From an uncultured Candidatus Saccharibacteria bacterium (GTDB lineage: Bacteria > Patescibacteriota > Minisyncoccia > Minisyncoccales > CAZPAG01), in NCBI GenBank assembly GCA_964584545.1, contig CAZPAG010000002.1:1-53017 (forward strand): a stretch of DNA of 53,017 bases. Reading direction: 5' to 3'. Positions 1 to 53,017 of this stretch are shown here, in pieces. Numbering within the stretch: the stretch's first letter is position 1; the number at the start of each line of letters is the position of its first letter. The position numbers were made by a program, and so were the translations under genes. The notes below the pieces were generated by a model. The model had not been told where the DNA came from. It saw nothing but the letters and a program-made list of their open reading frames with translations, and did no database searches.

Positions 1-2507
1 TTCAACCCGAAATCCTGAGGGTTAATTTCTACCTTGTTCCCCCTTTTCAACTGATTAGATAATAAAGCCGAAGCCAGAGTATTTTCAATTTTGTCCTGAA
101 TAACCCTTCTCATCTGTCTTGCTCCGAAAACCGGGTCATATCCCAGCTCTACGATTTTTTCTTTCAGGGCAGTGGTTATAACAAACTCCACCTCTTTGCC
201 TTTTAAGTTCTTTTTCAATCCCTGAAGCAGCAACTCGGCGATATCCATTAAGTTTTCTTTGGTCAGAGAACGGAAAACAACCACTGAATCAAAACGATTA
301 ATGAATTCCGGCCTGAAAAGTCCCTGGCTGAAAACAAAGTCCAAGATTTTGCCTTTTACCTGAGACCATTCGGTGTTTTGTTTCAAACAATCCAGAATTA
401 TCTGGTAGCCGGCGTTGGAAGTGGCAATAATGATTGAATTTTTGAAATCAACCTTCCTGCCCATGCCGTCAGTCAAATGGCCTTCATCTAAAACCTGTAA
501 AAACAAATTCAAGATATTGGGATGAGCCTTTTCAATTTCATCGAGCAATATCAGAGAAAAAGGCCTTTCTCTGACTTTGGTGGTCAACAACCCTTCTTCC
601 CCCGGAGAGCCTATCAGCCTTGGTATATCCCCGACATTCTGGAACTCTGACATATCTATCCTTATCATTCTGCTCTCTGAGCCGAAATAAATCTCAGCTA
701 AAGCTTTTGAAGTCTCTGTTTTCCCTACTCCGGTCGGCCCTAAGAATAAGAAACAACCCATAGGTCCTTTTCTGACGGTAATATCAGCTCGGGCCCTTCT
801 TAAAGCAGAAGATATCTCTTTTACCGCTTCTTCCTGATTAATGATTTTCTGATGAATCAAATCTTCCAAATTAAGCAGTATCTCCTTTTCTTTGCTTTCC
901 ATCTCTCCTACCGGTATCTGGGTTTTTTCAGAAATGATTTTAGCCACGTGTTTCGGCAAAAGAACCTTGTCTTTCGTCTGGGCCAGATAAACCATCACTT
1001 CATCCATCAGCCCCATTGCTTTTTCCGGGAAAGGAATGGCCGGCATATATTTCCCCGAATAACTGATAATCTCGCGTATGGCCGGATAAGAAATGAATTT
1101 CTTGTATTTATACTCCAAAACAAAAGCTAAATCCTCCAAAATCATCAAAGTCTCACTTTCTGATATTTCAGACACCTCTACTTTGTCAAAAAGAGAAAGA
1201 ATAGAAGGATTCTGCTCGATATTCTTATGGAGTCCTTCAAAACTGGTGAGAACGATGGTCTGGAATCCTGACAAGGGAAGATAGGGAGACAAAACTCCGG
1301 AAATATCAACCATGCCAGGCTGGGATAACTTGCCTACGAAATTATGGAACTCATCAATTACTAAAATGATATTTCCGGCAGAAATAGTTTCTCTGAAAAT
1401 GGTGTCTAAAACATTCTCTGCCTCACCGGACGATTTAGTCTGAGCCAGAAGATTAGAAAGCTCCAATCTTACAAATTTCTTGAAATTAATTTCAGGCATG
1501 GTTTCCCCTAGAGCGCTTCTCTTAGCTAATTCTTCAATCATGCTTTTTCTGCCTGAACCCGGCTCCCCTACCACCAATACGTTATTCAGCTCTCTCCTGG
1601 CCAAAATTCTTTCCATGGCAGCAATTTCTTTCTGGTGCCCGATAGTTTCAGGATATCCCCTCCTTTTAACTAAAGCTGAAATATCCGTTGAAAATCTATC
1701 CAAAGTAAGAGTATACCCTGAAGTCCATTCCTTTGCCATAGACCCGGCTTTTACAAGGTTTTTCCATTCCCAGAATTTCTTTCTCTCTTCGCGTATTTTC
1801 TCCATATCTTCCAGCCACCAGGTCAGGTTCTCGATATCAGCAGTCTTTAAATTATATTCAAGCAGTATTTTCTTTAAATTAGGCTCATACTTAGACAGGG
1901 CCGTAAGAACATCCCCGATATCAACTTGCTGATGGCCTTCTTTCTTGGCATTCTTCAAAGACTCCACAATAATCTCCATAAAATCAGGGGAAGAAACTTC
2001 TTTTACCTCTTTTAAATAATTCCTTAGTGTCTTTTTGATGCCGGTTGAATCCAATAGCATTCTGTAGAATATGAAATTAAGTCTTGGATTATCGCAGAGC
2101 AGATGGTAGAGAAGGGCCGTAGAATTATTTTTTGCTTTCTGGCAGGCTTTTGCCACTTCAAAGCTTAAAAAGTCAGCCAAATTATACGGCTCTGGATCTG
2201 ATATGACTTCCTCTATCTTCGCTTTAATCCTAGGATTCTTTAATCTTATATTAAAGAACATCTCTGCCTGCCATAGAGCCAGAGAAAGAGTAAAAGACAT
2301 TAAAATCAATCCCAAAAAGACCGCGTCTTTATCCGGGATATCTTCTTTGGAAAAAGAGGGAGCTATAAAGATAGTGATAATGAACAAAACTACGAGAAGA
2401 AAAGACAGCAAAAGTAAAAGCTTCCTTATTATTCTAACCAGCTTTAAATTAAGCCTTCTCTCCCAGACTACTGCCCTAAAAATGTCAGATTTCTTTAAAT
2501 TAAACAT
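1..2507 (-). CDS. Clp/Hsp100-family double AAA+ ATPase (ClpB/ClpC-like) with N-terminal membrane anchor; 3' end runs off the window
   Basis: Absent from the ORF track because it has no stop in the window. My minus-strand translation from ATG 2507-2505 gives MFNLKKSDIF.... It shows two hydrophobic helices, Clp-N-like repeats, D1 VLVVGEPGSGRKSMIEEL / ILVIDEFH, and D2 CFLFLGPTGVGKTETSKALA / LILLDEIEKAHPNILNLFLQVLDEGHLTD / IIATSNAG. Confidence 0.85.
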   Translation of the reverse strand, partial: MFNLKKSDIFRAVVWERRLNLKLVRIIRKLLLLLSFLLVVLFIITIFIAPSFSKEDIPDKDAVFLGLILMSFTLSLALWQAEMFFNIRLKNPRIKAKIEEVISDPEPYNLADFLSFEVAKACQKAKNNSTALLYHLLCDNPRLNFIFYRMLLDSTGIKKTLRNYLKEVKEVSSPDFMEIIVESLKNAKKEGHQQVDIGDVLTALSKYEPNLKKILLEYNLKTADIENLTWWLEDMEKIREERKKFWEWKNLVKAGSMAKEWTSGYTLTLDRFSTDISALVKRRGYPETIGHQKEIAAMERILARRELNNVLVVGEPGSGRKSMIEELAKRSALGETMPEINFKKFVRLELSNLLAQTKSSGEAENVLDTIFRETISAGNIILVIDEFHNFVGKLSQPGMVDISGVLSPYLPLSGFQTIVLTSFEGLHKNIEQNPSILSLFDKVEVSEISESETLMILEDLAFVLEYKYKKFISYPAIREIISYSGKYMPAIPFPEKAMGLMDEVMVYLAQTKDKVLLPKHVAKIISEKTQIPVGEMESKEKEILLNLEDLIHQKIINQEEAVKEISSALRRARADITVRKGPMGCFLFLGPTGVGKTETSKALAEIYFGSESRMIRIDMSEFQNVGDIPRLIGSPGEEGLLTTKVRERPFSLILLDEIEKAHPNILNLFLQVLDEGHLTDGMGRKVDFKNSIIIATSNAGYQIILDCLKQNTEWSQVKGKILDFVFSQGLFRPEFINRFDSVVVFRSLTKENLMDIAELLLQGLKKNLKGKEVEFVITTALKEKIVELGYDPVFGARQMRRVIQDKIENTLASALLSNQLKRGNKVEINPQDFGL

Positions 2508-2881
2508 AATTTAATCCCCAAGATAAACCCGCTTACCAAAAGAAAAGGCAGGAATATCCAGCCCAAAATAATAATTAATCCGATGACTAGTATGAAAGCC
2601 TCTGCAATAATCCCGAATACTATCAGAAACGTCCTCATTAAAGCTCCCAGAATTCTGGATATGAGGTTAGAGAAAAGCGCCTCAAAGAATTTGCCTAGGT
2701 CAAATCCCCTTCCGCGGGACCAGGAATATCTCCTCCAGGGAGAAAAGAAGGTTTTCAAAAGAAGAGGGACTGAGAAATAATTCAGATTAAATTTCAGAAA
2801 ATTACCCCAGGCCTTCAGCAAGTTCTTGGGCACATCTAAAAACTGCCAGCTTAGATATTGGAAAAATATGTTCTTTCCCAT
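2495..2881 (-). CDS. hypothetical membrane protein
   Basis: 128-aa ORF with a hydrophobic C-terminal half (LIVFGIIAEAFILVIGLIIILGWIFLPFLLVSGFILGI). It overlaps the Clp gene start by 13 nt. Confidence 0.5.
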   Translation of the reverse strand: MGKNIFFQYLSWQFLDVPKNLLKAWGNFLKFNLNYFSVPLLLKTFFSPWRRYSWSRGRGFDLGKFFEALFSNLISRILGALMRTFLIVFGIIAEAFILVIGLIIILGWIFLPFLLVSGFILGIKLCLI

Positions 2882-2974
2882 TAGTCTAATATAACACGAA
2901 AAACAGATTGAGGAAAAAATTCCTCAATATATAATTTCTCACTTGGTCGTTTTCACTTCCGCGTTCAAAATTAG

Positions 2975-3002
2975 AAAAAAGCCGCGCTATTGGAAACGCG
3001 AC
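2975..3002 (-). terminator. intrinsic terminator candidate after the 3020-3382 gene
   Basis: Minus sense reads GUCGCG-loop-CGCGGC followed by UUUUUU. A second perfect 9-bp hairpin ATTGAGGAA/TTCCTCAAT lies at 2907-2928. Confidence 0.5.
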
Positions 3003-3019
3003 TTTTATATATACAATCT

Positions 3020-3382
3020 TTAACTTTTAACCATCTTTATCCCCAAACTGGAGATTTGAGCTCCTCCGGAAATCAGAATCCAAGCCAATAACGACCAGGC
3101 GGCTAAATTAATAGTTTTGGGCAGAAAATCGGCAGGAAGCAGGCTACTTGAACCGTTTGTTCCGCTTCCCACTTTTAATTCTCCCGTTATGCCTCCCAGT
3201 AAAGAATCAAAGAGGCCTTTTGTATCAGTAGTAGAAGCCTTTTCAGTCTTTTCAACTTTGAACAAACCAGGCCCCGGAGTATCAGATTTCCCGGTAAAAA
3301 TATTAAAAGAATAGTAAATCGTCCAGGTGATTAAAGCTACACCGGCTATTATCAATATCCAACCAAAAATTTTTGTAATCAT
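3020..3382 (-). CDS. hypothetical membrane protein
   Basis: 120-aa ORF with N- and C-terminal hydrophobic helices and a Gly/Ser/Thr-rich middle. Confidence 0.5.
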   Translation of the reverse strand: MITKIFGWILIIAGVALITWTIYYSFNIFTGKSDTPGPGLFKVEKTEKASTTDTKGLFDSLLGGITGELKVGSGTNGSSSLLPADFLPKTINLAAWSLLAWILISGGAQISSLGIKMVKS

Positions 3383-3428
3383 ATTTCTATTTATAAATAT
3401 TTACAAAAATTTATTTATAAGCATATTT

Positions 3429-3767
3429 TTAATCAATTGATAGATTTAATTCCCTAATAATGTCATCTGGTATTTTAGGCCTTTCATTTAACGGAGTCCT
3501 GCCGGGATATCTCCAGGTGCTGATGATTTTGATTTTTTTCGGCTTCTTTAAGGCTTCGTACATCAGCCAAGCCTCTGTCGGGTGTTTCTTAGTCCCCGTA
3601 ATCTGCATTGAGGCAATGGTGCCTGGAGCTATCCCCTCCTCTCTCCTTTCAGGTTTTCTCAGAATGCGCAATACCCGCTTTTCTGACAAGCGGTATTGCC
3701 GCATTTTTCTTTTAGAATGATTTGTCCAAAAAATCTTTTCCTTGCTGTCAGCGAACTTCAACAACAT
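3429..3767 (-). CDS. hypothetical protein, possibly DUF4258-like
   Basis: 112-aa ORF. WTNHSKRKMRQYRLSEKRVLRIL resembles the H..RM..R.I....V pattern of DUF4258. The match is weak. Confidence 0.4.
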   Translation of the reverse strand: MLLKFADSKEKIFWTNHSKRKMRQYRLSEKRVLRILRKPERREEGIAPGTIASMQITGTKKHPTEAWLMYEALKKPKKIKIISTWRYPGRTPLNERPKIPDDIIRELNLSID

Positions 3768-3768
3768 T

Positions 3769-4566
3769 TTATCTGAATTCGTAGGTAATGCTTACTGTTG
3801 CTTCTATTTTATTCTCTCCCGTCTGTATCTGAGGAACAGAATCTCCTCCTCCCATGCCGACTGCTTTTGCCGAATAAAGGGCCTCTGGATAATTATATGC
3901 TCCGCTTTCGCTGTAGCTCACTATTCTGACTATTTTTACCCCTAATTGCTTGGCCAATGCCTCAGCTTTAGCCTTTACCTTGTCAATTGCTTCTTCCCTG
4001 GCCTGACTCTTGAGGTCGTCTTCATTCTCAATTGTGAATTGCAAGTCTCCTACCTGATTCGCTCCGTTATCAGTAGCTCCCTGGATAATTTCTCCCACCT
4101 TTTCCAAATCCCTGATTTTAACTTGCAAAGACTGGGTTATTTGGTACCCCGTTAAAACCCTTTTACCGTCAGGACAAGGATAGTAGCCGCAGCTAACGGC
4201 GCTTTGATACTCATAAACCGGTGAGATATAAAAGTTAACCGTTTTCATGTCTTTATCCTCGACGCCGTTATCCCCAACCGATTTGATAATAGCGTTCATT
4301 TTTTCGGTATTGTCGCTCATGGCCTCTGCCACTGTTTTCTTTTCGCTTACCACAGAAAGAGTGGTTACGGCCAAATCAGGTTTTGAGTAGACTTCCCCCG
4401 TATCAGAAATGGTGAAAGCGTTCCTAATGTCCGAGGTTTCTCCTATATATCTGCTCTCCTTAATTTTGTTGAGGGTCAGCACTCCTATATATGCGGTTAA
4501 AACTATTAAAGGGATGGCAATTAGCCAACAACAGTATTTATTTTCCTTTAAACATTGAATATCCAT
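3769..4566 (-). CDS. SIMPL/DUF541-family secreted or membrane-anchored protein
   Basis: 265-aa ORF with an N-terminal TM helix. TGEVYSKPDLAVTTLSV...GYQITQSLQVKIRDLEKVGEII...QAREEAIDKVKAKAEALAKQLG is typical of the SIMPL domain. Confidence 0.7.
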   Translation of the reverse strand: MDIQCLKENKYCCWLIAIPLIVLTAYIGVLTLNKIKESRYIGETSDIRNAFTISDTGEVYSKPDLAVTTLSVVSEKKTVAEAMSDNTEKMNAIIKSVGDNGVEDKDMKTVNFYISPVYEYQSAVSCGYYPCPDGKRVLTGYQITQSLQVKIRDLEKVGEIIQGATDNGANQVGDLQFTIENEDDLKSQAREEAIDKVKAKAEALAKQLGVKIVRIVSYSESGAYNYPEALYSAKAVGMGGGDSVPQIQTGENKIEATVSITYEFR

Positions 4567-4587
4567 AGTATTTTTAATTAATTTATG

Positions 4588-5247
4588 TTATTTCTCGACC
4601 TTTATTTTTACCCACCTATATTTCTTAAACTGGTCCTTGAAAAATCTGAATCGTTTATATCCTAAAGAAACTAAAATATCTTCAACACCCTTTCTCTGCA
4701 GAGGGTCAATTTCAAGATATATTATACCATTATTTTTCAAAAAATTTCCACCCTCCTTCAAAAGTCTTCTAATGTAAAATAGTCCTTTTTCTCCTCCGAA
4801 TAACGCCCTGCCTGGTTCATATTTTAGGACGGACGGCTGGACCTCCTTTATCCTGTTTCTATCAACGTAAGGAGGATTGGCAAAAATATAGTCATACTTT
4901 CTGCCTTTTAATCCTTTAAACAGGTTTGATTTAATAACCCTGTATCTTGCAGGAGATATTTTGTTTAATTTCAAATTAATTTTTATCTGTTTTATCGCTT
5001 TTTCGTCAATATCAACAAAATCAACAGAGCTTTTTTTAGTTTTGATGTTCTTTAACAGAGAGACTCCTATACATCCAGACCCTGAAAAAACATCCAATAT
5101 TCTTATTGTCCGTCCATCCCCCATCTCTCTTCTGGTTTTCTTCACCCAAAATTCAGTCTCGGCCCTGGGAATAAAAGTTTTTTCTGACAAATCAATCTTG
5201 CAATTCAAAAATCTCGTTCTCCCTCTTTTGTACTCAACCGGAATCAT
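4588..5247 (-). CDS. prmC: HemK/PrmC-type protein N5-glutamine methyltransferase (short form)
   Basis: SAM-binding motif ILDVFSGSGCIG and the NPPY motif in FANPPYVD. It lacks the usual N-terminal helical domain. Confidence 0.7.
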   Translation of the reverse strand: MIPVEYKRGRTRFLNCKIDLSEKTFIPRAETEFWVKKTRREMGDGRTIRILDVFSGSGCIGVSLLKNIKTKKSSVDFVDIDEKAIKQIKINLKLNKISPARYRVIKSNLFKGLKGRKYDYIFANPPYVDRNRIKEVQPSVLKYEPGRALFGGEKGLFYIRRLLKEGGNFLKNNGIIYLEIDPLQRKGVEDILVSLGYKRFRFFKDQFKKYRWVKIKVEK

Positions 5248-5936
5248 ATATTAATTAAATTACTCAAATAATCCTTGACCTTAAGCTGCTCTTTGATGCT
5301 GTTTTCAAGTTCAATAGCCAGAAAAGAAGAAAAATATCTCTCAGGATATTTTTTTAAATAATCTAATTCGGAGAAATTATCATCAAAAGAATGGCTGTCA
5401 TAACGAGAATATCCATTTTCATCAATATGCGGAATCTTTTTAACCGGATTAATGTGGTTGGCAATCACGGGATATTTCTCCAATATTTTCACATTATGTT
5501 CAAAAATGTCCTTTGTTGAGATTCTTGCATTCTCCAAATGGGAGAAATCCAGACATACGCCCCCGAATTCCTTTATTTCTTTTTCGTCTAGAGGGAAATA
5601 CACATTTTCAATCCCTATAATATTACGATATTTGGAAAGGTCGTGTAAAAAAGGATATTCTCTCTTGGTATGGGTGCAAAAAACCTTAGTACCGTAGTTT
5701 TCAACAAAATAATCCAACTCTTCAACGGTCATATCGCTTCTCAGATGAACTAAAGGAATACTTTTGAGGCCTGACCCCCTGATAAGCCTGTAGAATTCCT
5801 TCCGACCTTCTTTATCGAGGCAGGTACAAAAAACAGCAGCTTCTTCTATCCCAAGTTCCCTTATCTCTTCCAGTTTCTTTCTCCAATCAGACCCACTCGT
5901 AACGGTGACTGAAACTAATATTTCTTTCTTTTCCAT
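5244..5936 (-). CDS. hypothetical protein
   Basis: 230-aa ORF with a 4-nt overlap onto prmC. I recognise no motif. Confidence 0.5.
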   Translation of the reverse strand: MEKKEILVSVTVTSGSDWRKKLEEIRELGIEEAAVFCTCLDKEGRKEFYRLIRGSGLKSIPLVHLRSDMTVEELDYFVENYGTKVFCTHTKREYPFLHDLSKYRNIIGIENVYFPLDEKEIKEFGGVCLDFSHLENARISTKDIFEHNVKILEKYPVIANHINPVKKIPHIDENGYSRYDSHSFDDNFSELDYLKKYPERYFSSFLAIELENSIKEQLKVKDYLSNLINI

Positions 5937-5962
5937 ATAAGGTATCTTACCACTTTTCTATC

Positions 5963-5994
5963 AAAAAAAAGAGAGCTGGACGAACACCAGCTCT
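5963..5994 (-). terminator. intrinsic terminator after the TraR/DksA-type gene
   Basis: Minus sense reads AGAGCTGG-tgttcgt-CCAGCTCT followed by a T8 run. Confidence 0.75.
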
Positions 5995-6010
5995 GGGGTT
6001 ATTGGCTTAT

Positions 6011-6418
6011 TTACCTATTGTTAATCTCTGCCTGACAGGAGCTACACAGTTTACGAGTTGGACTGGCGGGGATAGGAGGATTGCTATTCGGGTTACCGAG
6101 TAGCTCCTCTTCAGGAATAGGACGTTCACATTTATTGCAGATGCCGGTAAAGGTACTGTTATCCAGAGACCTTAATCCATCTTTAATCTTCTTTATGTCT
6201 CTGGAGTTACGTTCAATCCGGTCGATGATCCCGCGGCATTCTTCTGCATACTGACTGCCCTCTTTATCAAATTCTTCCTTTCCATCCCCTAGCTCATTCA
6301 GCGTTTTTAATAGAGCCCTCTCAGTATCTTCTTTCCCTGCCAGCGTGGTTTTCAACAGCTCTCTTATCCGCTGCTTGCATCCCTCGCTTACTGCCAAAGT
6401 CCCTATGCCTGCTGCCAT
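6011..6418 (-). CDS. TraR/DksA-family C4 zinc-finger protein
   Basis: CNKCERPI...(24 aa)...CSSCQ forms a four-Cys finger after a coiled-coil N-terminal part. AAGGAGG lies 9 nt upstream of the ATG. Confidence 0.65.
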   Translation of the reverse strand: MAAGIGTLAVSEGCKQRIRELLKTTLAGKEDTERALLKTLNELGDGKEEFDKEGSQYAEECRGIIDRIERNSRDIKKIKDGLRSLDNSTFTGICNKCERPIPEEELLGNPNSNPPIPASPTRKLCSSCQAEINNR

Positions 6419-6525
6419 TCTTCAATGCCTCCTTAATAAAATAGCCAAAATTGATTGATGTAAGGTGCCGTAATCACGTTCTCAACATATACCTCCTTAA
6501 ACAAATGTTATGTGAGATTAATTGA

Positions 6526-6554
6526 ATTATAAACAACCCCCCGAAATAAGTCAA
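6526..6554 (-). promoter_or_regulatory. sigma70-type promoter candidate for the TraR/DksA-type gene
   Basis: Minus sense reads TTGACT - 17 nt - TATAAT. Confidence 0.5.
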
Positions 6555-6555
6555 C

Positions 6556-7386
6556 TCAGGGTTGTAAAATATCCTCTGTTCTGCCGTCTATTGATATAAC
6601 CACGTTTTCAATCGTAGGAAATTGCTTTAAAGTCTGGATTATCTGGGATCTTATAGCTGAAACCCTGCAGGAACCCCCTGCTTGAAACTCCAGCTGTTCA
6701 TCGAAATCGACTTCAGCCGTTCCGTTCTCAATAACCAGCTTGTTGATTTTGACCCCAGCGTTAATACTTGTAAAATACCCTTGAGATTTCTCTTCTTCAG
6801 AAACCCCTTTCAGTAATTCATCCAAGGCAGCCATAGCTACCGCTTGAGTTTTATCAACAGCTCTTTCAACCGGGAAAACCTTATTACAGGAAGACTCAGG
6901 ATCCAGGTTGCTGTTATTAAAAAACGCTTTCACAACTATTTTTTCTCCTTGAGCAGCCAAATCCCTGAAAACAACCGGAATTCTGAACTCGTCAGCATTC
7001 TCTGGAAGTCCGGAAGGATTATCTTTTTCCAAAACAAGGGTTCCCTTCTTAGTTGTAGAAGTAGAAAATGCGAGAGAAACTTCAAAGGGCACAAAGCTTT
7101 CAGTCATCCAGTCTCCTTGAGCCTGAGTCGGGGCAACCCCTAAAAGATTATTATTCTCATCAAATATCTTAACCGGGAAGCTTCCTTCAAAATACCAAAA
7201 ACCCCGTGCCTCGCCCTTAATAACCAAGGGGCTATCAACTATTTGATTCAGTTCAAAATCTTTAACTTTTATTAAATCATCTTTGGCCAATTCGCTTGGC
7301 TGAGATGGGCTCAAAAAATACCAAACTCCGCCTATTGTCGCTAAAATGACTGCTCCAAAAATGATGGCTAATATTTTTTTAGACAT
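6556..7386 (-). CDS. secreted Gmad2 Ig-like plus GerMN domain protein
   Basis: Signal/TM helix, then IKGEARGFWYFEGSFPVKIFDENN (Gmad2-like), then a C-terminal GerMN-like VFPVERAV...ALDELLKG...GTAEVDF...QIIQTLKQFPTIENVVISIDG. Confidence 0.65.
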   Translation of the reverse strand: MSKKILAIIFGAVILATIGGVWYFLSPSQPSELAKDDLIKVKDFELNQIVDSPLVIKGEARGFWYFEGSFPVKIFDENNNLLGVAPTQAQGDWMTESFVPFEVSLAFSTSTTKKGTLVLEKDNPSGLPENADEFRIPVVFRDLAAQGEKIVVKAFFNNSNLDPESSCNKVFPVERAVDKTQAVAMAALDELLKGVSEEEKSQGYFTSINAGVKINKLVIENGTAEVDFDEQLEFQAGGSCRVSAIRSQIIQTLKQFPTIENVVISIDGRTEDILQP

Positions 7387-7391
7387 GAAGA

Positions 7392-7940
7392 TTACTTTTT
7401 ATTCAACCTCTCCTCCAACTCTTGGACTCTCTTTTTAAGTTCAACCATTTTCAACTCTCTTCCTACGGCCAGTTTATTAATCTTCTCCAGCTCTTCATTC
7501 CTTTTTTTAAGCTCTCCCTCTAATTTATTACGCCCGGTAATGTCACGGGCTATACCCAAAACCACTTTCTTCCCCTGCATTGTTACAGGATAAGTGCTTA
7601 CCTCCAGCAAGATCTTAGTGCCGTCTTTACGGTTAAAAATTAACTCGTCAGGCCCTGTTGGCAGTCCAAGAACGTTTTTACCCAGCAGTACGGCTGCTTT
7701 AGACATTTGATTCGACGCCAACAAATTCAATTTTAAAAAACTTTTCCCGATCAGTTCTTCTTTTTTATAGCCGCTGAGCTTCTCAGCCGCCTTGTTGCCG
7801 TCAATAAAAACGCCTTTGGAGTCGCTCAAGTAATATGCGTCTGGTGCATACTCAAACAGTATCTTCATTCTTTCCTCAGATTCCTTCTCTGAAATATCGG
7901 GAATATTATTTTTCTTTATCTCTCCCATTTTTTTTGCCAT
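7392..7940 (-). CDS. PAS-domain protein with C-terminal coiled coil
   Basis: FEYAPDAYYLSDSKGVFIDGNKAAEKLSGYKKEELIGKSF...GIARDITGRNKLE is a PAS S-box pattern. Confidence 0.7.
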   Translation of the reverse strand: MAKKMGEIKKNNIPDISEKESEERMKILFEYAPDAYYLSDSKGVFIDGNKAAEKLSGYKKEELIGKSFLKLNLLASNQMSKAAVLLGKNVLGLPTGPDELIFNRKDGTKILLEVSTYPVTMQGKKVVLGIARDITGRNKLEGELKKRNEELEKINKLAVGRELKMVELKKRVQELEERLNKK

Positions 7941-8032
7941 ATTGATATATTTTACTCCTTAAACCGATTAAGAACAAGAAAAAGTCCCCGTTCAGACGCG
8001 GAGGCAATTTTTATTAGCAAACAAATCCTTGT

Positions 8033-8509
8033 TTAAATATTTAGTTGCCAGATTGAAAAGTTAAGCAGGGCCGCAAAAGTAACCCAGGTTAAATACGGTA
8101 AAAGCAAATAGGCCGCTGCCCTATCAATTTTACGAAACTGAAGGATGGTCAGCGCTATTGCAAGCCACAAAAATAATATATCCAAGAAAGCTAAAAACGG
8201 GCTGTGGAGGTAGAAAAACAGGAATGACCACTTTACATTCAAAAGAAGCTGGACGATAAAAATTAGCAGTCCTTTCTTCACCTCTCTGTCATTTAAGTCC
8301 TTTTTTAGAATCAGATAGAGAGATATCCCCATCAAAAAGAACAGGGTTATCCAAACAGGAGCGAATATCCAGTTTGGAGGGCTAAAAACAGGCTTTTGGA
8401 GGGTTGTATACCATCCGCGAATAGAAGGGGCGGTGAATACAGAGCCTAGAACCCCGGCTAACTGGCAAAAGATAACAGCGAATAGAAATTTAAAAATATT
8501 GTTTTTCAT
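8033..8509 (-). CDS. tspO: TspO/MBR family tryptophan-rich sensory protein
   Basis: WYTTLQKPVFSPPNWIFAPVWITLFFLMG plus five hydrophobic helices. Confidence 0.85.
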   Translation of the reverse strand: MKNNIFKFLFAVIFCQLAGVLGSVFTAPSIRGWYTTLQKPVFSPPNWIFAPVWITLFFLMGISLYLILKKDLNDREVKKGLLIFIVQLLLNVKWSFLFFYLHSPFLAFLDILFLWLAIALTILQFRKIDRAAAYLLLPYLTWVTFAALLNFSIWQLNI

Positions 8510-8527
8510 ATATTTTATTATATAAGA

Positions 8528-8749
8528 CTAATTAATTATTTCAAAAATCTTATTTCTCTCTTTAAACCCTTTTATGAGCCTGACTTTTCCCTCTGAAATC
8601 TTAAAAAAGTCAGAAAGCAGTTTAACTACCGCCCTGTTTGCCATACCCATTACGGGTTTCTCTCTGACATAAACCTCAAAGGAATCTTCTGACTTCTTAA
8701 CTAAATCATTCTCTTTTGAACAAGGGAAAGCCTTAACTTTTATCAGCAT
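8528..8749 (-). CDS. DUF167 (YggU-like) protein
   Basis: 73-aa ORF. VKAFPCSKENDL...VYVREKPVMGMANRAVVKLLSDFFKISEGKVRLIKGFKERNKIFEI matches the DUF167 pattern. Confidence 0.7.
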   Translation of the reverse strand: MLIKVKAFPCSKENDLVKKSEDSFEVYVREKPVMGMANRAVVKLLSDFFKISEGKVRLIKGFKERNKIFEIIN

Positions 8750-9128
8750 GTTTTTTAATTCTTCTTTGCTCTAATAATTTTGCCCCTTTCTCGTTAAAAC
8801 CGAAGTGATGGGCTATCTCGTGCCAGACGACATTTCTTACCAAATCCTTAATCTCTCCCTGTGATCTGGCGATACTTTCAATTGATTGCTGAAATATGGT
8901 GATTTTATCAGGCAAATTCCCGCCAAAGCCCTTGCCCCATCTCGTTTGAGGGACTCCCTCGTAAAGCCCCAATAAAACATCGTTATATCTTACCCCAACA
9001 CTTTTCAATTGCACTCTTGTGGGATTATCTTCAACAACAATAGCCACGTTTTCCATGATTTTACGTATTTTTTCAGGTAAATCCCGGATAGCCTCATCAA
9101 CTAGTTTTTCAAAACTTTCCAATTCCAT
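8733..9128 (-). CDS. zincin-like metallopeptidase family protein (DUF1025-like)
   Basis: HEXXH motif in VVWHEIAHHFGF. The start is moved to ATG 9128 (MELESFEKLV). The TTG-started extension in the ORF track translates a repeat element. Confidence 0.7.
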   Translation of the reverse strand: MELESFEKLVDEAIRDLPEKIRKIMENVAIVVEDNPTRVQLKSVGVRYNDVLLGLYEGVPQTRWGKGFGGNLPDKITIFQQSIESIARSQGEIKDLVRNVVWHEIAHHFGFNEKGAKLLEQRRIKKHADKS

Positions 9129-9143
9129 AAATTTAATAAAATT

Positions 9144-9171
9144 TACAGGGTCCCATCTCAATGGGAATCAT
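9144..9171 (-). repeat. family-1 element: GC hairpin plus GGGACCCTG box
   Basis: Minus sense reads ATGATTCCCAT-TGAG-ATGGGACCCTGTAAATTTTATTAAATTT-ATG. It is near-identical in layout to the copy at 45619-45643. Confidence 0.6.
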
Positions 9172-9260
9172 ACTTTGATTATATCATTTAAAAATGAATC
9201 TCCCACGGGCTTGCGCCGCGGTATCTCCTTTTCCCGCTCTCAACAAAATTAATAGTGAAA

Positions 9261-9300
9261 AAATAAAAAAGCACGGTGGAATCTAAATAAACAACCGTGC
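9261..9300 (-). terminator. intrinsic terminator after the 9283-9615 ORF
   Basis: Minus sense reads GCACGGT-16 nt-ACCGTGC followed by TTTTTTATTTTTT. The stop codon lies in the loop. Confidence 0.6.
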
Positions 9301-9615
9301 CGTGCCCTGAAGAGCTTTTTCTTTTTTACGGCGGGCGACTCTCCTGTCCTCAAAAGCCGACTCTGCCAATTGGCGATGTTTATTGTATTCTTCGTCAGGG
9401 ACCCGAAGACACTCTTGGGAATATAGCCGGGTTTTATTCACCAGCTTCCCTGCTGAGCATACGCCTTTGAGTGTATCTACCCAAGATAGTATATAGAAAC
9501 TTGATTCAGTCACTAAAATTCCTTCATTTTCCTCCGGGCTTTTAGTAATTTTTACGCACGATTCACTCTTTTCTTTTTCCGACCAGCCTAACAAAGCTAA
9601 TTGTCTTTCTTTCAT
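9283..9615 (-). CDS. hypothetical protein
   Basis: 110-aa ORF preceded by a near-consensus promoter and followed by a terminator. I recognise no motif. Confidence 0.45.
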   Translation of the reverse strand: MKERQLALLGWSEKEKSESCVKITKSPEENEGILVTESSFYILSWVDTLKGVCSAGKLVNKTRLYSQECLRVPDEEYNKHRQLAESAFEDRRVARRKKEKALQGTARLFI

Positions 9616-9674
9616 TATTATCGTCCTTATTATTCTATTTTTAATTTGAGATATTTCTATCTCGCAGTTTATTG

Positions 9675-9702
9675 ATTATAATAAATAAATACAAAAAGTC
9701 AA
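9675..9702 (-). promoter_or_regulatory. sigma70-type promoter candidate
   Basis: Minus sense reads TTGACT - 16 nt - TATAAT. Confidence 0.5.
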
Positions 9703-9706
9703 TAGT

Positions 9707-10840
9707 TCAAATTTTTCCCTCTTTAATTTTTTTACGTATATCCTCTATAAAAGCATTGAAGAAATATATATTGTGGAAGGTCAATAATTTTAAAGCTGTG
9801 ATTTCTTTGGCCCGAAAAAGATGAGAAATATATCCCCGGGTATAATTTTGGCAGACAAAGCAGGAACATTTTTTATCCAAAGGCTTTTTATCTTTCAAGA
9901 AGACGGATTTCTGCACATTTAACTCTCCGAAAGAAGTGAAAGAAATCCCCCTTCTTGCATAGTGAGTGGGAACTATGCAGTCAAAAGTATCCACCCCTCT
10001 TTTTATAATCTTTGGGATGTCTTCCAGATATCCTATCCCCAAAAGATGTCTTGGCTTTTCATCAGGTAATTCATTCATCACCCAAGTCAACATTTCCATC
10101 ATTTTATTCTTATTATCTCCGAATTCCCCACCGATACCGAATCCGTCAAAAGGCAGCTTAGCCGTAAATTTAGCGCTTTCAATCCTTAAATCCTTATATC
10201 TTCCGCCTTGGACAATTCCAAAAAGAGCTTGGTTTGATTTTTTCGAATCTAAACAAACCCCTGCCCACCTATTGGTTCTTGAAAGAGAATTTTTGGTATA
10301 TCCGTAATCAGCTGCCGGGGAAGTAGGCTCATCAAAAGAAAATATTATATCGGCTCCCAAGCTTTCCTGGATTTTGATGGATTCCTTGGGCCCCAAGAAT
10401 ATCTTCTGGCCGTCAATAAAAGATCTGAAATATACTCCGTCCGAAGCAATTTTTAAAAGTTTTGGCTGCTGTCCATCTTTAATATTGATATCAGATCTTT
10501 CTTTAAGAATTTTACCAATTCCTAAATCTTTGCCAAACCCTAAGCTAAAAACCTGAAAGCCTCCAGAGTCTGTCATTAAGGGCTTATCCCAATTCATAAA
10601 TTTATGGAGCCCTCCGGCTGATTTAATTATTTTCTCTCCTGGTTTTAAATGCAGATGAAAAGTATTGGCAATCAGTATTTGGCTTTTAGTGGCTTTTACC
10701 TCTTCTGAGTTAAGAGTTTTAATGACTGCCTGGGTGGCAACCGGAACCAAACAGGGAGTTTCAACAACGCCATGGCTAGTTTCTAACAGGCCCAGCCTCG
10801 CTTGGCTTATCTTTGACTTTTTAACTACTTTAAATCTCAT
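9707..10840 (-). CDS. tgt: queuine tRNA-ribosyltransferase (tRNA-guanine transglycosylase)
   Basis: TPCLVPVATQAVIKT, MTDSGGFQVFSL, LFGIVQGG, GFGIGGEFG, and the zinc site CSCFVCQNYTRGYISHL. Confidence 0.95.
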   Translation of the reverse strand: MRFKVVKKSKISQARLGLLETSHGVVETPCLVPVATQAVIKTLNSEEVKATKSQILIANTFHLHLKPGEKIIKSAGGLHKFMNWDKPLMTDSGGFQVFSLGFGKDLGIGKILKERSDINIKDGQQPKLLKIASDGVYFRSFIDGQKIFLGPKESIKIQESLGADIIFSFDEPTSPAADYGYTKNSLSRTNRWAGVCLDSKKSNQALFGIVQGGRYKDLRIESAKFTAKLPFDGFGIGGEFGDNKNKMMEMLTWVMNELPDEKPRHLLGIGYLEDIPKIIKRGVDTFDCIVPTHYARRGISFTSFGELNVQKSVFLKDKKPLDKKCSCFVCQNYTRGYISHLFRAKEITALKLLTFHNIYFFNAFIEDIRKKIKEGKI

Positions 10841-11117
10841 ATTTTATTTCAAAACTGCTGGATTCTCCCCTATCCTCTTCCCAGAAAACCTCGATATTAT
10901 TGACCTTGGCGAATATGGGGCCGTTCTTTGCCCAATTAGCCAGTTTTTGAACATTTTCTTTATCCCCTTCAGAAACTATCTCCACCCTGCCGTCAGCAAG
11001 GTTCTTCACCCAACCAAAAACGCCCAGTTTCTGGGCTTTTTTACAGGTGCTTTCCCGGAACCTGACTCCCTGGACTCTTCCCGATACGAAAATATGAGCT
11101 CTGGCTTTATTCTCCAT
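10830..11117 (-). CDS. acyP: acylphosphatase
   Basis: VSGRVQGVRFRESTCKKAQKLGVFGWVKNLADGRVEIVSEG. Confidence 0.9.
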   Translation of the reverse strand: MENKARAHIFVSGRVQGVRFRESTCKKAQKLGVFGWVKNLADGRVEIVSEGDKENVQKLANWAKNGPIFAKVNNIEVFWEEDRGESSSFEIKYEI

Positions 11118-11122
11118 CTGGA

Positions 11123-11215
11123 TTAACGCAAAAGAGTCGGTAAAACTTTTGTCACTGTGTAAAAAGCCGCAAAAAGCATAAATAAGATTACACAGATTAC
11201 TTCAAATTTAAGCAT
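11123..11215 (-). CDS. possible 30-aa hydrophobic micro-protein
   Basis: ATG 11215-11213 gives MLKFEVICVILFMLFAAFYTVTKVLPTLLR. It lies between tRNA-Val and acyP. There is no SD and the call is speculative. Confidence 0.25.
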   Translation of the reverse strand: MLKFEVICVILFMLFAAFYTVTKVLPTLLR

Positions 11216-11238
11216 ATTTTTATATGTAAGATTAACCT

Positions 11239-11311
11239 TGGGCAACACAGGATTCGAACCTGTAGCCTCATGCGTGTGATGCATGCGCTCTAACCATTGA
11301 GCTAGTTGCCC
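11239..11311 (-). tRNA. tRNA-Val (anticodon CAC)
   Basis: Hand-folded cloverleaf: acceptor GGGCAAC/GTTGCCC, D arm GCTC-AATGGTTA-GAGC, anticodon stem CATGC/GCATG with loop ATCACAC, T arm ACAGG-TTCGAAT-CCTGT. No CCA is encoded. Confidence 0.9.
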
Positions 11312-11705
11312 CCAAGCTATTTTCCATCTTATCATCTTCAAGAAAAAATAAAAAGAAGCGCACGAAGACGCTCCTATGCTGTGGTTATTTGCTCGCCCAA
11401 CAAGAACAACCTGCTTTTTTTCCATCTCTGCCCCCGGCAGAAACTATTTTTATTTCTCTGCATAAGGAGCAGTAAATGAGACAAAATTTCATGGGGGCAG
11501 AGTACCCCTCTGGCTGAAACCGCCCTATTGGAATACTTCCCCACTCTATAAATAATAAAAGCTTCTGCCACCATTTGATTTTGTCAAGGGTCTCTTTAAC
11601 TCCTGGCAATTTGGTCGGTATTTTTACCAATTCGTACCTCCGAAAGTTATCTTATGAATCGAGAGTATTTTACAACAAACGAAATAAAAAGTAAAATAAA
11701 CGAAC

Positions 11706-13703
11706 ATGCAGGTTTTCGAATTTCGTTTCAGTCCCAAAAAACAATCCGACTCGGTCTTCGACGGTTTTTGTTATACTCCAAAAACCGCTTACGAAAAAAG
11801 AGCAGGAAATTTATATATGGTCGGCGCCTTAAGAAACGCTTTACCTCAAAACGAGCGCCTGCTGGAAAAAACTGCCAGAGTCATAAAGGAAAAATATTAC
11901 CGCTCTTCCTCAAACAGTCCTGAAAAATCATTGAAAGATAGTTTAAAGGAAGCTAACATCTTTTTGCAGGGAGTGGGTAAAAAAGGAGACGTCAGCTGGT
12001 TGGGAAATTTGAGTTTTGCCACCCTTTCTCTTAAAAACTACGAATTAAATTTTACCAAGGTTAATGATATAAAAATCATCCTAATGAGACAGGGGCAGAT
12101 TATAGATATTGACCGAAAATTAAAATTTACCGATGTCAGTCCTTGGCCCTTAAAGGTTTTTGGCAATATCATTTCCGGGAAATTGGCAGAAAACGACGTA
12201 GTCATGGTTCTGAACGAAGAGGTTCTTGAGAAATTCAAATCAGAAAATTTGCTGAATATAATATCGAAGATCCGTCCATTCAACTGGAAAAACCTGAAAT
12301 CCGTTCTTGATAAAAAGAATGAAAGGCTTTTGAATATTTCAGGGATCTGTTTGATGATATTCCTAACCAAAGAAATCCTTTCAGGCAAAAAAGAGACCAT
12401 TTCTCCTAAAATACCGAAAAAGGAATTTAGTTTTAAAGAGGTTTTCAGCCCGATTACAGAACTGTTTAAAAAAATCTTTAAGAAACCGAAATTCTTGACT
12501 CCCGTAAAAAAAACGCGGACCAAACCGGCTAAATTTTCGAAAATAAAAGTCCGGACGCCAAAATTAAAATTTAGCAGAAACCTTGTTCTAGTTTCCATTT
12601 TCCTTTTATTCTTAATAGGAGGCTTTTCCGTTTTTGAAAAACAGCAGAAAAAGCAGATGGAGATATATAAGAGCGACCTGGAAAAGATAGAAGAGAACAT
12701 CTTGAAGGCAGAGAATTATCTGGTTTTAATAGAAACAAGGCCTCAGGCAGCCAGAAATGCCAATTTTCTGCTGAAAGAAAGTTGGGAAAAACTCTCCCCT
12801 TATTTGGAGATATTAGCCACTCTGCCAAAAAATATTGCCGACCAAGTCAATTCCATATATGATAAAATCTCTGAAGACTTCTCCAAACTTAATAACGTCA
12901 TAGAGATACCCGACCCTCAGCAAATTTTTGAATTCTCCGCCAAACCGGACGGAGAAACCCAGGGATTCATCGCCCAAAAAATAATCTTATCAGACGGCAA
13001 TCTATACTTTTACAGCCCTTACTCACAGAATTTATTTGAATTGAATCTTTCAAACAACGACAGCAAGGCATATACGGCTCCGATGGCCAAAGGAAATACG
13101 ATAAACTCAGCTGGTCTGCTGAACGGTTCAATAATTTTGTTCTCAAAATCAGAAAACTTAGTAACCTTCAAAGACGGGAAGTTCGGGGACGTAATAACTC
13201 TTAAAAATCCTTTCAGCGAATTCGGTTTCAGTAATTTTTTTCCGTATAAAGGAAATTTTTACTTCTTGGACAAAGCGACCGGGGAAATAATAAAATATCC
13301 TTACTTGGGCGGAATGAAATGGGGGCCTCCCGAAACCTGGCTGGCTGAAAACGCCAAAAAACCAATTGAAGGCCGGTCTATGGCAGTTGACGGGTCAATT
13401 TGGGTTATTAACAAAGACAGGTCTATCGCCCAATACTACTCCAAATATCTCCAAAAAACCCTGAATATAGACGTCTTCCCTGAGCCTACAGACCTATCCA
13501 AGATTATAACCTCTAACAACCTGTCTTATCTCTATTTACTGGAGCCTGCTCAAAAAAGAATAATTATCACCGATAAATTGGGATTGGTAATAAAACAGTA
13601 CAGGAGCGATAAGTTTGATAATCTTTTAGATTTCGCCGTTTCAAACAACGGAAAAGAAATATATTTACTCAACGGTCTGAGGGTATATAAGATAACTGAC
13701 TAA
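11706..13703 (+). CDS. hypothetical single-pass membrane protein (cytoplasmic N-domain, extracytoplasmic repeat/propeller-like C-domain)
   Basis: 665-aa ORF with a central TM helix LVLVSIFLLFLIGGFSVF. The N-terminal and C-terminal domains are not recognisable by eye. Confidence 0.6.
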   Translation: MQVFEFRFSPKKQSDSVFDGFCYTPKTAYEKRAGNLYMVGALRNALPQNERLLEKTARVIKEKYYRSSSNSPEKSLKDSLKEANIFLQGVGKKGDVSWLGNLSFATLSLKNYELNFTKVNDIKIILMRQGQIIDIDRKLKFTDVSPWPLKVFGNIISGKLAENDVVMVLNEEVLEKFKSENLLNIISKIRPFNWKNLKSVLDKKNERLLNISGICLMIFLTKEILSGKKETISPKIPKKEFSFKEVFSPITELFKKIFKKPKFLTPVKKTRTKPAKFSKIKVRTPKLKFSRNLVLVSIFLLFLIGGFSVFEKQQKKQMEIYKSDLEKIEENILKAENYLVLIETRPQAARNANFLLKESWEKLSPYLEILATLPKNIADQVNSIYDKISEDFSKLNNVIEIPDPQQIFEFSAKPDGETQGFIAQKIILSDGNLYFYSPYSQNLFELNLSNNDSKAYTAPMAKGNTINSAGLLNGSIILFSKSENLVTFKDGKFGDVITLKNPFSEFGFSNFFPYKGNFYFLDKATGEIIKYPYLGGMKWGPPETWLAENAKKPIEGRSMAVDGSIWVINKDRSIAQYYSKYLQKTLNIDVFPEPTDLSKIITSNNLSYLYLLEPAQKRIIITDKLGLVIKQYRSDKFDNLLDFAVSNNGKEIYLLNGLRVYKITD

Positions 13704-13782
13704 TAAAAAAACCAGGTTTTGGGGAACCCGGGTTTAAAGGCCTTTTGGCCGTTTTTAGTTTTCAAGGTACAGTTTTGGTGGG

Positions 13783-13823
13783 TGTTCGCCCCCGAATCAC
13801 GTTGAGACGGAAACGGGGGCGAA
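13783..13823. repeat. GC-rich 11-bp hairpin at the edge of the GC-rich insert
   Basis: GTTCGCCCCCG - 19 nt - CGGGGGCGAAC, a perfect inverted repeat. Confidence 0.6.
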
Positions 13824-13850
13824 CAACGCACGGGATGGTAATTAAGCCCT

Positions 13851-14447
13851 TCAGGTTTTGAAGATGAGGACGAGGGCTATATTACTGATGTAGGCGTTGG
13901 CGAACGTCGCTGTCCCTGGGTGGGAGCATATACAAGAGGCGACGGGCGCCGTGTTGGTGGCTGCTGAAACTGCGGGCCTGGTGGCGGTGTTAATGCTAAA
14001 ATGTTGTACACCGCCGGCAAGCATCTCTCCTTGCGTGGAAAAACCGGCCAGCAAGACAGACGTCTCCCGTTGGCAAACAGTGGAGGGAAATGCGGACGCA
14101 ACCTGTATTAGCCCGGCACAATTGATCTGTTGCGTGGAGGTGTAAATTAAGGCCGGGATATCCAGGGTAGCCAATCCAAGGGCCAGGTAGGACCTGGCTG
14201 GCGCGACTGTGGCGATGGTGAAGCCGTCGTGCTGCATGGCCGCCGTATGCGTCGAACTGATCATCGTATCCAAGCCGTTGGATAGCCTGAGAGCCGGCAA
14301 TGACGCGATGCTTTCGTAGTCGTTGGCAGCCCAGGAACTTGAATTCGTAGGAGGGCTATTGGCCAGCTGAAGCGGGGCTGCCACGAGCAACGCTACGAGC
14401 AGCAAGAGGAAGAAAACGCCGAGCGCTGATGGGAACTTAGTTTTCAA
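13851..14447 (-). CDS. secreted hypothetical protein encoded in a GC-rich insert
   Basis: 198-aa ORF with a TTG start 9 nt after AAGGAG. Signal-peptide-like MKTKFPSALGVFFLLLLVALLVAAPLQLA. Ala/Thr/Ser-rich, with GC far above the flanks. Confidence 0.55.
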   Translation of the reverse strand: MKTKFPSALGVFFLLLLVALLVAAPLQLANSPPTNSSSWAANDYESIASLPALRLSNGLDTMISSTHTAAMQHDGFTIATVAPARSYLALGLATLDIPALIYTSTQQINCAGLIQVASAFPSTVCQRETSVLLAGFSTQGEMLAGGVQHFSINTATRPAVSAATNTAPVASCICSHPGTATFANAYISNIALVLIFKT

Positions 14448-14568
14448 CTAAATCTACTCCTTACTTTATTTCCGGCCTTTCCCGGATGGTCAGCCATTGT
14501 ACATTTATTCATAACCCCACATATAACGTGTCACCTCCTCGAATATTATTTAGAAGCCTATTAAGAAC

Positions 14569-14593
14569 AAAAAACCAGGAGAATAGCTTCTGG
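14569..14593 (-). terminator. intrinsic terminator after rplL
   Basis: Minus sense reads CCAGAAG-CTATT-CTCCTGG followed by TTTTTT. Confidence 0.65.
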
Positions 14594-14641
14594 CTTTTTG
14601 ATAACATATTATTTATTTTTTTTCAATAAGTTGTGGAAAAC

Positions 14642-15070
14642 TTACTTCAATTCAACCTTGGCTCCGGCTGCTTCAAATTTCTTCTTCAATTCCTCTGCCT
14701 CCTCTTTCTTAGCCCCCTCCTTCACTATTTGAGGAGAAGAAGCTGATGCGTCAACCATATCTTTGGCTTCCTTTAATCCCTTCTGGGTAACATCCCTGAC
14801 CACCTTTATAACTTCAATTTTCTTGTCTCCGGGGGCGGTCAAGAGCACATTAAAGATACTCTTTTCCTCGTCAGCAGGAGCTGCGCCTTGAGCTGCTACG
14901 GGAGCTGCCATGACGGGAGCTGCGGCTGAGACGCCGAACTTTTCTTCTAAAACTTTCACCAACTCGGCTAAATCCAGAACGCTCATTTTCTCGATCTCTT
15001 TAACTAATTTTTCGAACTTTTCCGGGACTTCAACTTTCTGCGTGTGAACAGTGGGTTTTTCTTCTGACAT
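14642..15070 (-). CDS. rplL: ribosomal protein L7/L12
   Basis: [24 protein letters not shown]...[24 protein letters not shown]...[18 protein letters not shown], with a short N-terminal extension. Confidence 0.95.
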
Positions 15071-15086
15071 ATGTTTTTGATTTAAA

Positions 15087-15605
15087 TTATTTTGTTTTAC
15101 TTATGGCATTTAACGCCACGATCAGACCTTTAATGTTTCCTTGTAAAACACTTACAAAGTTTGAAACTGGGGCAGAGACCGTCCCTACGAATCTGGCCAG
15201 CAATTCCTTTCTGCCAGGAAGCTTGGCTAATTCAATCATTCTGTCTGTCTCAAAAAACTTGTTCTCTAAAAATCCACCTAAAATTTTAACGTTTTTATTC
15301 TCCTGTGAAAACTGCCAGACGGTTTTTGCCGGAGCTATTTCATCTTTATAACCAAAGACTATGGCTATCTCTCCTGCCATCTTTTTAAAATCAATGTCTA
15401 TCCCCTCTTTTTTGAAAGCTAAACTGAGTAAGGTTTTCTTAGCCACTTTTAAACTATCACCGGCTGCTTTTATCTTCTTCCTTAAATTGGAAAAATCCTT
15501 TACTTTTAGTCCGGTAAAGTCAAAGAAGACCACCGCCTTTTGGCTCTTCATTTTTTCTTTTAAATCCTCTACTATTTCTTGTTTTTGCTGTTTTGTTTGC
15601 GGCAT
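15087..15605 (-). CDS. rplJ: ribosomal protein L10
   Basis: [52 protein letters not shown]. It lies immediately upstream of rplL. Confidence 0.95.
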
Positions 15606-15606
15606 A

Positions 15607-15737
15607 CCCCGTTAGAAGTCTGTCTTAGAGTAATATATTTCTAATTAAACTTTAAACAGATCTTCTTATTATTGCCCTGTTATTCCCGAAGCATTAAATT
15701 TTTCCTGAAAATTTTATGCCAAGGACTTCTAACGGGG
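15607..15737 (-). promoter_or_regulatory. structured rplJ leader (long-range helix ending 1 nt before the start codon)
   Basis: Perfect 14-bp inverted repeat ccccgttagaagtc (15607-15620) / gacttctaacgggg (15724-15737) enclosing 103 nt. Confidence 0.45.
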
Positions 15738-15892
15738 CATATTTATGTAAATTAAACAAAAAACGGCTGCTTATGCAGACGAATACAACAAAAAGTATAA
15801 CCTTTTTATTTTATCCTCGGCAGGGCTTACAGAATGCCTGCTGTCTGCAGATGTACTAAGTATATATTCTTTAAATTTTATGTCAAGAGCTG

Positions 15893-16063
15893 TCATTCTG
15901 AAGGAGTGGTAAACTGCATAATTCCTCCCCTGTCAGGCACCTGGTTTGCTGACGGGACCGTCTGTTTTTCCTTGTTATCCTTGTCCCCTATATATCTTTT
16001 GGAAGCAAAGAGACCGACAGACAACAAAGCAATAAACAAGACAAAAAACAGGGTCTTCTTCAT
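15893..16063 (-). CDS. possible 56-aa secreted micro-protein translationally coupled to mltG
   Basis: ATGA overlap with the mltG stop. MKKTLFFVLFIALLSVGLFASKRYIGDKDNKEKQTVPSANQVPDRGGIMQFTTPSE. It falls below the ORF-track length cutoff. Confidence 0.4.
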   Translation of the reverse strand: MKKTLFFVLFIALLSVGLFASKRYIGDKDNKEKQTVPSANQVPDRGGIMQFTTPSE

Positions 16064-17037
16064 TTGAGATATTTAGCTTTATTCATATTATGCTCTGCAA
16101 GCGTTTTGCTGAAAATAGTCCTGCCCTCGGGGGTAGATAAATAATAGAGATAATCACTTTCTTCGGGGTATAAGGCAGCCTGGATACTTTCAAGACCGGG
16201 ATTACAGATAGGGCCTGCCGGCAAACCTCGATTCAAGTAAGTATTATAGGGCGAAACGATCCTGGTATCGTCGTAGGAATAAATCCATTTATCAACATTC
16301 AAAATATAGGCAATTGTGGCACATGACTGCAACGGCTGGCCTATCTCTATTCTTTTCCAAAAAATACCTGAAACAACCTTTTTATCTTCTTCCGTCTTAA
16401 CTTCTTTTTCAATTAGAGAAGCCATAATCACAATGTCAGATATTTCTTTATCCTGTTTTGAGACCTCGTCTCTCAGGCCTTTAGAAAACCTTTTATCAAA
16501 ATTTTGAAGAAAAACTTCTACGATCTCCTTTTCTTTAACGTTTGGAGCAAAGAAATAGGTGTCCGGAAACAGGTACCCCTCCAGGCTTGCGCTGTCAGGA
16601 ATGTTTTCCAAAATAGAGAAATCTTTCTTAAAATCCTTTGCAAAGAAATCCCCCAATTCCAGTGGCAATCCGGAGCTCCCCAGTCGACTCTCCGTTTCTT
16701 TTAAATTAAACCCTTCCGGAAAAGTTATCTTTATCTTATAGGTATCCCCTTTTATTATCTTGTCAGCGACATCTATAAAATCATCTTTTGGAGAGAAGGA
16801 ATATTCGCCTGTTTTTAGATAGTTTGCTTTCCCAAAAACCAAAACATAGAGATAAAAGGGATATTTGTTGTTTAGAACCTTTTGACTCGCCAAATTCCCG
16901 CTTATCTCTCCGAGCGACTGGCCGGATTTCACTTCAAAAAAACCGGCGTAATCAGCCGGTCTGCCGGTGACATACAGCAAGATAGCTAAAACAAAGACGA
17001 ATAAAGAAAATAATATTGAATAAAATTTTTTGTTCAT
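16060..17037 (-). CDS. mltG: endolytic murein transglycosylase MltG (YceG-like)
   Basis: N-terminal TM helix, then FPEGF, LEGYLFPDTYFF, IMASLIEKEV, PYNTYLNRGLPAGPICNPG. Confidence 0.9.
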   Translation of the reverse strand: MNKKFYSILFSLFVFVLAILLYVTGRPADYAGFFEVKSGQSLGEISGNLASQKVLNNKYPFYLYVLVFGKANYLKTGEYSFSPKDDFIDVADKIIKGDTYKIKITFPEGFNLKETESRLGSSGLPLELGDFFAKDFKKDFSILENIPDSASLEGYLFPDTYFFAPNVKEKEIVEVFLQNFDKRFSKGLRDEVSKQDKEISDIVIMASLIEKEVKTEEDKKVVSGIFWKRIEIGQPLQSCATIAYILNVDKWIYSYDDTRIVSPYNTYLNRGLPAGPICNPGLESIQAALYPEESDYLYYLSTPEGRTIFSKTLAEHNMNKAKYLK

Positions 17038-17660
17038 TTTGTTATTAAGGGTACGAAAACGAACCCCGGATATTCTTTCTCTTCAAAAACATTCTCTGAC
17101 TTTTTGACAATAAGACAGATGGAGTTGTCTTTTGGGGCAACAATTCTTCCGCCGACCTTAAGCTGCTCTTTCCAGGCCTCTGGAATCTTTCTAGCCGAAG
17201 CTGAGGCCAAAATCCTGTCGTAGGGCATATATTTCTTGTACCTCTTTGACCCGTCGGCGCAAACAGACTCTATGTTTTTAAAATCGTATTTGGAAATATT
17301 CTCCTTCCCAAATTCCATCAGTTCGGGAATGATTTCAAGGGAAACCACTTTTCCTCCTTCGCCGACTATTTCGGCTAATAAAGCGGTAGTCCAGCCGGAA
17401 CCCGACCCCACATCTAGGATTTTATCTCCTTTATTGGGTTCTAAAAGCTCCAGCATAAAAGCCACTACTAGTGGCTGGGAAATCGTCTGGCCGTAGCCTA
17501 TAGGCAGAGCCCTGTTTAACTCCGATAAATCCTTTGAATCTTCGGGCCCGCCTGCCGGCGAGGCAGGCAGAAAATCTTCTCTTTTGATTTTATTGAAGGC
17601 CGAGATAATTCGCGGCGTCTTCAGCCAACCCTCTCCGATTAAATCATTTATCAAAGCCAT
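17034..17660 (-). CDS. pcm: protein-L-isoaspartate O-methyltransferase
   Basis: GYGQTISQPLVVAFMLELL...ILDVGSGSGWTTALLAEIVG. Confidence 0.9.
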   Translation of the reverse strand: MALINDLIGEGWLKTPRIISAFNKIKREDFLPASPAGGPEDSKDLSELNRALPIGYGQTISQPLVVAFMLELLEPNKGDKILDVGSGSGWTTALLAEIVGEGGKVVSLEIIPELMEFGKENISKYDFKNIESVCADGSKRYKKYMPYDRILASASARKIPEAWKEQLKVGGRIVAPKDNSICLIVKKSENVFEEKEYPGFVFVPLITK

Positions 17661-18135
17661 GCTGTTTTAATTCCTTCTTTAATCTTAATCTCTGCCACAA
17701 GCTGATCCTGTCTATAAACAGAGTGCCATCCAAATGGTCTATCTCGTGCTGAAAAATTCTGGCTGCGAAACTGTCTGCCAAAATCTTAACCTCTTCTCCT
17801 TTTCTATTTAAAGCAACAACTTCCGCTTTCTTCGGTCTTTTGATGTTTATAAACAATTCGGGGAAGCTTAAACATCCCTCTTCTTTGGACTCTGCCTCTT
17901 TTGATTTCTTAACAATCCTGGGATTAATGAAGGCTATAAATTCATCTCCGGGTTTGATAACGATTATCCTTTTTGACTCACCAACCTGGGTAGCGGCCAA
18001 ACCAACCCCCTTACTTAGAGCCAAAGTTTCTATCATATCGTCAATCAGCTTTTGGATCTCTTCTGAAATTTCTTTAACCTTCTCTGCTTTTTTCTTCAAA
18101 ACAGGAGCCGGATATTTTTTTATTTCTAAAATCAT
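17644..18135 (-). CDS. def: peptide deformylase
   Basis: GVGLAATQVG, EGCLSFP and QHEIDHLDG motifs. Confidence 0.95.
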   Translation of the reverse strand: MILEIKKYPAPVLKKKAEKVKEISEEIQKLIDDMIETLALSKGVGLAATQVGESKRIIVIKPGDEFIAFINPRIVKKSKEAESKEEGCLSFPELFINIKRPKKAEVVALNRKGEEVKILADSFAARIFQHEIDHLDGTLFIDRISLWQRLRLKKELKQHGFDK

Positions 18136-18181
18136 TTTATTAAAAGAAAATGGTTTATAGCGGAACGTTTAAATGGTAATT

Positions 18182-18481
18182 TTATTGACCCAGAGATGAC
18201 TTTTTAATAATAATCTTGTAAATATTTTCCAGGAAATCGCCGCCGGCATACCCCACGATAAAACTCAAAGCCGGACTAAAAACACCTCCCAGAGTAAGCC
18301 CGACTTCTTTAACGGCTAAAGCCGCTACTAATCCGATAATTCCCGAGAGAGAAGCCATTCCTAAAAAATAAGGCAGTTTGAAACCGACATTTTTATAAGA
18401 AAACTGGTGTTTGATAAAACCGACCAGCCCTCTTACTGCCCCGCCTGAAAATCCGGCGAGAAGAATGTAAATATATTGCAT
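18182..18481 (-). CDS. hypothetical membrane protein
   Basis: 99-aa ORF with three hydrophobic Gly-rich helices. Confidence 0.5.
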   Translation of the reverse strand: MQYIYILLAGFSGGAVRGLVGFIKHQFSYKNVGFKLPYFLGMASLSGIIGLVAALAVKEVGLTLGGVFSPALSFIVGYAGGDFLENIYKIIIKKSSLGQ

Positions 18482-18490
18482 AAAATTGAT

Positions 18491-19744
18491 TTATTCAAAT
18501 CTTCTTAATGCTTCAACCGGCTTCATACTCGCCGCCTGTTTTGCGGGAAGAAGCCCTGCTATGCATCCGACAAAGAACGGAAACACCAGTCCGAATATGA
18601 CCAAACCCGGCGATATTGAAGCCGCAAAATAAAATATAGGATAAATTTGTCCGTATATTTCAATAATCTTGGCAAAAAGGACTCCCAATAAAGTCCCTCC
18701 TACTCCGCCTATCGAACCTATGATCCCGGCTTCCATCAAAAAAATAGTCAGGATAGCCGAATTTTTAGCGCCTATTGCCTTCATAATGCCTATTTCTTTG
18801 GTTCTTTCCCTGACCGAAGTGAACATCGTGTTGGTTATGCCGATTCCCCCGACAATAATGGCAATGCTGGCAAAAGCCACAATGACTATCTGAATTACCC
18901 CTAAAATATTGCCGGCTATATCTCCCATTTTTTCCGAAGTAATGACGCTGAAATCAACCGAATCTGTCCCCGCCCTTCTTTTCCTGGTTTCCTGCAGGCT
19001 CTCTTCTATATTCTCAGCCACCTGATCAAGATTACTTCCGTCTTCTATTTTGACCATAACCTGCTGAGCTGTCCCTTTTTTCTCACCGGTAAGCCATTCA
19101 TACAAAGACATATCCATATAAATGTATGAGTCATCGCTCTTGCTTCCTAAAGAATTAAGTATCCCCACGACCTCAAACCTCCTTCCCTTGATAGTGATCT
19201 CCGTATTTACCCCAACATCTTCTTTGAATATTTCATTTGCGACCTGCTGACCGATGATAACCTCTCTTTTGCCGGTATTAGGCCATCTTCCCTTTTCCAA
19301 GCTCCATCCCTGGAATTTTTCCAAAACTTCTATCCCTATTTTTATGGGGATTCCGGCCAGGAATATTGTTTTGCTTTCTTCTCCGTACCTGGCAACGCCG
19401 CTTTGGTAGGACATGGTCAAAACCTTGTCTACTCCCTCCGCCTTTCCAATCGCATCTACGTCTTGCCTTTCAAACTTGCTCCCCCCCATAAACATGGATA
19501 AGGGGTTAGACATGTCTCCGGGCATGACAAAAATCATCTCTCCCCCCAGAGACTTCAACTGCTTTGTGATGGTCTGCTTTAGCCCTTCACTCAGAGAAAG
19601 AAGACTAATTATCAAAAACACCCCGATAACAATCCCTAAAATAGTCAGCCAGCTCCTCAAGGACCTTGTTTTGATGTTCCTTAAGGCAATGCCGAAATAT
19701 TCTTTTGTTTCCCCTTTAAAAAGAGACCCTCCTATTTCTGCCAT
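18491..19744 (-). CDS. ABC transporter permease, MacB/FtsX type
   Basis: 417-aa ORF with an N-terminal TM helix, a large periplasmic domain and a C-terminal FtsX-like 3-TM bundle (TKEIGIMKAIGAKNSAI). Confidence 0.85.
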   Translation of the reverse strand: MAEIGGSLFKGETKEYFGIALRNIKTRSLRSWLTILGIVIGVFLIISLLSLSEGLKQTITKQLKSLGGEMIFVMPGDMSNPLSMFMGGSKFERQDVDAIGKAEGVDKVLTMSYQSGVARYGEESKTIFLAGIPIKIGIEVLEKFQGWSLEKGRWPNTGKREVIIGQQVANEIFKEDVGVNTEITIKGRRFEVVGILNSLGSKSDDSYIYMDMSLYEWLTGEKKGTAQQVMVKIEDGSNLDQVAENIEESLQETRKRRAGTDSVDFSVITSEKMGDIAGNILGVIQIVIVAFASIAIIVGGIGITNTMFTSVRERTKEIGIMKAIGAKNSAILTIFLMEAGIIGSIGGVGGTLLGVLFAKIIEIYGQIYPIFYFAASISPGLVIFGLVFPFFVGCIAGLLPAKQAASMKPVEALRRFE

Positions 19745-20445
19745 AAAATTTCGCTTGACTGATGATGATTAACCACGACCTCGCCGTCTTTTATATTCAC
19801 TATCTTTTCGCTATAGCCCGCGATATTCGGATCGTGGGTAACAACCACTATAGTTTTCTTTTTCTCTCTATGGAATTTCTCTAAGATTTCCATTATCATT
19901 TTGCCGGTTTTTGAATCAAGATTCCCTGTAGGTTCGTCGGCTATTACCATTTCCGGATCGTTGGCAAAAGACCGGGCTATAGCCACCCTTTGGCGTTCTC
20001 CTCCGGAAAGCTCGGCCGGCTGGTGTAGAGTCCTGTCTTCCAGGCCGACAGACATGAGCAATGTTTTAGCCTTCTCTTCCCTCTCTTTTTCCGGCACTCC
20101 TTGAAAAATCATCGGCAGCATTACGTTTTGTAAGGCGTTAAGATTAGGCAACAGGTTGAACTCCTGGAAAATAAACCCGACTGTTTTCCCGCGAAGCTTA
20201 GCCAATTCATTCTCAGAAAGAAGAGAGACGTCTTTGCCGTTTAGAAACAGCTTTCCTTTTGTCGGAAAATCCAAGGCCCCGATCATATTCAAAAGAGTGG
20301 ACTTCCCAGAGCCTGAAGGACCCATAACAGTAACAAAATCACCCGGATTAATTTCTAAGCTCACTCCTCTCAAAGCAGTCAGTTCTACTTTATCAAACAG
20401 ATAGATCTTCCAAACGTCCTCTAATTTTATAATCGTATCACTCAT
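19732..20445 (-). CDS. ABC transporter ATP-binding protein (MacB/LolD type)
   Basis: Walker A GPSGSGKST, signature LSGGERQRVAIARS, Walker B VIADEPTGNLD. Confidence 0.95.
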   Translation of the reverse strand: MSDTIIKLEDVWKIYLFDKVELTALRGVSLEINPGDFVTVMGPSGSGKSTLLNMIGALDFPTKGKLFLNGKDVSLLSENELAKLRGKTVGFIFQEFNLLPNLNALQNVMLPMIFQGVPEKEREEKAKTLLMSVGLEDRTLHQPAELSGGERQRVAIARSFANDPEMVIADEPTGNLDSKTGKMIMEILEKFHREKKKTIVVVTHDPNIAGYSEKIVNIKDGEVVVNHHQSSEILWQK

Positions 20446-22053
20446 TTATTTTATAACTATTTTTTCTCCCTCTTGAAGACCGGAAACCACTTCCACTAAA
20501 TTATCTATTCCTTCAAGTCCTATTGTTATTTCCCTGTCTTCGGTTTTATCGTCTTTAAAAACCTGGACTATGTCTTTTCCGTTTTTGCTTTGTAAAGTTG
20601 AACTGGAAATTATAATCACATTTTCTCTTTCAGCTGTCTTTACGACAATGTCAGCCGTCATCTCAGGCCTTACGCCTTCTGGGATATTATCAAAATCGAT
20701 CGTCGTCTCGTAATACACGACTCCATCCACCAGTTTTCCGGCAGGGTCTATCTCAACCACTTTACCAGTAAAAAGCTGATCTGGGAAAGCAACTAAGGAA
20801 ATCTCAACAGGATTCCCAACCTTCATTTTTACCACATCTTCTTCGTAAATATCTGCTTTTATTTCAAAAGGGCTGGCTGGCAAAAGAGTGATCATTACTC
20901 CCTGGACTATTTCCCCTTCTCTTTTTTCAATACTCGCTATTTGTCCGTTAGTGGGGCTTCTCAAAGTGGTGTCCCCAATCTGACTTTCCAAAAGAGAAAC
21001 TCTGGCCTCGGCCTGATTTACCTGGGCGCTGTATAAATCAACGTCTTCCTGCCTCGGGTCAGCCGTAATTCTTGTGTACTCGTCCTGGGCCGCCTTTAAA
21101 GCTCCTGCTGTAGCAGAAACGTTTGCCTGAGCAACGTTTACGTTATAATCATTGGTTATTTTGACAGAGGAAATTGTTTGCTGGGAAGTGGAGATACTGG
21201 TCAGAGCGGTATTGATATATCCTCGATGTGTGTCCAGAGAGGTCTTTTCTGTAGAAGTAACTCTGTCCCGATAGCCTGTTGTTTCGCAGTTATCCCGGAT
21301 AATCTTCAAAGCTCCCGAAACATCATTTAAATAATCTTTCATTTTAGAGAGGGCAGAATCTATGTTAGCTCTTTTTGAGCTTGCTTTAGCTATATCCAAA
21401 TAGGATTTAGCTCCAGACAGGGCGGTGGATATTACTCCTACGCTTTCTCTTACCTTAAGACCCTCCTGATCGTTAGCGATGAAATAAGCCCTTTGGACAG
21501 AGTCTGCGCTGCTGAAAGAGTTATATATCTTTAAATACGCATCATCTAAAGCACTAAGCGCATTTTCGTAAACAGAAGCCAAAGAATCCTCAGCCTGTAA
21601 TTTTACATCCGTTAAAGACTGCTGTGCGGCGGCTGAACTTGCCTCGGCATTGTCTACTACGGTCTTGGCAATCTGTGTTTCCTGGAGGCTGGCTCCAGCC
21701 AATAATTTATTGAGTTGAGCTCTGTATAAATCAAGACTGGCTTTGGACTCTTCAAGTTGAATATATAGCTGTCTGGAATCCAATTTAGCCAAGGGATCCC
21801 CCGTTTTCACCTCTTCTCCCACTTCAACATAGACCTTTTCAACTTTTCCCGCACTCTTAAAAGACAGATTGATTTTATCTCCTTTTTTGACGGTGCCTGT
21901 TTCGGAAACTTCCTGGATAACCGCTCCTCTGGAAACCGTGTACAGGTTAAGAACTGGTCCGTTTTTCTTGAAAAAAATCTGGTAGATCAAGATGATCGCC
22001 AAAATAACGCCGGTGATTATTATTATCTTTTTATACTTATTAAAGAATACCAT
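20446..22053 (-). CDS. HlyD/MacA-family periplasmic adaptor with extended coiled coil
   Basis: N-terminal TM helix, lipoyl-like GDPLAKLD, a long Ala/Gln-rich coiled coil, and a beta-barrel C-terminus. It sits directly upstream of the ABC ATPase and permease. Confidence 0.8.
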   Translation of the reverse strand: MVFFNKYKKIIIITGVILAIILIYQIFFKKNGPVLNLYTVSRGAVIQEVSETGTVKKGDKINLSFKSAGKVEKVYVEVGEEVKTGDPLAKLDSRQLYIQLEESKASLDLYRAQLNKLLAGASLQETQIAKTVVDNAEASSAAAQQSLTDVKLQAEDSLASVYENALSALDDAYLKIYNSFSSADSVQRAYFIANDQEGLKVRESVGVISTALSGAKSYLDIAKASSKRANIDSALSKMKDYLNDVSGALKIIRDNCETTGYRDRVTSTEKTSLDTHRGYINTALTSISTSQQTISSVKITNDYNVNVAQANVSATAGALKAAQDEYTRITADPRQEDVDLYSAQVNQAEARVSLLESQIGDTTLRSPTNGQIASIEKREGEIVQGVMITLLPASPFEIKADIYEEDVVKMKVGNPVEISLVAFPDQLFTGKVVEIDPAGKLVDGVVYYETTIDFDNIPEGVRPEMTADIVVKTAERENVIIISSSTLQSKNGKDIVQVFKDDKTEDREITIGLEGIDNLVEVVSGLQEGEKIVIK

Positions 22054-22075
22054 AGTTTTTATTTATTTTATTTGA

Positions 22076-22384
22076 TTATATTTTTTTGAATAATATTTTA
22101 TGCCAGTCGTCGTAAGCGAATAGTCCTTGGAGAATCAAACCGCCCAAAAGACCGATTGAGAAATAGAAAAACGCAGGATTAATATTATATCTCTTCCTTA
22201 AGAAAAACAAGGCAAAAACTAAAATTAAAGCAGCTATTAGCCAATGATGCATGTGAAGCTGCCAGCTTCCCAGGTTTAAAACGAGAGAATTGATTATCCC
22301 CTGCTGGCCTGTGGAGTTGCCAGCGAAAATATTACCCGCTAAATAACCCGCTGGCGCACCTGAAAGAAATGCTATTTTTTTCAT
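22076..22384 (-). CDS. hypothetical membrane protein
   Basis: 102-aa ORF with three hydrophobic helices. Confidence 0.45.
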   Translation of the reverse strand: MKKIAFLSGAPAGYLAGNIFAGNSTGQQGIINSLVLNLGSWQLHMHHWLIAALILVFALFFLRKRYNINPAFFYFSIGLLGGLILQGLFAYDDWHKILFKKI

Positions 22385-22390
22385 AATCTG

Positions 22391-22462
22391 CGGGGACGCT
22401 AGGATTCGAACCTAGAACAGAAATTTTGGAGATTCCTATGATAGCCATTTCACCACGTCCCC
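22391..22462 (-). tRNA. tRNA-Trp (anticodon CCA)
   Basis: Acceptor GGGGACG/CGTCCCC, anticodon loop CTCCAAA, T arm CTAGG-TTCGAAT-CCTAG, D loop with GG. No CCA is encoded. Confidence 0.9.
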
Positions 22463-22469
22463 CTCTTTC

Positions 22470-22631
22470 TTATCTCTTTGATTCCTTATGGATAGTGTGT
22501 TTTTTACAGAATTTGCAGAACTTCTTAAATTCTAACTTCTTGTCTCCCATCTTCTTTGATTTACGGGAAAAATAATTAGCTCTTTTGCATTCCTGACATA
22601 CGATTTTAAGATATGATTTTTTTGTTGCCAT
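22470..22631 (-). CDS. rpmG: ribosomal protein L33
   Basis: MATKKSYLKIVCQECKRANYFSRKSKKMGDKKLEFKKFCKFCKKHTIHKESKR (CxxC...CxxC). The start is moved to ATG 22631. The upstream ORF-track extension translates a repeat element. Confidence 0.9.
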   Translation of the reverse strand: MATKKSYLKIVCQECKRANYFSRKSKKMGDKKLEFKKFCKFCKKHTIHKESKR

Positions 22632-22662
22632 ATTTTTATAATTTTTAATTTTAATTAAAAAC

Positions 22663-22705
22663 TGACAGGGTTCCCGCGCATACATCACATTTGAAGCGCG
22701 GGATG
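22663..22705 (-). repeat. family-1 element: GC hairpin plus GGGAACCCTG box
   Basis: Minus sense reads CATCCCGCGC-16 nt-GCGCGGGAACCCTGTCA, then 30 nt of A/T, then the ATG of rpmG. Confidence 0.6.
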
Positions 22706-22713
22706 TATATATG

Positions 22714-22787
22714 AGCCTGAGAGTGGAATTGCACCACCGACCTCGTCATTACCAATGACGTGCTCTAACTAACTGAGCTACCCAGGC
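22714..22787 (-). tRNA. tRNA-Thr (anticodon GGT) with non-canonical D and T loops
   Basis: Acceptor GCCTGGG/CTCAGGC, anticodon loop TTGGTAA. The D loop is AGTTAGTTA (A at position 18) and the T loop is TGCAATT (G at position 55). Confidence 0.85.
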
Positions 22788-22792
22788 GAATG

Positions 22793-22875
22793 TGGGCGCG
22801 GTAGGACTTGCACCTACGAAGGTCAGTGACCGCCAGATTTACAGTCTGGTGCGTTTGCTGCTCCGCCACACGCCC
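22793..22875 (-). tRNA. tRNA-Tyr (anticodon GTA), long variable arm, non-canonical D and T loops
   Basis: Acceptor GGGCGTG/CGCGCCC, anticodon loop CTGTAAA, 15-nt variable arm. The D loop is AGCAGCAAA (A18) and the T loop is TGCAAGT (G55). Confidence 0.85.
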
Positions 22876-22908
22876 ATATTATTTATCAATTATAGTATCA
22901 CAAAACCG

Positions 22909-23577
22909 TTATTTTTCAATGGCTTTCCCCCGTTTTCCTCTCCATTCCTGAATATTCTTATGATGCCCGGAAATCAGCAATTTGGGCACTTTCCAATAAA
23001 CTCCTTTTTTCGGGGAAAAAACTTCCGGCCTGGTATAATGCGGATATTCGATAAAACCCTTGTTTTTGGTTATTCTTTCTTTTAAAAGCTGAGGTTTGCC
23101 CAAGACTCCGGGAACCAATCTTGCCACTGTTTCAATAACAATCATTGAAGGCAATTCTCCGCCCATCAAATCATATTCCCCTATTGATAATTCCATATCG
23201 GCTACATTCTTTGCCACTCTTTCATCAACCCCTTCGTATCTGCCGCAAACCATAACGACTTTATCCAATTTTGAAAGATTATAGGCTATTTGTTGATTAA
23301 ATTTCTTACCCCGCGGAGTAAATAGAATAACTTTAGCCTTTTTGCCCTTTTTTATCTCTTTAACTGCCTTATATATCGGTTCAACCTTCAAAACCATACC
23401 TAATCCCCCTCCATAAGGCCTGTCATCAACCGTCTTGTGCCTGTCTTTGGTCCATTTTCTCAGATTATGGACGTTAATCTTAACCAGCTTCTTTTTCTGG
23501 GCCCGGGCAATAAGACTCTCCTTCAGATAAGAGCTGAACATCTCCGGGAATATGGTAATAATATCGAAATTTAACAT
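22909..23577 (-). CDS. trmD: tRNA (guanine37-N1)-methyltransferase
   Basis: MLNFDIITIFPEMF..., DDRPYGGGLGMV, MVCGRYEGVDERV, SIGEYDLMGGELP. The start is moved to ATG 23577. Confidence 0.95.
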   Translation of the reverse strand: MLNFDIITIFPEMFSSYLKESLIARAQKKKLVKINVHNLRKWTKDRHKTVDDRPYGGGLGMVLKVEPIYKAVKEIKKGKKAKVILFTPRGKKFNQQIAYNLSKLDKVVMVCGRYEGVDERVAKNVADMELSIGEYDLMGGELPSMIVIETVARLVPGVLGKPQLLKERITKNKGFIEYPHYTRPEVFSPKKGVYWKVPKLLISGHHKNIQEWRGKRGKAIEK

Positions 23578-23650
23578 GCAAATGTAGTGAGCACCCCGCC
23601 CTCTAAGCATAAGTAAAATAATACATTTAGCATAGAGGGCGGGGTTTCGT
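23578..23650 (-). repeat. family-2 element, miniature (ORF-less) copy
   Basis: Minus sense reads cgaaACCCCGCCCTCTATGC-taaATGTATTATtttacttat-GCTTAGAGGGCGGGGTGCTCACTACATTTGC, then the ATG of trmD. Confidence 0.8.
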
Positions 23651-23661
23651 TCCTCAAAACG

Positions 23662-23695
23662 AAAACCGCGCTACCAGTAATGATAGCACGGTTTT
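23662..23695 (-). terminator. terminator-like hairpin after the KH-protein gene
   Basis: Minus sense reads AAAACCGTGCTATCA-TTAC-TGGTAGCGCGGTTTT, followed by CGTTTTG. Confidence 0.5.
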
Positions 23696-23712
23696 CTGAT
23701 TTCTGTAAAATC

Positions 23713-24027
23713 TTACAGTTTTAACTCTTCGAGATCTTCTCCTTGAGAAACTCTTGCTCTCGGGGCTCTTCCGCCTTCCGGCTCTTCGATCTTCAAATTC
23801 ACGCGAGCGTGATTCTTAAGACCGACGATTCTGACCAAAGATCTTATAGATCTGGCAGTAGAACCGGCTTTGCCGATAATCTGACCCATGTCTTCTGGGT
23901 TTACTTTCAGAGAAAGCAATACTCCCATTTCATCAACCTTGCGGTCGATTTTGACATCTTCAGGATGATCGACAAGAGCTTTTATGATAAACTCAAGGAA
24001 ATCTTGATCGCTGGATGCTTTTGACAT
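23713..24027 (-). CDS. KH-domain RNA-binding protein (YlqC/UPF0109-like)
   Basis: DFLEFIIKALVDHPEDVKI...GQIIGKAGSTARSIRSLV (GxxG KH motif). Confidence 0.85.
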   Translation of the reverse strand: MSKASSDQDFLEFIIKALVDHPEDVKIDRKVDEMGVLLSLKVNPEDMGQIIGKAGSTARSIRSLVRIVGLKNHARVNLKIEEPEGGRAPRARVSQGEDLEELKL

Positions 24028-24131
24028 ATTCTTTCAGTATATATTCATTTCTAGTAGCCCGACCTTTCAGCGACTCTCTCAAACAATAATCAATAATGCG
24101 GGAGAATCTGATAAAGTTGCTACTAATTAAT

Positions 24132-24159
24132 ATTCTATTAATTATTGGGTCTTTGTCAA
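24132..24159 (-). promoter_or_regulatory. sigma70-type promoter candidate for the KH-protein gene
   Basis: Minus sense reads TTGACA - 16 nt - TAGAAT. It is preceded by a long imperfect hairpin at 24164-24225 (CCCAATAAG/CTTATTGGG outer stem, CAAGGAAAAC/GTTTCCTTG inner stem). Confidence 0.45.
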
Positions 24160-24269
24160 GCTGCCCAATAAGCTGCCAAGGAAACAAGGAGAGAGATTTA
24201 TGTTTTCCTTGACAACTTATTGGGTAGGAACGAGGGATCATTAAGTCATAGACTCTCCCCCTCGCTCCT

Positions 24270-24470
24270 TTACTTTTCAGTAAGCTTTTCAAAAGCTTCT
24301 CTGAATACGGACTCATACCAAGGGCGGTAACAAACCAGTATCTGGTCTTCGCCAAGCACTAATTTTGTTGGCTTTACGCCAAGCTCTTTTTCGACTGCGT
24401 CGATGGCTTGGTTCATTTTATCGAAATCCGCCCTTTCTAAAGTAATTACCGCATCTGGTTGGATTCCCAT
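24270..24470 (-). CDS. hypothetical 66-aa protein (island gene)
   Basis: AGGAGG lies 7 nt upstream of the ATG. MGIQPDAVITLERADFDKMNQAIDAVEKELG.... I recognise no family. Confidence 0.55.
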   Translation of the reverse strand: MGIQPDAVITLERADFDKMNQAIDAVEKELGVKPTKLVLGEDQILVCYRPWYESVFREAFEKLTEK

Positions 24471-24630
24471 CCGTTTGCCTCCTTTGGATTCATTCTTTTC
24501 ATGACGCCGAACTGGCTATAATTTATTTGATTAACACTAATACGTCTAATCTACATAAAATAAATGTTTAATTATAACCACTTCGTCGCCATGAAATCCC
24601 ATATTTAATTTTTAAAATTATTAAGTAGAT

Positions 24631-24651
24631 TGTTGAGGCCAGGCCTCAACA
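24631..24651. repeat. island hairpin H1 (TGTTGAGG...CCTCAACA)
   Basis: tgttgaggcc-a-ggcctcaaca. It belongs to the same family as H2 at 25528-25550. Confidence 0.6.
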
Positions 24652-24690
24652 GATCCTCAAAGAATTCTCAAAGAGCCAATTATCCATTTA

Positions 24691-24771
24691 TTAGCTAATA
24701 ACTTTTTTACAAACTAGTAAATGGAAGGTAAGTAAAAATATAATGATACGATCGTTAATTATTGCAATCAT
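24691..24771 (-). CDS. possible 26-aa hydrophobic peptide
   Basis: MIAIINDRIIIFLLTFHLLVCKKVIS. The start codon lies inside the 44-nt loop of a perfect 9-bp stem GAAGGTAAG/CTTACCTTC (24724-24732 / 24776-24784). The call is speculative. Confidence 0.25.
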   Translation of the reverse strand: MIAIINDRIIIFLLTFHLLVCKKVIS

Positions 24772-24801
24772 ATCTCTTACCTTCTTTGAAAGTCTCTATG
24801 C

Positions 24802-24987
24802 CTAGGCCCAGATTAAGGTTTTGACCTGCTTGAGATGCTCGACTGCTTGGTCGAATTGTCCGAGCCGAAAATGATGCCGAGCTTTCTTAAACTCGTCTGA
24901 CAGATAAAAATTTAACTTTTCATCTGCTTTTTCGATCTCTTTTTGAAAAAAATCTTCCAATTTTCTTTCCCTCTCTTCGGTCTTCAT
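24802..24987 (-). CDS. hypothetical 61-aa helical protein (single TPR-like hairpin?)
   Basis: AAGGAGG lies 4 nt upstream of the ATG. ...FKKARHHFRLGQFDQAVEHLKQV. Confidence 0.55.
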   Translation of the reverse strand: MKTEERERKLEDFFQKEIEKADEKLNFYLSDEFKKARHHFRLGQFDQAVEHLKQVKTLIWA

Positions 24988-25002
24988 GATACCTCCTTAA
25001 TT

Positions 25003-25088
25003 TACTCGCTTTTCATAGCGGCGAGATGCCCTCCTGCTGTAGAATGCTACCGAAGGACATTTCGCCGTTATGAAAACTATGAAAAGAA
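25003..25088 (-). repeat. 86-nt structured leader R1
   Basis: 84/86 identical to R2. Minus sense has a 10-bp stem CTTTTCATAG/CTATGAAAAG, an inner stem CGGCGA/TCGCCG and an apical hairpin GTAG-CATT-CTAC. It ends 8 nt before the SD. Confidence 0.8.
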
Positions 25089-25151
25089 TTTCTTTCTACT
25101 TCCACAAATTTCATCCTGAGCTTGTCGAATGGATAAAACCTCTGGAAGTAT

Positions 25152-25173
25152 GGGAAGTCGAAACCGACTTCCC
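25152..25173 (-). terminator. hairpin after the zinc-ribbon gene
   Basis: GGGAAGTCG-GTTT-CGACTTCCC (9 bp). No clear U-run follows. Confidence 0.4.
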
Positions 25174-25193
25174 CTCGAGTAGTGAGGAGGTGG

Positions 25194-25391
25194 CTACTGT
25201 TCAGGGCAACCCTGCCGATTACCGCAGTTACCGCAGAACTTGGCACCGATAGGGATTTCTACCCTACAGGCCTCGCATTCCTTGGTGCCGTACAACGGCT
25301 TTCCACATGTTCGACACGTAACCCTATTCTCGTGGTTAAAAGTCCCGCAGGCGACGCATTGGACAAACTTATCTGGCTTAATTTCAGGCAT
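25194..25391 (-). CDS. double zinc-ribbon protein (65 aa)
   Basis: Four CxxC pairs: CVAC..CRTC..CEAC..CGNC. AAGGAGG lies 8 nt upstream of ATG 25391. Confidence 0.65.
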   Translation of the reverse strand: MPEIKPDKFVQCVACGTFNHENRVTCRTCGKPLYGTKECEACRVEIPIGAKFCGNCGNRQGCPEQ

Positions 25392-25411
25392 GAACAATGC
25401 CTCCTTGCTAA

Positions 25412-25497
25412 TACTCGCTTTTCATAGCGGCGAGATGCCCTCCTGATGTAGAATACTACCGAAGGACATTTCGCCGTTATGAAAACTATGAAAAGAA
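25412..25497 (-). repeat. 86-nt structured leader R2
   Basis: See R1. The two differences fall in the apical loop and in an unpaired segment. Confidence 0.8.
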
Positions 25498-25527
25498 CTT
25501 TTTTACGCCTTAATTTATAAATATAGC

Positions 25528-25550
25528 TTGTTGAGGTCAATCCTCAACAA
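25528..25550. repeat. island hairpin H2
   Basis: TTGTTGAGG-tcaat-CCTCAACAA. Confidence 0.6.
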
Positions 25551-25687
25551 ATCTACAACGAATCTATTACTCTTATAAACTAAGGAGTAAAGGAGATGGA
25601 TGAATGCGTAGATTTTATTTCCACCCATCTCCTATAATGGACGAGATTTTTATAGCGGTGCTCATCCCACCGCTTCTCCCGAGGGTT

Positions 25688-25816
25688 TTAATTATCTTCT
25701 GGAGATTTTTTCCCCGCATCTTCTGCTGACTGACATACGGTGCCAGTTACCCCAGGGCAGAAGACCGGATTGGATCTTCGCCAGAAAACTGGCAGAACCT
25801 CTTTAAAATTTTCCAT
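25688..25816 (-). CDS. hypothetical 42-aa Cys-containing peptide
   Basis: GAGGAGG lies 8 nt upstream of ATG 25816. MENFKEVLPVFWRRSNPVFCPGVTGTVCQSAEDAGKKSPEDN. The longer ORF-track start is rejected. Confidence 0.45.
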   Translation of the reverse strand: MENFKEVLPVFWRRSNPVFCPGVTGTVCQSAEDAGKKSPEDN

Positions 25817-25991
25817 CTTATTTACCTCCTCAGAGACGATAGCACTCTCTGGTCTCTGAGAAGGTAAAATATTACTTAAAGAACTTTTTGAATTTCCCAT
25901 CTTTCAGCTCACAATCTCTTATGAGCTGGAATATAGGGGGAAGAGTCAAACTTCTCCCCGTTATGCTCCCGGTTTTACCCGGGAACCTGAT

Positions 25992-26099
25992 TTAGATGAT
26001 AGTGATGATACCCATCACGATAAGCATTGACGCAGTGAACATGATTCCAGTGACTGCCAGTCCAAACGCGCAGAATCCCGTGATAAGATTGTTTTTCAT
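25992..26099 (-). CDS. possible 35-aa hydrophobic membrane peptide
   Basis: MKNNLITGFCAFGLAVTGIMFTASMLIVMGIITII. GGGAG lies 4 nt upstream of the ATG. It sits at the end of a roughly 145-nt structured leader from a near-consensus promoter. Confidence 0.4.
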   Translation of the reverse strand: MKNNLITGFCAFGLAVTGIMFTASMLIVMGIITII

Positions 26100-26140
26100 T
26101 AAACTCCCTCTTTTTAATAAAATGTGCTTATATAAAGCCG

Positions 26141-26169
26141 AAAAGGCAACTCCCTTGGAGAGAGTTGCC
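26141..26169 (-). terminator. attenuator-like terminator hairpin inside the leader
   Basis: Minus sense reads GGCAACTCTC-TCCAA-GGGAGTTGCC followed by TTTTCGGCTTT. Confidence 0.5.
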
Positions 26170-26187
26170 TAACGGCATATATTTCTT

Positions 26188-26231
26188 GAAAATATCGATA
26201 TCTTCTCTCCTGTTAAAATATCGACATTTTC
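26188..26231. promoter_or_regulatory. two 18-bp near-palindromic operator-like sites
   Basis: GAAAATATCGATATCTTC (26188-26205) and TAAAATATCGACATTTTC (26214-26231). They share 15/18 positions, their centres are 26 bp apart, and they lie downstream of the -10 element. Confidence 0.5.
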
Positions 26232-26251
26232 TCTCTCTCCTCTATGCCCGT

Positions 26252-26279
26252 ATTATAGCATATATCAAAGATTTGTCAA
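26252..26279 (-). promoter_or_regulatory. near-consensus sigma70 promoter with extended -10
   Basis: Minus sense reads TTGACA - 16 nt (ending in TGC) - TATAAT. Confidence 0.6.
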
Positions 26280-26292
26280 GTATTTAGAACAT

Positions 26293-26323
26293 AAAAACGA
26301 AATCCCGCGGTTTTAGCGCGAAA
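26293..26323 (-). terminator. terminator candidate after rpsP
   Basis: Minus sense reads TTTCGCG-CTAAAAC-CGCGGGA, then TTTCGTTTTT. Confidence 0.45.
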
Positions 26324-26348
26324 TCCATAAAACGAGATCTAATTTGGC

Positions 26349-26777
26349 CTATTTCGGTTCTTCAGCCTTAACCTCTTCGCTTTTTACCTCCTCTGCCGGC
26401 TTTGCTTCCTCGGGAGTCGCTTCAATTTTTACCTCTTCTTCCGGTTTTTCCTCTACAGGCTTAGCTGCCACCGGAGCTGCTTCAACCGGCTTTGCTTCTG
26501 CTTTCTTCTTTGATTTCTTTTGTTTTGGTATCTTTTTCCCCTCAACTATTTTCTCTGAAACCAATAAATTAAAAACCGTGGGAGAAGGTTTAGCTCCAAC
26601 TGACATCCAGTATTTAATTCTGTCCTGCTTCAAAACCTTTTCTTTTGTGGTGGGATTCCAAAAACCAACCTCTTCCGTAAAGCGGCCCGCTCTTGTCGGA
26701 TTTCTTTTATCAGCAACAACTATTTTGAAAGAAGGCTGATTTGTTTTACCTACGCGAAAAAATCTGATTACTAACAT
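26349..26777 (-). CDS. rpsP: ribosomal protein S16 with Lys/Glu/Ala/Pro-rich C-terminal tail
   Basis: MLVIRFFRVGKTNQPSFKIVVADKRNPTRAGRFTEEVGFWNP. Confidence 0.95.
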   Translation of the reverse strand: MLVIRFFRVGKTNQPSFKIVVADKRNPTRAGRFTEEVGFWNPTTKEKVLKQDRIKYWMSVGAKPSPTVFNLLVSEKIVEGKKIPKQKKSKKKAEAKPVEAAPVAAKPVEEKPEEEVKIEATPEEAKPAEEVKSEEVKAEEPK

Positions 26778-27050
26778 GCGAATGTAATGAGCACCCCGCC
26801 CTCTAAGCTATAATTCTTTTCTTGAGGGCACGCCAGGCGCTCCCATAATATTTTAATTTTCTTTCTCTCGACCTTGCTAATTTCTCTAAGGAATAAGATT
26901 CGTAATAAACTATTTGAAATTTATTCTTAGATTTATGTTGTTTTATTCTTTTTACTAAGTCTTTGGTGCATCCAATATAAAATTCATTATTCCTTTCCAG
27001 TTTTAAAATGTAGACATAATACATAGCTGCATAGAGGGCGGGGGTTTTCG
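26778..27050 (-). mobile_element. family-2 element, full-length copy: GIY-YIG ORF framed by inverted repeats
   Basis: Arms gcaccccgccctctaagc (26791-26808) and gcatagagggcggggg (27029-44). The same flanks occur in the 73-nt copy at 23578-23650. Confidence 0.7.
26803..27024 (-). CDS. GIY-YIG nuclease family protein (73 aa)
   Basis: MYYVYILKLERNNEFYIGCTKDLVKRIKQH...RERKLK carries the GIY / YIG / R..H / E pattern. The start is moved to ATG 27024. The TAG stop lies inside the inverted repeat. Confidence 0.8.
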   Translation of the reverse strand: MYYVYILKLERNNEFYIGCTKDLVKRIKQHKSKNKFQIVYYESYSLEKLARSRERKLKYYGSAWRALKKRIIA

Positions 27051-27067
27051 CCTGTCGGCTCAAAATT

Positions 27068-27757
27068 TTACCATCCTTTTGTTTTTAATGCATTCTTGGC
27101 TGCTTCGACTTCTCCTTCCTGCTTTGAAGAGCCCTCTCCTTTAGCTATTAACGTTTTACCAAGAAATACGCCGATAATGAAGTTTTTGGCATGATCCGGC
27201 CCCCATTCTTCCAAAACCTGGTAAGTGGGGGTTATCCCTACTCTTTCCTGGGCCTCTTCCTGAAAAGCGGATTTGGCATCTCTGAAAAGCCCGTTTTCAA
27301 TAATTTTAGGCAATTCTGACAATAAATATTTTTCAATGAATTTCTGGCATTCTTTTATTCCTCTGTCCAGATACAGAGAGCCGATAAAAGCCTCTATAGT
27401 GTTGGCCAGGATATATTGGCGGGATTTGCCGGTTTCTTTCATCTCTCCTTTGGAAAGAAGCAAGAAATCGTTAAAGCCCGCTCCCTTTGCCACTTCGGCC
27501 AGCATTCTGGCGTTAACCAAGGCCGCTCTCCAGTTAGTTAACTCCCCTTCTGACTTATCGGGATATTTCTGATAAAGATACTGAGTAACTGCTAATTCCA
27601 GAACCGCGTCTCCCAAGAATTCCAACCTTTCGTTATTCTTTAAGTAAAAACCCGGATTCTCGTTCAGATAAGACCTGTGGCAAAAAGCCTGTATAAGCAA
27701 ATCTTTCTTTTTAAACTTTACTCCTAATTTTTTTTCTAATTTAGAAAAATCTATCAT
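27068..27757 (-). CDS. rnc: ribonuclease III
   Basis: NERLEFLGDAVLEL signature and a C-terminal dsRBD (...GEGSSKQEGEVEAAKNAL). Confidence 0.95.
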   Translation of the reverse strand: MIDFSKLEKKLGVKFKKKDLLIQAFCHRSYLNENPGFYLKNNERLEFLGDAVLELAVTQYLYQKYPDKSEGELTNWRAALVNARMLAEVAKGAGFNDFLLLSKGEMKETGKSRQYILANTIEAFIGSLYLDRGIKECQKFIEKYLLSELPKIIENGLFRDAKSAFQEEAQERVGITPTYQVLEEWGPDHAKNFIIGVFLGKTLIAKGEGSSKQEGEVEAAKNALKTKGW

Positions 27758-27796
27758 AATTTGAACACCAGTGAAAATTATATAGCCCTAACGAAG

Positions 27797-28231
27797 CTAT
27801 GGTTTATATTGTTTTTTCTCAATTTCCTTGTATACCGTCCCTAAAACTCCGTTTATGAACTTACCAGAGCTTTCCCCTCCGAAAGACTTTCCCAGTTCAA
27901 TAGCTTCGTTAATGGCTACTTTAGGAGGTACGGCTTCTTTATCTCCGTATATCAATTCGTACAGCCCTATTCTTAAAACATTCCTATCAACAATGCTTAT
28001 CTGGTCTAAGGGCCATTCGGGGGCCGACGTCTCAATAATCTTGTCTATGGATAAAAGATGTTCTACCGTGCCTGTCACCAGCTGCCAGACAAAACTCGGA
28101 TCTTCCAGACCGGGACCGAACTCCTTAAGGTTCTTCTCTACGGTCTTTTCTAAATCAACTTTTTTGCCGGAGAAATCCCATTCATATAGGCTTTGCATTG
28201 CGATTGAACGCGATAAATGCCTTGATGACAT
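27797..28231 (-). CDS. nusB: transcription antitermination factor NusB
   Basis: [18 protein letters not shown]...[12 protein letters not shown]...[26 protein letters not shown]. Confidence 0.9.
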
Positions 28232-28242
28232 ATATTATGAAA

Positions 28243-28527
28243 TTACTTCTTTGATAACCCTTCGAAGCTTAGGCCTTTTTCTTTTTTTGACTCTGCTTCG
28301 TTCTGGGCTATCTCCTTTTGTTTTAACTTCTTTTCCTTCTTAGTCAGCTTTTTCAAAACATCAATCACTTCAACTCCTTTATAATACCCGCAGTTTTGAC
28401 AGATGATATGGGGCATAATGAAATGGCCGCATTTCTGGCATTTAACCAAATTCGGCTTCTTGATAAAAATATGCATTCTCCTGTTATCCCTTCTCCCGCT
28501 GGTTTTCCGTTGTTTTGGAACTGACAT
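28243..28527 (-). CDS. rpmF: ribosomal protein L32 with Lys-rich C-terminal tail
   Basis: MSVPKQRKTSGRRDNRRMH...CQKCGHFIMPHIICQNCGYYKG. Confidence 0.9.
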   Translation of the reverse strand: MSVPKQRKTSGRRDNRRMHIFIKKPNLVKCQKCGHFIMPHIICQNCGYYKGVEVIDVLKKLTKKEKKLKQKEIAQNEAESKKEKGLSFEGLSKK

Positions 28528-28570
28528 AGTTTTTTAATAGTAGCAGATATATAAAAATATTTCAATACTC

Positions 28571-28595
28571 AAAATAAAATGCGGGACAAACCCGC
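28571..28595 (-). terminator. intrinsic terminator after the 28627-28965 gene
   Basis: Minus sense reads GCGGG-TTTGT-CCCGC followed by ATTTTATTTT. Confidence 0.55.
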
Positions 28596-28626
28596 TCAAT
28601 GGCCAAGGCCTTTAACGGATAATCTA

Positions 28627-28965
28627 TCAGCCAAGCCCCCTCAAAACGTTGATGACAATATATATCAAAGCCTTGGCTAAAAACACCGCGGCTAATCCTA
28701 CTAAAGTATAAATAATTATCTTTTTTCCTGTTTCGGCCTGCTCCGGATTCTGACCGGCGGCAGCTAAAACAACAGCCCCTATTACTATCAAAAGAGGACC
28801 TATGCCCAGAGAGATATAGAAAATAAAGCTTACTATCTTGTCTATGGCAGTTTTCAGAATATCCGAATTCAAAGGATTGTTGAAAGTTATTTCAAAAGCA
28901 GAAACAAAAATAGGCAAAATCAGCGATACAAAAATTAAAACGAATAAAATCTTTTTCATAAACAT
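28627..28965 (-). CDS. hypothetical membrane protein (signal peptide plus two TM helices; pilin/VirB2-like topology)
   Basis: 112-aa ORF. MFMKKILFVLIFVSLILPIFVSA, then two long hydrophobic helices. Confidence 0.5.
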   Translation of the reverse strand: MFMKKILFVLIFVSLILPIFVSAFEITFNNPLNSDILKTAIDKIVSFIFYISLGIGPLLIVIGAVVLAAAGQNPEQAETGKKIIIYTLVGLAAVFLAKALIYIVINVLRGLG

Positions 28966-28976
28966 ATTCTACCAGC

Positions 28977-29597
28977 TTATTTATGCAAAACAAAGCTTTT
29001 ACGATGGATTTTACAAGGGCCCTGCTTTTTTATCATCCTGTAATGTAGTTTTGTAGGGTAGCCTTTATGAAGATCGAATCTGTATTTGGGATATTTCTTG
29101 TGGAACTTAATCATTATTCTGTCCCTTTTGACCTTGGCCAAAATGGAAGCTGCAGCACAGGAAAAAACTTTCGAATCCCCTTTCACTATCAGTTTATGCT
29201 CCGTATTTTTCAATTTACGATTTTTGATATTGTTTCCATCGATTATTAAAAAATCAGGTTTCTTTTTCAATTTTATAATTGCTTTTTCCATGGCCAGCTC
29301 TGAAGCGTTTTTAATATTAATCCTGTCAATCACTTTTTCTGGAACTATACCTATCCCCCATTTTATTGCCCGATGGCTTGTTAAGATTTTATAAAACTCA
29401 TCCCGTTTTTTGGGAGATAATTTTTTAGAATCGTTTACTCCCAGAAATTTTAAATCAGAAACCGAGGATCTTTTAACTAAAACTGCCGCAGCCACCACGG
29501 GGCCGGCCAAAGGCCCTCTTCCTGCTTCGTCCAGGCCGATAACGTTTCTATATCCCCTGCCCCAACATTTTTTTTCTTCGCTGAAATTAGGCTTCAT
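28977..29597 (-). CDS. rnhB: ribonuclease HII
   Basis: VIGLDEAGRGPLAGPVVAAAV, DSKKLSPKKR, and IIDG...GDSKVFSCAAASILAKV. The start ATG 29597 is preferred over 29645. Confidence 0.9.
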   Translation of the reverse strand: MKPNFSEEKKCWGRGYRNVIGLDEAGRGPLAGPVVAAAVLVKRSSVSDLKFLGVNDSKKLSPKKRDEFYKILTSHRAIKWGIGIVPEKVIDRINIKNASELAMEKAIIKLKKKPDFLIIDGNNIKNRKLKNTEHKLIVKGDSKVFSCAAASILAKVKRDRIMIKFHKKYPKYRFDLHKGYPTKLHYRMIKKQGPCKIHRKSFVLHK

Positions 29598-29677
29598 TAG
29601 ATAATTATACCTTTCCCTTTTCTTTTTACAAAAAAGTGTATACAATGAGATAATCCATTAGGAGGGATTTTTATTGT

Positions 29678-32600
29678 ATGCCAAAATTTACCCACCTGCA
29701 TGTCCACTCCCATTACTCGCTTTTAGACGGCCTTCCCAAGATTGACGAACTTTTGGATTATGTCCAAAAACTGGGAATGGATTCTGTGGCTGTTACCGAC
29801 CACGGAGTTTTATACGGAGCAGTGGAATTATATAAGAAAGCAAAGGCAAAAGGGATAAAACCCATTTTTGGTTGCGAGGTATATATGGCTCTTGAGAGCA
29901 TGACCCAGGAAAGACCGAATATAGACCAAAAAAGATACCACTTGGTGCTCCTGGTTAAAAACGAGGAGGGATATAAGAATCTGGTAAAAATGGTCACCAA
30001 AGCCCACCTGGAAGGGTTTTACTACAAACCGAGAATAGACGAAGACCTTCTCAGACAACACAGCAAAGGGTTAATAGGGCTATCTGCCTGTATCCAGGGA
30101 AAGATCCCCCAGCTGATTATAGCCAAGAGATTAAAAGATGCTGAAGAATTAGCCAAAAAATACCAGGAGATTTTCGGCAAGGATAATTTTTATCTGGAGA
30201 TTCAAAGCCACCCCAATATAAAAGAGCAGAAAAACGTAAATGATGCTTTAATATCCATTTCCAAAAAAACAGGCATACCTCTGGTCGCCACCTGTGACAC
30301 CCATTATTTGAAACCAGACGATGCCGAAGCTCAGGATATTTTAATGCTTATCAACACCGGAGCAGACCCCAACGATCCAGAAAGGCTGACGATGAAAAAA
30401 GACGATTTCTCTCTGAAAAGCCCCGAAGAAATGGAAAGACTTTTTAAAAACACTCCCGAAGCCATAAAAAATACTCAAAAGATAAAAGACTCCTGCAATT
30501 TTGAGTTTGAACTCAAAAAAACAAAACTCCCCTACTTCCCGGTACCCGATAAAAAAACAGCTGATGATTATTTAAGAGAGCTTTGCTATTTACGACTCGG
30601 GGAAAGATATCCAAAAAAAGAAAAAGAGATAATTGACCGCTTGGAATTCGAACTTTCTGTCATAAAACAGACTGGCTTTGCCGGCTACTTTCTAATCGTC
30701 CAGGATTTTGTCCGTTGGGCAAAAGACAACAGGATTGTGGTAGGGCCCGGCAGAGGATCAGCCTCGGGGTCTTTAGCTTCTTATGTCCTTGGAATAACCA
30801 ACGTTGATCCTTTGAAATACAATCTTTTGTTTGAAAGGTTTTTGAACCCCGAAAGAGTGGCCGGTCTTCCTGATATTGATCTCGATTTTACCGACCGCAG
30901 GAGAGACGAGGTTATAAACTATGTAGCTAATAAATACGGCCGGGATAAAGTCGCCCAGATAATAACCTTTGGGACTATGGCTGCCAGAGCGGCAGTAAGG
31001 GATGTGGGACGGGCCATGTCCATGCCTTACAGCTTCTGCGATAAATTGGCTAAAATGATTCCCATGCAGTTTACTCTTGATCAAACTTTGAGCCAGGTAA
31101 AAGAATTCAAAGACGTTTACAAGCAGGATGAAAACGCAAAAAAGCTTATTGATCTGGCCAGAAAGCTTGAAGGCTGTGCCCGTCACGCCTCAACCCATGC
31201 CTGCGGAGTGGTGATTTCAAAAACTCCTTTGGACGAGATAGTTCCTCTCCAGCATCCCACCCAGGGAGACGAAAACATTGTCACCCAATACGAGATGCAT
31301 TCCATTGAAGACTTAGGGCTTTTGAAAATGGACTTTCTGGGATTAAAAAACCTGACAATCATTGAAGACACTTTAGCCAGGGTTTACGTGGTCAGGGGAG
31401 AAAAGATAGACATTGAGAAACTACCCCAAGACGACAAAGATACCTATAAGCTCCTGCAAGAAGGAAAGACAGCCGGCGTCTTCCAACTGGAAGGAGGAGG
31501 AATGACAAGATATCTGATGGAGCTGAAACCAACCGAGTTTGAAGACATTATAGCCATGGTCGCCCTTTTCAGACCAGGCCCCATGGAACTTATACCCGAA
31601 TATATTGCCAGGAAGCATAAAAAGAAAAGGGTTGAATATTTACACCCCAAATTAAAAACCATCCTTGAGAATACCTACGGCATTATGATTTACCAGGAAC
31701 AATTAATGCAGATAGCCAGAGAACTGGGAGGTTTTAGCATGGGAGAAGCTGATATCTTAAGGAAAGCCGTCGGTAAAAAGATAAAAGAACTGCTGCTGGA
31801 GCAAGAGGAAAAATTAGTTGCCGGAATGGCAAAAAATGAAATAAAAAAGGAAGTGGCTGAAAAAATATGGGAGTGGATCCTGCCTTTCGCCAGCTATGGA
31901 TTTAACAGAAGCCATGCTGCAGCTTACGCCACCATAGCCTACCAGACCGCCTATTTAAAAACCCACTACTCAGTTGAATTTATGGCCTCTCTTTTAACCT
32001 CGGAAAAGAATGACGTGGAAAGGATTGGATTTCTTATAGGAGAATGTAAAAAAATGGGAATAGAAGTTTTGCCACCCGACGTCAACGAAAGCTTGCAGAA
32101 CTTTACCGTGGTCCCGAAAGAGAATAAAATACGCTTCGGACTGACGGCGATAAAGAATGTCGGGGCAAACATCGTAGAAGCCATAGTCCACGAAAGAAAA
32201 GCCAACGGTCCCTACAAATCTCTCACTGACTTCATATCAAGAATAAACTCCAAGGATTTCAATAAAAAATCTTTTGAAAGCATGGTGAAATCCGGCGTCT
32301 TTGATAAGCTCGGAGAAAGGAACCAGCTTCTTCAAAATATGGAAAAGATCCTGGAATTTAACAGAGAGCATCAAAAAACCAAGTCAAACGGCCAAAAGAG
32401 CCTATTTGCAGAAACCGTCAGTTTCAATAATAATGAAATAAGGCTGGATGTCTCACCTCCCATATCCAAAATAGAGAGATTAAGCTGGGAAAAGGAACTG
32501 TTGGGATTATTTGTCACTTCCCATCCCTTAGAAGACTACAAGAAAATATTTGAAAGAAAAGTTTCTCCTTTAAGCGCTCTGCCTAGGGCAATGTCAGGAA

Positions 32601-32851
32601 CAAGAGTAAGAGCAGGCGGAATAATAGCCGGAATCAAAAAAATAATCACCAAAAAGGGCAGACCGATGATGTTTATGAATCTTGAGGATTTAACCGGCCG
32701 AACCGAAGTGGTCGTCTTCCCTTCAATCATTGAAAAGAATCCTGTCATATTCCAGGAAAATAAAATTGTATTTGTCGTAGGCAGAGTCGATCACCGCGAC
32801 AATGTTGCGAAAATAATCTGCGACGAAATAGAAGAAATAAAAGAAATTTGA
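29678..32851 (+). CDS. dnaE: DNA polymerase III alpha subunit
   Basis: PHP domain FTHLHVHSHYSLLDG, palm GPGRGSASGSLASYVLGIT..DP and LPDIDLDF, FRPGPM, and a C-terminal OB fold. Confidence 0.95.
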   Translation: MPKFTHLHVHSHYSLLDGLPKIDELLDYVQKLGMDSVAVTDHGVLYGAVELYKKAKAKGIKPIFGCEVYMALESMTQERPNIDQKRYHLVLLVKNEEGYKNLVKMVTKAHLEGFYYKPRIDEDLLRQHSKGLIGLSACIQGKIPQLIIAKRLKDAEELAKKYQEIFGKDNFYLEIQSHPNIKEQKNVNDALISISKKTGIPLVATCDTHYLKPDDAEAQDILMLINTGADPNDPERLTMKKDDFSLKSPEEMERLFKNTPEAIKNTQKIKDSCNFEFELKKTKLPYFPVPDKKTADDYLRELCYLRLGERYPKKEKEIIDRLEFELSVIKQTGFAGYFLIVQDFVRWAKDNRIVVGPGRGSASGSLASYVLGITNVDPLKYNLLFERFLNPERVAGLPDIDLDFTDRRRDEVINYVANKYGRDKVAQIITFGTMAARAAVRDVGRAMSMPYSFCDKLAKMIPMQFTLDQTLSQVKEFKDVYKQDENAKKLIDLARKLEGCARHASTHACGVVISKTPLDEIVPLQHPTQGDENIVTQYEMHSIEDLGLLKMDFLGLKNLTIIEDTLARVYVVRGEKIDIEKLPQDDKDTYKLLQEGKTAGVFQLEGGGMTRYLMELKPTEFEDIIAMVALFRPGPMELIPEYIARKHKKKRVEYLHPKLKTILENTYGIMIYQEQLMQIARELGGFSMGEADILRKAVGKKIKELLLEQEEKLVAGMAKNEIKKEVAEKIWEWILPFASYGFNRSHAAAYATIAYQTAYLKTHYSVEFMASLLTSEKNDVERIGFLIGECKKMGIEVLPPDVNESLQNFTVVPKENKIRFGLTAIKNVGANIVEAIVHERKANGPYKSLTDFISRINSKDFNKKSFESMVKSGVFDKLGERNQLLQNMEKILEFNREHQKTKSNGQKSLFAETVSFNNNEIRLDVSPPISKIERLSWEKELLGLFVTSHPLEDYKKIFERKVSPLSALPRAMSGTRVRAGGIIAGIKKIITKKGRPMMFMNLEDLTGRTEVVVFPSIIEKNPVIFQENKIVFVVGRVDHRDNVAKIICDEIEEIKEI

Positions 32852-32857
32852 AAAAAT

Positions 32858-32903
32858 ATGCATCCCGCGCGATTAAGATGATTTATGCGCGGGAGCCCTG
32901 TCT
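32858..32903 (+). repeat. family-1 element: GC hairpin plus GGGAGCCCTG box
   Basis: ATGCATCCCGCGC-16 nt-GCGCGGGAGCCCTGTCT, then 26 nt of A/T, then the ATG of thrS. Confidence 0.6.
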
Positions 32904-32926
32904 ATTTGATTTTATTTCATAAAATT

Positions 32927-34666
32927 ATGAAAGAACAAAATAAAAACACTGTGGATTTAAATATTTTACGTCATTCTCTCTCTCATATAATGGCCCATGC
33001 CGTCCAGGATTTATACCCTGGCACAAAATTCGGAATAGGGCCTGCTATTGAAAACGGTTTTTACTATGACTTCGGACTGGACAAAAACTTTACCCCCGAA
33101 GACCTGCCCAAAATAGAATCGAAAATGCGGGAATTAATAAGAAAGGATCTCCCATTTGAAAAAGAAGTTATCCCAAAAGAAAAGGCTCAGGAAATATTTA
33201 AAAACCAGCCATATAAATTAGAACTTATAAAAGAACTGCCTGAAAAAGAGATAACGGTTTATAAAAGCGGAAATTTCTTAGATTTGTGCGGCGGACCGCA
33301 CATAAAATCTACAAAAGAGATCCCTACTGACGCCTTTAAGCTTCAAAAAACTGCCGGCGCCTACTGGAGAGGGTCGGAAAAGAATCCTATGCTCCAAAGG
33401 ATTTACGGTTTGGCTTTTGAAAACAAAAAGGCTTTGGAAGATTATCTCAAGCTCCAGCAGGAAGCAGAAAAAAGAGACCATAGAATTTTGGGTCAAAAAT
33501 TAGACTTATTCTTTATAGATGAGGAAGTCGGGGCAGGCCTCCCTATTTGGCAACACAACGGAACAATTCTCAGGAAAGTTATAACGGACTATTTGTACGA
33601 AGAACTTTCCCGCCAAAAATATCTCTGGATAATCAGCCCTCACATCGGAAGACTTCAACTCTGGAAAACCTCCGGCCACTGGGAAAATTATCGGGAAAAC
33701 ATGTATTCCCCAATCAAGATAGAAGAGGAAGAATATATGATAAAACCCATGAATTGCCCTTTCCATGTCAAGGTCTACAAAACGAAAATAAGGAGCTATA
33801 GAGACCTGCCGATAAAATATGCCGAATTCGGAACTGTTTATCGCTACGAAAGGTCGGGAACCTTACATGGCCTGACAAGAGTCAGGGGTTTCACCCAAGA
33901 TGACGCCCATATCATTTGCCGAACAAAACAACTTCAGGAAGAAGTGGAAAAACTTTTAAAGACCGGATTTAAAATCATGAAAGCTTTCGGATTTAAGGAT
34001 TACGATATTTATCTTTCCACCAGGCCGGAAAAATATGCCGGTACGCTACAGGGATGGGAAAAAGCCACGAATACTCTGAAGAGTATCTTAGAAAAGTTAA
34101 AATTGGACTTCCAAGAAGATCAGGGCGGTGGTGTTTTCTATGGGCCTAAAATAGATATAAAGATAAAAGACTCTCTGGGCAGGCCTTGGCAGTGTACGAC
34201 AATCCAAGTAGATTTTAATCTGCCGGATAAATTCAAAATGGAATACGTGAACGAAAAAGGAGAAAAAGAAAAACCTTTGATGATTCACCGCGCCCTGATA
34301 GGTTCGTTGGAAAGATTCATCGGAGTTTTATTGGAGCACTACGCCGGAAATCTGCCTTTTTGGATTTCCCCGGTTCAAATTCAGGTAATCCCGATAAGTA
34401 TTAAACATAAAAAATATGCTAAAGAGATAGCCGATAAACTTACCGAAAATAGCTTACGTTGCGAATTAAAGGACAATAACGAAACTATTTCAAAGAAAAT
34501 CAGGGAAGGAGAAATGCAAAAAATCCCCTATTTACTGGTAGTCGGAGATAAGGAAAAGAAGGCTAAGGCGGTAGCCGTAAGAAAAAGAGGCAAAGGGGAC
34601 CTGGGAATGATGAAATTGAACAAATTCATAGAAAAGGTTAAAATAGAGTCAGGTCGAAAATCCTAA
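32927..34666 (+). CDS. thrS: threonyl-tRNA synthetase lacking the N-terminal TGS domain
   Basis: Starts at the editing domain (RHSLSHIMAHAV, GFYYDF, TAGAYWRG). Class II core RDHRILGQKLDLF, FGTVYRYERSG and GFTQDDAHIIC. The start is moved to ATG 32927. Confidence 0.95.
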   Translation: MKEQNKNTVDLNILRHSLSHIMAHAVQDLYPGTKFGIGPAIENGFYYDFGLDKNFTPEDLPKIESKMRELIRKDLPFEKEVIPKEKAQEIFKNQPYKLELIKELPEKEITVYKSGNFLDLCGGPHIKSTKEIPTDAFKLQKTAGAYWRGSEKNPMLQRIYGLAFENKKALEDYLKLQQEAEKRDHRILGQKLDLFFIDEEVGAGLPIWQHNGTILRKVITDYLYEELSRQKYLWIISPHIGRLQLWKTSGHWENYRENMYSPIKIEEEEYMIKPMNCPFHVKVYKTKIRSYRDLPIKYAEFGTVYRYERSGTLHGLTRVRGFTQDDAHIICRTKQLQEEVEKLLKTGFKIMKAFGFKDYDIYLSTRPEKYAGTLQGWEKATNTLKSILEKLKLDFQEDQGGGVFYGPKIDIKIKDSLGRPWQCTTIQVDFNLPDKFKMEYVNEKGEKEKPLMIHRALIGSLERFIGVLLEHYAGNLPFWISPVQIQVIPISIKHKKYAKEIADKLTENSLRCELKDNNETISKKIREGEMQKIPYLLVVGDKEKKAKAVAVRKRGKGDLGMMKLNKFIEKVKIESGRKS

Positions 34667-34669
34667 TAT

Positions 34670-36253
34670 ATGCCTGAATTATCTCAATCTACACAAAAAT
34701 TAATCCAAAAATACCAGAGTTGGTACAGTTCTTTGCAGCCGAAAGAAGGAGTTTCGACTATCCACGTTGACGAAGTAGCCTCAAAAGTGGCCACTTTTTA
34801 TGAAAAATTGAGAGGAGTGGTTGACTGGAGAGAGGAACACTTGATGAGAAGGGCTACTATTGAAAGGATTTTAAAGAGGAGGCTATTGCTTCAAAAAAAC
34901 GAAGAAGATTTGGCTTCTCCTTTTATTTTTGAACTTATAAGGAGCGGATACTTCCCGAATGACAAGATTGATGAAAGGAAGATCGGTACCGTCCAGAATC
35001 TGCTTGAAAAATACATCTTTATCATCCAAAACAGCCCTTCACCGCCGGTAGAAAAGATAAAAGCCCAGCTTTATGACTGGCTGATGTCTATTGCCGCCTG
35101 CGAAGTGGAAGAGATATTGGATCCGCCCCGCCGGGAAAGAGCTTTGATTGAATACATGGAAGATATAATGCAGGAAAGGATATCCGTTGAGAGCATCAAC
35201 GAAGCAGAAAGAGATACCCAGATTTCAATCGCTGTCCAGGAATCCCTTTTTAAGCTCGATAAACCGATAATAAACTACCACTTGCTCAAAAAGCAGTACG
35301 GCGACTGGCTGCAATTATCCCAGCCACGCCTTGAAGAAATAACGGGTAATATCTATTCCATCTGGAAAAATATAGAAAATTCTCTTCATCACCCGCTGTC
35401 TAAAAAATTCTACCGTATCTGCGAAAGATACGACACTCCCTATTTGATTCTGGGAGACGTCCTTTCTGAAGAGCCTTTGAAAATAGAAGAAAATATAAAA
35501 AGCGGAGAATTCCTGGAAAATAGAATAAGGCAGGCTTATCAAGCCAGACTTGGAACCTTGAAAAAAAGGATGAGCAGGGCCGCCATTTATTCAACCGTGT
35601 CCATTTTTGTCACTAAAATGCTCTTGGCTTTTGCTATAGAGATACCTTTTGACAGATATGTGGTCAACCAATTTAATCCCCTAGCTATGGCTTTGAGCAT
35701 AATAATCCCTCCCCTTTTAATGTTTATTATAGTGCTGACTATAAAGCCTCCTGAAAGCGACAATCTCAACGCGGTAATAATGGAAACGATGAAAATTGCC
35801 TATACGCACGAAGGAAGCGACGCATATAAAATCAAAAATCCGAAGAAAAGAGGATTTATAATGGCGGCCATAATAACCTCTTTCTACTTTTTGAGCTTCT
35901 GCCTTTCTTTCGGCTTAATTATCTGGGGACTTGAAAAACTAAACTTTGGCATTCTTTCCATCATCATATTTTTGATATTCGTCTCATTAATCTCCTTTGC
36001 CGGAGTCAAGATAAGAGAAAGGTCCCGAGAATTAAACGTTACCGAAGAGAAAGAAGGATTCTTGGGCTTAATAATCGATCTATTCTCAATGCCGATTATA
36101 CAAGTCGGCAAATGGCTGTCTGGCCAGTGGGCAAAATACAATGTAATACTCGTGTTGATGACCGCCATAATCGACATGCCTTTCCAGGTTTTCACCGAAT
36201 TCCTGGAACAATGGAGGTATTTCTTAAAAGAGAAAAAAGAGGAAATACATTAG
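34670..36253 (+). CDS. hypothetical polytopic membrane protein
   Basis: 527-aa ORF with a soluble N-terminal roughly 300 aa, then at least 5 hydrophobic helices. Confidence 0.6.
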   Translation: MPELSQSTQKLIQKYQSWYSSLQPKEGVSTIHVDEVASKVATFYEKLRGVVDWREEHLMRRATIERILKRRLLLQKNEEDLASPFIFELIRSGYFPNDKIDERKIGTVQNLLEKYIFIIQNSPSPPVEKIKAQLYDWLMSIAACEVEEILDPPRRERALIEYMEDIMQERISVESINEAERDTQISIAVQESLFKLDKPIINYHLLKKQYGDWLQLSQPRLEEITGNIYSIWKNIENSLHHPLSKKFYRICERYDTPYLILGDVLSEEPLKIEENIKSGEFLENRIRQAYQARLGTLKKRMSRAAIYSTVSIFVTKMLLAFAIEIPFDRYVVNQFNPLAMALSIIIPPLLMFIIVLTIKPPESDNLNAVIMETMKIAYTHEGSDAYKIKNPKKRGFIMAAIITSFYFLSFCLSFGLIIWGLEKLNFGILSIIIFLIFVSLISFAGVKIRERSRELNVTEEKEGFLGLIIDLFSMPIIQVGKWLSGQWAKYNVILVLMTAIIDMPFQVFTEFLEQWRYFLKEKKEEIH

Positions 36254-36279
36254 CAGAGGGTCAATTAATATATAACAAT

Positions 36280-37188
36280 ATGAAAAAAACATTAATCGTA
36301 TTGCTCTTTTCAATTTTCATAGCAGGTTCCAACGCCGGAGCTGTTTTAGCCGAAGAAGCGGCTACAACCTCCCAAGACAATCAAACAACCGCCCAAGAAG
36401 AAACCGTTACGCCAGAGGATCTTGGAGTGGGAGAACCGACTATCCTGCCCGACAGCCCCCTTTATTTCCTTAAAAGCTGGGCGAGAAGTATCCAACTGGT
36501 TTTGACTTTTGATCCTATCAAAAAGGCGGAATTACAGCTGAAATTTTCTAACGAAAAAATCATTGAAACAGAAAAGATGGTCACATTAAAAAAGACCCAG
36601 GAAAAAGTCCAAAGTGCCCTCAAGAATTATCAGGAAACGATCTTGGATGTGGCAACAGCCACGAAAAAAATAAAAGAAAAAGTCGAAGAAAGCCAAGAGG
36701 TCGAAAAATTTATGGAGAAATTCACGAACCAAAGCGCTCTTCAGCAAAAAATACTTGAAAAATTGGAGACCCAAGTCCCGACCGCAACTGCAGAAAAAAT
36801 AATAGAAATGAGACAGACTCACTTAGAAAAATTCGGAGAGGTGATGCAAAAACTGGAAAATCGAGAGGAACAGCAAATAAAAATTTTAGAGAATTTCGAG
36901 AACAAATTGGAAAATACCACTACGATAAATATAGATACGCAGCAAATACAAAATTTCCAGCAAAAGATGGAGAGCATAAAGAGCAATATCTCGAACAAAG
37001 TAATGACAGGCCTAAATGTCACGCCCTCAAACACGTCACAAACGGCAGGGTGCGACAGCCTATGGTGGTTTGATAGCTCCACTAAAATCTGCCAGCAAAA
37101 ACAATTCTGCGGAATGTATATGTATTTCGGACTACAAACTTTTGACTCCAAAGAAGAATGCGAAAAAGGGCTTCTGGAAGTTGAATAA
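36280..37188 (+). CDS. secreted coiled-coil protein (DUF5667-like) with Cys-rich C-terminus
   Basis: Signal peptide MKKTLIVLLFSIFIAGSNAGAVLA, then LPDSPLYFLKSWARSIQLVL, then C-terminal CDSLWWFD..CQQKQFCG..C. The start is moved to ATG 36280. Confidence 0.65.
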   Translation: MKKTLIVLLFSIFIAGSNAGAVLAEEAATTSQDNQTTAQEETVTPEDLGVGEPTILPDSPLYFLKSWARSIQLVLTFDPIKKAELQLKFSNEKIIETEKMVTLKKTQEKVQSALKNYQETILDVATATKKIKEKVEESQEVEKFMEKFTNQSALQQKILEKLETQVPTATAEKIIEMRQTHLEKFGEVMQKLENREEQQIKILENFENKLENTTTINIDTQQIQNFQQKMESIKSNISNKVMTGLNVTPSNTSQTAGCDSLWWFDSSTKICQQKQFCGMYMYFGLQTFDSKEECEKGLLEVE

Positions 37189-37206
37189 CGGAAATATTAG
37201 AAAAAG

Positions 37207-37232
37207 CAGCTCCTTTACGGAGCTGTTTTTTT
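37207..37232 (+). terminator. intrinsic terminator
   Basis: CAGCTCC-TTTAC-GGAGCTG followed by T7. Confidence 0.75.
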
Positions 37233-37323
37233 ATCTTAAAATCAAGGGAGATTATTATAAAATATTTTATCGTTACCTACGGTTGCCACCCCGCACCAAA
37301 GCAAAGCTTGATACGGGGCAAGA

Positions 37324-38343
37324 ATGAATAAGCAAATGACAAAAAAATACTTTTTAATTACATATGGATGCCAGATGAATAAAGCTGACAGTGAACGAAT
37401 TGCCACTATTTTAGAAAAAAAAGGATATAAAGAGGCAAAAAACATTGAAGCCGCCGATTTGGTAGTTGTTAATATGTGCTCTGTCAGACAGCCGGCAGTT
37501 GACAGAGTCTACGGGCTGATTGAAAAATTAAAAGGAAAAAAGAAAACGATACTAACCGGCTGCATTCTAAAAAGAGACAGGATTAAATTTGCCAAAAGCT
37601 TTGACAGGATTTTAAAATTTGGAGATTTATTCAAGCTAAAACCAATAAGACAGAACGGGCTCATAGCATATGTCCCCATTTCAAACGGCTGTAATAACGC
37701 CTGTACTTATTGCGCCGTCCCCTATACCAGGGGCCGGCTTATCTGCCGCAGCCATAAAGAGGTTGTTGGAGAGGTAAAAGAAGCCGTTAAAAATGGGTTT
37801 AGAGAAATATGGCTCTTGGGCCAGAATGTGAACGATTACCAATCCCCTGCCGATTCGCGTATAAACTTCGCCAGATTATTAAAATCTGCTTCCAATCTTC
37901 CAGGAGACTTTATAATCCATTTTACTTCGCCCCATCCGAAAGACTTCACCGACGAATTGATAGACGTTATGGCCGGATCAAAGAAGATAAAGAAATACCT
38001 GAACCTGCCCGTTCAGTCCGGAGATAATAAAATCCTAAAAGCTATGAACCGACCGTATACCGTAGAAAAATATAAAAAACTTGTTAAAAAGATAAGAAAG
38101 GAAATGCCCAATATCAACTTATCAACGGATGTAATAGTCGGCTTCCCGGGAGAGACAAAAAAACAATTTGAAAATACGGCAAAACTGTTTAGGGAGCTAA
38201 AATTCAACATCGCCTATATTTCCAAATTTTCACCACGCCCAGGCACCTCGGCGGCCAAGCTGAAAAATAACGTTCCATATCAAGAAAAGCAAAGAAGGTG
38301 GAGAATATTAAACGATATTATTTTAAATAAAAATCGTGCATAA
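37324..38343 (+). CDS. miaB: MiaB-type radical-SAM methylthiotransferase lacking the TRAM domain
   Basis: YFLITYGCQMNKADSE (MTTase N-domain) and the radical-SAM CNNACTYCAVP. It ends right after the radical-SAM core. Confidence 0.8.
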   Translation: MNKQMTKKYFLITYGCQMNKADSERIATILEKKGYKEAKNIEAADLVVVNMCSVRQPAVDRVYGLIEKLKGKKKTILTGCILKRDRIKFAKSFDRILKFGDLFKLKPIRQNGLIAYVPISNGCNNACTYCAVPYTRGRLICRSHKEVVGEVKEAVKNGFREIWLLGQNVNDYQSPADSRINFARLLKSASNLPGDFIIHFTSPHPKDFTDELIDVMAGSKKIKKYLNLPVQSGDNKILKAMNRPYTVEKYKKLVKKIRKEMPNINLSTDVIVGFPGETKKQFENTAKLFRELKFNIAYISKFSPRPGTSAAKLKNNVPYQEKQRRWRILNDIILNKNRA

Positions 38344-39238
38344 AAAACTAATCGTCATCTTGGGCCCTACTGCTTCAGGGAAAACTTCTCTATCTTTAAA
38401 ATTGGCTAAAAAGTTAAACGGCGAAATAGTCTCGGCTGATTCAAGGCAAATCTACAGAGAATTGGATATAGGGACGGCCAAACCCGCTAAAAAACAATTG
38501 AAACAGGTTAAGCACTATCTGATTAATATAAAAAAGCCTAACCAACACTATACGGCGGGTCAATACAAGAGAGATTCCATAAAGGTAATTAATAAAATAA
38601 TCAAATCAGGGAAAGTCCCCTTCTTAGTAGGTGGGACCGGACTCTATATTAAATCCCTGGCCGACAATCTGGAGATACCGGAAGTAAAACCAGACCGGAA
38701 ATTAAGGAATAAATTAGAGTCAGAAATTAAGAATAAAGGGCTAAAAAGCGTCTATAACAAACTCATTAAGCTGGACCCAGAAGCAGCTTATATTATAGAC
38801 GAAAACAACCCCCGCCGAGTCATACGAGCCCTGGAAATAGCAATAAAAACCAAAAAACCCTTTTCCCAACAGAGAAAAAAAGGCAAACCCCTTTTTGATA
38901 TTTTGGAAATAGGCTTAAACCCCGGTGAGAAAAAACTAACTAAGATTATAGACAAAAGAGTTAATAAAATGATCGGAGCGGGGCTGTTAAAAGAGGTAAA
39001 ACGATTAATTAAAAAATATAATAAAAGACTGCGCACCTTTGACGCTATCGGCTACCGGGAAATGATAGATTTATTAGACAAAAAAATATCTCTTAAGGAT
39101 GCTTTAAAAAGAATCAAAATAAATACTTGGCATTTTGCAAAGCGCCAAATGACTTGGTTTAGAAAGGATAAAAATATTAATTGGATAAAAAATCAGAGGG
39201 AAGCCGAAAAATTAATAAAAAATTTCCTAAAAAAATAG
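38336..39238 (+). CDS. miaA: tRNA dimethylallyltransferase
   Basis: GTG start overlapping the miaB stop. ILGPTASGKTSLSLKLAKKLNGEIVSADSRQIYRELDIGTAKP. Confidence 0.9.
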   Translation: MHKKLIVILGPTASGKTSLSLKLAKKLNGEIVSADSRQIYRELDIGTAKPAKKQLKQVKHYLINIKKPNQHYTAGQYKRDSIKVINKIIKSGKVPFLVGGTGLYIKSLADNLEIPEVKPDRKLRNKLESEIKNKGLKSVYNKLIKLDPEAAYIIDENNPRRVIRALEIAIKTKKPFSQQRKKGKPLFDILEIGLNPGEKKLTKIIDKRVNKMIGAGLLKEVKRLIKKYNKRLRTFDAIGYREMIDLLDKKISLKDALKRIKINTWHFAKRQMTWFRKDKNINWIKNQREAEKLIKNFLKK

Positions 39239-39495
39239 AGCGGTTTAACAGCCGCTCTTCTTGCCATAAAACAGGCAAGTTTGAGGATTTCCGAATGAGT
39301 GAAAATCATCTCGCCATTAACGCGGAACGGAGCTATATCAAGCGAGCTGACTTTCTCTATTTCTGCCTGGACACCCCGGGATTTTAAAAAAGCTGCTACC
39401 TCTTCCGCGAGGTTTACCTTTCCTGACGTGTCAGAATGGTATATATTGTATCCGCTGATTAACAGGTAATGGCCATCTGGAAAATTGATTCTCAC
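39193..39495 (-). CDS. hypothetical protein
   Basis: 100-aa ORF with a GTG start 10 nt after AGGAG. Its 3' end overlaps miaA convergently by 46 nt and crosses a hairpin at 39238-39257, so the end is uncertain. Confidence 0.35.
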   Translation of the reverse strand: MRINFPDGHYLLISGYNIYHSDTSGKVNLAEEVAAFLKSRGVQAEIEKVSSLDIAPFRVNGEMIFTHSEILKLACFMARRAAVKPLYFFRKFFINFSASL

Positions 39496-39548
39496 CTTTA
39501 TTATTCTCCTATATGCGATATAAAATGTTACCTAGATAGGATAACTCT

Positions 39549-41003
39549 CTATTTTGATTTTGTCAATATCCGCTTTAACAGCTTGTTTGCTATCTGAGGA
39601 TCGGCTTTGCCTTTTGTTTGGGTCATTATCTGGCCGACTAAGTATTGAGCAACAGTTTCCTTTCCCCTTTTATAATCCTCAACGACCTTAGGATTCTTAA
39701 ACAAAACCTCCTTTATCACTTTTTCTATTTCTGATTCGTCGCTAATCTGGGTCAATCCTTTATCCCGTATAATATCAGACGGATCCCCTCCTGTTTTAAA
39801 CATCTCTTCTAAAACCATCTTGGCTATCTTTGAGGAGATATTCCCGTCATAAACCAGCTTAATAAACTCTGCGAAATTTTCAGGAGTTATTAGAAACTTA
39901 CTGCCAGATACCGAGCCTCCTTCCAAGAGCCCCTGCAAATCCGTAATCAAATAGTTTGAAGATAATTTTATCAGGTCTAAAATCTTCTTTTTGGCCAACC
40001 CCGGCTCAAACTCGCTTATCACCTTCTCGAAATATTCTCCCAGGTCTTTTTCCCGAACAAAGATCTCAGTAAATTCTCCGTCCAATCCAAACTCTTTCTT
40101 AAATCTTTCCCTCTTTTGCTGGGGAAGCTCTGGGATTTCAGCACGAATCTTATCAATATCCTCCTTTTTAAAATGGAGCAAGGGCAAATCAGGCTCTGGG
40201 AAATACCTGTAATCATGGGCTTCTTCCTTTTCTCTTTGGCTAACCGTTATCCCTTTTGCGTCATCCCATCCCCGAGTCTCTTGAACTATTTTCTCTCCCT
40301 TCTCTATCGCCTCTGTCTGTCTTTTTATTTCGTAATCAATAGAACGCTCCACCGACCTGAAAGAGTTGAGATTCTTAATTTCAACCTTGGTGCCTAGCTC
40401 TCCTTTCTTTTTGCCTAAAGAAAGGTTAACTTCAACTCTCATTTCTCCTTTTTCCATGTCGGCATCTGAAATATCAAGATATTGGAAAATACGATGCAAT
40501 TCTTCTGCAAATGACTTCGCTTCCTTGGCCGAATCAATATCCGGCTCTGTGACTAACTCCATCAAAGGAACTCCTGCCCGATTAAAATCCACTAAGGAAT
40601 AATTTTCTCCTGCAGGATGAATTAGACGCCCCGTATCTTCCTCCAAATGAACTCTACGGATTCTTACTTTTTTGCCGCCTGTCTCAAGAAAACCGTCCAA
40701 GCATAAAGGCTTATCATATTGACTTATTTGGTACCCCTTAGGCAAATCAGGATAAAAATAATTCTTCCTATCAAACTTAGAATATTCGGGAATCTTGCAG
40801 TCCAAAGCTAACCCGGTTTTAATCACCTTGTTTATTGCTTCCTGATTTATAACAGGAAGAGTTCCGGGTTGAGCGGTACAAACAGGGCAAATATTAAAAT
40901 TAGCCCTTCTTTCGCCAGAATCGTTCAAACAAGAGCAAAACATTTTGCTCTTTGTATTTAATTCTATATGAATTTCCAAACCTATAACGGTTTTGTAAGA
41001 CAT
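39549..41003 (-). CDS. gatB: Asp-tRNA(Asn)/Glu-tRNA(Gln) amidotransferase subunit B
   Basis: VIGLEIHIELNTKSKMFC, NFNICPVCTAQPGTLP, DRKNYFYPDLPKGYQISQ, and a C-terminal YqeY-like tail. Confidence 0.95.
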   Translation of the reverse strand: MSYKTVIGLEIHIELNTKSKMFCSCLNDSGERRANFNICPVCTAQPGTLPVINQEAINKVIKTGLALDCKIPEYSKFDRKNYFYPDLPKGYQISQYDKPLCLDGFLETGGKKVRIRRVHLEEDTGRLIHPAGENYSLVDFNRAGVPLMELVTEPDIDSAKEAKSFAEELHRIFQYLDISDADMEKGEMRVEVNLSLGKKKGELGTKVEIKNLNSFRSVERSIDYEIKRQTEAIEKGEKIVQETRGWDDAKGITVSQREKEEAHDYRYFPEPDLPLLHFKKEDIDKIRAEIPELPQQKRERFKKEFGLDGEFTEIFVREKDLGEYFEKVISEFEPGLAKKKILDLIKLSSNYLITDLQGLLEGGSVSGSKFLITPENFAEFIKLVYDGNISSKIAKMVLEEMFKTGGDPSDIIRDKGLTQISDESEIEKVIKEVLFKNPKVVEDYKRGKETVAQYLVGQIMTQTKGKADPQIANKLLKRILTKSK

Positions 41004-41032
41004 ATTTTTATTTCTGAGTGATAGCGAAGAAA

Positions 41033-41068
41033 CAAGGTTCTTAAGAGCGAAGCGACGAATGGTTCTTA
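41033..41068 (-). repeat. family-3 short repeat (AAGGTTCT / GGTTCTTA) upstream of gatB
   Basis: Plus strand reads caaggttcttaagagcgaagcgacgaatggttctta. Confidence 0.4.
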
Positions 41069-41758
41069 TTCAACTTTTCTCCATTCTTCTTCTGGTTCTA
41101 CCTCTTCCCCCATCACCTCTTTCATAATTTCCACTCCAGAGCTGGTACCAATAATATCAGCTCCGGCCTCAAGCATCATTTTCAAATCGTTTAAACTCCT
41201 TATTAAGCCCGCTGCCTTCACCAGAATCCCTGGGGCCGATTCTCTCATAATTTTCACGTGTTTTGCCTTCTCTCTTAATTCAGAATGGTCCAGAGGATCT
41301 CCCAGCGTGGCTGTTTTCACGCAAATAGCCCCTGCCCTCTTCACCATTTCAGAGGCTTTTTTAATTTCTTCATCGGCCAAATACCCCGACCCGATAATCA
41401 CCTTTGCAGGTAAAATCTTGCAGATTTCTTCCAAATCTTTAGAAACTTCCTCACATTTTCCGTTCTTAAAATCATCTATCTTCATTACCACGTCTATCTC
41501 TTCAGACCCGTCTTTTTTGGCCCGTTCTGCCATTCTAAGCCTTTCCTCATGGGAACTAGCTCCCGTAGGTTCATCTATTAAGGTCGTCACTTTAACGCCG
41601 CTGCCTTCTAACAATTTCTTAGCCAACCTGGCGTCTTTCGGAAAAACGCAAAATCCCCGGAATCCGTATTTTTTCGCTTCCTCGCAAGCCATTCTTAGCT
41701 CTTCTTCGCTGGAGTCTTTCTTTAAAAATGTCTGATCGATTATCTCAGCGTAATTCAT
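41066..41758 (-). CDS. deoC: DeoC/LacD-family aldolase (deoxyribose-phosphate aldolase-like)
   Basis: IIDQTFLK..., VTTLIDEPTG, ICVKTAT, and GADIIGTSSG. The start is moved to ATG 41758. Confidence 0.7.
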   Translation of the reverse strand: MNYAEIIDQTFLKKDSSEEELRMACEEAKKYGFRGFCVFPKDARLAKKLLEGSGVKVTTLIDEPTGASSHEERLRMAERAKKDGSEEIDVVMKIDDFKNGKCEEVSKDLEEICKILPAKVIIGSGYLADEEIKKASEMVKRAGAICVKTATLGDPLDHSELREKAKHVKIMRESAPGILVKAAGLIRSLNDLKMMLEAGADIIGTSSGVEIMKEVMGEEVEPEEEWRKVE

Positions 41759-41772
41759 AATATTATGAAAAT

Positions 41773-41863
41773 TGACAGGGCTCCCGCGCATATATGCCGA
41801 AAGCATTCAAGGTTCTCGCCGAAGGAGAGGTTCTTATATTACATTAATTGCACGGGATGCATA
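41773..41863 (-). repeat. family-1 element with a 60-nt insertion in the hairpin loop
   Basis: Minus sense reads ATGCATCCCGTGC-[60 nt containing a family-3 repeat]-GCGCGGGAGCCCTGTCAATTTTCATAATATT-ATG. Confidence 0.6.
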
Positions 41864-41934
41864 ATTTAATTCTAACAAATTATATTATAAATAAAAAGAA
41901 GCCCTTAGGCTTCACAATTTTATATATTATAAAT

Positions 41935-42429
41935 CTACACTTTCTTTTTTCTCTGTAAAACCAAGAAAGTACATTGATGAGAATTTTTATCATCAGCCGG
42001 ACGCAAAACACGCTCTGTCTCATCCCAATCGTTATAATCAAACTCAGGGAAAAAAGCATCCCCCTTAAAATCGCCTTCCACCAAAGTTAAATACATCCTG
42101 TCAGCCAAAGGCAGAAACTGAGCATATATTGAAACGCCTCCGGCTATAATTACCTCGTCAGACCCCTTAGCCGCATATAAGGCTTCTTCTATAGAATGAG
42201 CCACAATGCATCCTTCTGGCTTAAAATTCTGGTCTCGGGTCAGAATAATATTGGTTCTGCCTGACAAAGGCTTTCCTATAGACTCAAAAGTTTTTTGGCC
42301 CATTATTACGGGTTTTCCCAAGGTTAGCTGCTTGAAATGCTCCATGTCTGCCGGCAGCTTCCAAGGTAAAGAGTTGTTTATCCCGACTACCCTGTTGTTC
42401 CCGATAGCTACGATAATTGATATAATCAT
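41935..42429 (-). CDS. folA: dihydrofolate reductase
   Basis: MIISIIVAIGNNRVVGINNSLPWKLPADMEHFKQLTLGKPVIMGQKTFESIG. Confidence 0.95.
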   Translation of the reverse strand: MIISIIVAIGNNRVVGINNSLPWKLPADMEHFKQLTLGKPVIMGQKTFESIGKPLSGRTNIILTRDQNFKPEGCIVAHSIEEALYAAKGSDEVIIAGGVSIYAQFLPLADRMYLTLVEGDFKGDAFFPEFDYNDWDETERVLRPADDKNSHQCTFLVLQRKKKV

Positions 42430-42492
42430 TTCAAAAAAATAATTTGAATTTTTTACCCGTTATGATAATATTACATAATAACAAAAAAACAC

Positions 42493-43038
42493 ATGAAAGT
42501 ATATAAAAACTCCATAGTCCAAGACTACGAGGAACTTAAAAAAATATCCGAGGCCCACAAAGCCCTAGGGCACAAAGTCGTATGCACCGTTGGTTCCTGG
42601 GATATGCTCCATATAGGACATTTACGCTACCTAATAAAGGCCAAAGAGCATGGAGACGTGCTTATCGTCGGAGTAGACAGCGACCGTGGCGTAAAGCTAT
42701 ATAAAAAGAACGAATTGAGGCCGGTAATCCCGCAGGAAGAAAGAATGGAAATGTTAAAATACCAGGAATGCGTAGATTATATCACTTTAGTGGACGACAT
42801 AGACGACGATGGAAAATGGCAGTACAAACTGATAGAAATTATCAAACCCGATGTTTTTGTCACAACCGTCGACAGTTATCCTGACGAACAAATTAAACAA
42901 ATAAAATTGCATTCTAACGATGTTTTAGTTTTCCCAAGACAAGCAGAAAAAACATCTACAACAGATATTATAGAAAGGATGATTAAAAAACACCTCGAGG
43001 CTTTGCTTAAAAATGTAACTAAAAAAGGACAAGCATAA
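42493..43038 (+). CDS. cytidylyl/adenylyltransferase-family protein (RfaE-II/TagD-like)
   Basis: GSWDMLHIGHLRYL (HxGH motif) and LIVGVDSD. Confidence 0.7.
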   Translation: MKVYKNSIVQDYEELKKISEAHKALGHKVVCTVGSWDMLHIGHLRYLIKAKEHGDVLIVGVDSDRGVKLYKKNELRPVIPQEERMEMLKYQECVDYITLVDDIDDDGKWQYKLIEIIKPDVFVTTVDSYPDEQIKQIKLHSNDVLVFPRQAEKTSTTDIIERMIKKHLEALLKNVTKKGQA

Positions 43039-43041
43039 TCT

Positions 43042-43485
43042 ATGACAAGCAGGTTCGTTAATGCAAAAAACGCCAGAAAGGGAGAGTATAAAAAAGTCAT
43101 CGAAGAAATAGCCAGAACAAAAAAATGCCCTTTCTGTAAAGAGAATTTCAAATATCATAAAAAACCCATCTATAAGAAGATGGGTGGCTGGTTTTTAACC
43201 AACAACAGCTGGCCATACAAAAACGCTAAAAATCACCTCATTATCCTCGGATACAAGCATAAAGAAAACTTTGACGAGCTGACCGGCAAGGACTTCAAAG
43301 ATATTTCCTTTTTGACCAATTGGGCCATTAAAAATTTCAAAATAAAAGGAGGAGGGTTGGCCATTAGATTTGGCGATACAAACTTTACCGGAGCCTCCGT
43401 ATCCCACCTCCACTTTCACATAATCTCTCCGAAAATAGACAAAAAAACAAAACGGGCCAGGCCCGTCAGTTTCCCTATAGGGTAA
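43042..43485 (+). CDS. HIT-family nucleotide hydrolase/transferase
   Basis: Histidine triad HLHFHI near the C-terminus. There is also an N-terminal CPFC. Confidence 0.7.
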   Translation: MTSRFVNAKNARKGEYKKVIEEIARTKKCPFCKENFKYHKKPIYKKMGGWFLTNNSWPYKNAKNHLIILGYKHKENFDELTGKDFKDISFLTNWAIKNFKIKGGGLAIRFGDTNFTGASVSHLHFHIISPKIDKKTKRARPVSFPIG

Positions 43486-43486
43486 A

Positions 43487-44308
43487 TTATATCCCTATAT
43501 CCGCCTTAATGGACGGATAAGGGTCATACCCTTCAAGTTTAAAGTCTTCGTAATCAAAATCGAAGATATTTTTTATTTTCGGGTTAAGATTCATTTTCGG
43601 CAAGGATTTGGGAACGCGCTCTAACTGAGTCTTTGCCTGCTCTATATGATTTAAATAAATATGAGCATCGGACAAGGTATGAACGAATTCATGAGATTTT
43701 AAACCTGTAACCTGGGCTGCCATCATCAACAGCAAAGAATAGGAAGCGATATTGAAAGGCACCCCTAAAAATATATCGCAGCTCCTCTGGAAAAGGTGAA
43801 GAGACAATTTTCCTTGGGCGTGGAAAAACTTGAAAAAACAATGACAGGGAGCGACAAAAACCTTGTCCACGTCTTCAGGATCCCAGGAAGAAACAACCAA
43901 GCGGCGCGAATCTGGGTTTCTTTTAACGTCTTCTATTACGTCTGATATCTGATCGATAACTCCTCCGTCTCTTTTCTTCCACCTACGCCATTTCTCCCCG
44001 TAAATAGGCCCTAATTCCCCTGGAGGCAGGTCATATCTGGCGGTAGCCTCAGGAGTAGCCCATTCATCCCAAATAGTGACTCCGTGGTCCTGGAGGTATT
44101 TTACGTTGGTATCTCCCCTTAAAAACCATAAAAGCTCGTAAATAATCGATTTCAAAGGCATTTTCTTGGTTGTAAGCAATGGGAAACCATCATCCATCTT
44201 AAACCTCATCTGGTAGCCGCAAACGGCAATATTCCCTATTCCTTGGGGATCGCCTTTTCTCTCCCCATTTTCTAAAACGTGTTTTAATAAATCCAGATAT
44301 TGTTTCAT
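43487..44308 (-). CDS. thyA: thymidylate synthase (ThyA)
   Basis: [32 protein letters not shown], and the catalytic PCH in [10 protein letters not shown]. Confidence 0.95.
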
Positions 44309-44329
44309 ATGGTGTTATATTAACAAATT

Positions 44330-45166
44330 TTATTTATTCTTGGCAATACGAAATATTTTTACGCCAGACAATTTCATTATCTTTTCACCATCCAAATTTG
44401 AAGCTCCTTCTGAAAAATAGAGTTTCTTAATCCCTGAATAAGCAACGAGTTTTGCGCATAAAGGGCAGGGATAATGAGTTAAATAGAGAGAAGCACCCAA
44501 AAGCTTTATGCCTTTTTTGGCAGCTTCTGATATAAGAGCCTGCTCTGCGTGTATGGTCGGAGACAGTTCCTGCTTTTCCCCGGCTTTAAAAAGATCCCTT
44601 ATAGAGCCCAATTGGTAAGGGGTATTATCGTTTGGCACGCCCATGTTATAGGAACGAATGACTATTTTCCCGCCTTTTACCAAAACCGCCCCTATCTGTC
44701 TCCACCAGTCTCCGCTCTTTTCAGATTCTTTATAAGCCTCTTTCATCATTTTCAAGTCAAAAGGTTTTTTAGAAACAATGACGTTCTTTGCCGGGAACTC
44801 AGCTAAAACGCGGCTCCTATCCCACCTCAAGAAGGCAGATTCCCACTCTACTTTTTTCCCTTTGAGATATTTATTATATAAATTACGGGAAATTTCATCC
44901 TGAACAAGAATAATCTTTTCATTTTTTATCTTTCTGATATTTTTTTTAAAAAGAATCGACACGTTCTGAAACCCCATTTTATTCAGCAATTCTTTGATAA
45001 CCTTAGAATCTATCGAGGCAATATCTCTCTTTACATCAGACAGCTCTTCCTGCAGTTTTTCATCTATAAGATAAATGGAAGAAACTCCTCCTCTGATTTT
45101 ATTGAAGAAATCTAAATATCCCTTGTGAATGACAGGGATATGTAAAATTAGAATCTTTTTGACCAT
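44330..45166 (-). CDS. dCMP deaminase with an uncharacterised N-terminal domain of roughly 130 aa
   Basis: C-terminal CMP/dCMP deaminase zinc motifs HAEQALI and PCPLCA. The N-terminal half has no motif I recognise. Confidence 0.75.
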   Translation of the reverse strand: MVKKILILHIPVIHKGYLDFFNKIRGGVSSIYLIDEKLQEELSDVKRDIASIDSKVIKELLNKMGFQNVSILFKKNIRKIKNEKIILVQDEISRNLYNKYLKGKKVEWESAFLRWDRSRVLAEFPAKNVIVSKKPFDLKMMKEAYKESEKSGDWWRQIGAVLVKGGKIVIRSYNMGVPNDNTPYQLGSIRDLFKAGEKQELSPTIHAEQALISEAAKKGIKLLGASLYLTHYPCPLCAKLVAYSGIKKLYFSEGASNLDGEKIMKLSGVKIFRIAKNK

Positions 45167-45176
45167 AGAAATTTAA

Positions 45177-45599
45177 TTATTCAACGGTAACGCCCATATT
45201 TCTGGCGGTACCCTCGATAATTTTCATTGCCGCCTCGATATTGTCAGCGTTCAAATCAGACATTTTCTTTAAGGCTATTTCTTTAATCTGAGCCTTGGTA
45301 ATTTTACCCACTTTTGTCTTATTAGGCTCGCCTGACCCCTTCTCAATGCCGATAGTCTTCTTGATAAGCTCTGAAGCTGGCGGCTGCTTTGTTGTGAAGG
45401 TATACGTCCTGTCTTCATAAACCGTAACCACAACCGGGATGGTAAACCCTACCATGTCTTTAGTGACTGCATTAAACTTTTGACAAAACTCGGACATATT
45501 TAAACCGTGAGGAGCCAATGCCGGTCCCACTGGCGGAGCCGGGGTTGCTGCCCCAGCGGATATTTGTAATTTTACGACTGCTTTTATTTTTTTTGCCAT
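45177..45599 (-). CDS. rplK: ribosomal protein L11
   Basis: [34 protein letters not shown]. Confidence 0.95.
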
Positions 45600-45618
45600 A
45601 AATTTTTATTAAAAATTT

Positions 45619-45643
45619 CCAGGGTCCCGCTATCGGGAATCAT
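45619..45643 (-). repeat. family-1 element: hairpin plus GGGACCCTG box
   Basis: Minus sense reads ATGATTCCCG-ATAG-CGGGACCCTGGAAATTTTTAATAAAAATTT-ATG(rplK). Confidence 0.6.
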
Positions 45644-45647
45644 ATTA

Positions 45648-46193
45648 TTAAATCTTTTTTATTTGCAATGAATCAAGCTCTACCGGAGTGTCCCTGCCAA
45701 ACATATTGACTAAAACCTTTATTCTGCCTTTTTCCTCGTCAATTTCAGAGACTTTGCCGTCAAAATCCTTGAACGGGCCGTCGGTGATCTTGACCAAATC
45801 CCCGATCTGAACTTCAATTTTGTACTGCGGAGCCTCAACCCCCATTCTCTTCATCAAGCTGTTGATCTCTCCTTCTGAAACAGGGACAGGAGTGGTTCCG
45901 GCCCCGACAAACCCGGTAACGTTAGGAGTGTTCCTGACAACATACCAGGAGTCGTCCGTAACTATCATTTCCACCAAAACATAGCCCGGATAGATTTTTT
46001 CTTCGGTGGTTTTTCTCTTCCCGTCTCTTATCTTAATCTTTTTTTCCTTCGGCACAATGACATTGAATATCTTGTCATCCATTCCCAAAGACTCGATACG
46101 CTGCTTCAAGTTCTTGGCAACGGCATCCTCATACCCCGAATAAGTATGGATAACATACCAATGTTTTTCCTGGGACAGTTGTTGTTTTGGCAT
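45648..46193 (-). CDS. nusG: transcription termination/antitermination factor NusG
   Basis: HWYVIHTYSGYEDAV (NGN) and the KOW motif GDLVKITDGPFKDFDGKVSEI. Confidence 0.95.
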   Translation of the reverse strand: MPKQQLSQEKHWYVIHTYSGYEDAVAKNLKQRIESLGMDDKIFNVIVPKEKKIKIRDGKRKTTEEKIYPGYVLVEMIVTDDSWYVVRNTPNVTGFVGAGTTPVPVSEGEINSLMKRMGVEAPQYKIEVQIGDLVKITDGPFKDFDGKVSEIDEEKGRIKVLVNMFGRDTPVELDSLQIKKI

Positions 46194-46194
46194 T

Positions 46195-46389
46195 TTACTT
46201 AATAAGGAATTTATTTATAAAGGTGGTGAAACCGAAATCTATCCCGCCCAAGAATATGGCCACGGCCACAGATATGCCAATGACAATCAAGGTATATCTC
46301 AAGGTCTCCTGCCTTGTCGGCCAGTTAACTTTTTTAATTTCCAAGCGAACTTCTCCAAGAAAGCTCGCAATTTTGTCAAAAATATTCAT
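46195..46389 (-). CDS. secE: preprotein translocase subunit SecE
   Basis: 64 aa with EIKKVNWPTRQE followed by a single TM helix. It lies directly upstream of nusG. Confidence 0.9.
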   Translation of the reverse strand: MNIFDKIASFLGEVRLEIKKVNWPTRQETLRYTLIVIGISVAVAIFLGGIDFGFTTFINKFLIK

Positions 46390-46467
46390 ATAATTCTATT
46401 CTGATTAAATGCTGTGATAGAAATCCGTTACACGGATTTTAAAACGGCCTCGGCGGCCATCGCCCTC

Positions 46468-46495
46468 ATAATACCAGAGAGGAATCAGATGTCAA
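46468..46495 (-). promoter_or_regulatory. near-consensus sigma70 promoter with extended -10, upstream of secE
   Basis: Minus sense reads TTGACA - 16 nt (ending in TGG) - TATTAT. Confidence 0.55.
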
Positions 46496-46607
46496 CCCCG
46501 CACCACTTTTACTTGCAAAGTCAATCATAGAAAGAAAAAATTATTTGAAAAAGATTTTTTACAAAATAAATACGCTTTTGGTGAAAGTGGTGTAGGGGTC
46601 AAGGTTT

Positions 46608-49600
46608 TCAAATATCTAAATTTTTGGCCTTCTTGGCGTAAGTCTGGATAAACTTCTTTCTGGGAAAAACCTCGTCTCCCATCAGAACATCAAATATCCT
46701 GTCAGCTTCCTTGGCGTTATCAATATTAACCTGCAACAAAATCCTATTCTGGGGATTCATTGTCGTATCCCATAGTTGTTCCGGATTCATCTCTCCCAAA
46801 CCTTTATACCTCTGTATGGAGGTCCCGAAAGACCTTTTCATGGACTTTAAAACCGAATCTTTCTGATCTTCGGTGTAAGCGTATTTGATCTCTTTCCCCG
46901 ACTGTATTCTGTATAAAGGAGGCTGGGCAATATATAAACAACCCGCTTCAATAATGGGCTGGAAATAGCGATAAAACAGAGTTAATAGCAATGTCCTGAT
47001 GTGGTTCCCGTCGCTGTCTGCATCAGACATTATGACTATGCGATGATACCTTAGCTTGTCCAAATTGAAATCGCTGGCCACAGCCGTTCCCAAAGCAATA
47101 ATCAAAGATTTAATTTCTTTTGAAGCAAGCATTTTATCCAAGCGTGCCCGCTCAACATTCAATATCTTTCCCCTCAAAGGCAGTATAGCCTGGAATCTCC
47201 TGTCGCGCGCTCCTTTCGCGCTATTATGCACAAACACGCCTGCCGCTAAGGCAAAATTATGCGTCCCTTCAACCTCAATATCGTAAACATCAGCTCTCTT
47301 TTTTAATCTTACTATCTTCTTTATTTTATGGTTATAATTTGAGACGGCCTGTTCTAATTCTTCTTTACTGCCATTGAAAAAACGCTGACTAATGGTACTA
47401 TATCTCAAAACACTTTTATCTTTTGAGGTCATTCTCTCTTGATTATATTCCCCCTCATCCACTCTACCGTAGCTGTCGAAAATCTTCTTCATTAATTTTA
47501 AAGCCTTTTCCTTATACGTTTGATTGTATGTTGCTTTTCTTTCTTCCCTAAATGCCCGAGTCCACTGCTCTCTGGTTTTTTGGCTTCTCCACGCTAGCAA
47601 TTCTTGGTTCTTCCATTCGAGTTTTGCCTTCAAAGCCAATTTCTCTTTTGCTTCCGGATGTTCTCTAAAGTAATTTCGGGCCCTTTCTGCTTGTTTATTC
47701 CTGTTTGCCCCATCAGACCAATATTTCTTCTGATTTTCGTATAAAATTTTAATATTTTTCTCGCGATAATCCTTATTCTTCCGATAAAACTCAAAGAATT
47801 TCTGAGTCATATATTCCTTATATTCTTTATTCTCCCATTGCTTCTTCGCTCTTTCGCTTAGCATTTTCCGCATTTCTGGTTTCAGCATGGAATTTCTAAT
47901 TTTTTCTCTAAATTCCTTGGATTGTCTTATTTTTCTTAACTTCTCCTTTATCTCCGGCCTAGACATAAGTTGGCTTATCAACCTGCTATGCAATTTTCTA
48001 TGCTCTTTGGAATCCATCCTTATTATATTGTCAGGATGGTTATTAAGCTTATTTAGATCAGAATGGTGAATCGCCTGCCCCTCTTTTTTCGCATATTTTC
48101 TTTTCTCAATATTATATCCGTCCGCTAAAAGATGACTAAATATATATTGATATTTTTTAGGGTCAAACACCATTTCATATCCTTTAATTGTGATTCCTCC
48201 GCCTATTTCTGAAAATTTACGATATAACGGATTCAAAGAATCTTTAACTGTTAATTCCTCAGCCGCCTTATAATCTCCGCTTCGTAACATAAACTTGTGG
48301 TCCGGAGTGCAGAGTATTTCCTTTCTATTGTCAAGAATAATTTTAATTACTTCTGTTTTTCTCTTGGTCAGTCGTGGACTCCTAATATGTCCTATTCCAA
48401 TAAAACCATCCTCTTTGATGGTATAGCAATAATTTTTCTTACCTATTTTATCCTCCTCTATCAACTCTCTGAAAGTCAAATTCCTCCCGTCTATTAAAGC
48501 GACTTCCGTATCTCCGGTAAAACAGCCTCCGGCCGATTCTCCCTCCACAATATATAATTCTGATTCTTCCGGTTTATTCGAAGAGCAGTCTGCCAGTTTG
48601 CCCGGCAAAGCTAATCCATCCAATATCCCCTTTCTTAAAACGGTTTCTCTGGCTGATTTGGCAGCCACTCTCGCTTTCTGAGAAATAATACATTTTTCAA
48701 TAATGGCTTTCGCGTCCTGAGGGTTCCTTTCCAAAAAGTCTGCCAAAGCCTCTGAGACAACCGCTTCCACCGCAGGCTTAGCTTCCTGGTTACCCAGCTT
48801 TGCCTTTGTCTGCCCCTCAAACTGAGGTTCCCGTATTTTCACAGACACTACCGAGGTTAAGCCTTCCCTGATATCCTCTCCGCTCAAGTTTTCATCGTTT
48901 CCCCTTATATATCCGTTCTTCTTTGCAAAATCGTTAAATGTTCTTGTTAAAGCCGTCCTGAACCCTGTCAAATGGGTTCCTCCTTCCCCGGTATATATAT
49001 TATTGGCGAAACTCTCTTCATAACACTCGTACTCCTCGGTGTATTGAAAAGCTCCTTCAACCAAAATCCCGTCCTTTTCCGCAGTTCCATAAAAAACATT
49101 GGGATGTCTGGGGGCTGACCCGCGAGTCAGATATTTAACGTAGGAGTTGATCCCTCCTTCGAAATAAAAGGAGTAGGATTTAGTCGCTTTCTCGGTCTGA
49201 TCAATAATAGTTATTCTTGTTCCTTTTGTAAGATAGGCCTGCTGGCGAAGATGATTCAAAACCTTTTTTAAATCAAATCTGATTTCCTTGAAAATTTCCG
49301 TATCTGGCTCAAAAATAATGGTGGTTCCCGTTTTCTTACACTTTCCGTCTTTCTTTACTTTGGTTTTAGGCTTCCCTTTTGAATATTCCTGGGTATATAA
49401 AAATCCGTCCCGGCACACTTCAGCTTTCATCCAGATGGACAAAGCGCAAACCACAGAAACTCCTACCCCGTGAAGACCTCCCGAAACCTTATAGGCTTCC
49501 CCTCCGAACTTTCCTCCGGCATGCAGGGTAGTTAATACCGTTTCCAAGGCTGACTTTTTGGTTTGTTTATGAATATCCACCGGGATTCCTCTACCGTCAT

Positions 49601-49841
49601 CTGTAACCTTTACCCTGTTGTTAGGCAACAAAACAACCTCAATATTTTTTGCGTAACCTCCCATCGCCTCATCCAAAGAGTTGTCCACCACCTCCCAAAT
49701 CAAATGGTGAACTCCCTCGGGACCGGTTGAGCCGATATACATAGCCGGTCTTTTCCTGACCGGGTCTAATCCTTCCAATACATAAATATCTTTTGCCGTA
49801 TACTCCCCTTCTGTTTTTTGCTGTTTTGATTTCTTTGACAT
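46608..49841 (-). CDS. gyrB: DNA gyrase subunit B interrupted by an intein
   Basis: GLDPVRKRPAMYIG, GLHGVG, EGESAGG | intein | SAKGARDRRFQAILPLRGKILNVE, and IMSDADSDGNHI. ATG 49841 is preferred over the TTG at 49880. Confidence 0.95.
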   Translation of the reverse strand: MSKKSKQQKTEGEYTAKDIYVLEGLDPVRKRPAMYIGSTGPEGVHHLIWEVVDNSLDEAMGGYAKNIEVVLLPNNRVKVTDDGRGIPVDIHKQTKKSALETVLTTLHAGGKFGGEAYKVSGGLHGVGVSVVCALSIWMKAEVCRDGFLYTQEYSKGKPKTKVKKDGKCKKTGTTIIFEPDTEIFKEIRFDLKKVLNHLRQQAYLTKGTRITIIDQTEKATKSYSFYFEGGINSYVKYLTRGSAPRHPNVFYGTAEKDGILVEGAFQYTEEYECYEESFANNIYTGEGGTHLTGFRTALTRTFNDFAKKNGYIRGNDENLSGEDIREGLTSVVSVKIREPQFEGQTKAKLGNQEAKPAVEAVVSEALADFLERNPQDAKAIIEKCIISQKARVAAKSARETVLRKGILDGLALPGKLADCSSNKPEESELYIVEGESAGGCFTGDTEVALIDGRNLTFRELIEEDKIGKKNYCYTIKEDGFIGIGHIRSPRLTKRKTEVIKIILDNRKEILCTPDHKFMLRSGDYKAAEELTVKDSLNPLYRKFSEIGGGITIKGYEMVFDPKKYQYIFSHLLADGYNIEKRKYAKKEGQAIHHSDLNKLNNHPDNIIRMDSKEHRKLHSRLISQLMSRPEIKEKLRKIRQSKEFREKIRNSMLKPEMRKMLSERAKKQWENKEYKEYMTQKFFEFYRKNKDYREKNIKILYENQKKYWSDGANRNKQAERARNYFREHPEAKEKLALKAKLEWKNQELLAWRSQKTREQWTRAFREERKATYNQTYKEKALKLMKKIFDSYGRVDEGEYNQERMTSKDKSVLRYSTISQRFFNGSKEELEQAVSNYNHKIKKIVRLKKRADVYDIEVEGTHNFALAAGVFVHNSAKGARDRRFQAILPLRGKILNVERARLDKMLASKEIKSLIIALGTAVASDFNLDKLRYHRIVIMSDADSDGNHIRTLLLTLFYRYFQPIIEAGCLYIAQPPLYRIQSGKEIKYAYTEDQKDSVLKSMKRSFGTSIQRYKGLGEMNPEQLWDTTMNPQNRILLQVNIDNAKEADRIFDVLMGDEVFPRKKFIQTYAKKAKNLDI
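47223..48524 (-). mobile_element. GyrB intein (434 aa) with HNH endonuclease and NUMOD-like repeats
   Basis: Block A CFTGDTEVALIDG, block B CTPDH, HNH IHHSDLNKLNNHPDNIIRMDSKEHRKLH, block F VYDIEVEGTHNFALAAG, block G VFVHN with +1 Ser. Confidence 0.9.
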
Positions 49842-49888
49842 AATTTGTAAAATTTTTGTAAGCGTATTTTTATTTATCAATAAAAATT

Positions 49889-49916
49889 TACAGGGTCTCC
49901 GCTGAAAGCGGGAATT
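49889..49916 (-). repeat. family-1 element (divergent): hairpin plus GGAGACCCTG box
   Basis: Minus sense reads TTCCCGC-TTTCA-GCGGAGACCCTGTAAATTTTTA. It overlaps the pheT stop and lies 48 nt upstream of the gyrB ATG. Confidence 0.5.
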
Positions 49917-51960
49917 ACTGTTTTCTTACTTGCCACTCCGGATTTTCCTCCAGAGCTTTAATTATTTTATTCTGCAATGAATCTATCTCTTGAGAAGATA
50001 GAGTTTTGTCTTCGGACTGAAATATAATATGAAAAGCCAAATTTTTCTTTCCTTCCTCAATGGCTTCTCCTTCATAAATATCGAAAAGATCGACATCTTT
50101 TACCAGATTGCCTCCGGCCCTATCAATCTTTCTTAAAACCTCTTCCACCTTAGTGAAGCGCGGTATCAAAACTGCGATATCCCTGACAGCCGCTGGGAAA
50201 CGGGAAACCGGCCTGTACTCGCTTTCTTCCGAAGCTAAGCCGGATAATTTTCCGAAATCCAGATCAAAAACGGCTATTTTCTTTTCAACCTTGAAGCTAT
50301 TGGCAACCCGAGAAGAAATCTCTCCTAAAAATCCTATCTCTTCCCTACCGACTTTAATCTCAGCGCATTTCTTCAGGTGCCAAAGGCAGGACTTTGACTC
50401 TTCTGGCGTAGGATTATACTCGTTATACCAAATGTCGCTGATACACAACTTGTTCAAAAGAGAATCTATAACTCCTTTTGTCTGATAAAATGAGTCTCCG
50501 GTTAATACTCCTGCAAGCATTATTTTTTCAGACGGCTTTTGATGCTTCTTAGTTGCGGATTGTCTGAAAACCTTTCCGAGCTCAAAGATATTGATTTCCT
50601 GGAAATTCTTTTGGTTATTAGCTATATTCTTTAATAAATTAGGAATCAGGCTCGGCCTGAAATATTGGCAGTCAGAGCTCAATGGGTTCTCCAACTCAAC
50701 CAATTCTCCTTTGCCGTAGTTTAAATTCTCCGCATCTTTCTCGGAAATAAAAGAATAGTTATATACTTCGTTAAAACCCATTTCTTTCAAAATATCTTTT
50801 GTCTTGTCTTCCCAGAAAATATTAAGATTTCTCTTCGGAGGAATCAATGAGGCTAACGGAAAAACTGTCGGAATCTTTTGATAGCCGAAAACTCTGCCGA
50901 TATCTTCTATCAAATCTTCCTGTGTCAAAACATCCAATCTCCTTGTCGGTACTTCTACATTCAGGATTTTTGATCCGGAAACTTTAAATCCCAATCTTTC
51001 TAAAATATTTTTAACCTCCTTCTCAGGGATCAAAACTCCGAGCAAATTCTTAACATAATCTAAATCCAATTTTATTTTAATAGGTAAGGCCTTTCTGGGA
51101 TAAATATCAATCTTACCCTTTAAAACCTTGCCTTTAGCAATTTTCTGTATCAGAAAAGCAGCTCTGTTAATGGCTATTTCCGTCAGGTTAGGATCAACTC
51201 CGTGCTCAAACCTCAAAGAAGCGTCCGTCTTCAAATCTATACTTTTGGAGCTGGCTCGTACGGTCTTTGGATTGAAATTAGCCGATTCCAAAACCACGGT
51301 ATCAGTTTTTTCATCAATTTCGGGAAGCTTTCCCCCTTTGATGCCGGCTATGGCTACCGGTTTTTCCGCATCGGCAATCACCAATACCTCTTTGTCTAAA
51401 TCATACTTTTCGCTGTCCAAAGTGACGATCCTTTCTCCCTTTTTAGCGAACCTGACAACTATTTTTTTACCCTCCAATTTATCCCCGTCAAATGTATGCA
51501 GGGGCTGACCTGTTTCCAGCATCACATAATTTGCGATATCAACAATATTATTAATAGGCCTTAGACCGCAAACCTTTAACGCCTTCCTGATATGCTGGGG
51601 TGAAGGGCCGACTTTAACTCCTGTAACGACCCTGGCCGTGTATCTCCGACAATCACTAGGATTTTTTACCTCAACCTTAACGAAATCTTTAGCTTTCAGC
51701 TCTTTATCCTCCTCTATTTTAAAAACCGGCTCTAAAAGCTTGGAATTTGTTATTGCCGCTATTTCCCTGGCTACCCCGACATGAGAAAAACAGTCTGCTG
51801 ATCTGTTCGGCCTTACGTCAATATCCAAAGAAAAATCTTTCCCCTCCCTTTTTAGATCCTCCACTTCGGCAAAATGCATAGTCAAAACCTCTGCCAGCTT
51901 TTCCGGTTTCAACAACTTTTTCTTGAAAAAAGATTGTAGCCAGTTATAGGAAAAAATCAT
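49915..51960 (-). CDS. pheT: phenylalanyl-tRNA synthetase beta subunit (short form without the N-terminal OB tRNA-binding domain)
   Basis: MIFSYNWLQSF..., DIDVRPNRSADCFSHVGVAREIAA, B3/4 and B5 regions, and a C-terminal FDX-ACB-like domain. Confidence 0.9.
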   Translation of the reverse strand: MIFSYNWLQSFFKKKLLKPEKLAEVLTMHFAEVEDLKREGKDFSLDIDVRPNRSADCFSHVGVAREIAAITNSKLLEPVFKIEEDKELKAKDFVKVEVKNPSDCRRYTARVVTGVKVGPSPQHIRKALKVCGLRPINNIVDIANYVMLETGQPLHTFDGDKLEGKKIVVRFAKKGERIVTLDSEKYDLDKEVLVIADAEKPVAIAGIKGGKLPEIDEKTDTVVLESANFNPKTVRASSKSIDLKTDASLRFEHGVDPNLTEIAINRAAFLIQKIAKGKVLKGKIDIYPRKALPIKIKLDLDYVKNLLGVLIPEKEVKNILERLGFKVSGSKILNVEVPTRRLDVLTQEDLIEDIGRVFGYQKIPTVFPLASLIPPKRNLNIFWEDKTKDILKEMGFNEVYNYSFISEKDAENLNYGKGELVELENPLSSDCQYFRPSLIPNLLKNIANNQKNFQEINIFELGKVFRQSATKKHQKPSEKIMLAGVLTGDSFYQTKGVIDSLLNKLCISDIWYNEYNPTPEESKSCLWHLKKCAEIKVGREEIGFLGEISSRVANSFKVEKKIAVFDLDFGKLSGLASEESEYRPVSRFPAAVRDIAVLIPRFTKVEEVLRKIDRAGGNLVKDVDLFDIYEGEAIEEGKKNLAFHIIFQSEDKTLSSQEIDSLQNKIIKALEENPEWQVRKQ

Positions 51961-51961
51961 A

Positions 51962-52969
51962 TCAAAACTGATTTAAAAATCTTAAATCTCCTGAGCGGAA
52001 TAATCTTATATCGTTAATCCTGTATTTCATCATGGTTAATCTTTCCAATCCAAACCCGAAAGCCCATCCCTGCCATTTGCCTCGAATATAGCCTGAATTC
52101 TTAAAAACATTCTGGTTGACCATGCCGGCTCCGGCCACTTCAACCCAGCCCGTTCCTTTGCAAACAGAACATCCTTTTCCTCCGCAAACAACGCAGGTAA
52201 TGCTTATATCAAAAGACGGCTCGGTGAAAGGAAAAAAATCCGGCCTTAATCTGAATTTAACTTCTTTCTGAAAAAATCTCCTGAAAAATTCCCCTACTAC
52301 CGCCTTGAAATTAGGAACTGAAATTCCCTTATCAACCATCAGTCCTTCAACCTGATAAAGCTGAAATTCATGGGAGGCGTCGGTAGCTTCATGACGAAAG
52401 ACATTCCCTGGCGCTATTATCCTCAGAGGAGGATTATTTTTTTCCATGTAGCGCACCTGGACCGGCGAAGTATGAGTCCTCAGTAATAACCTGAGATTTT
52501 CCGGCTTCAACCAAAAAGTGTCCCACAGGTCCCTGGCCGGATGATTTTTCGGGATATTTAAAGCGTCGAAATTATACCACTCTGTTTCAATTTCCGGCCC
52601 TTCAACAACAGAGAATCCCATTGATCGAAAAATTTCCTCAACCTTTCTTTTTGTTTGAGTCAAAGGATGCAAATGGCCCAACCTTGGTCTCTTCCCGGGA
52701 GCTGTAATATCGATCCAATCTTTTGCCTCCTGGCTCTTCCTAATTTTAAACTTAATCTCCTCTGATTTTTTTTCAAAACCTGCCTTTAAAAATTCTTTAA
52801 CTTTGTTAGCGGCTTTGCCTACCTTTGCCCTTTTATCTTTTGGAAGCTTTTCCAAGGAGCCTAAAACCTGGCCAATCTTACCTTCTTTGCCCAAATATTT
52901 ATTGAAAACATCGTTCAATTCTTTTAAATCTTTAGCTTTATCCAACTCTATTTTAGCCTGTATTCTCAC
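51962..52969 (-). CDS. pheS: phenylalanyl-tRNA synthetase alpha subunit
   Basis: HPLTQ, HPARDLWDTF, LRTHTSPVQVR, FRHEATDASH, FPFTEPS and GFGLERL. GTG start. Confidence 0.95.
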   Translation of the reverse strand: MRIQAKIELDKAKDLKELNDVFNKYLGKEGKIGQVLGSLEKLPKDKRAKVGKAANKVKEFLKAGFEKKSEEIKFKIRKSQEAKDWIDITAPGKRPRLGHLHPLTQTKRKVEEIFRSMGFSVVEGPEIETEWYNFDALNIPKNHPARDLWDTFWLKPENLRLLLRTHTSPVQVRYMEKNNPPLRIIAPGNVFRHEATDASHEFQLYQVEGLMVDKGISVPNFKAVVGEFFRRFFQKEVKFRLRPDFFPFTEPSFDISITCVVCGGKGCSVCKGTGWVEVAGAGMVNQNVFKNSGYIRGKWQGWAFGFGLERLTMMKYRINDIRLFRSGDLRFLNQF

Positions 52970-52974
52970 AGAAT

Positions 52975-53017
52975 CAAGGTTTTTACCGAAAGCAAGGTTC
53001 TTGCCGTAGGCAAGGTT
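52975..53017 (-). repeat. family-3 repeat: CAAGGTT at an exact 18-nt period, three units, running off the window
   Basis: Plus strand reads caaggtttttaccgaaag / caaggttcttgccgtagg / caaggtt at 52975, 52993 and 53011, immediately upstream of pheS. Confidence 0.55.

Follow-up and report, generated by a model that had tools for sequence, protein, structure and literature searches.

The six hairpin-and-box sequences that precede genes in the window (the whole stretch of DNA that was analysed, 53,017 nucleotides in length) are rather likely to be members of a lineage-specific family of short, non-coding, dispersed palindromic repeats of one Parcubacteria/Patescibacteria clade, which is gained and lost at start codons and is dispensable to the genes concerned. 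An earlier note on this DNA had left the choice between a promoter-associated, RNA-processing or translation-initiation signal and a REP-like dispersed repeat. The last of these fits best: the element is lineage-specific, is present or absent between flanks of 88% identity, occurs in tandem and nested copies, and has long variants with homologous loops. Judged from its sequence, the repeat is probably mobile. The readings as a promoter, a terminator or an essential signal are not supported.

Copies of the repeat in the window

All six copies named in the earlier note are present where it had placed them and read as it had described, and direct reading of the sequence puts each on the strand of its downstream gene (Table 1). 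Copies in the window are commoner than chance: GGGANCCCTG has 3 exact matches against 0.40 expected, and CCCTGKMWWTTTT, with at most one mismatch, has 10 matches against 3.4 expected, a number reached in none of 100 shuffles. The six copies make up 6 of these 10 matches. The G+C content of the window is about 40%.

Each of the six lies in the spacer of a co-directional gene pair and points with those genes. The identities of the pairs were confirmed as dnaE/thrS, tRNA-Thr/rpmG, folA/deoC, nusG/rplK, pheT/gyrB and, for the last, a hypothetical gene followed by a Zincin_1 peptidase gene. Distances from CCCTG to ATG are 17, 17, 20, 26, 34 and 49 nt.

Table 1. Repeat copies, their parts and adjacent -10 boxes in the window (bit scores are those obtained with covariance model R1).
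Feature	Position	Strand	Details
thrS copy, whole unit (long variant)	32858..32929	+	old ATG, GC hairpin, box, A/U hairpin, real ATG; 79.5 bits
thrS copy, 5' flanking ATG	32858..32860	+	6 nt past dnaE stop (32849-32851); position of ancestral thrS start, by comparison with L259 (TAA + 4 nt + ATG) and L260/L261 (overlap)
thrS copy, GC hairpin	32863..32894	+	TCCCGCGCG / TGCGCGGGA, 14-nt loop; fold -21.1 kcal/mol, z = -2.84
thrS copy, single-stranded linker	32895..32906	+	box (G)CCCTG 32896-32900, then TCTATT
thrS copy, A/U-only hairpin	32907..32927	+	9 bp, loop UUC; pairing ends on the A of the start codon
thrS, real start codon	32927..32929	+	rebuilt at 3' end of element; NCBIfam thrS alignment begins at residue 15; homologue N-termini
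rpmG copy (long variant)	22629..22708	-	5' flank ATA 22708-22706, starting 8 nt after tRNA-Thr; GC hairpin 22703-22672; box 22670-22666; A/U hairpin 22663-22640; ATG 22631-22629; 68.2 bits
deoC copy (long variant)	41756..41862	-	old ATG 41862-41860; GC hairpin 41857-41782; box 41780-41776; ATG 41758-41756; 63.8 bits
deoC copy, nested insert in loop	roughly 41836-41791	-	about 45 nt, from another small repeat (AGAACC..CTTCGG)
rplK copy (short variant)	45597..45643	-	old ATG 45643-45641, 4 nt past nusG stop; hairpin 45638-45625; box 45624-45620; A/U hairpin 45618-45600; ATG 45599-45597; 20.3 bits
Zincin_1 peptidase copy (short variant)	9126..9171	-	old ATG 9171-9169; hairpin 9166-9151 (TCCCAT/ATGGGA); box 9150-9146; A/U hairpin 9146-9127; ATG 9128-9126; 18.7 bits
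gyrB copy (divergent GGAG subfamily)	49839..49918	-	hairpin 49913-49896 with C.A mismatch, starting 1 nt after pheT stop (49917-49915); box 49895-49891; A/U hairpin 49887-49866; ATG 49841-49839
Perfect extended -10 box TGATATAAT (TGaTATAAT)	9178..9186	-	6 nt upstream of old ATG of peptidase copy
Extended -10-like box TGTTAGAAT (TGtTAGAAT)	41869..41877	-	6 nt upstream of old ATG of deoC copy; downstream of terminator-like hairpin of folA (41913-41898)

Anatomy and folding of the unit

The unit is about 45-70 nt long and consists of (T)ATG, two bases, a GC hairpin TCCC...GGGA, the box (N)CCCTG, an A/T-only hairpin and the real ATG. Its general form might be written as TATG / (C/A)(A/T) - TCCC-stem-loop-GGGA - (N)CCCTG(T/G)(C/A)AATTT - A/T hairpin - AAAT TATG /. 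The GC hairpin and the box had both been described correctly, but what had been taken for an A/T-only tract after them folds as a second, A/U-only hairpin of 8-10 bp. Its 3' arm reaches the start codon, finishing 0-2 nt before the AUG or on it. The sequence AAATTAT seen before start codons is this arm, with CAATTT after the box as its partner, and the linker between the two hairpins, (N)CCCUG(U/G)(C/A), is single-stranded in the predicted fold. Across 34 copies the A/U hairpins vary in sequence and keep their pairing (mean z -1.09 against shuffles, with six copies below -1.64); thermodynamically they are weak, at -1 to -7 kcal/mol. About 30 of 34 copies keep the 5' flanking ATG, in the form ATGCA or ATGAT, i.e. 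ATG(C/A)(A/T). Conservation is far stronger in the stems, the box and the flanking ATG than in the loop, and in about ten copies whose retrieval did not depend on the box, the box still reads CCCTRT.

Three kinds of unit can be told apart. Long variants share the stem and a homologous loop, GATTAAnGTAWTWTAT (n = 20, aligned over 58 columns), and are therefore related by descent. Short variants have stems of 5-6 bp and loops of 3-4 nt; sequence reading and folding place the rplK and peptidase copies here, in agreement with the shorter variant proposed for these two genes. The third kind is the GGAG subfamily, ATTCCCGC..GCGGAG(N)CCCT(G/A)T, to which the gyrB copy belongs (GGAGACCCTG, with a mismatched stem). 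This copy is missed by covariance model R1, which describes the long variants, and has sister copies in L160, L212, L227 and L250. The insertion reported in the loop of the deoC copy is also real; folding and sequence comparison identify it as a nested unit of the AGAACC..CTTCGG repeat.

Whether the stems change in a compensatory manner depends on the level of comparison. Pairing is kept through sequence change between subfamilies (TCCCAT/ATGGGA, TCCCGT/ACGGGA), as had been claimed, but within the 20 long variants there is no covariation above that of shuffles. Their GC stem is 96% paired with a single compensatory pair, and 207 of 500 shuffles do equally well, i.e. the pairing of the long variants is sequence identity and not covariation. 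When subfamilies are compared, 4 pair changes at stem positions 5-7 are compensatory (position 5 from GC to AT, position 6 from CG to TA, position 7 from GC to AT), against about 9 disruptive ones.

Distribution and orientation of further copies

Further copies were sought in metagenome contigs with a gapped pattern scan in which the box was required. Most copies were retrieved in this manner, and the conservation of the box among them is biased by the retrieval. Relaxed scans and covariance model R1, built from the 20 long variants, recovered the same set and added copies in the flanks. The pattern scan gave a clean set in contigs of 36-43% G+C from several metagenomes; many chance matches in GC-rich contigs were discarded by context. 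In total, metagenome contigs of the same clade yielded at least about 30 non-redundant sites. In viral contigs there were 0 matches to the 18-mer, and looser patterns gave GC-rich chance matches only. The genome of the window itself is present in ENA and JGI lake metagenomes; samples ERZ27248937 and JGI 3300028191 contain the clade. Its L11 protein has a best species-representative match of 78% identity and the named matches of its ThrS are Nealsonbacteria/Parcubacteria at about 70%, a Parcubacteria/Patescibacteria placement.

Among the matches listed, 29 of 30 sites are sense to a same-strand ORF that starts 10-137 nt after the box, with distances clustering at 10-13, 17-20 and 24-27 nt. The lone antisense copy among these matches (L179/L253) lies between frr and rseP, at a TTATG of the other strand. 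A distribution without regard to gene starts or orientation had been named in the earlier note as the mark of a plain REP-like repeat; what is found, with 29 of 30 of the listed copies sense and beside a start codon, is the opposite. The element is not a "plain" REP. Some copies are located between divergent genes (L194/L236, L247, L250, L147) and the element therefore goes with the downstream gene; no copy occupies a spacer between convergent genes among the matches listed.

The downstream genes had been called core genes, but they are varied. They encode ribosomal proteins L27, L33, L35 and L11, ThrS, AspRS, TrpRS, PNPase, NusA and GalU, and also RNase H, RecJ, a PilM-like protein, membrane proteins and an integrase, several of these being identities that we assume from our own reading of N-terminal sequences. 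Tandem units occur in L229 (long + short + short, with a 48-nt period), L222 and L242.

Sister modules with the same TTATG borders vary in copy number. For example, L250 has three additional copies of a 37-nt "module B", and L161 exceeds L194 by eight copies of the 41-nt AGAACC..CTTCGG unit. The clade also carries at least three further small repeat families.

Filled and empty sites

The position of the element at start codons is not conserved in orthologous loci: it is absent from the nusG/rplK, pheT/gyrB and dnaE/thrS junctions of relatives. The nusG/rplK spacer is 2-20 nt without a hairpin in about 25 relatives and 48 nt in the window; that of pheT/gyrB is 0-25 nt in nine relatives and about 75 nt in the window. 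In the closest ThrS relatives (72-73% identity), dnaE and thrS are separated by 4 nt or overlap by 4 nt, compared to a spacer of 75 nt in the window. The covariance model gave no significant match in the loci of 17 relatives (about 300 kb), nor did a regular-expression scan of L259-261 give any. The order at the focal site is dnaE-TGA, 6 nt, ATG (32858), a 69-nt element ending in ATG (32927), and the rest of thrS. Given the tight junction in relatives and the distance of only 6 nt from the dnaE stop, the flanking ATG sits at the ancestral start position. An assumed thrS orthologue in L168 was not borne out by tblastn and was dropped.

A direct comparison is provided by the start of aspS in L227 and L250, the one clean pair of filled and empty alleles from closely related genomes. 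Here the flanks are 88% identical, and the two genomes are told apart by a clean 69-nt indel exactly at the start codon. The empty allele of L250 reads ...cgataATTTTATGgaaagag, and the filled allele of L227 reads ...cgataATTTTATG[CATCCC...GTTCAAAATTATG]gaaagag, that is, ATTTTATG[CATCCC...AAAATTATG]GAAAGAG. A partial loss is seen between L212 and L199, where the 45-nt hairpin part is missing. L005 has an identical L11 gene with unrelated upstream DNA joined inside the A/U hairpin, which is either a rearrangement or an assembly chimera.

These comparisons show that the unit is acquired or lost in one piece, oriented with the gene, at the T-ATG of a start codon. As the relatives show, the former start codon stays behind at the 5' edge, and the 3' edge provides an equivalent A/T-rich start context with an ATG, so that the gene can still be expressed. 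Because empty alleles exist, the unit is presumably dispensable for expression and would at most modulate its gene, by protecting the 5' end or serving as a landmark for processing.

Promoter and terminator readings

A promoter-associated signal, as the earlier note had considered, does not agree with a spacing to the ATG of 10-137 nt, nor with the -10 boxes or full -35/-10 pairs that are found just 5' of the element. On this view the downstream gene would be driven from CTGTCA as its -35-like box and AAATTAT as its -10-like box. AAATTAT does lie 22-23 nt after CCCTG in about ten copies among the matches listed, but it is the 3' arm of the A/U hairpin; the box reads TTGACAGGG on the opposite strand. 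A promoter scanner shows no consistent promoter inside the copies. At rplK, deoC and the peptidase gene a mere 17-20 nt separate the box from the ATG, and at some other genes 10-13 nt, which leaves no room for -35, -10 and transcription start, and canonical -35/-10 pairs or extended -10 boxes are located upstream of the element. We regard a promoter within the repeat as extremely improbable. Combinations of the box as -35 (CTGTCA, or TTGACA on the other strand) with AAATTAT or TATGAT as -10 were rejected for inconsistent spacings, and a leaderless promoter for the new ATG was rejected as well, there being no -10-like hexamer at -12..-7 of the real start codons.

In spacers that are truly intergenic, promoters seem instead to precede the repeat. 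TTGACA-17-TAACAT lies 8-10 nt before the flanking ATG in L194 and L247, TATAAT lies 7 nt before it in L242, and extended -10 boxes precede two copies in the window (Table 1). This geometry predicts a transcript that starts at or next to the old ATG, and that would have been of the leaderless type before insertion; the GC stem would then begin about 6 nt from the 5' end.

The GC hairpin follows the stops of dnaE, nusG and pheT, and the tRNA-Thr gene, by a few nucleotides, and T-rich sequence begins 8-10 nt past the stem, as might be expected if it ended transcription of the upstream gene as an intrinsic terminator or stabilised the 3' end of that gene. However, the stem has no U-tract next to it, and only a weak alternative 5-bp G.U hairpin, not the main stems, is called terminator-like. 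The copies between divergent genes (L194, L247, L250, L147) have no co-directional upstream gene to terminate, and among the matches listed no copy lies between convergent genes. In addition, a terminator-like hairpin that belongs to folA lies apart from the deoC copy, on its upstream side, and the element splits gene pairs that overlap or nearly touch in relatives. A terminator function can hardly be entertained on this evidence.

Possible roles of the transcribed element

Judging by its surroundings, the unit would lie downstream of a promoter or inside an operon, and would therefore be transcribed as an mRNA 5' end or as an intercistronic spacer. In the mRNA it should fold as a stable GC stem-loop with a weak A/U stem-loop behind it. 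It might thus be asked whether the element is a selected cis-acting RNA module, in which the GC stem-loop at or close to the 5' end, the CCCUGU linker and the A/U stem-loop at the AUG form a 5' stabiliser, an intercistronic processing landmark, or, for genes that lack a Shine-Dalgarno sequence, a ribosome standby or initiation platform, and which has spread because it is useful. We consider this a possible but doubtful explanation. The listed copies are sense and next to a start codon in 29 of 30 cases, but they lie anywhere between 10 and 137 nt from the AUG and one is antisense. Stems, box and flanking ATG are conserved while loops drift, and the box is CCCTRT even where retrieval did not require it; against this, tandem arrays and a nested insert are the behaviour of a repeat. 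The A/U hairpins keep pairing despite sequence change, but they are weak and the GC stem shows no covariation in the long subfamily. At several sites a transcription start is predicted at the 5' edge of the element, RNase III is encoded in the genome, and Shine-Dalgarno sequences are scarce there, all of which would suit an RNA function. Nevertheless, orthologues work without the element, both in a close genome (aspS of L250) and in all relatives.

An obligatory translation or processing signal, also suggested at first, is contradicted by the empty alleles of the same genes. A weaker form of constraint is indicated by rpmA, whose leader, consisting of promoter and element, is 92% identical between L194 and L247, compared to about 78% for the coding sequence, with DNA further upstream and in the flanks that cannot be aligned. 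Together with the better preservation of stems, box and ATG, this leader identity makes some host-level constraint plausible, although the element is dispensable at other genes. A modulatory, non-essential RNA role, whether in stabilisation, 5' protection or processing, is possible from the sequence.

Two further ideas on translation were rejected. A conserved peptide read from the old ATG as an upstream ORF does not agree with stops that fall anywhere from 4 to more than 30 codons and are unconserved. A split ribosome-binding site, in which an SD-like GGGAG in the 3' arm would be brought near the AUG by the A/U hairpin, conflicts with the locking of that arm in a 9-bp stem and with short variants that lack GGGAG.

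The constant sequences might also act at the level of DNA, as a double-stranded binding site or cruciform for a clade-specific regulator, nucleoid protein or recombinase that recognises the palindrome GGGA(N)CCC. While TCCC/GGGA and the box are invariant and GGGACCC is palindromic, the arms can be 3 or as many as about 60 nt apart, and no fixed dimer geometry is compatible with the optional N. The orientation is tied to transcription and no candidate protein was found, and we think a DNA site of this kind very unlikely. Were the binding protein the enzyme that mobilises the repeat, this idea would coincide with that of a mobile repeat.

Possible movement of the repeat

TATG is present at both ends of nearly all copies, the rpmG copy having TATA at both. 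A copy-specific target duplication was not seen: the direct repeats within a copy, with a median of 4 nt (TATG), do not exceed in length those shared between copies. TATG is therefore a shared target or end motif, which does not prove insertion as opposed to recombination or deletion. The indel block begins with CATCCCGCG and ends with TTCAAAATTATG; these are not inverted repeats, and the inverted repeat is internal. Given asymmetric ends, an internal hairpin and TATG at both borders, a single-strand route of the HUH type (IS200/IS605/REP-like) may, speculatively, fit the movement better than that of a MITE with terminal inverted repeats (TIR) and a DDE transposase. A phmmer search with IS608 TnpA against ORFs of at least 60 aa in a small sample of contigs (1.5 Mb) gave nothing below E = 0.1 and no IS200/IS605 TnpA-like ORF, and neither a transposase nor an autonomous partner of the repeat came to light.

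The sense bias and the proximity to starts might both arise from an oriented target (TATG in A/T-rich DNA) combined with the purging of intragenic insertions; T-ATG is the commonest start context and Shine-Dalgarno use is low, and under these circumstances such a target and such purging would give the observed bias. A more far-reaching proposal, which we regard as unlikely, is that the repeat is a non-autonomous mobile DNA that homes on start codons, entering T/ATG in an A/T-rich context in one orientation and regenerating the start. Leaderless or overlapping starts would in this manner be turned into stem-loop leaders, and the clade might have co-opted them, along with the TTATG-bordered sister modules, as leader cassettes that tune mRNA stability or uncouple neighbours. 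If start-codon targeting is true, it would give a mobile element an unusual kind of "safe-haven" strategy, and would also provide a natural experiment on the addition of structured leaders to genes without Shine-Dalgarno sequences or to leaderless mRNAs.

Comparison with known repeats and leaders

None of the six sites has a match in Rfam (release 15), even at E<=1; the only hits in the window are tRNAs, a near-threshold L10 leader and a chance snoRNA. In the searchable literature, no description of such repeats in Patescibacteria was found. Genomes of the Candidate Phyla Radiation are commonly viewed as streamlined. In this clade, nevertheless, dozens of hairpin repeats are tolerated in places where the genes of relatives overlap or almost touch.

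The repeats resemble the REP/BIME elements of Proteobacteria in several respects. Both are short, GC-rich imperfect palindromes (20-40 nt for REP) of high copy number that are strictly extragenic and transcribed with their neighbours, and both form mosaic or tandem clusters with other small motifs and have asymmetric conserved bases beside the foot of the stem. With six copies in 53 kb, all intergenic, and about 30 sites across contigs of the clade, the family also has the many extragenic copies that are typical of REPs. In contrast to the GT(A/G)G (GTAG) head of REPs, about 30 of 34 copies here have ATG(C/A)(A/T); and whereas REPs are mainly found in 3' regions or between convergent genes, the present repeats lie 5' of genes and occupy the start codon. 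The second A/T hairpin and the replacement start context are found only here. REPs are mobilised by RAYT, an HUH Y1 transposase; none was found here in 1.5 Mb of contigs.

Like palindrome-associated elements derived from IS200/IS605 (PATEs), the repeats lack terminal inverted repeats, have a hairpin set back from the ends, and are apparently inserted in one orientation 3' of a fixed short motif (TATG) without copy-specific duplication. However, PATEs have matched left and right hairpins, while here there is one strong hairpin, and no TnpA/TnpB partner was seen in the 1.5 Mb of contigs. An identical target and right end, TATG in this case, is not the rule for known PATEs. MITEs of the TIR/DDE kind share the presence/absence polymorphism but have terminal inverted repeats, which are absent here.

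The Correia/NEMIS and NIME/dRS3 elements of Neisseria are likewise small repeats that are often near gene starts, are co-transcribed, form hairpins in mRNA and vary in presence between strains. The mRNA hairpins of Correia/NEMIS are processed by RNase III. dRS3 (ATTCCC-N8-GGGAAT) is similar in form to the short variant ATTCCC..GGGA. Correia elements are 100-155 bp long and have terminal inverted repeats of 26 bp; they show a TA duplication and can act as a source of promoters. By contrast, the element described here is 45-70 nt long, has neither terminal inverted repeats nor a promoter, and lands on the start codon.

In its proposed mRNA form the unit is reminiscent of 5' stabilisers such as the ompA leader of E. 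coli and the aprE or SP82-type leaders of B. subtilis, in that a stable stem-loop within a few nt of the mRNA 5' end (predicted, in the case of the repeat) is followed by a weakly structured or unstructured, A/U-rich initiation region. Those are leaders of single genes, whereas here a dispersed repeat is concerned.

Start codons and gene annotation

The earlier note had observed that the downstream genes lack Shine-Dalgarno sequences. Use is indeed low, but this is not special to them: an SD-like 4-mer precedes only 8 of 54 genes genome-wide. T-ATG is the start context of 30 of 55 genes.

It had also been pointed out that the element creates false N-terminal extensions in the ORF track, with MRGSPV in both the thrS and deoC ORFs, and this is borne out by the public gene calls, in which RpmG (71 aa), DeoC (246 aa) and ThrS (586 aa) have false N-termini. 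MRGSPV is found at the N-terminus of none of the ThrS homologues, the closest of which are only 73% identical. An exact look-up of the 53-aa L33 returned no record because the public call is the 71-aa extended form. By its nature the element places ATG-containing sequence before real starts, and masking the family would improve the annotation of these metagenome-assembled genomes.

Gene starts

The earlier note claimed that the start-codon repeat creates false N-terminal extensions in the ORF track, and such extensions are present in the public gene calls for ribosomal protein L33, DeoC and ThrS. Start sites of these calls fall within the element, and the resulting N-terminal extensions are false (compared entries L258, L001 and P0001).

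The repeat can also supply a start codon. Upstream of galU in L229, a compared locus with tandem copies (positions 5161-5260), the 48-nt units share the reading frame of the gene; therefore, gene callers could read the N-terminal peptide MKKIMHPAGGNPGNFF repeated two or three times. Comparison with L222, also a tandem locus, reveals a 9-nt deletion in L229 that removed the original ATG upstream of galU, and the start of the gene is now the ATG borne by the element.

Among all gene starts in the window, an SD-like 4-mer is present at -4 to -18 in only 8 of 54 genes, and the commonest start context is T-ATG (30/55 genes). A -10-like hexamer ending 6-9 nt before the ATG precedes 17 of 54 genes, compared with about 10 expected; these include the genes at 8033-8509, 5244-5936 and 43487-44308. 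This hints that leaderless mRNAs are frequent.

In one Logan contig (L005, 1-520, compared with window 45597-45650) rplK is 100% identical, while the upstream gene is an unrelated membrane-protein gene. The unrelated DNA meets the identical stretch within the A/U hairpin of the rplK copy, with identity from TTTAATAAAAATTTATG onward; either the DNA was rearranged at the repeat or the contig is an assembly chimera.

Other repeat families

A second family has arms of 12 bp, CCCCGCCCTCTA / TAGAGGGCGGGG. Because its motif is also found upstream of rplK in a Staskawiczbacteria genome (L012), this family is more widely spread than the start-codon repeat. The syntenic place of the small ORF enclosed by its wider arm pair is taken by a GIY-YIG gene in the relative's locus L259.

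Module B consists of CCTCTAGGGATAATTTCNAACTTCGTT..AAATTATG. In other genomes (loci L199, L210, L211 and L250) it occurs in tandem, with TTATG ending each unit, and L250 has three more copies than L227.

The third, small repeat consists of AGAACC(T/C)TG and a hairpin of the CTTCGG type. In L161, a compared locus, it forms a tandem array of 8 units of 41 nt (327 nt) that corresponds to a single unit in L194, which is 83% identical to L161.

Coordinates of features in the window
Feature	Position	Strand	Remarks
L33 (rpmG)	22470-22685		called 71 aa; real 53 aa
DeoC	41066-41806		called 246 aa; real 230 aa
ThrS	32906-34666		called 586 aa from TTG; real 579 aa
Second family, tight hairpin	23594-23644		upstream of trmD, then GTGCTCAYTACATTYGCATG
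Second family, wider arm pair	26794-26804 + 27033-27043		around small ORF 26803-27063, adjoining rpsP
Module B tail TTTTCACTGGTGTTCAAATTATG, without GC hairpin	27758-27810	-	upstream of RNase III gene rnc
Third repeat, nested	41791-41836		in deoC copy of start-codon repeat
Third repeat, single units	41005-41060, 52970-53017		upstream of gatB and pheS
gyrB	46608-49841	-	1090-aa ORF; intein at about residues 452-899
Near-threshold RF00557 match	15749-15868	-	upstream of ORF 15087-15605

Other features of the window

Splicing motifs were found at the N- and C-terminal ends of the gyrB intein, and gyrB is seemingly shorter in several relatives. RF00557, which the table lists as a near-threshold match, is the leader of ribosomal protein L10; the score was 42.2 bits, and the gathering score is 44.
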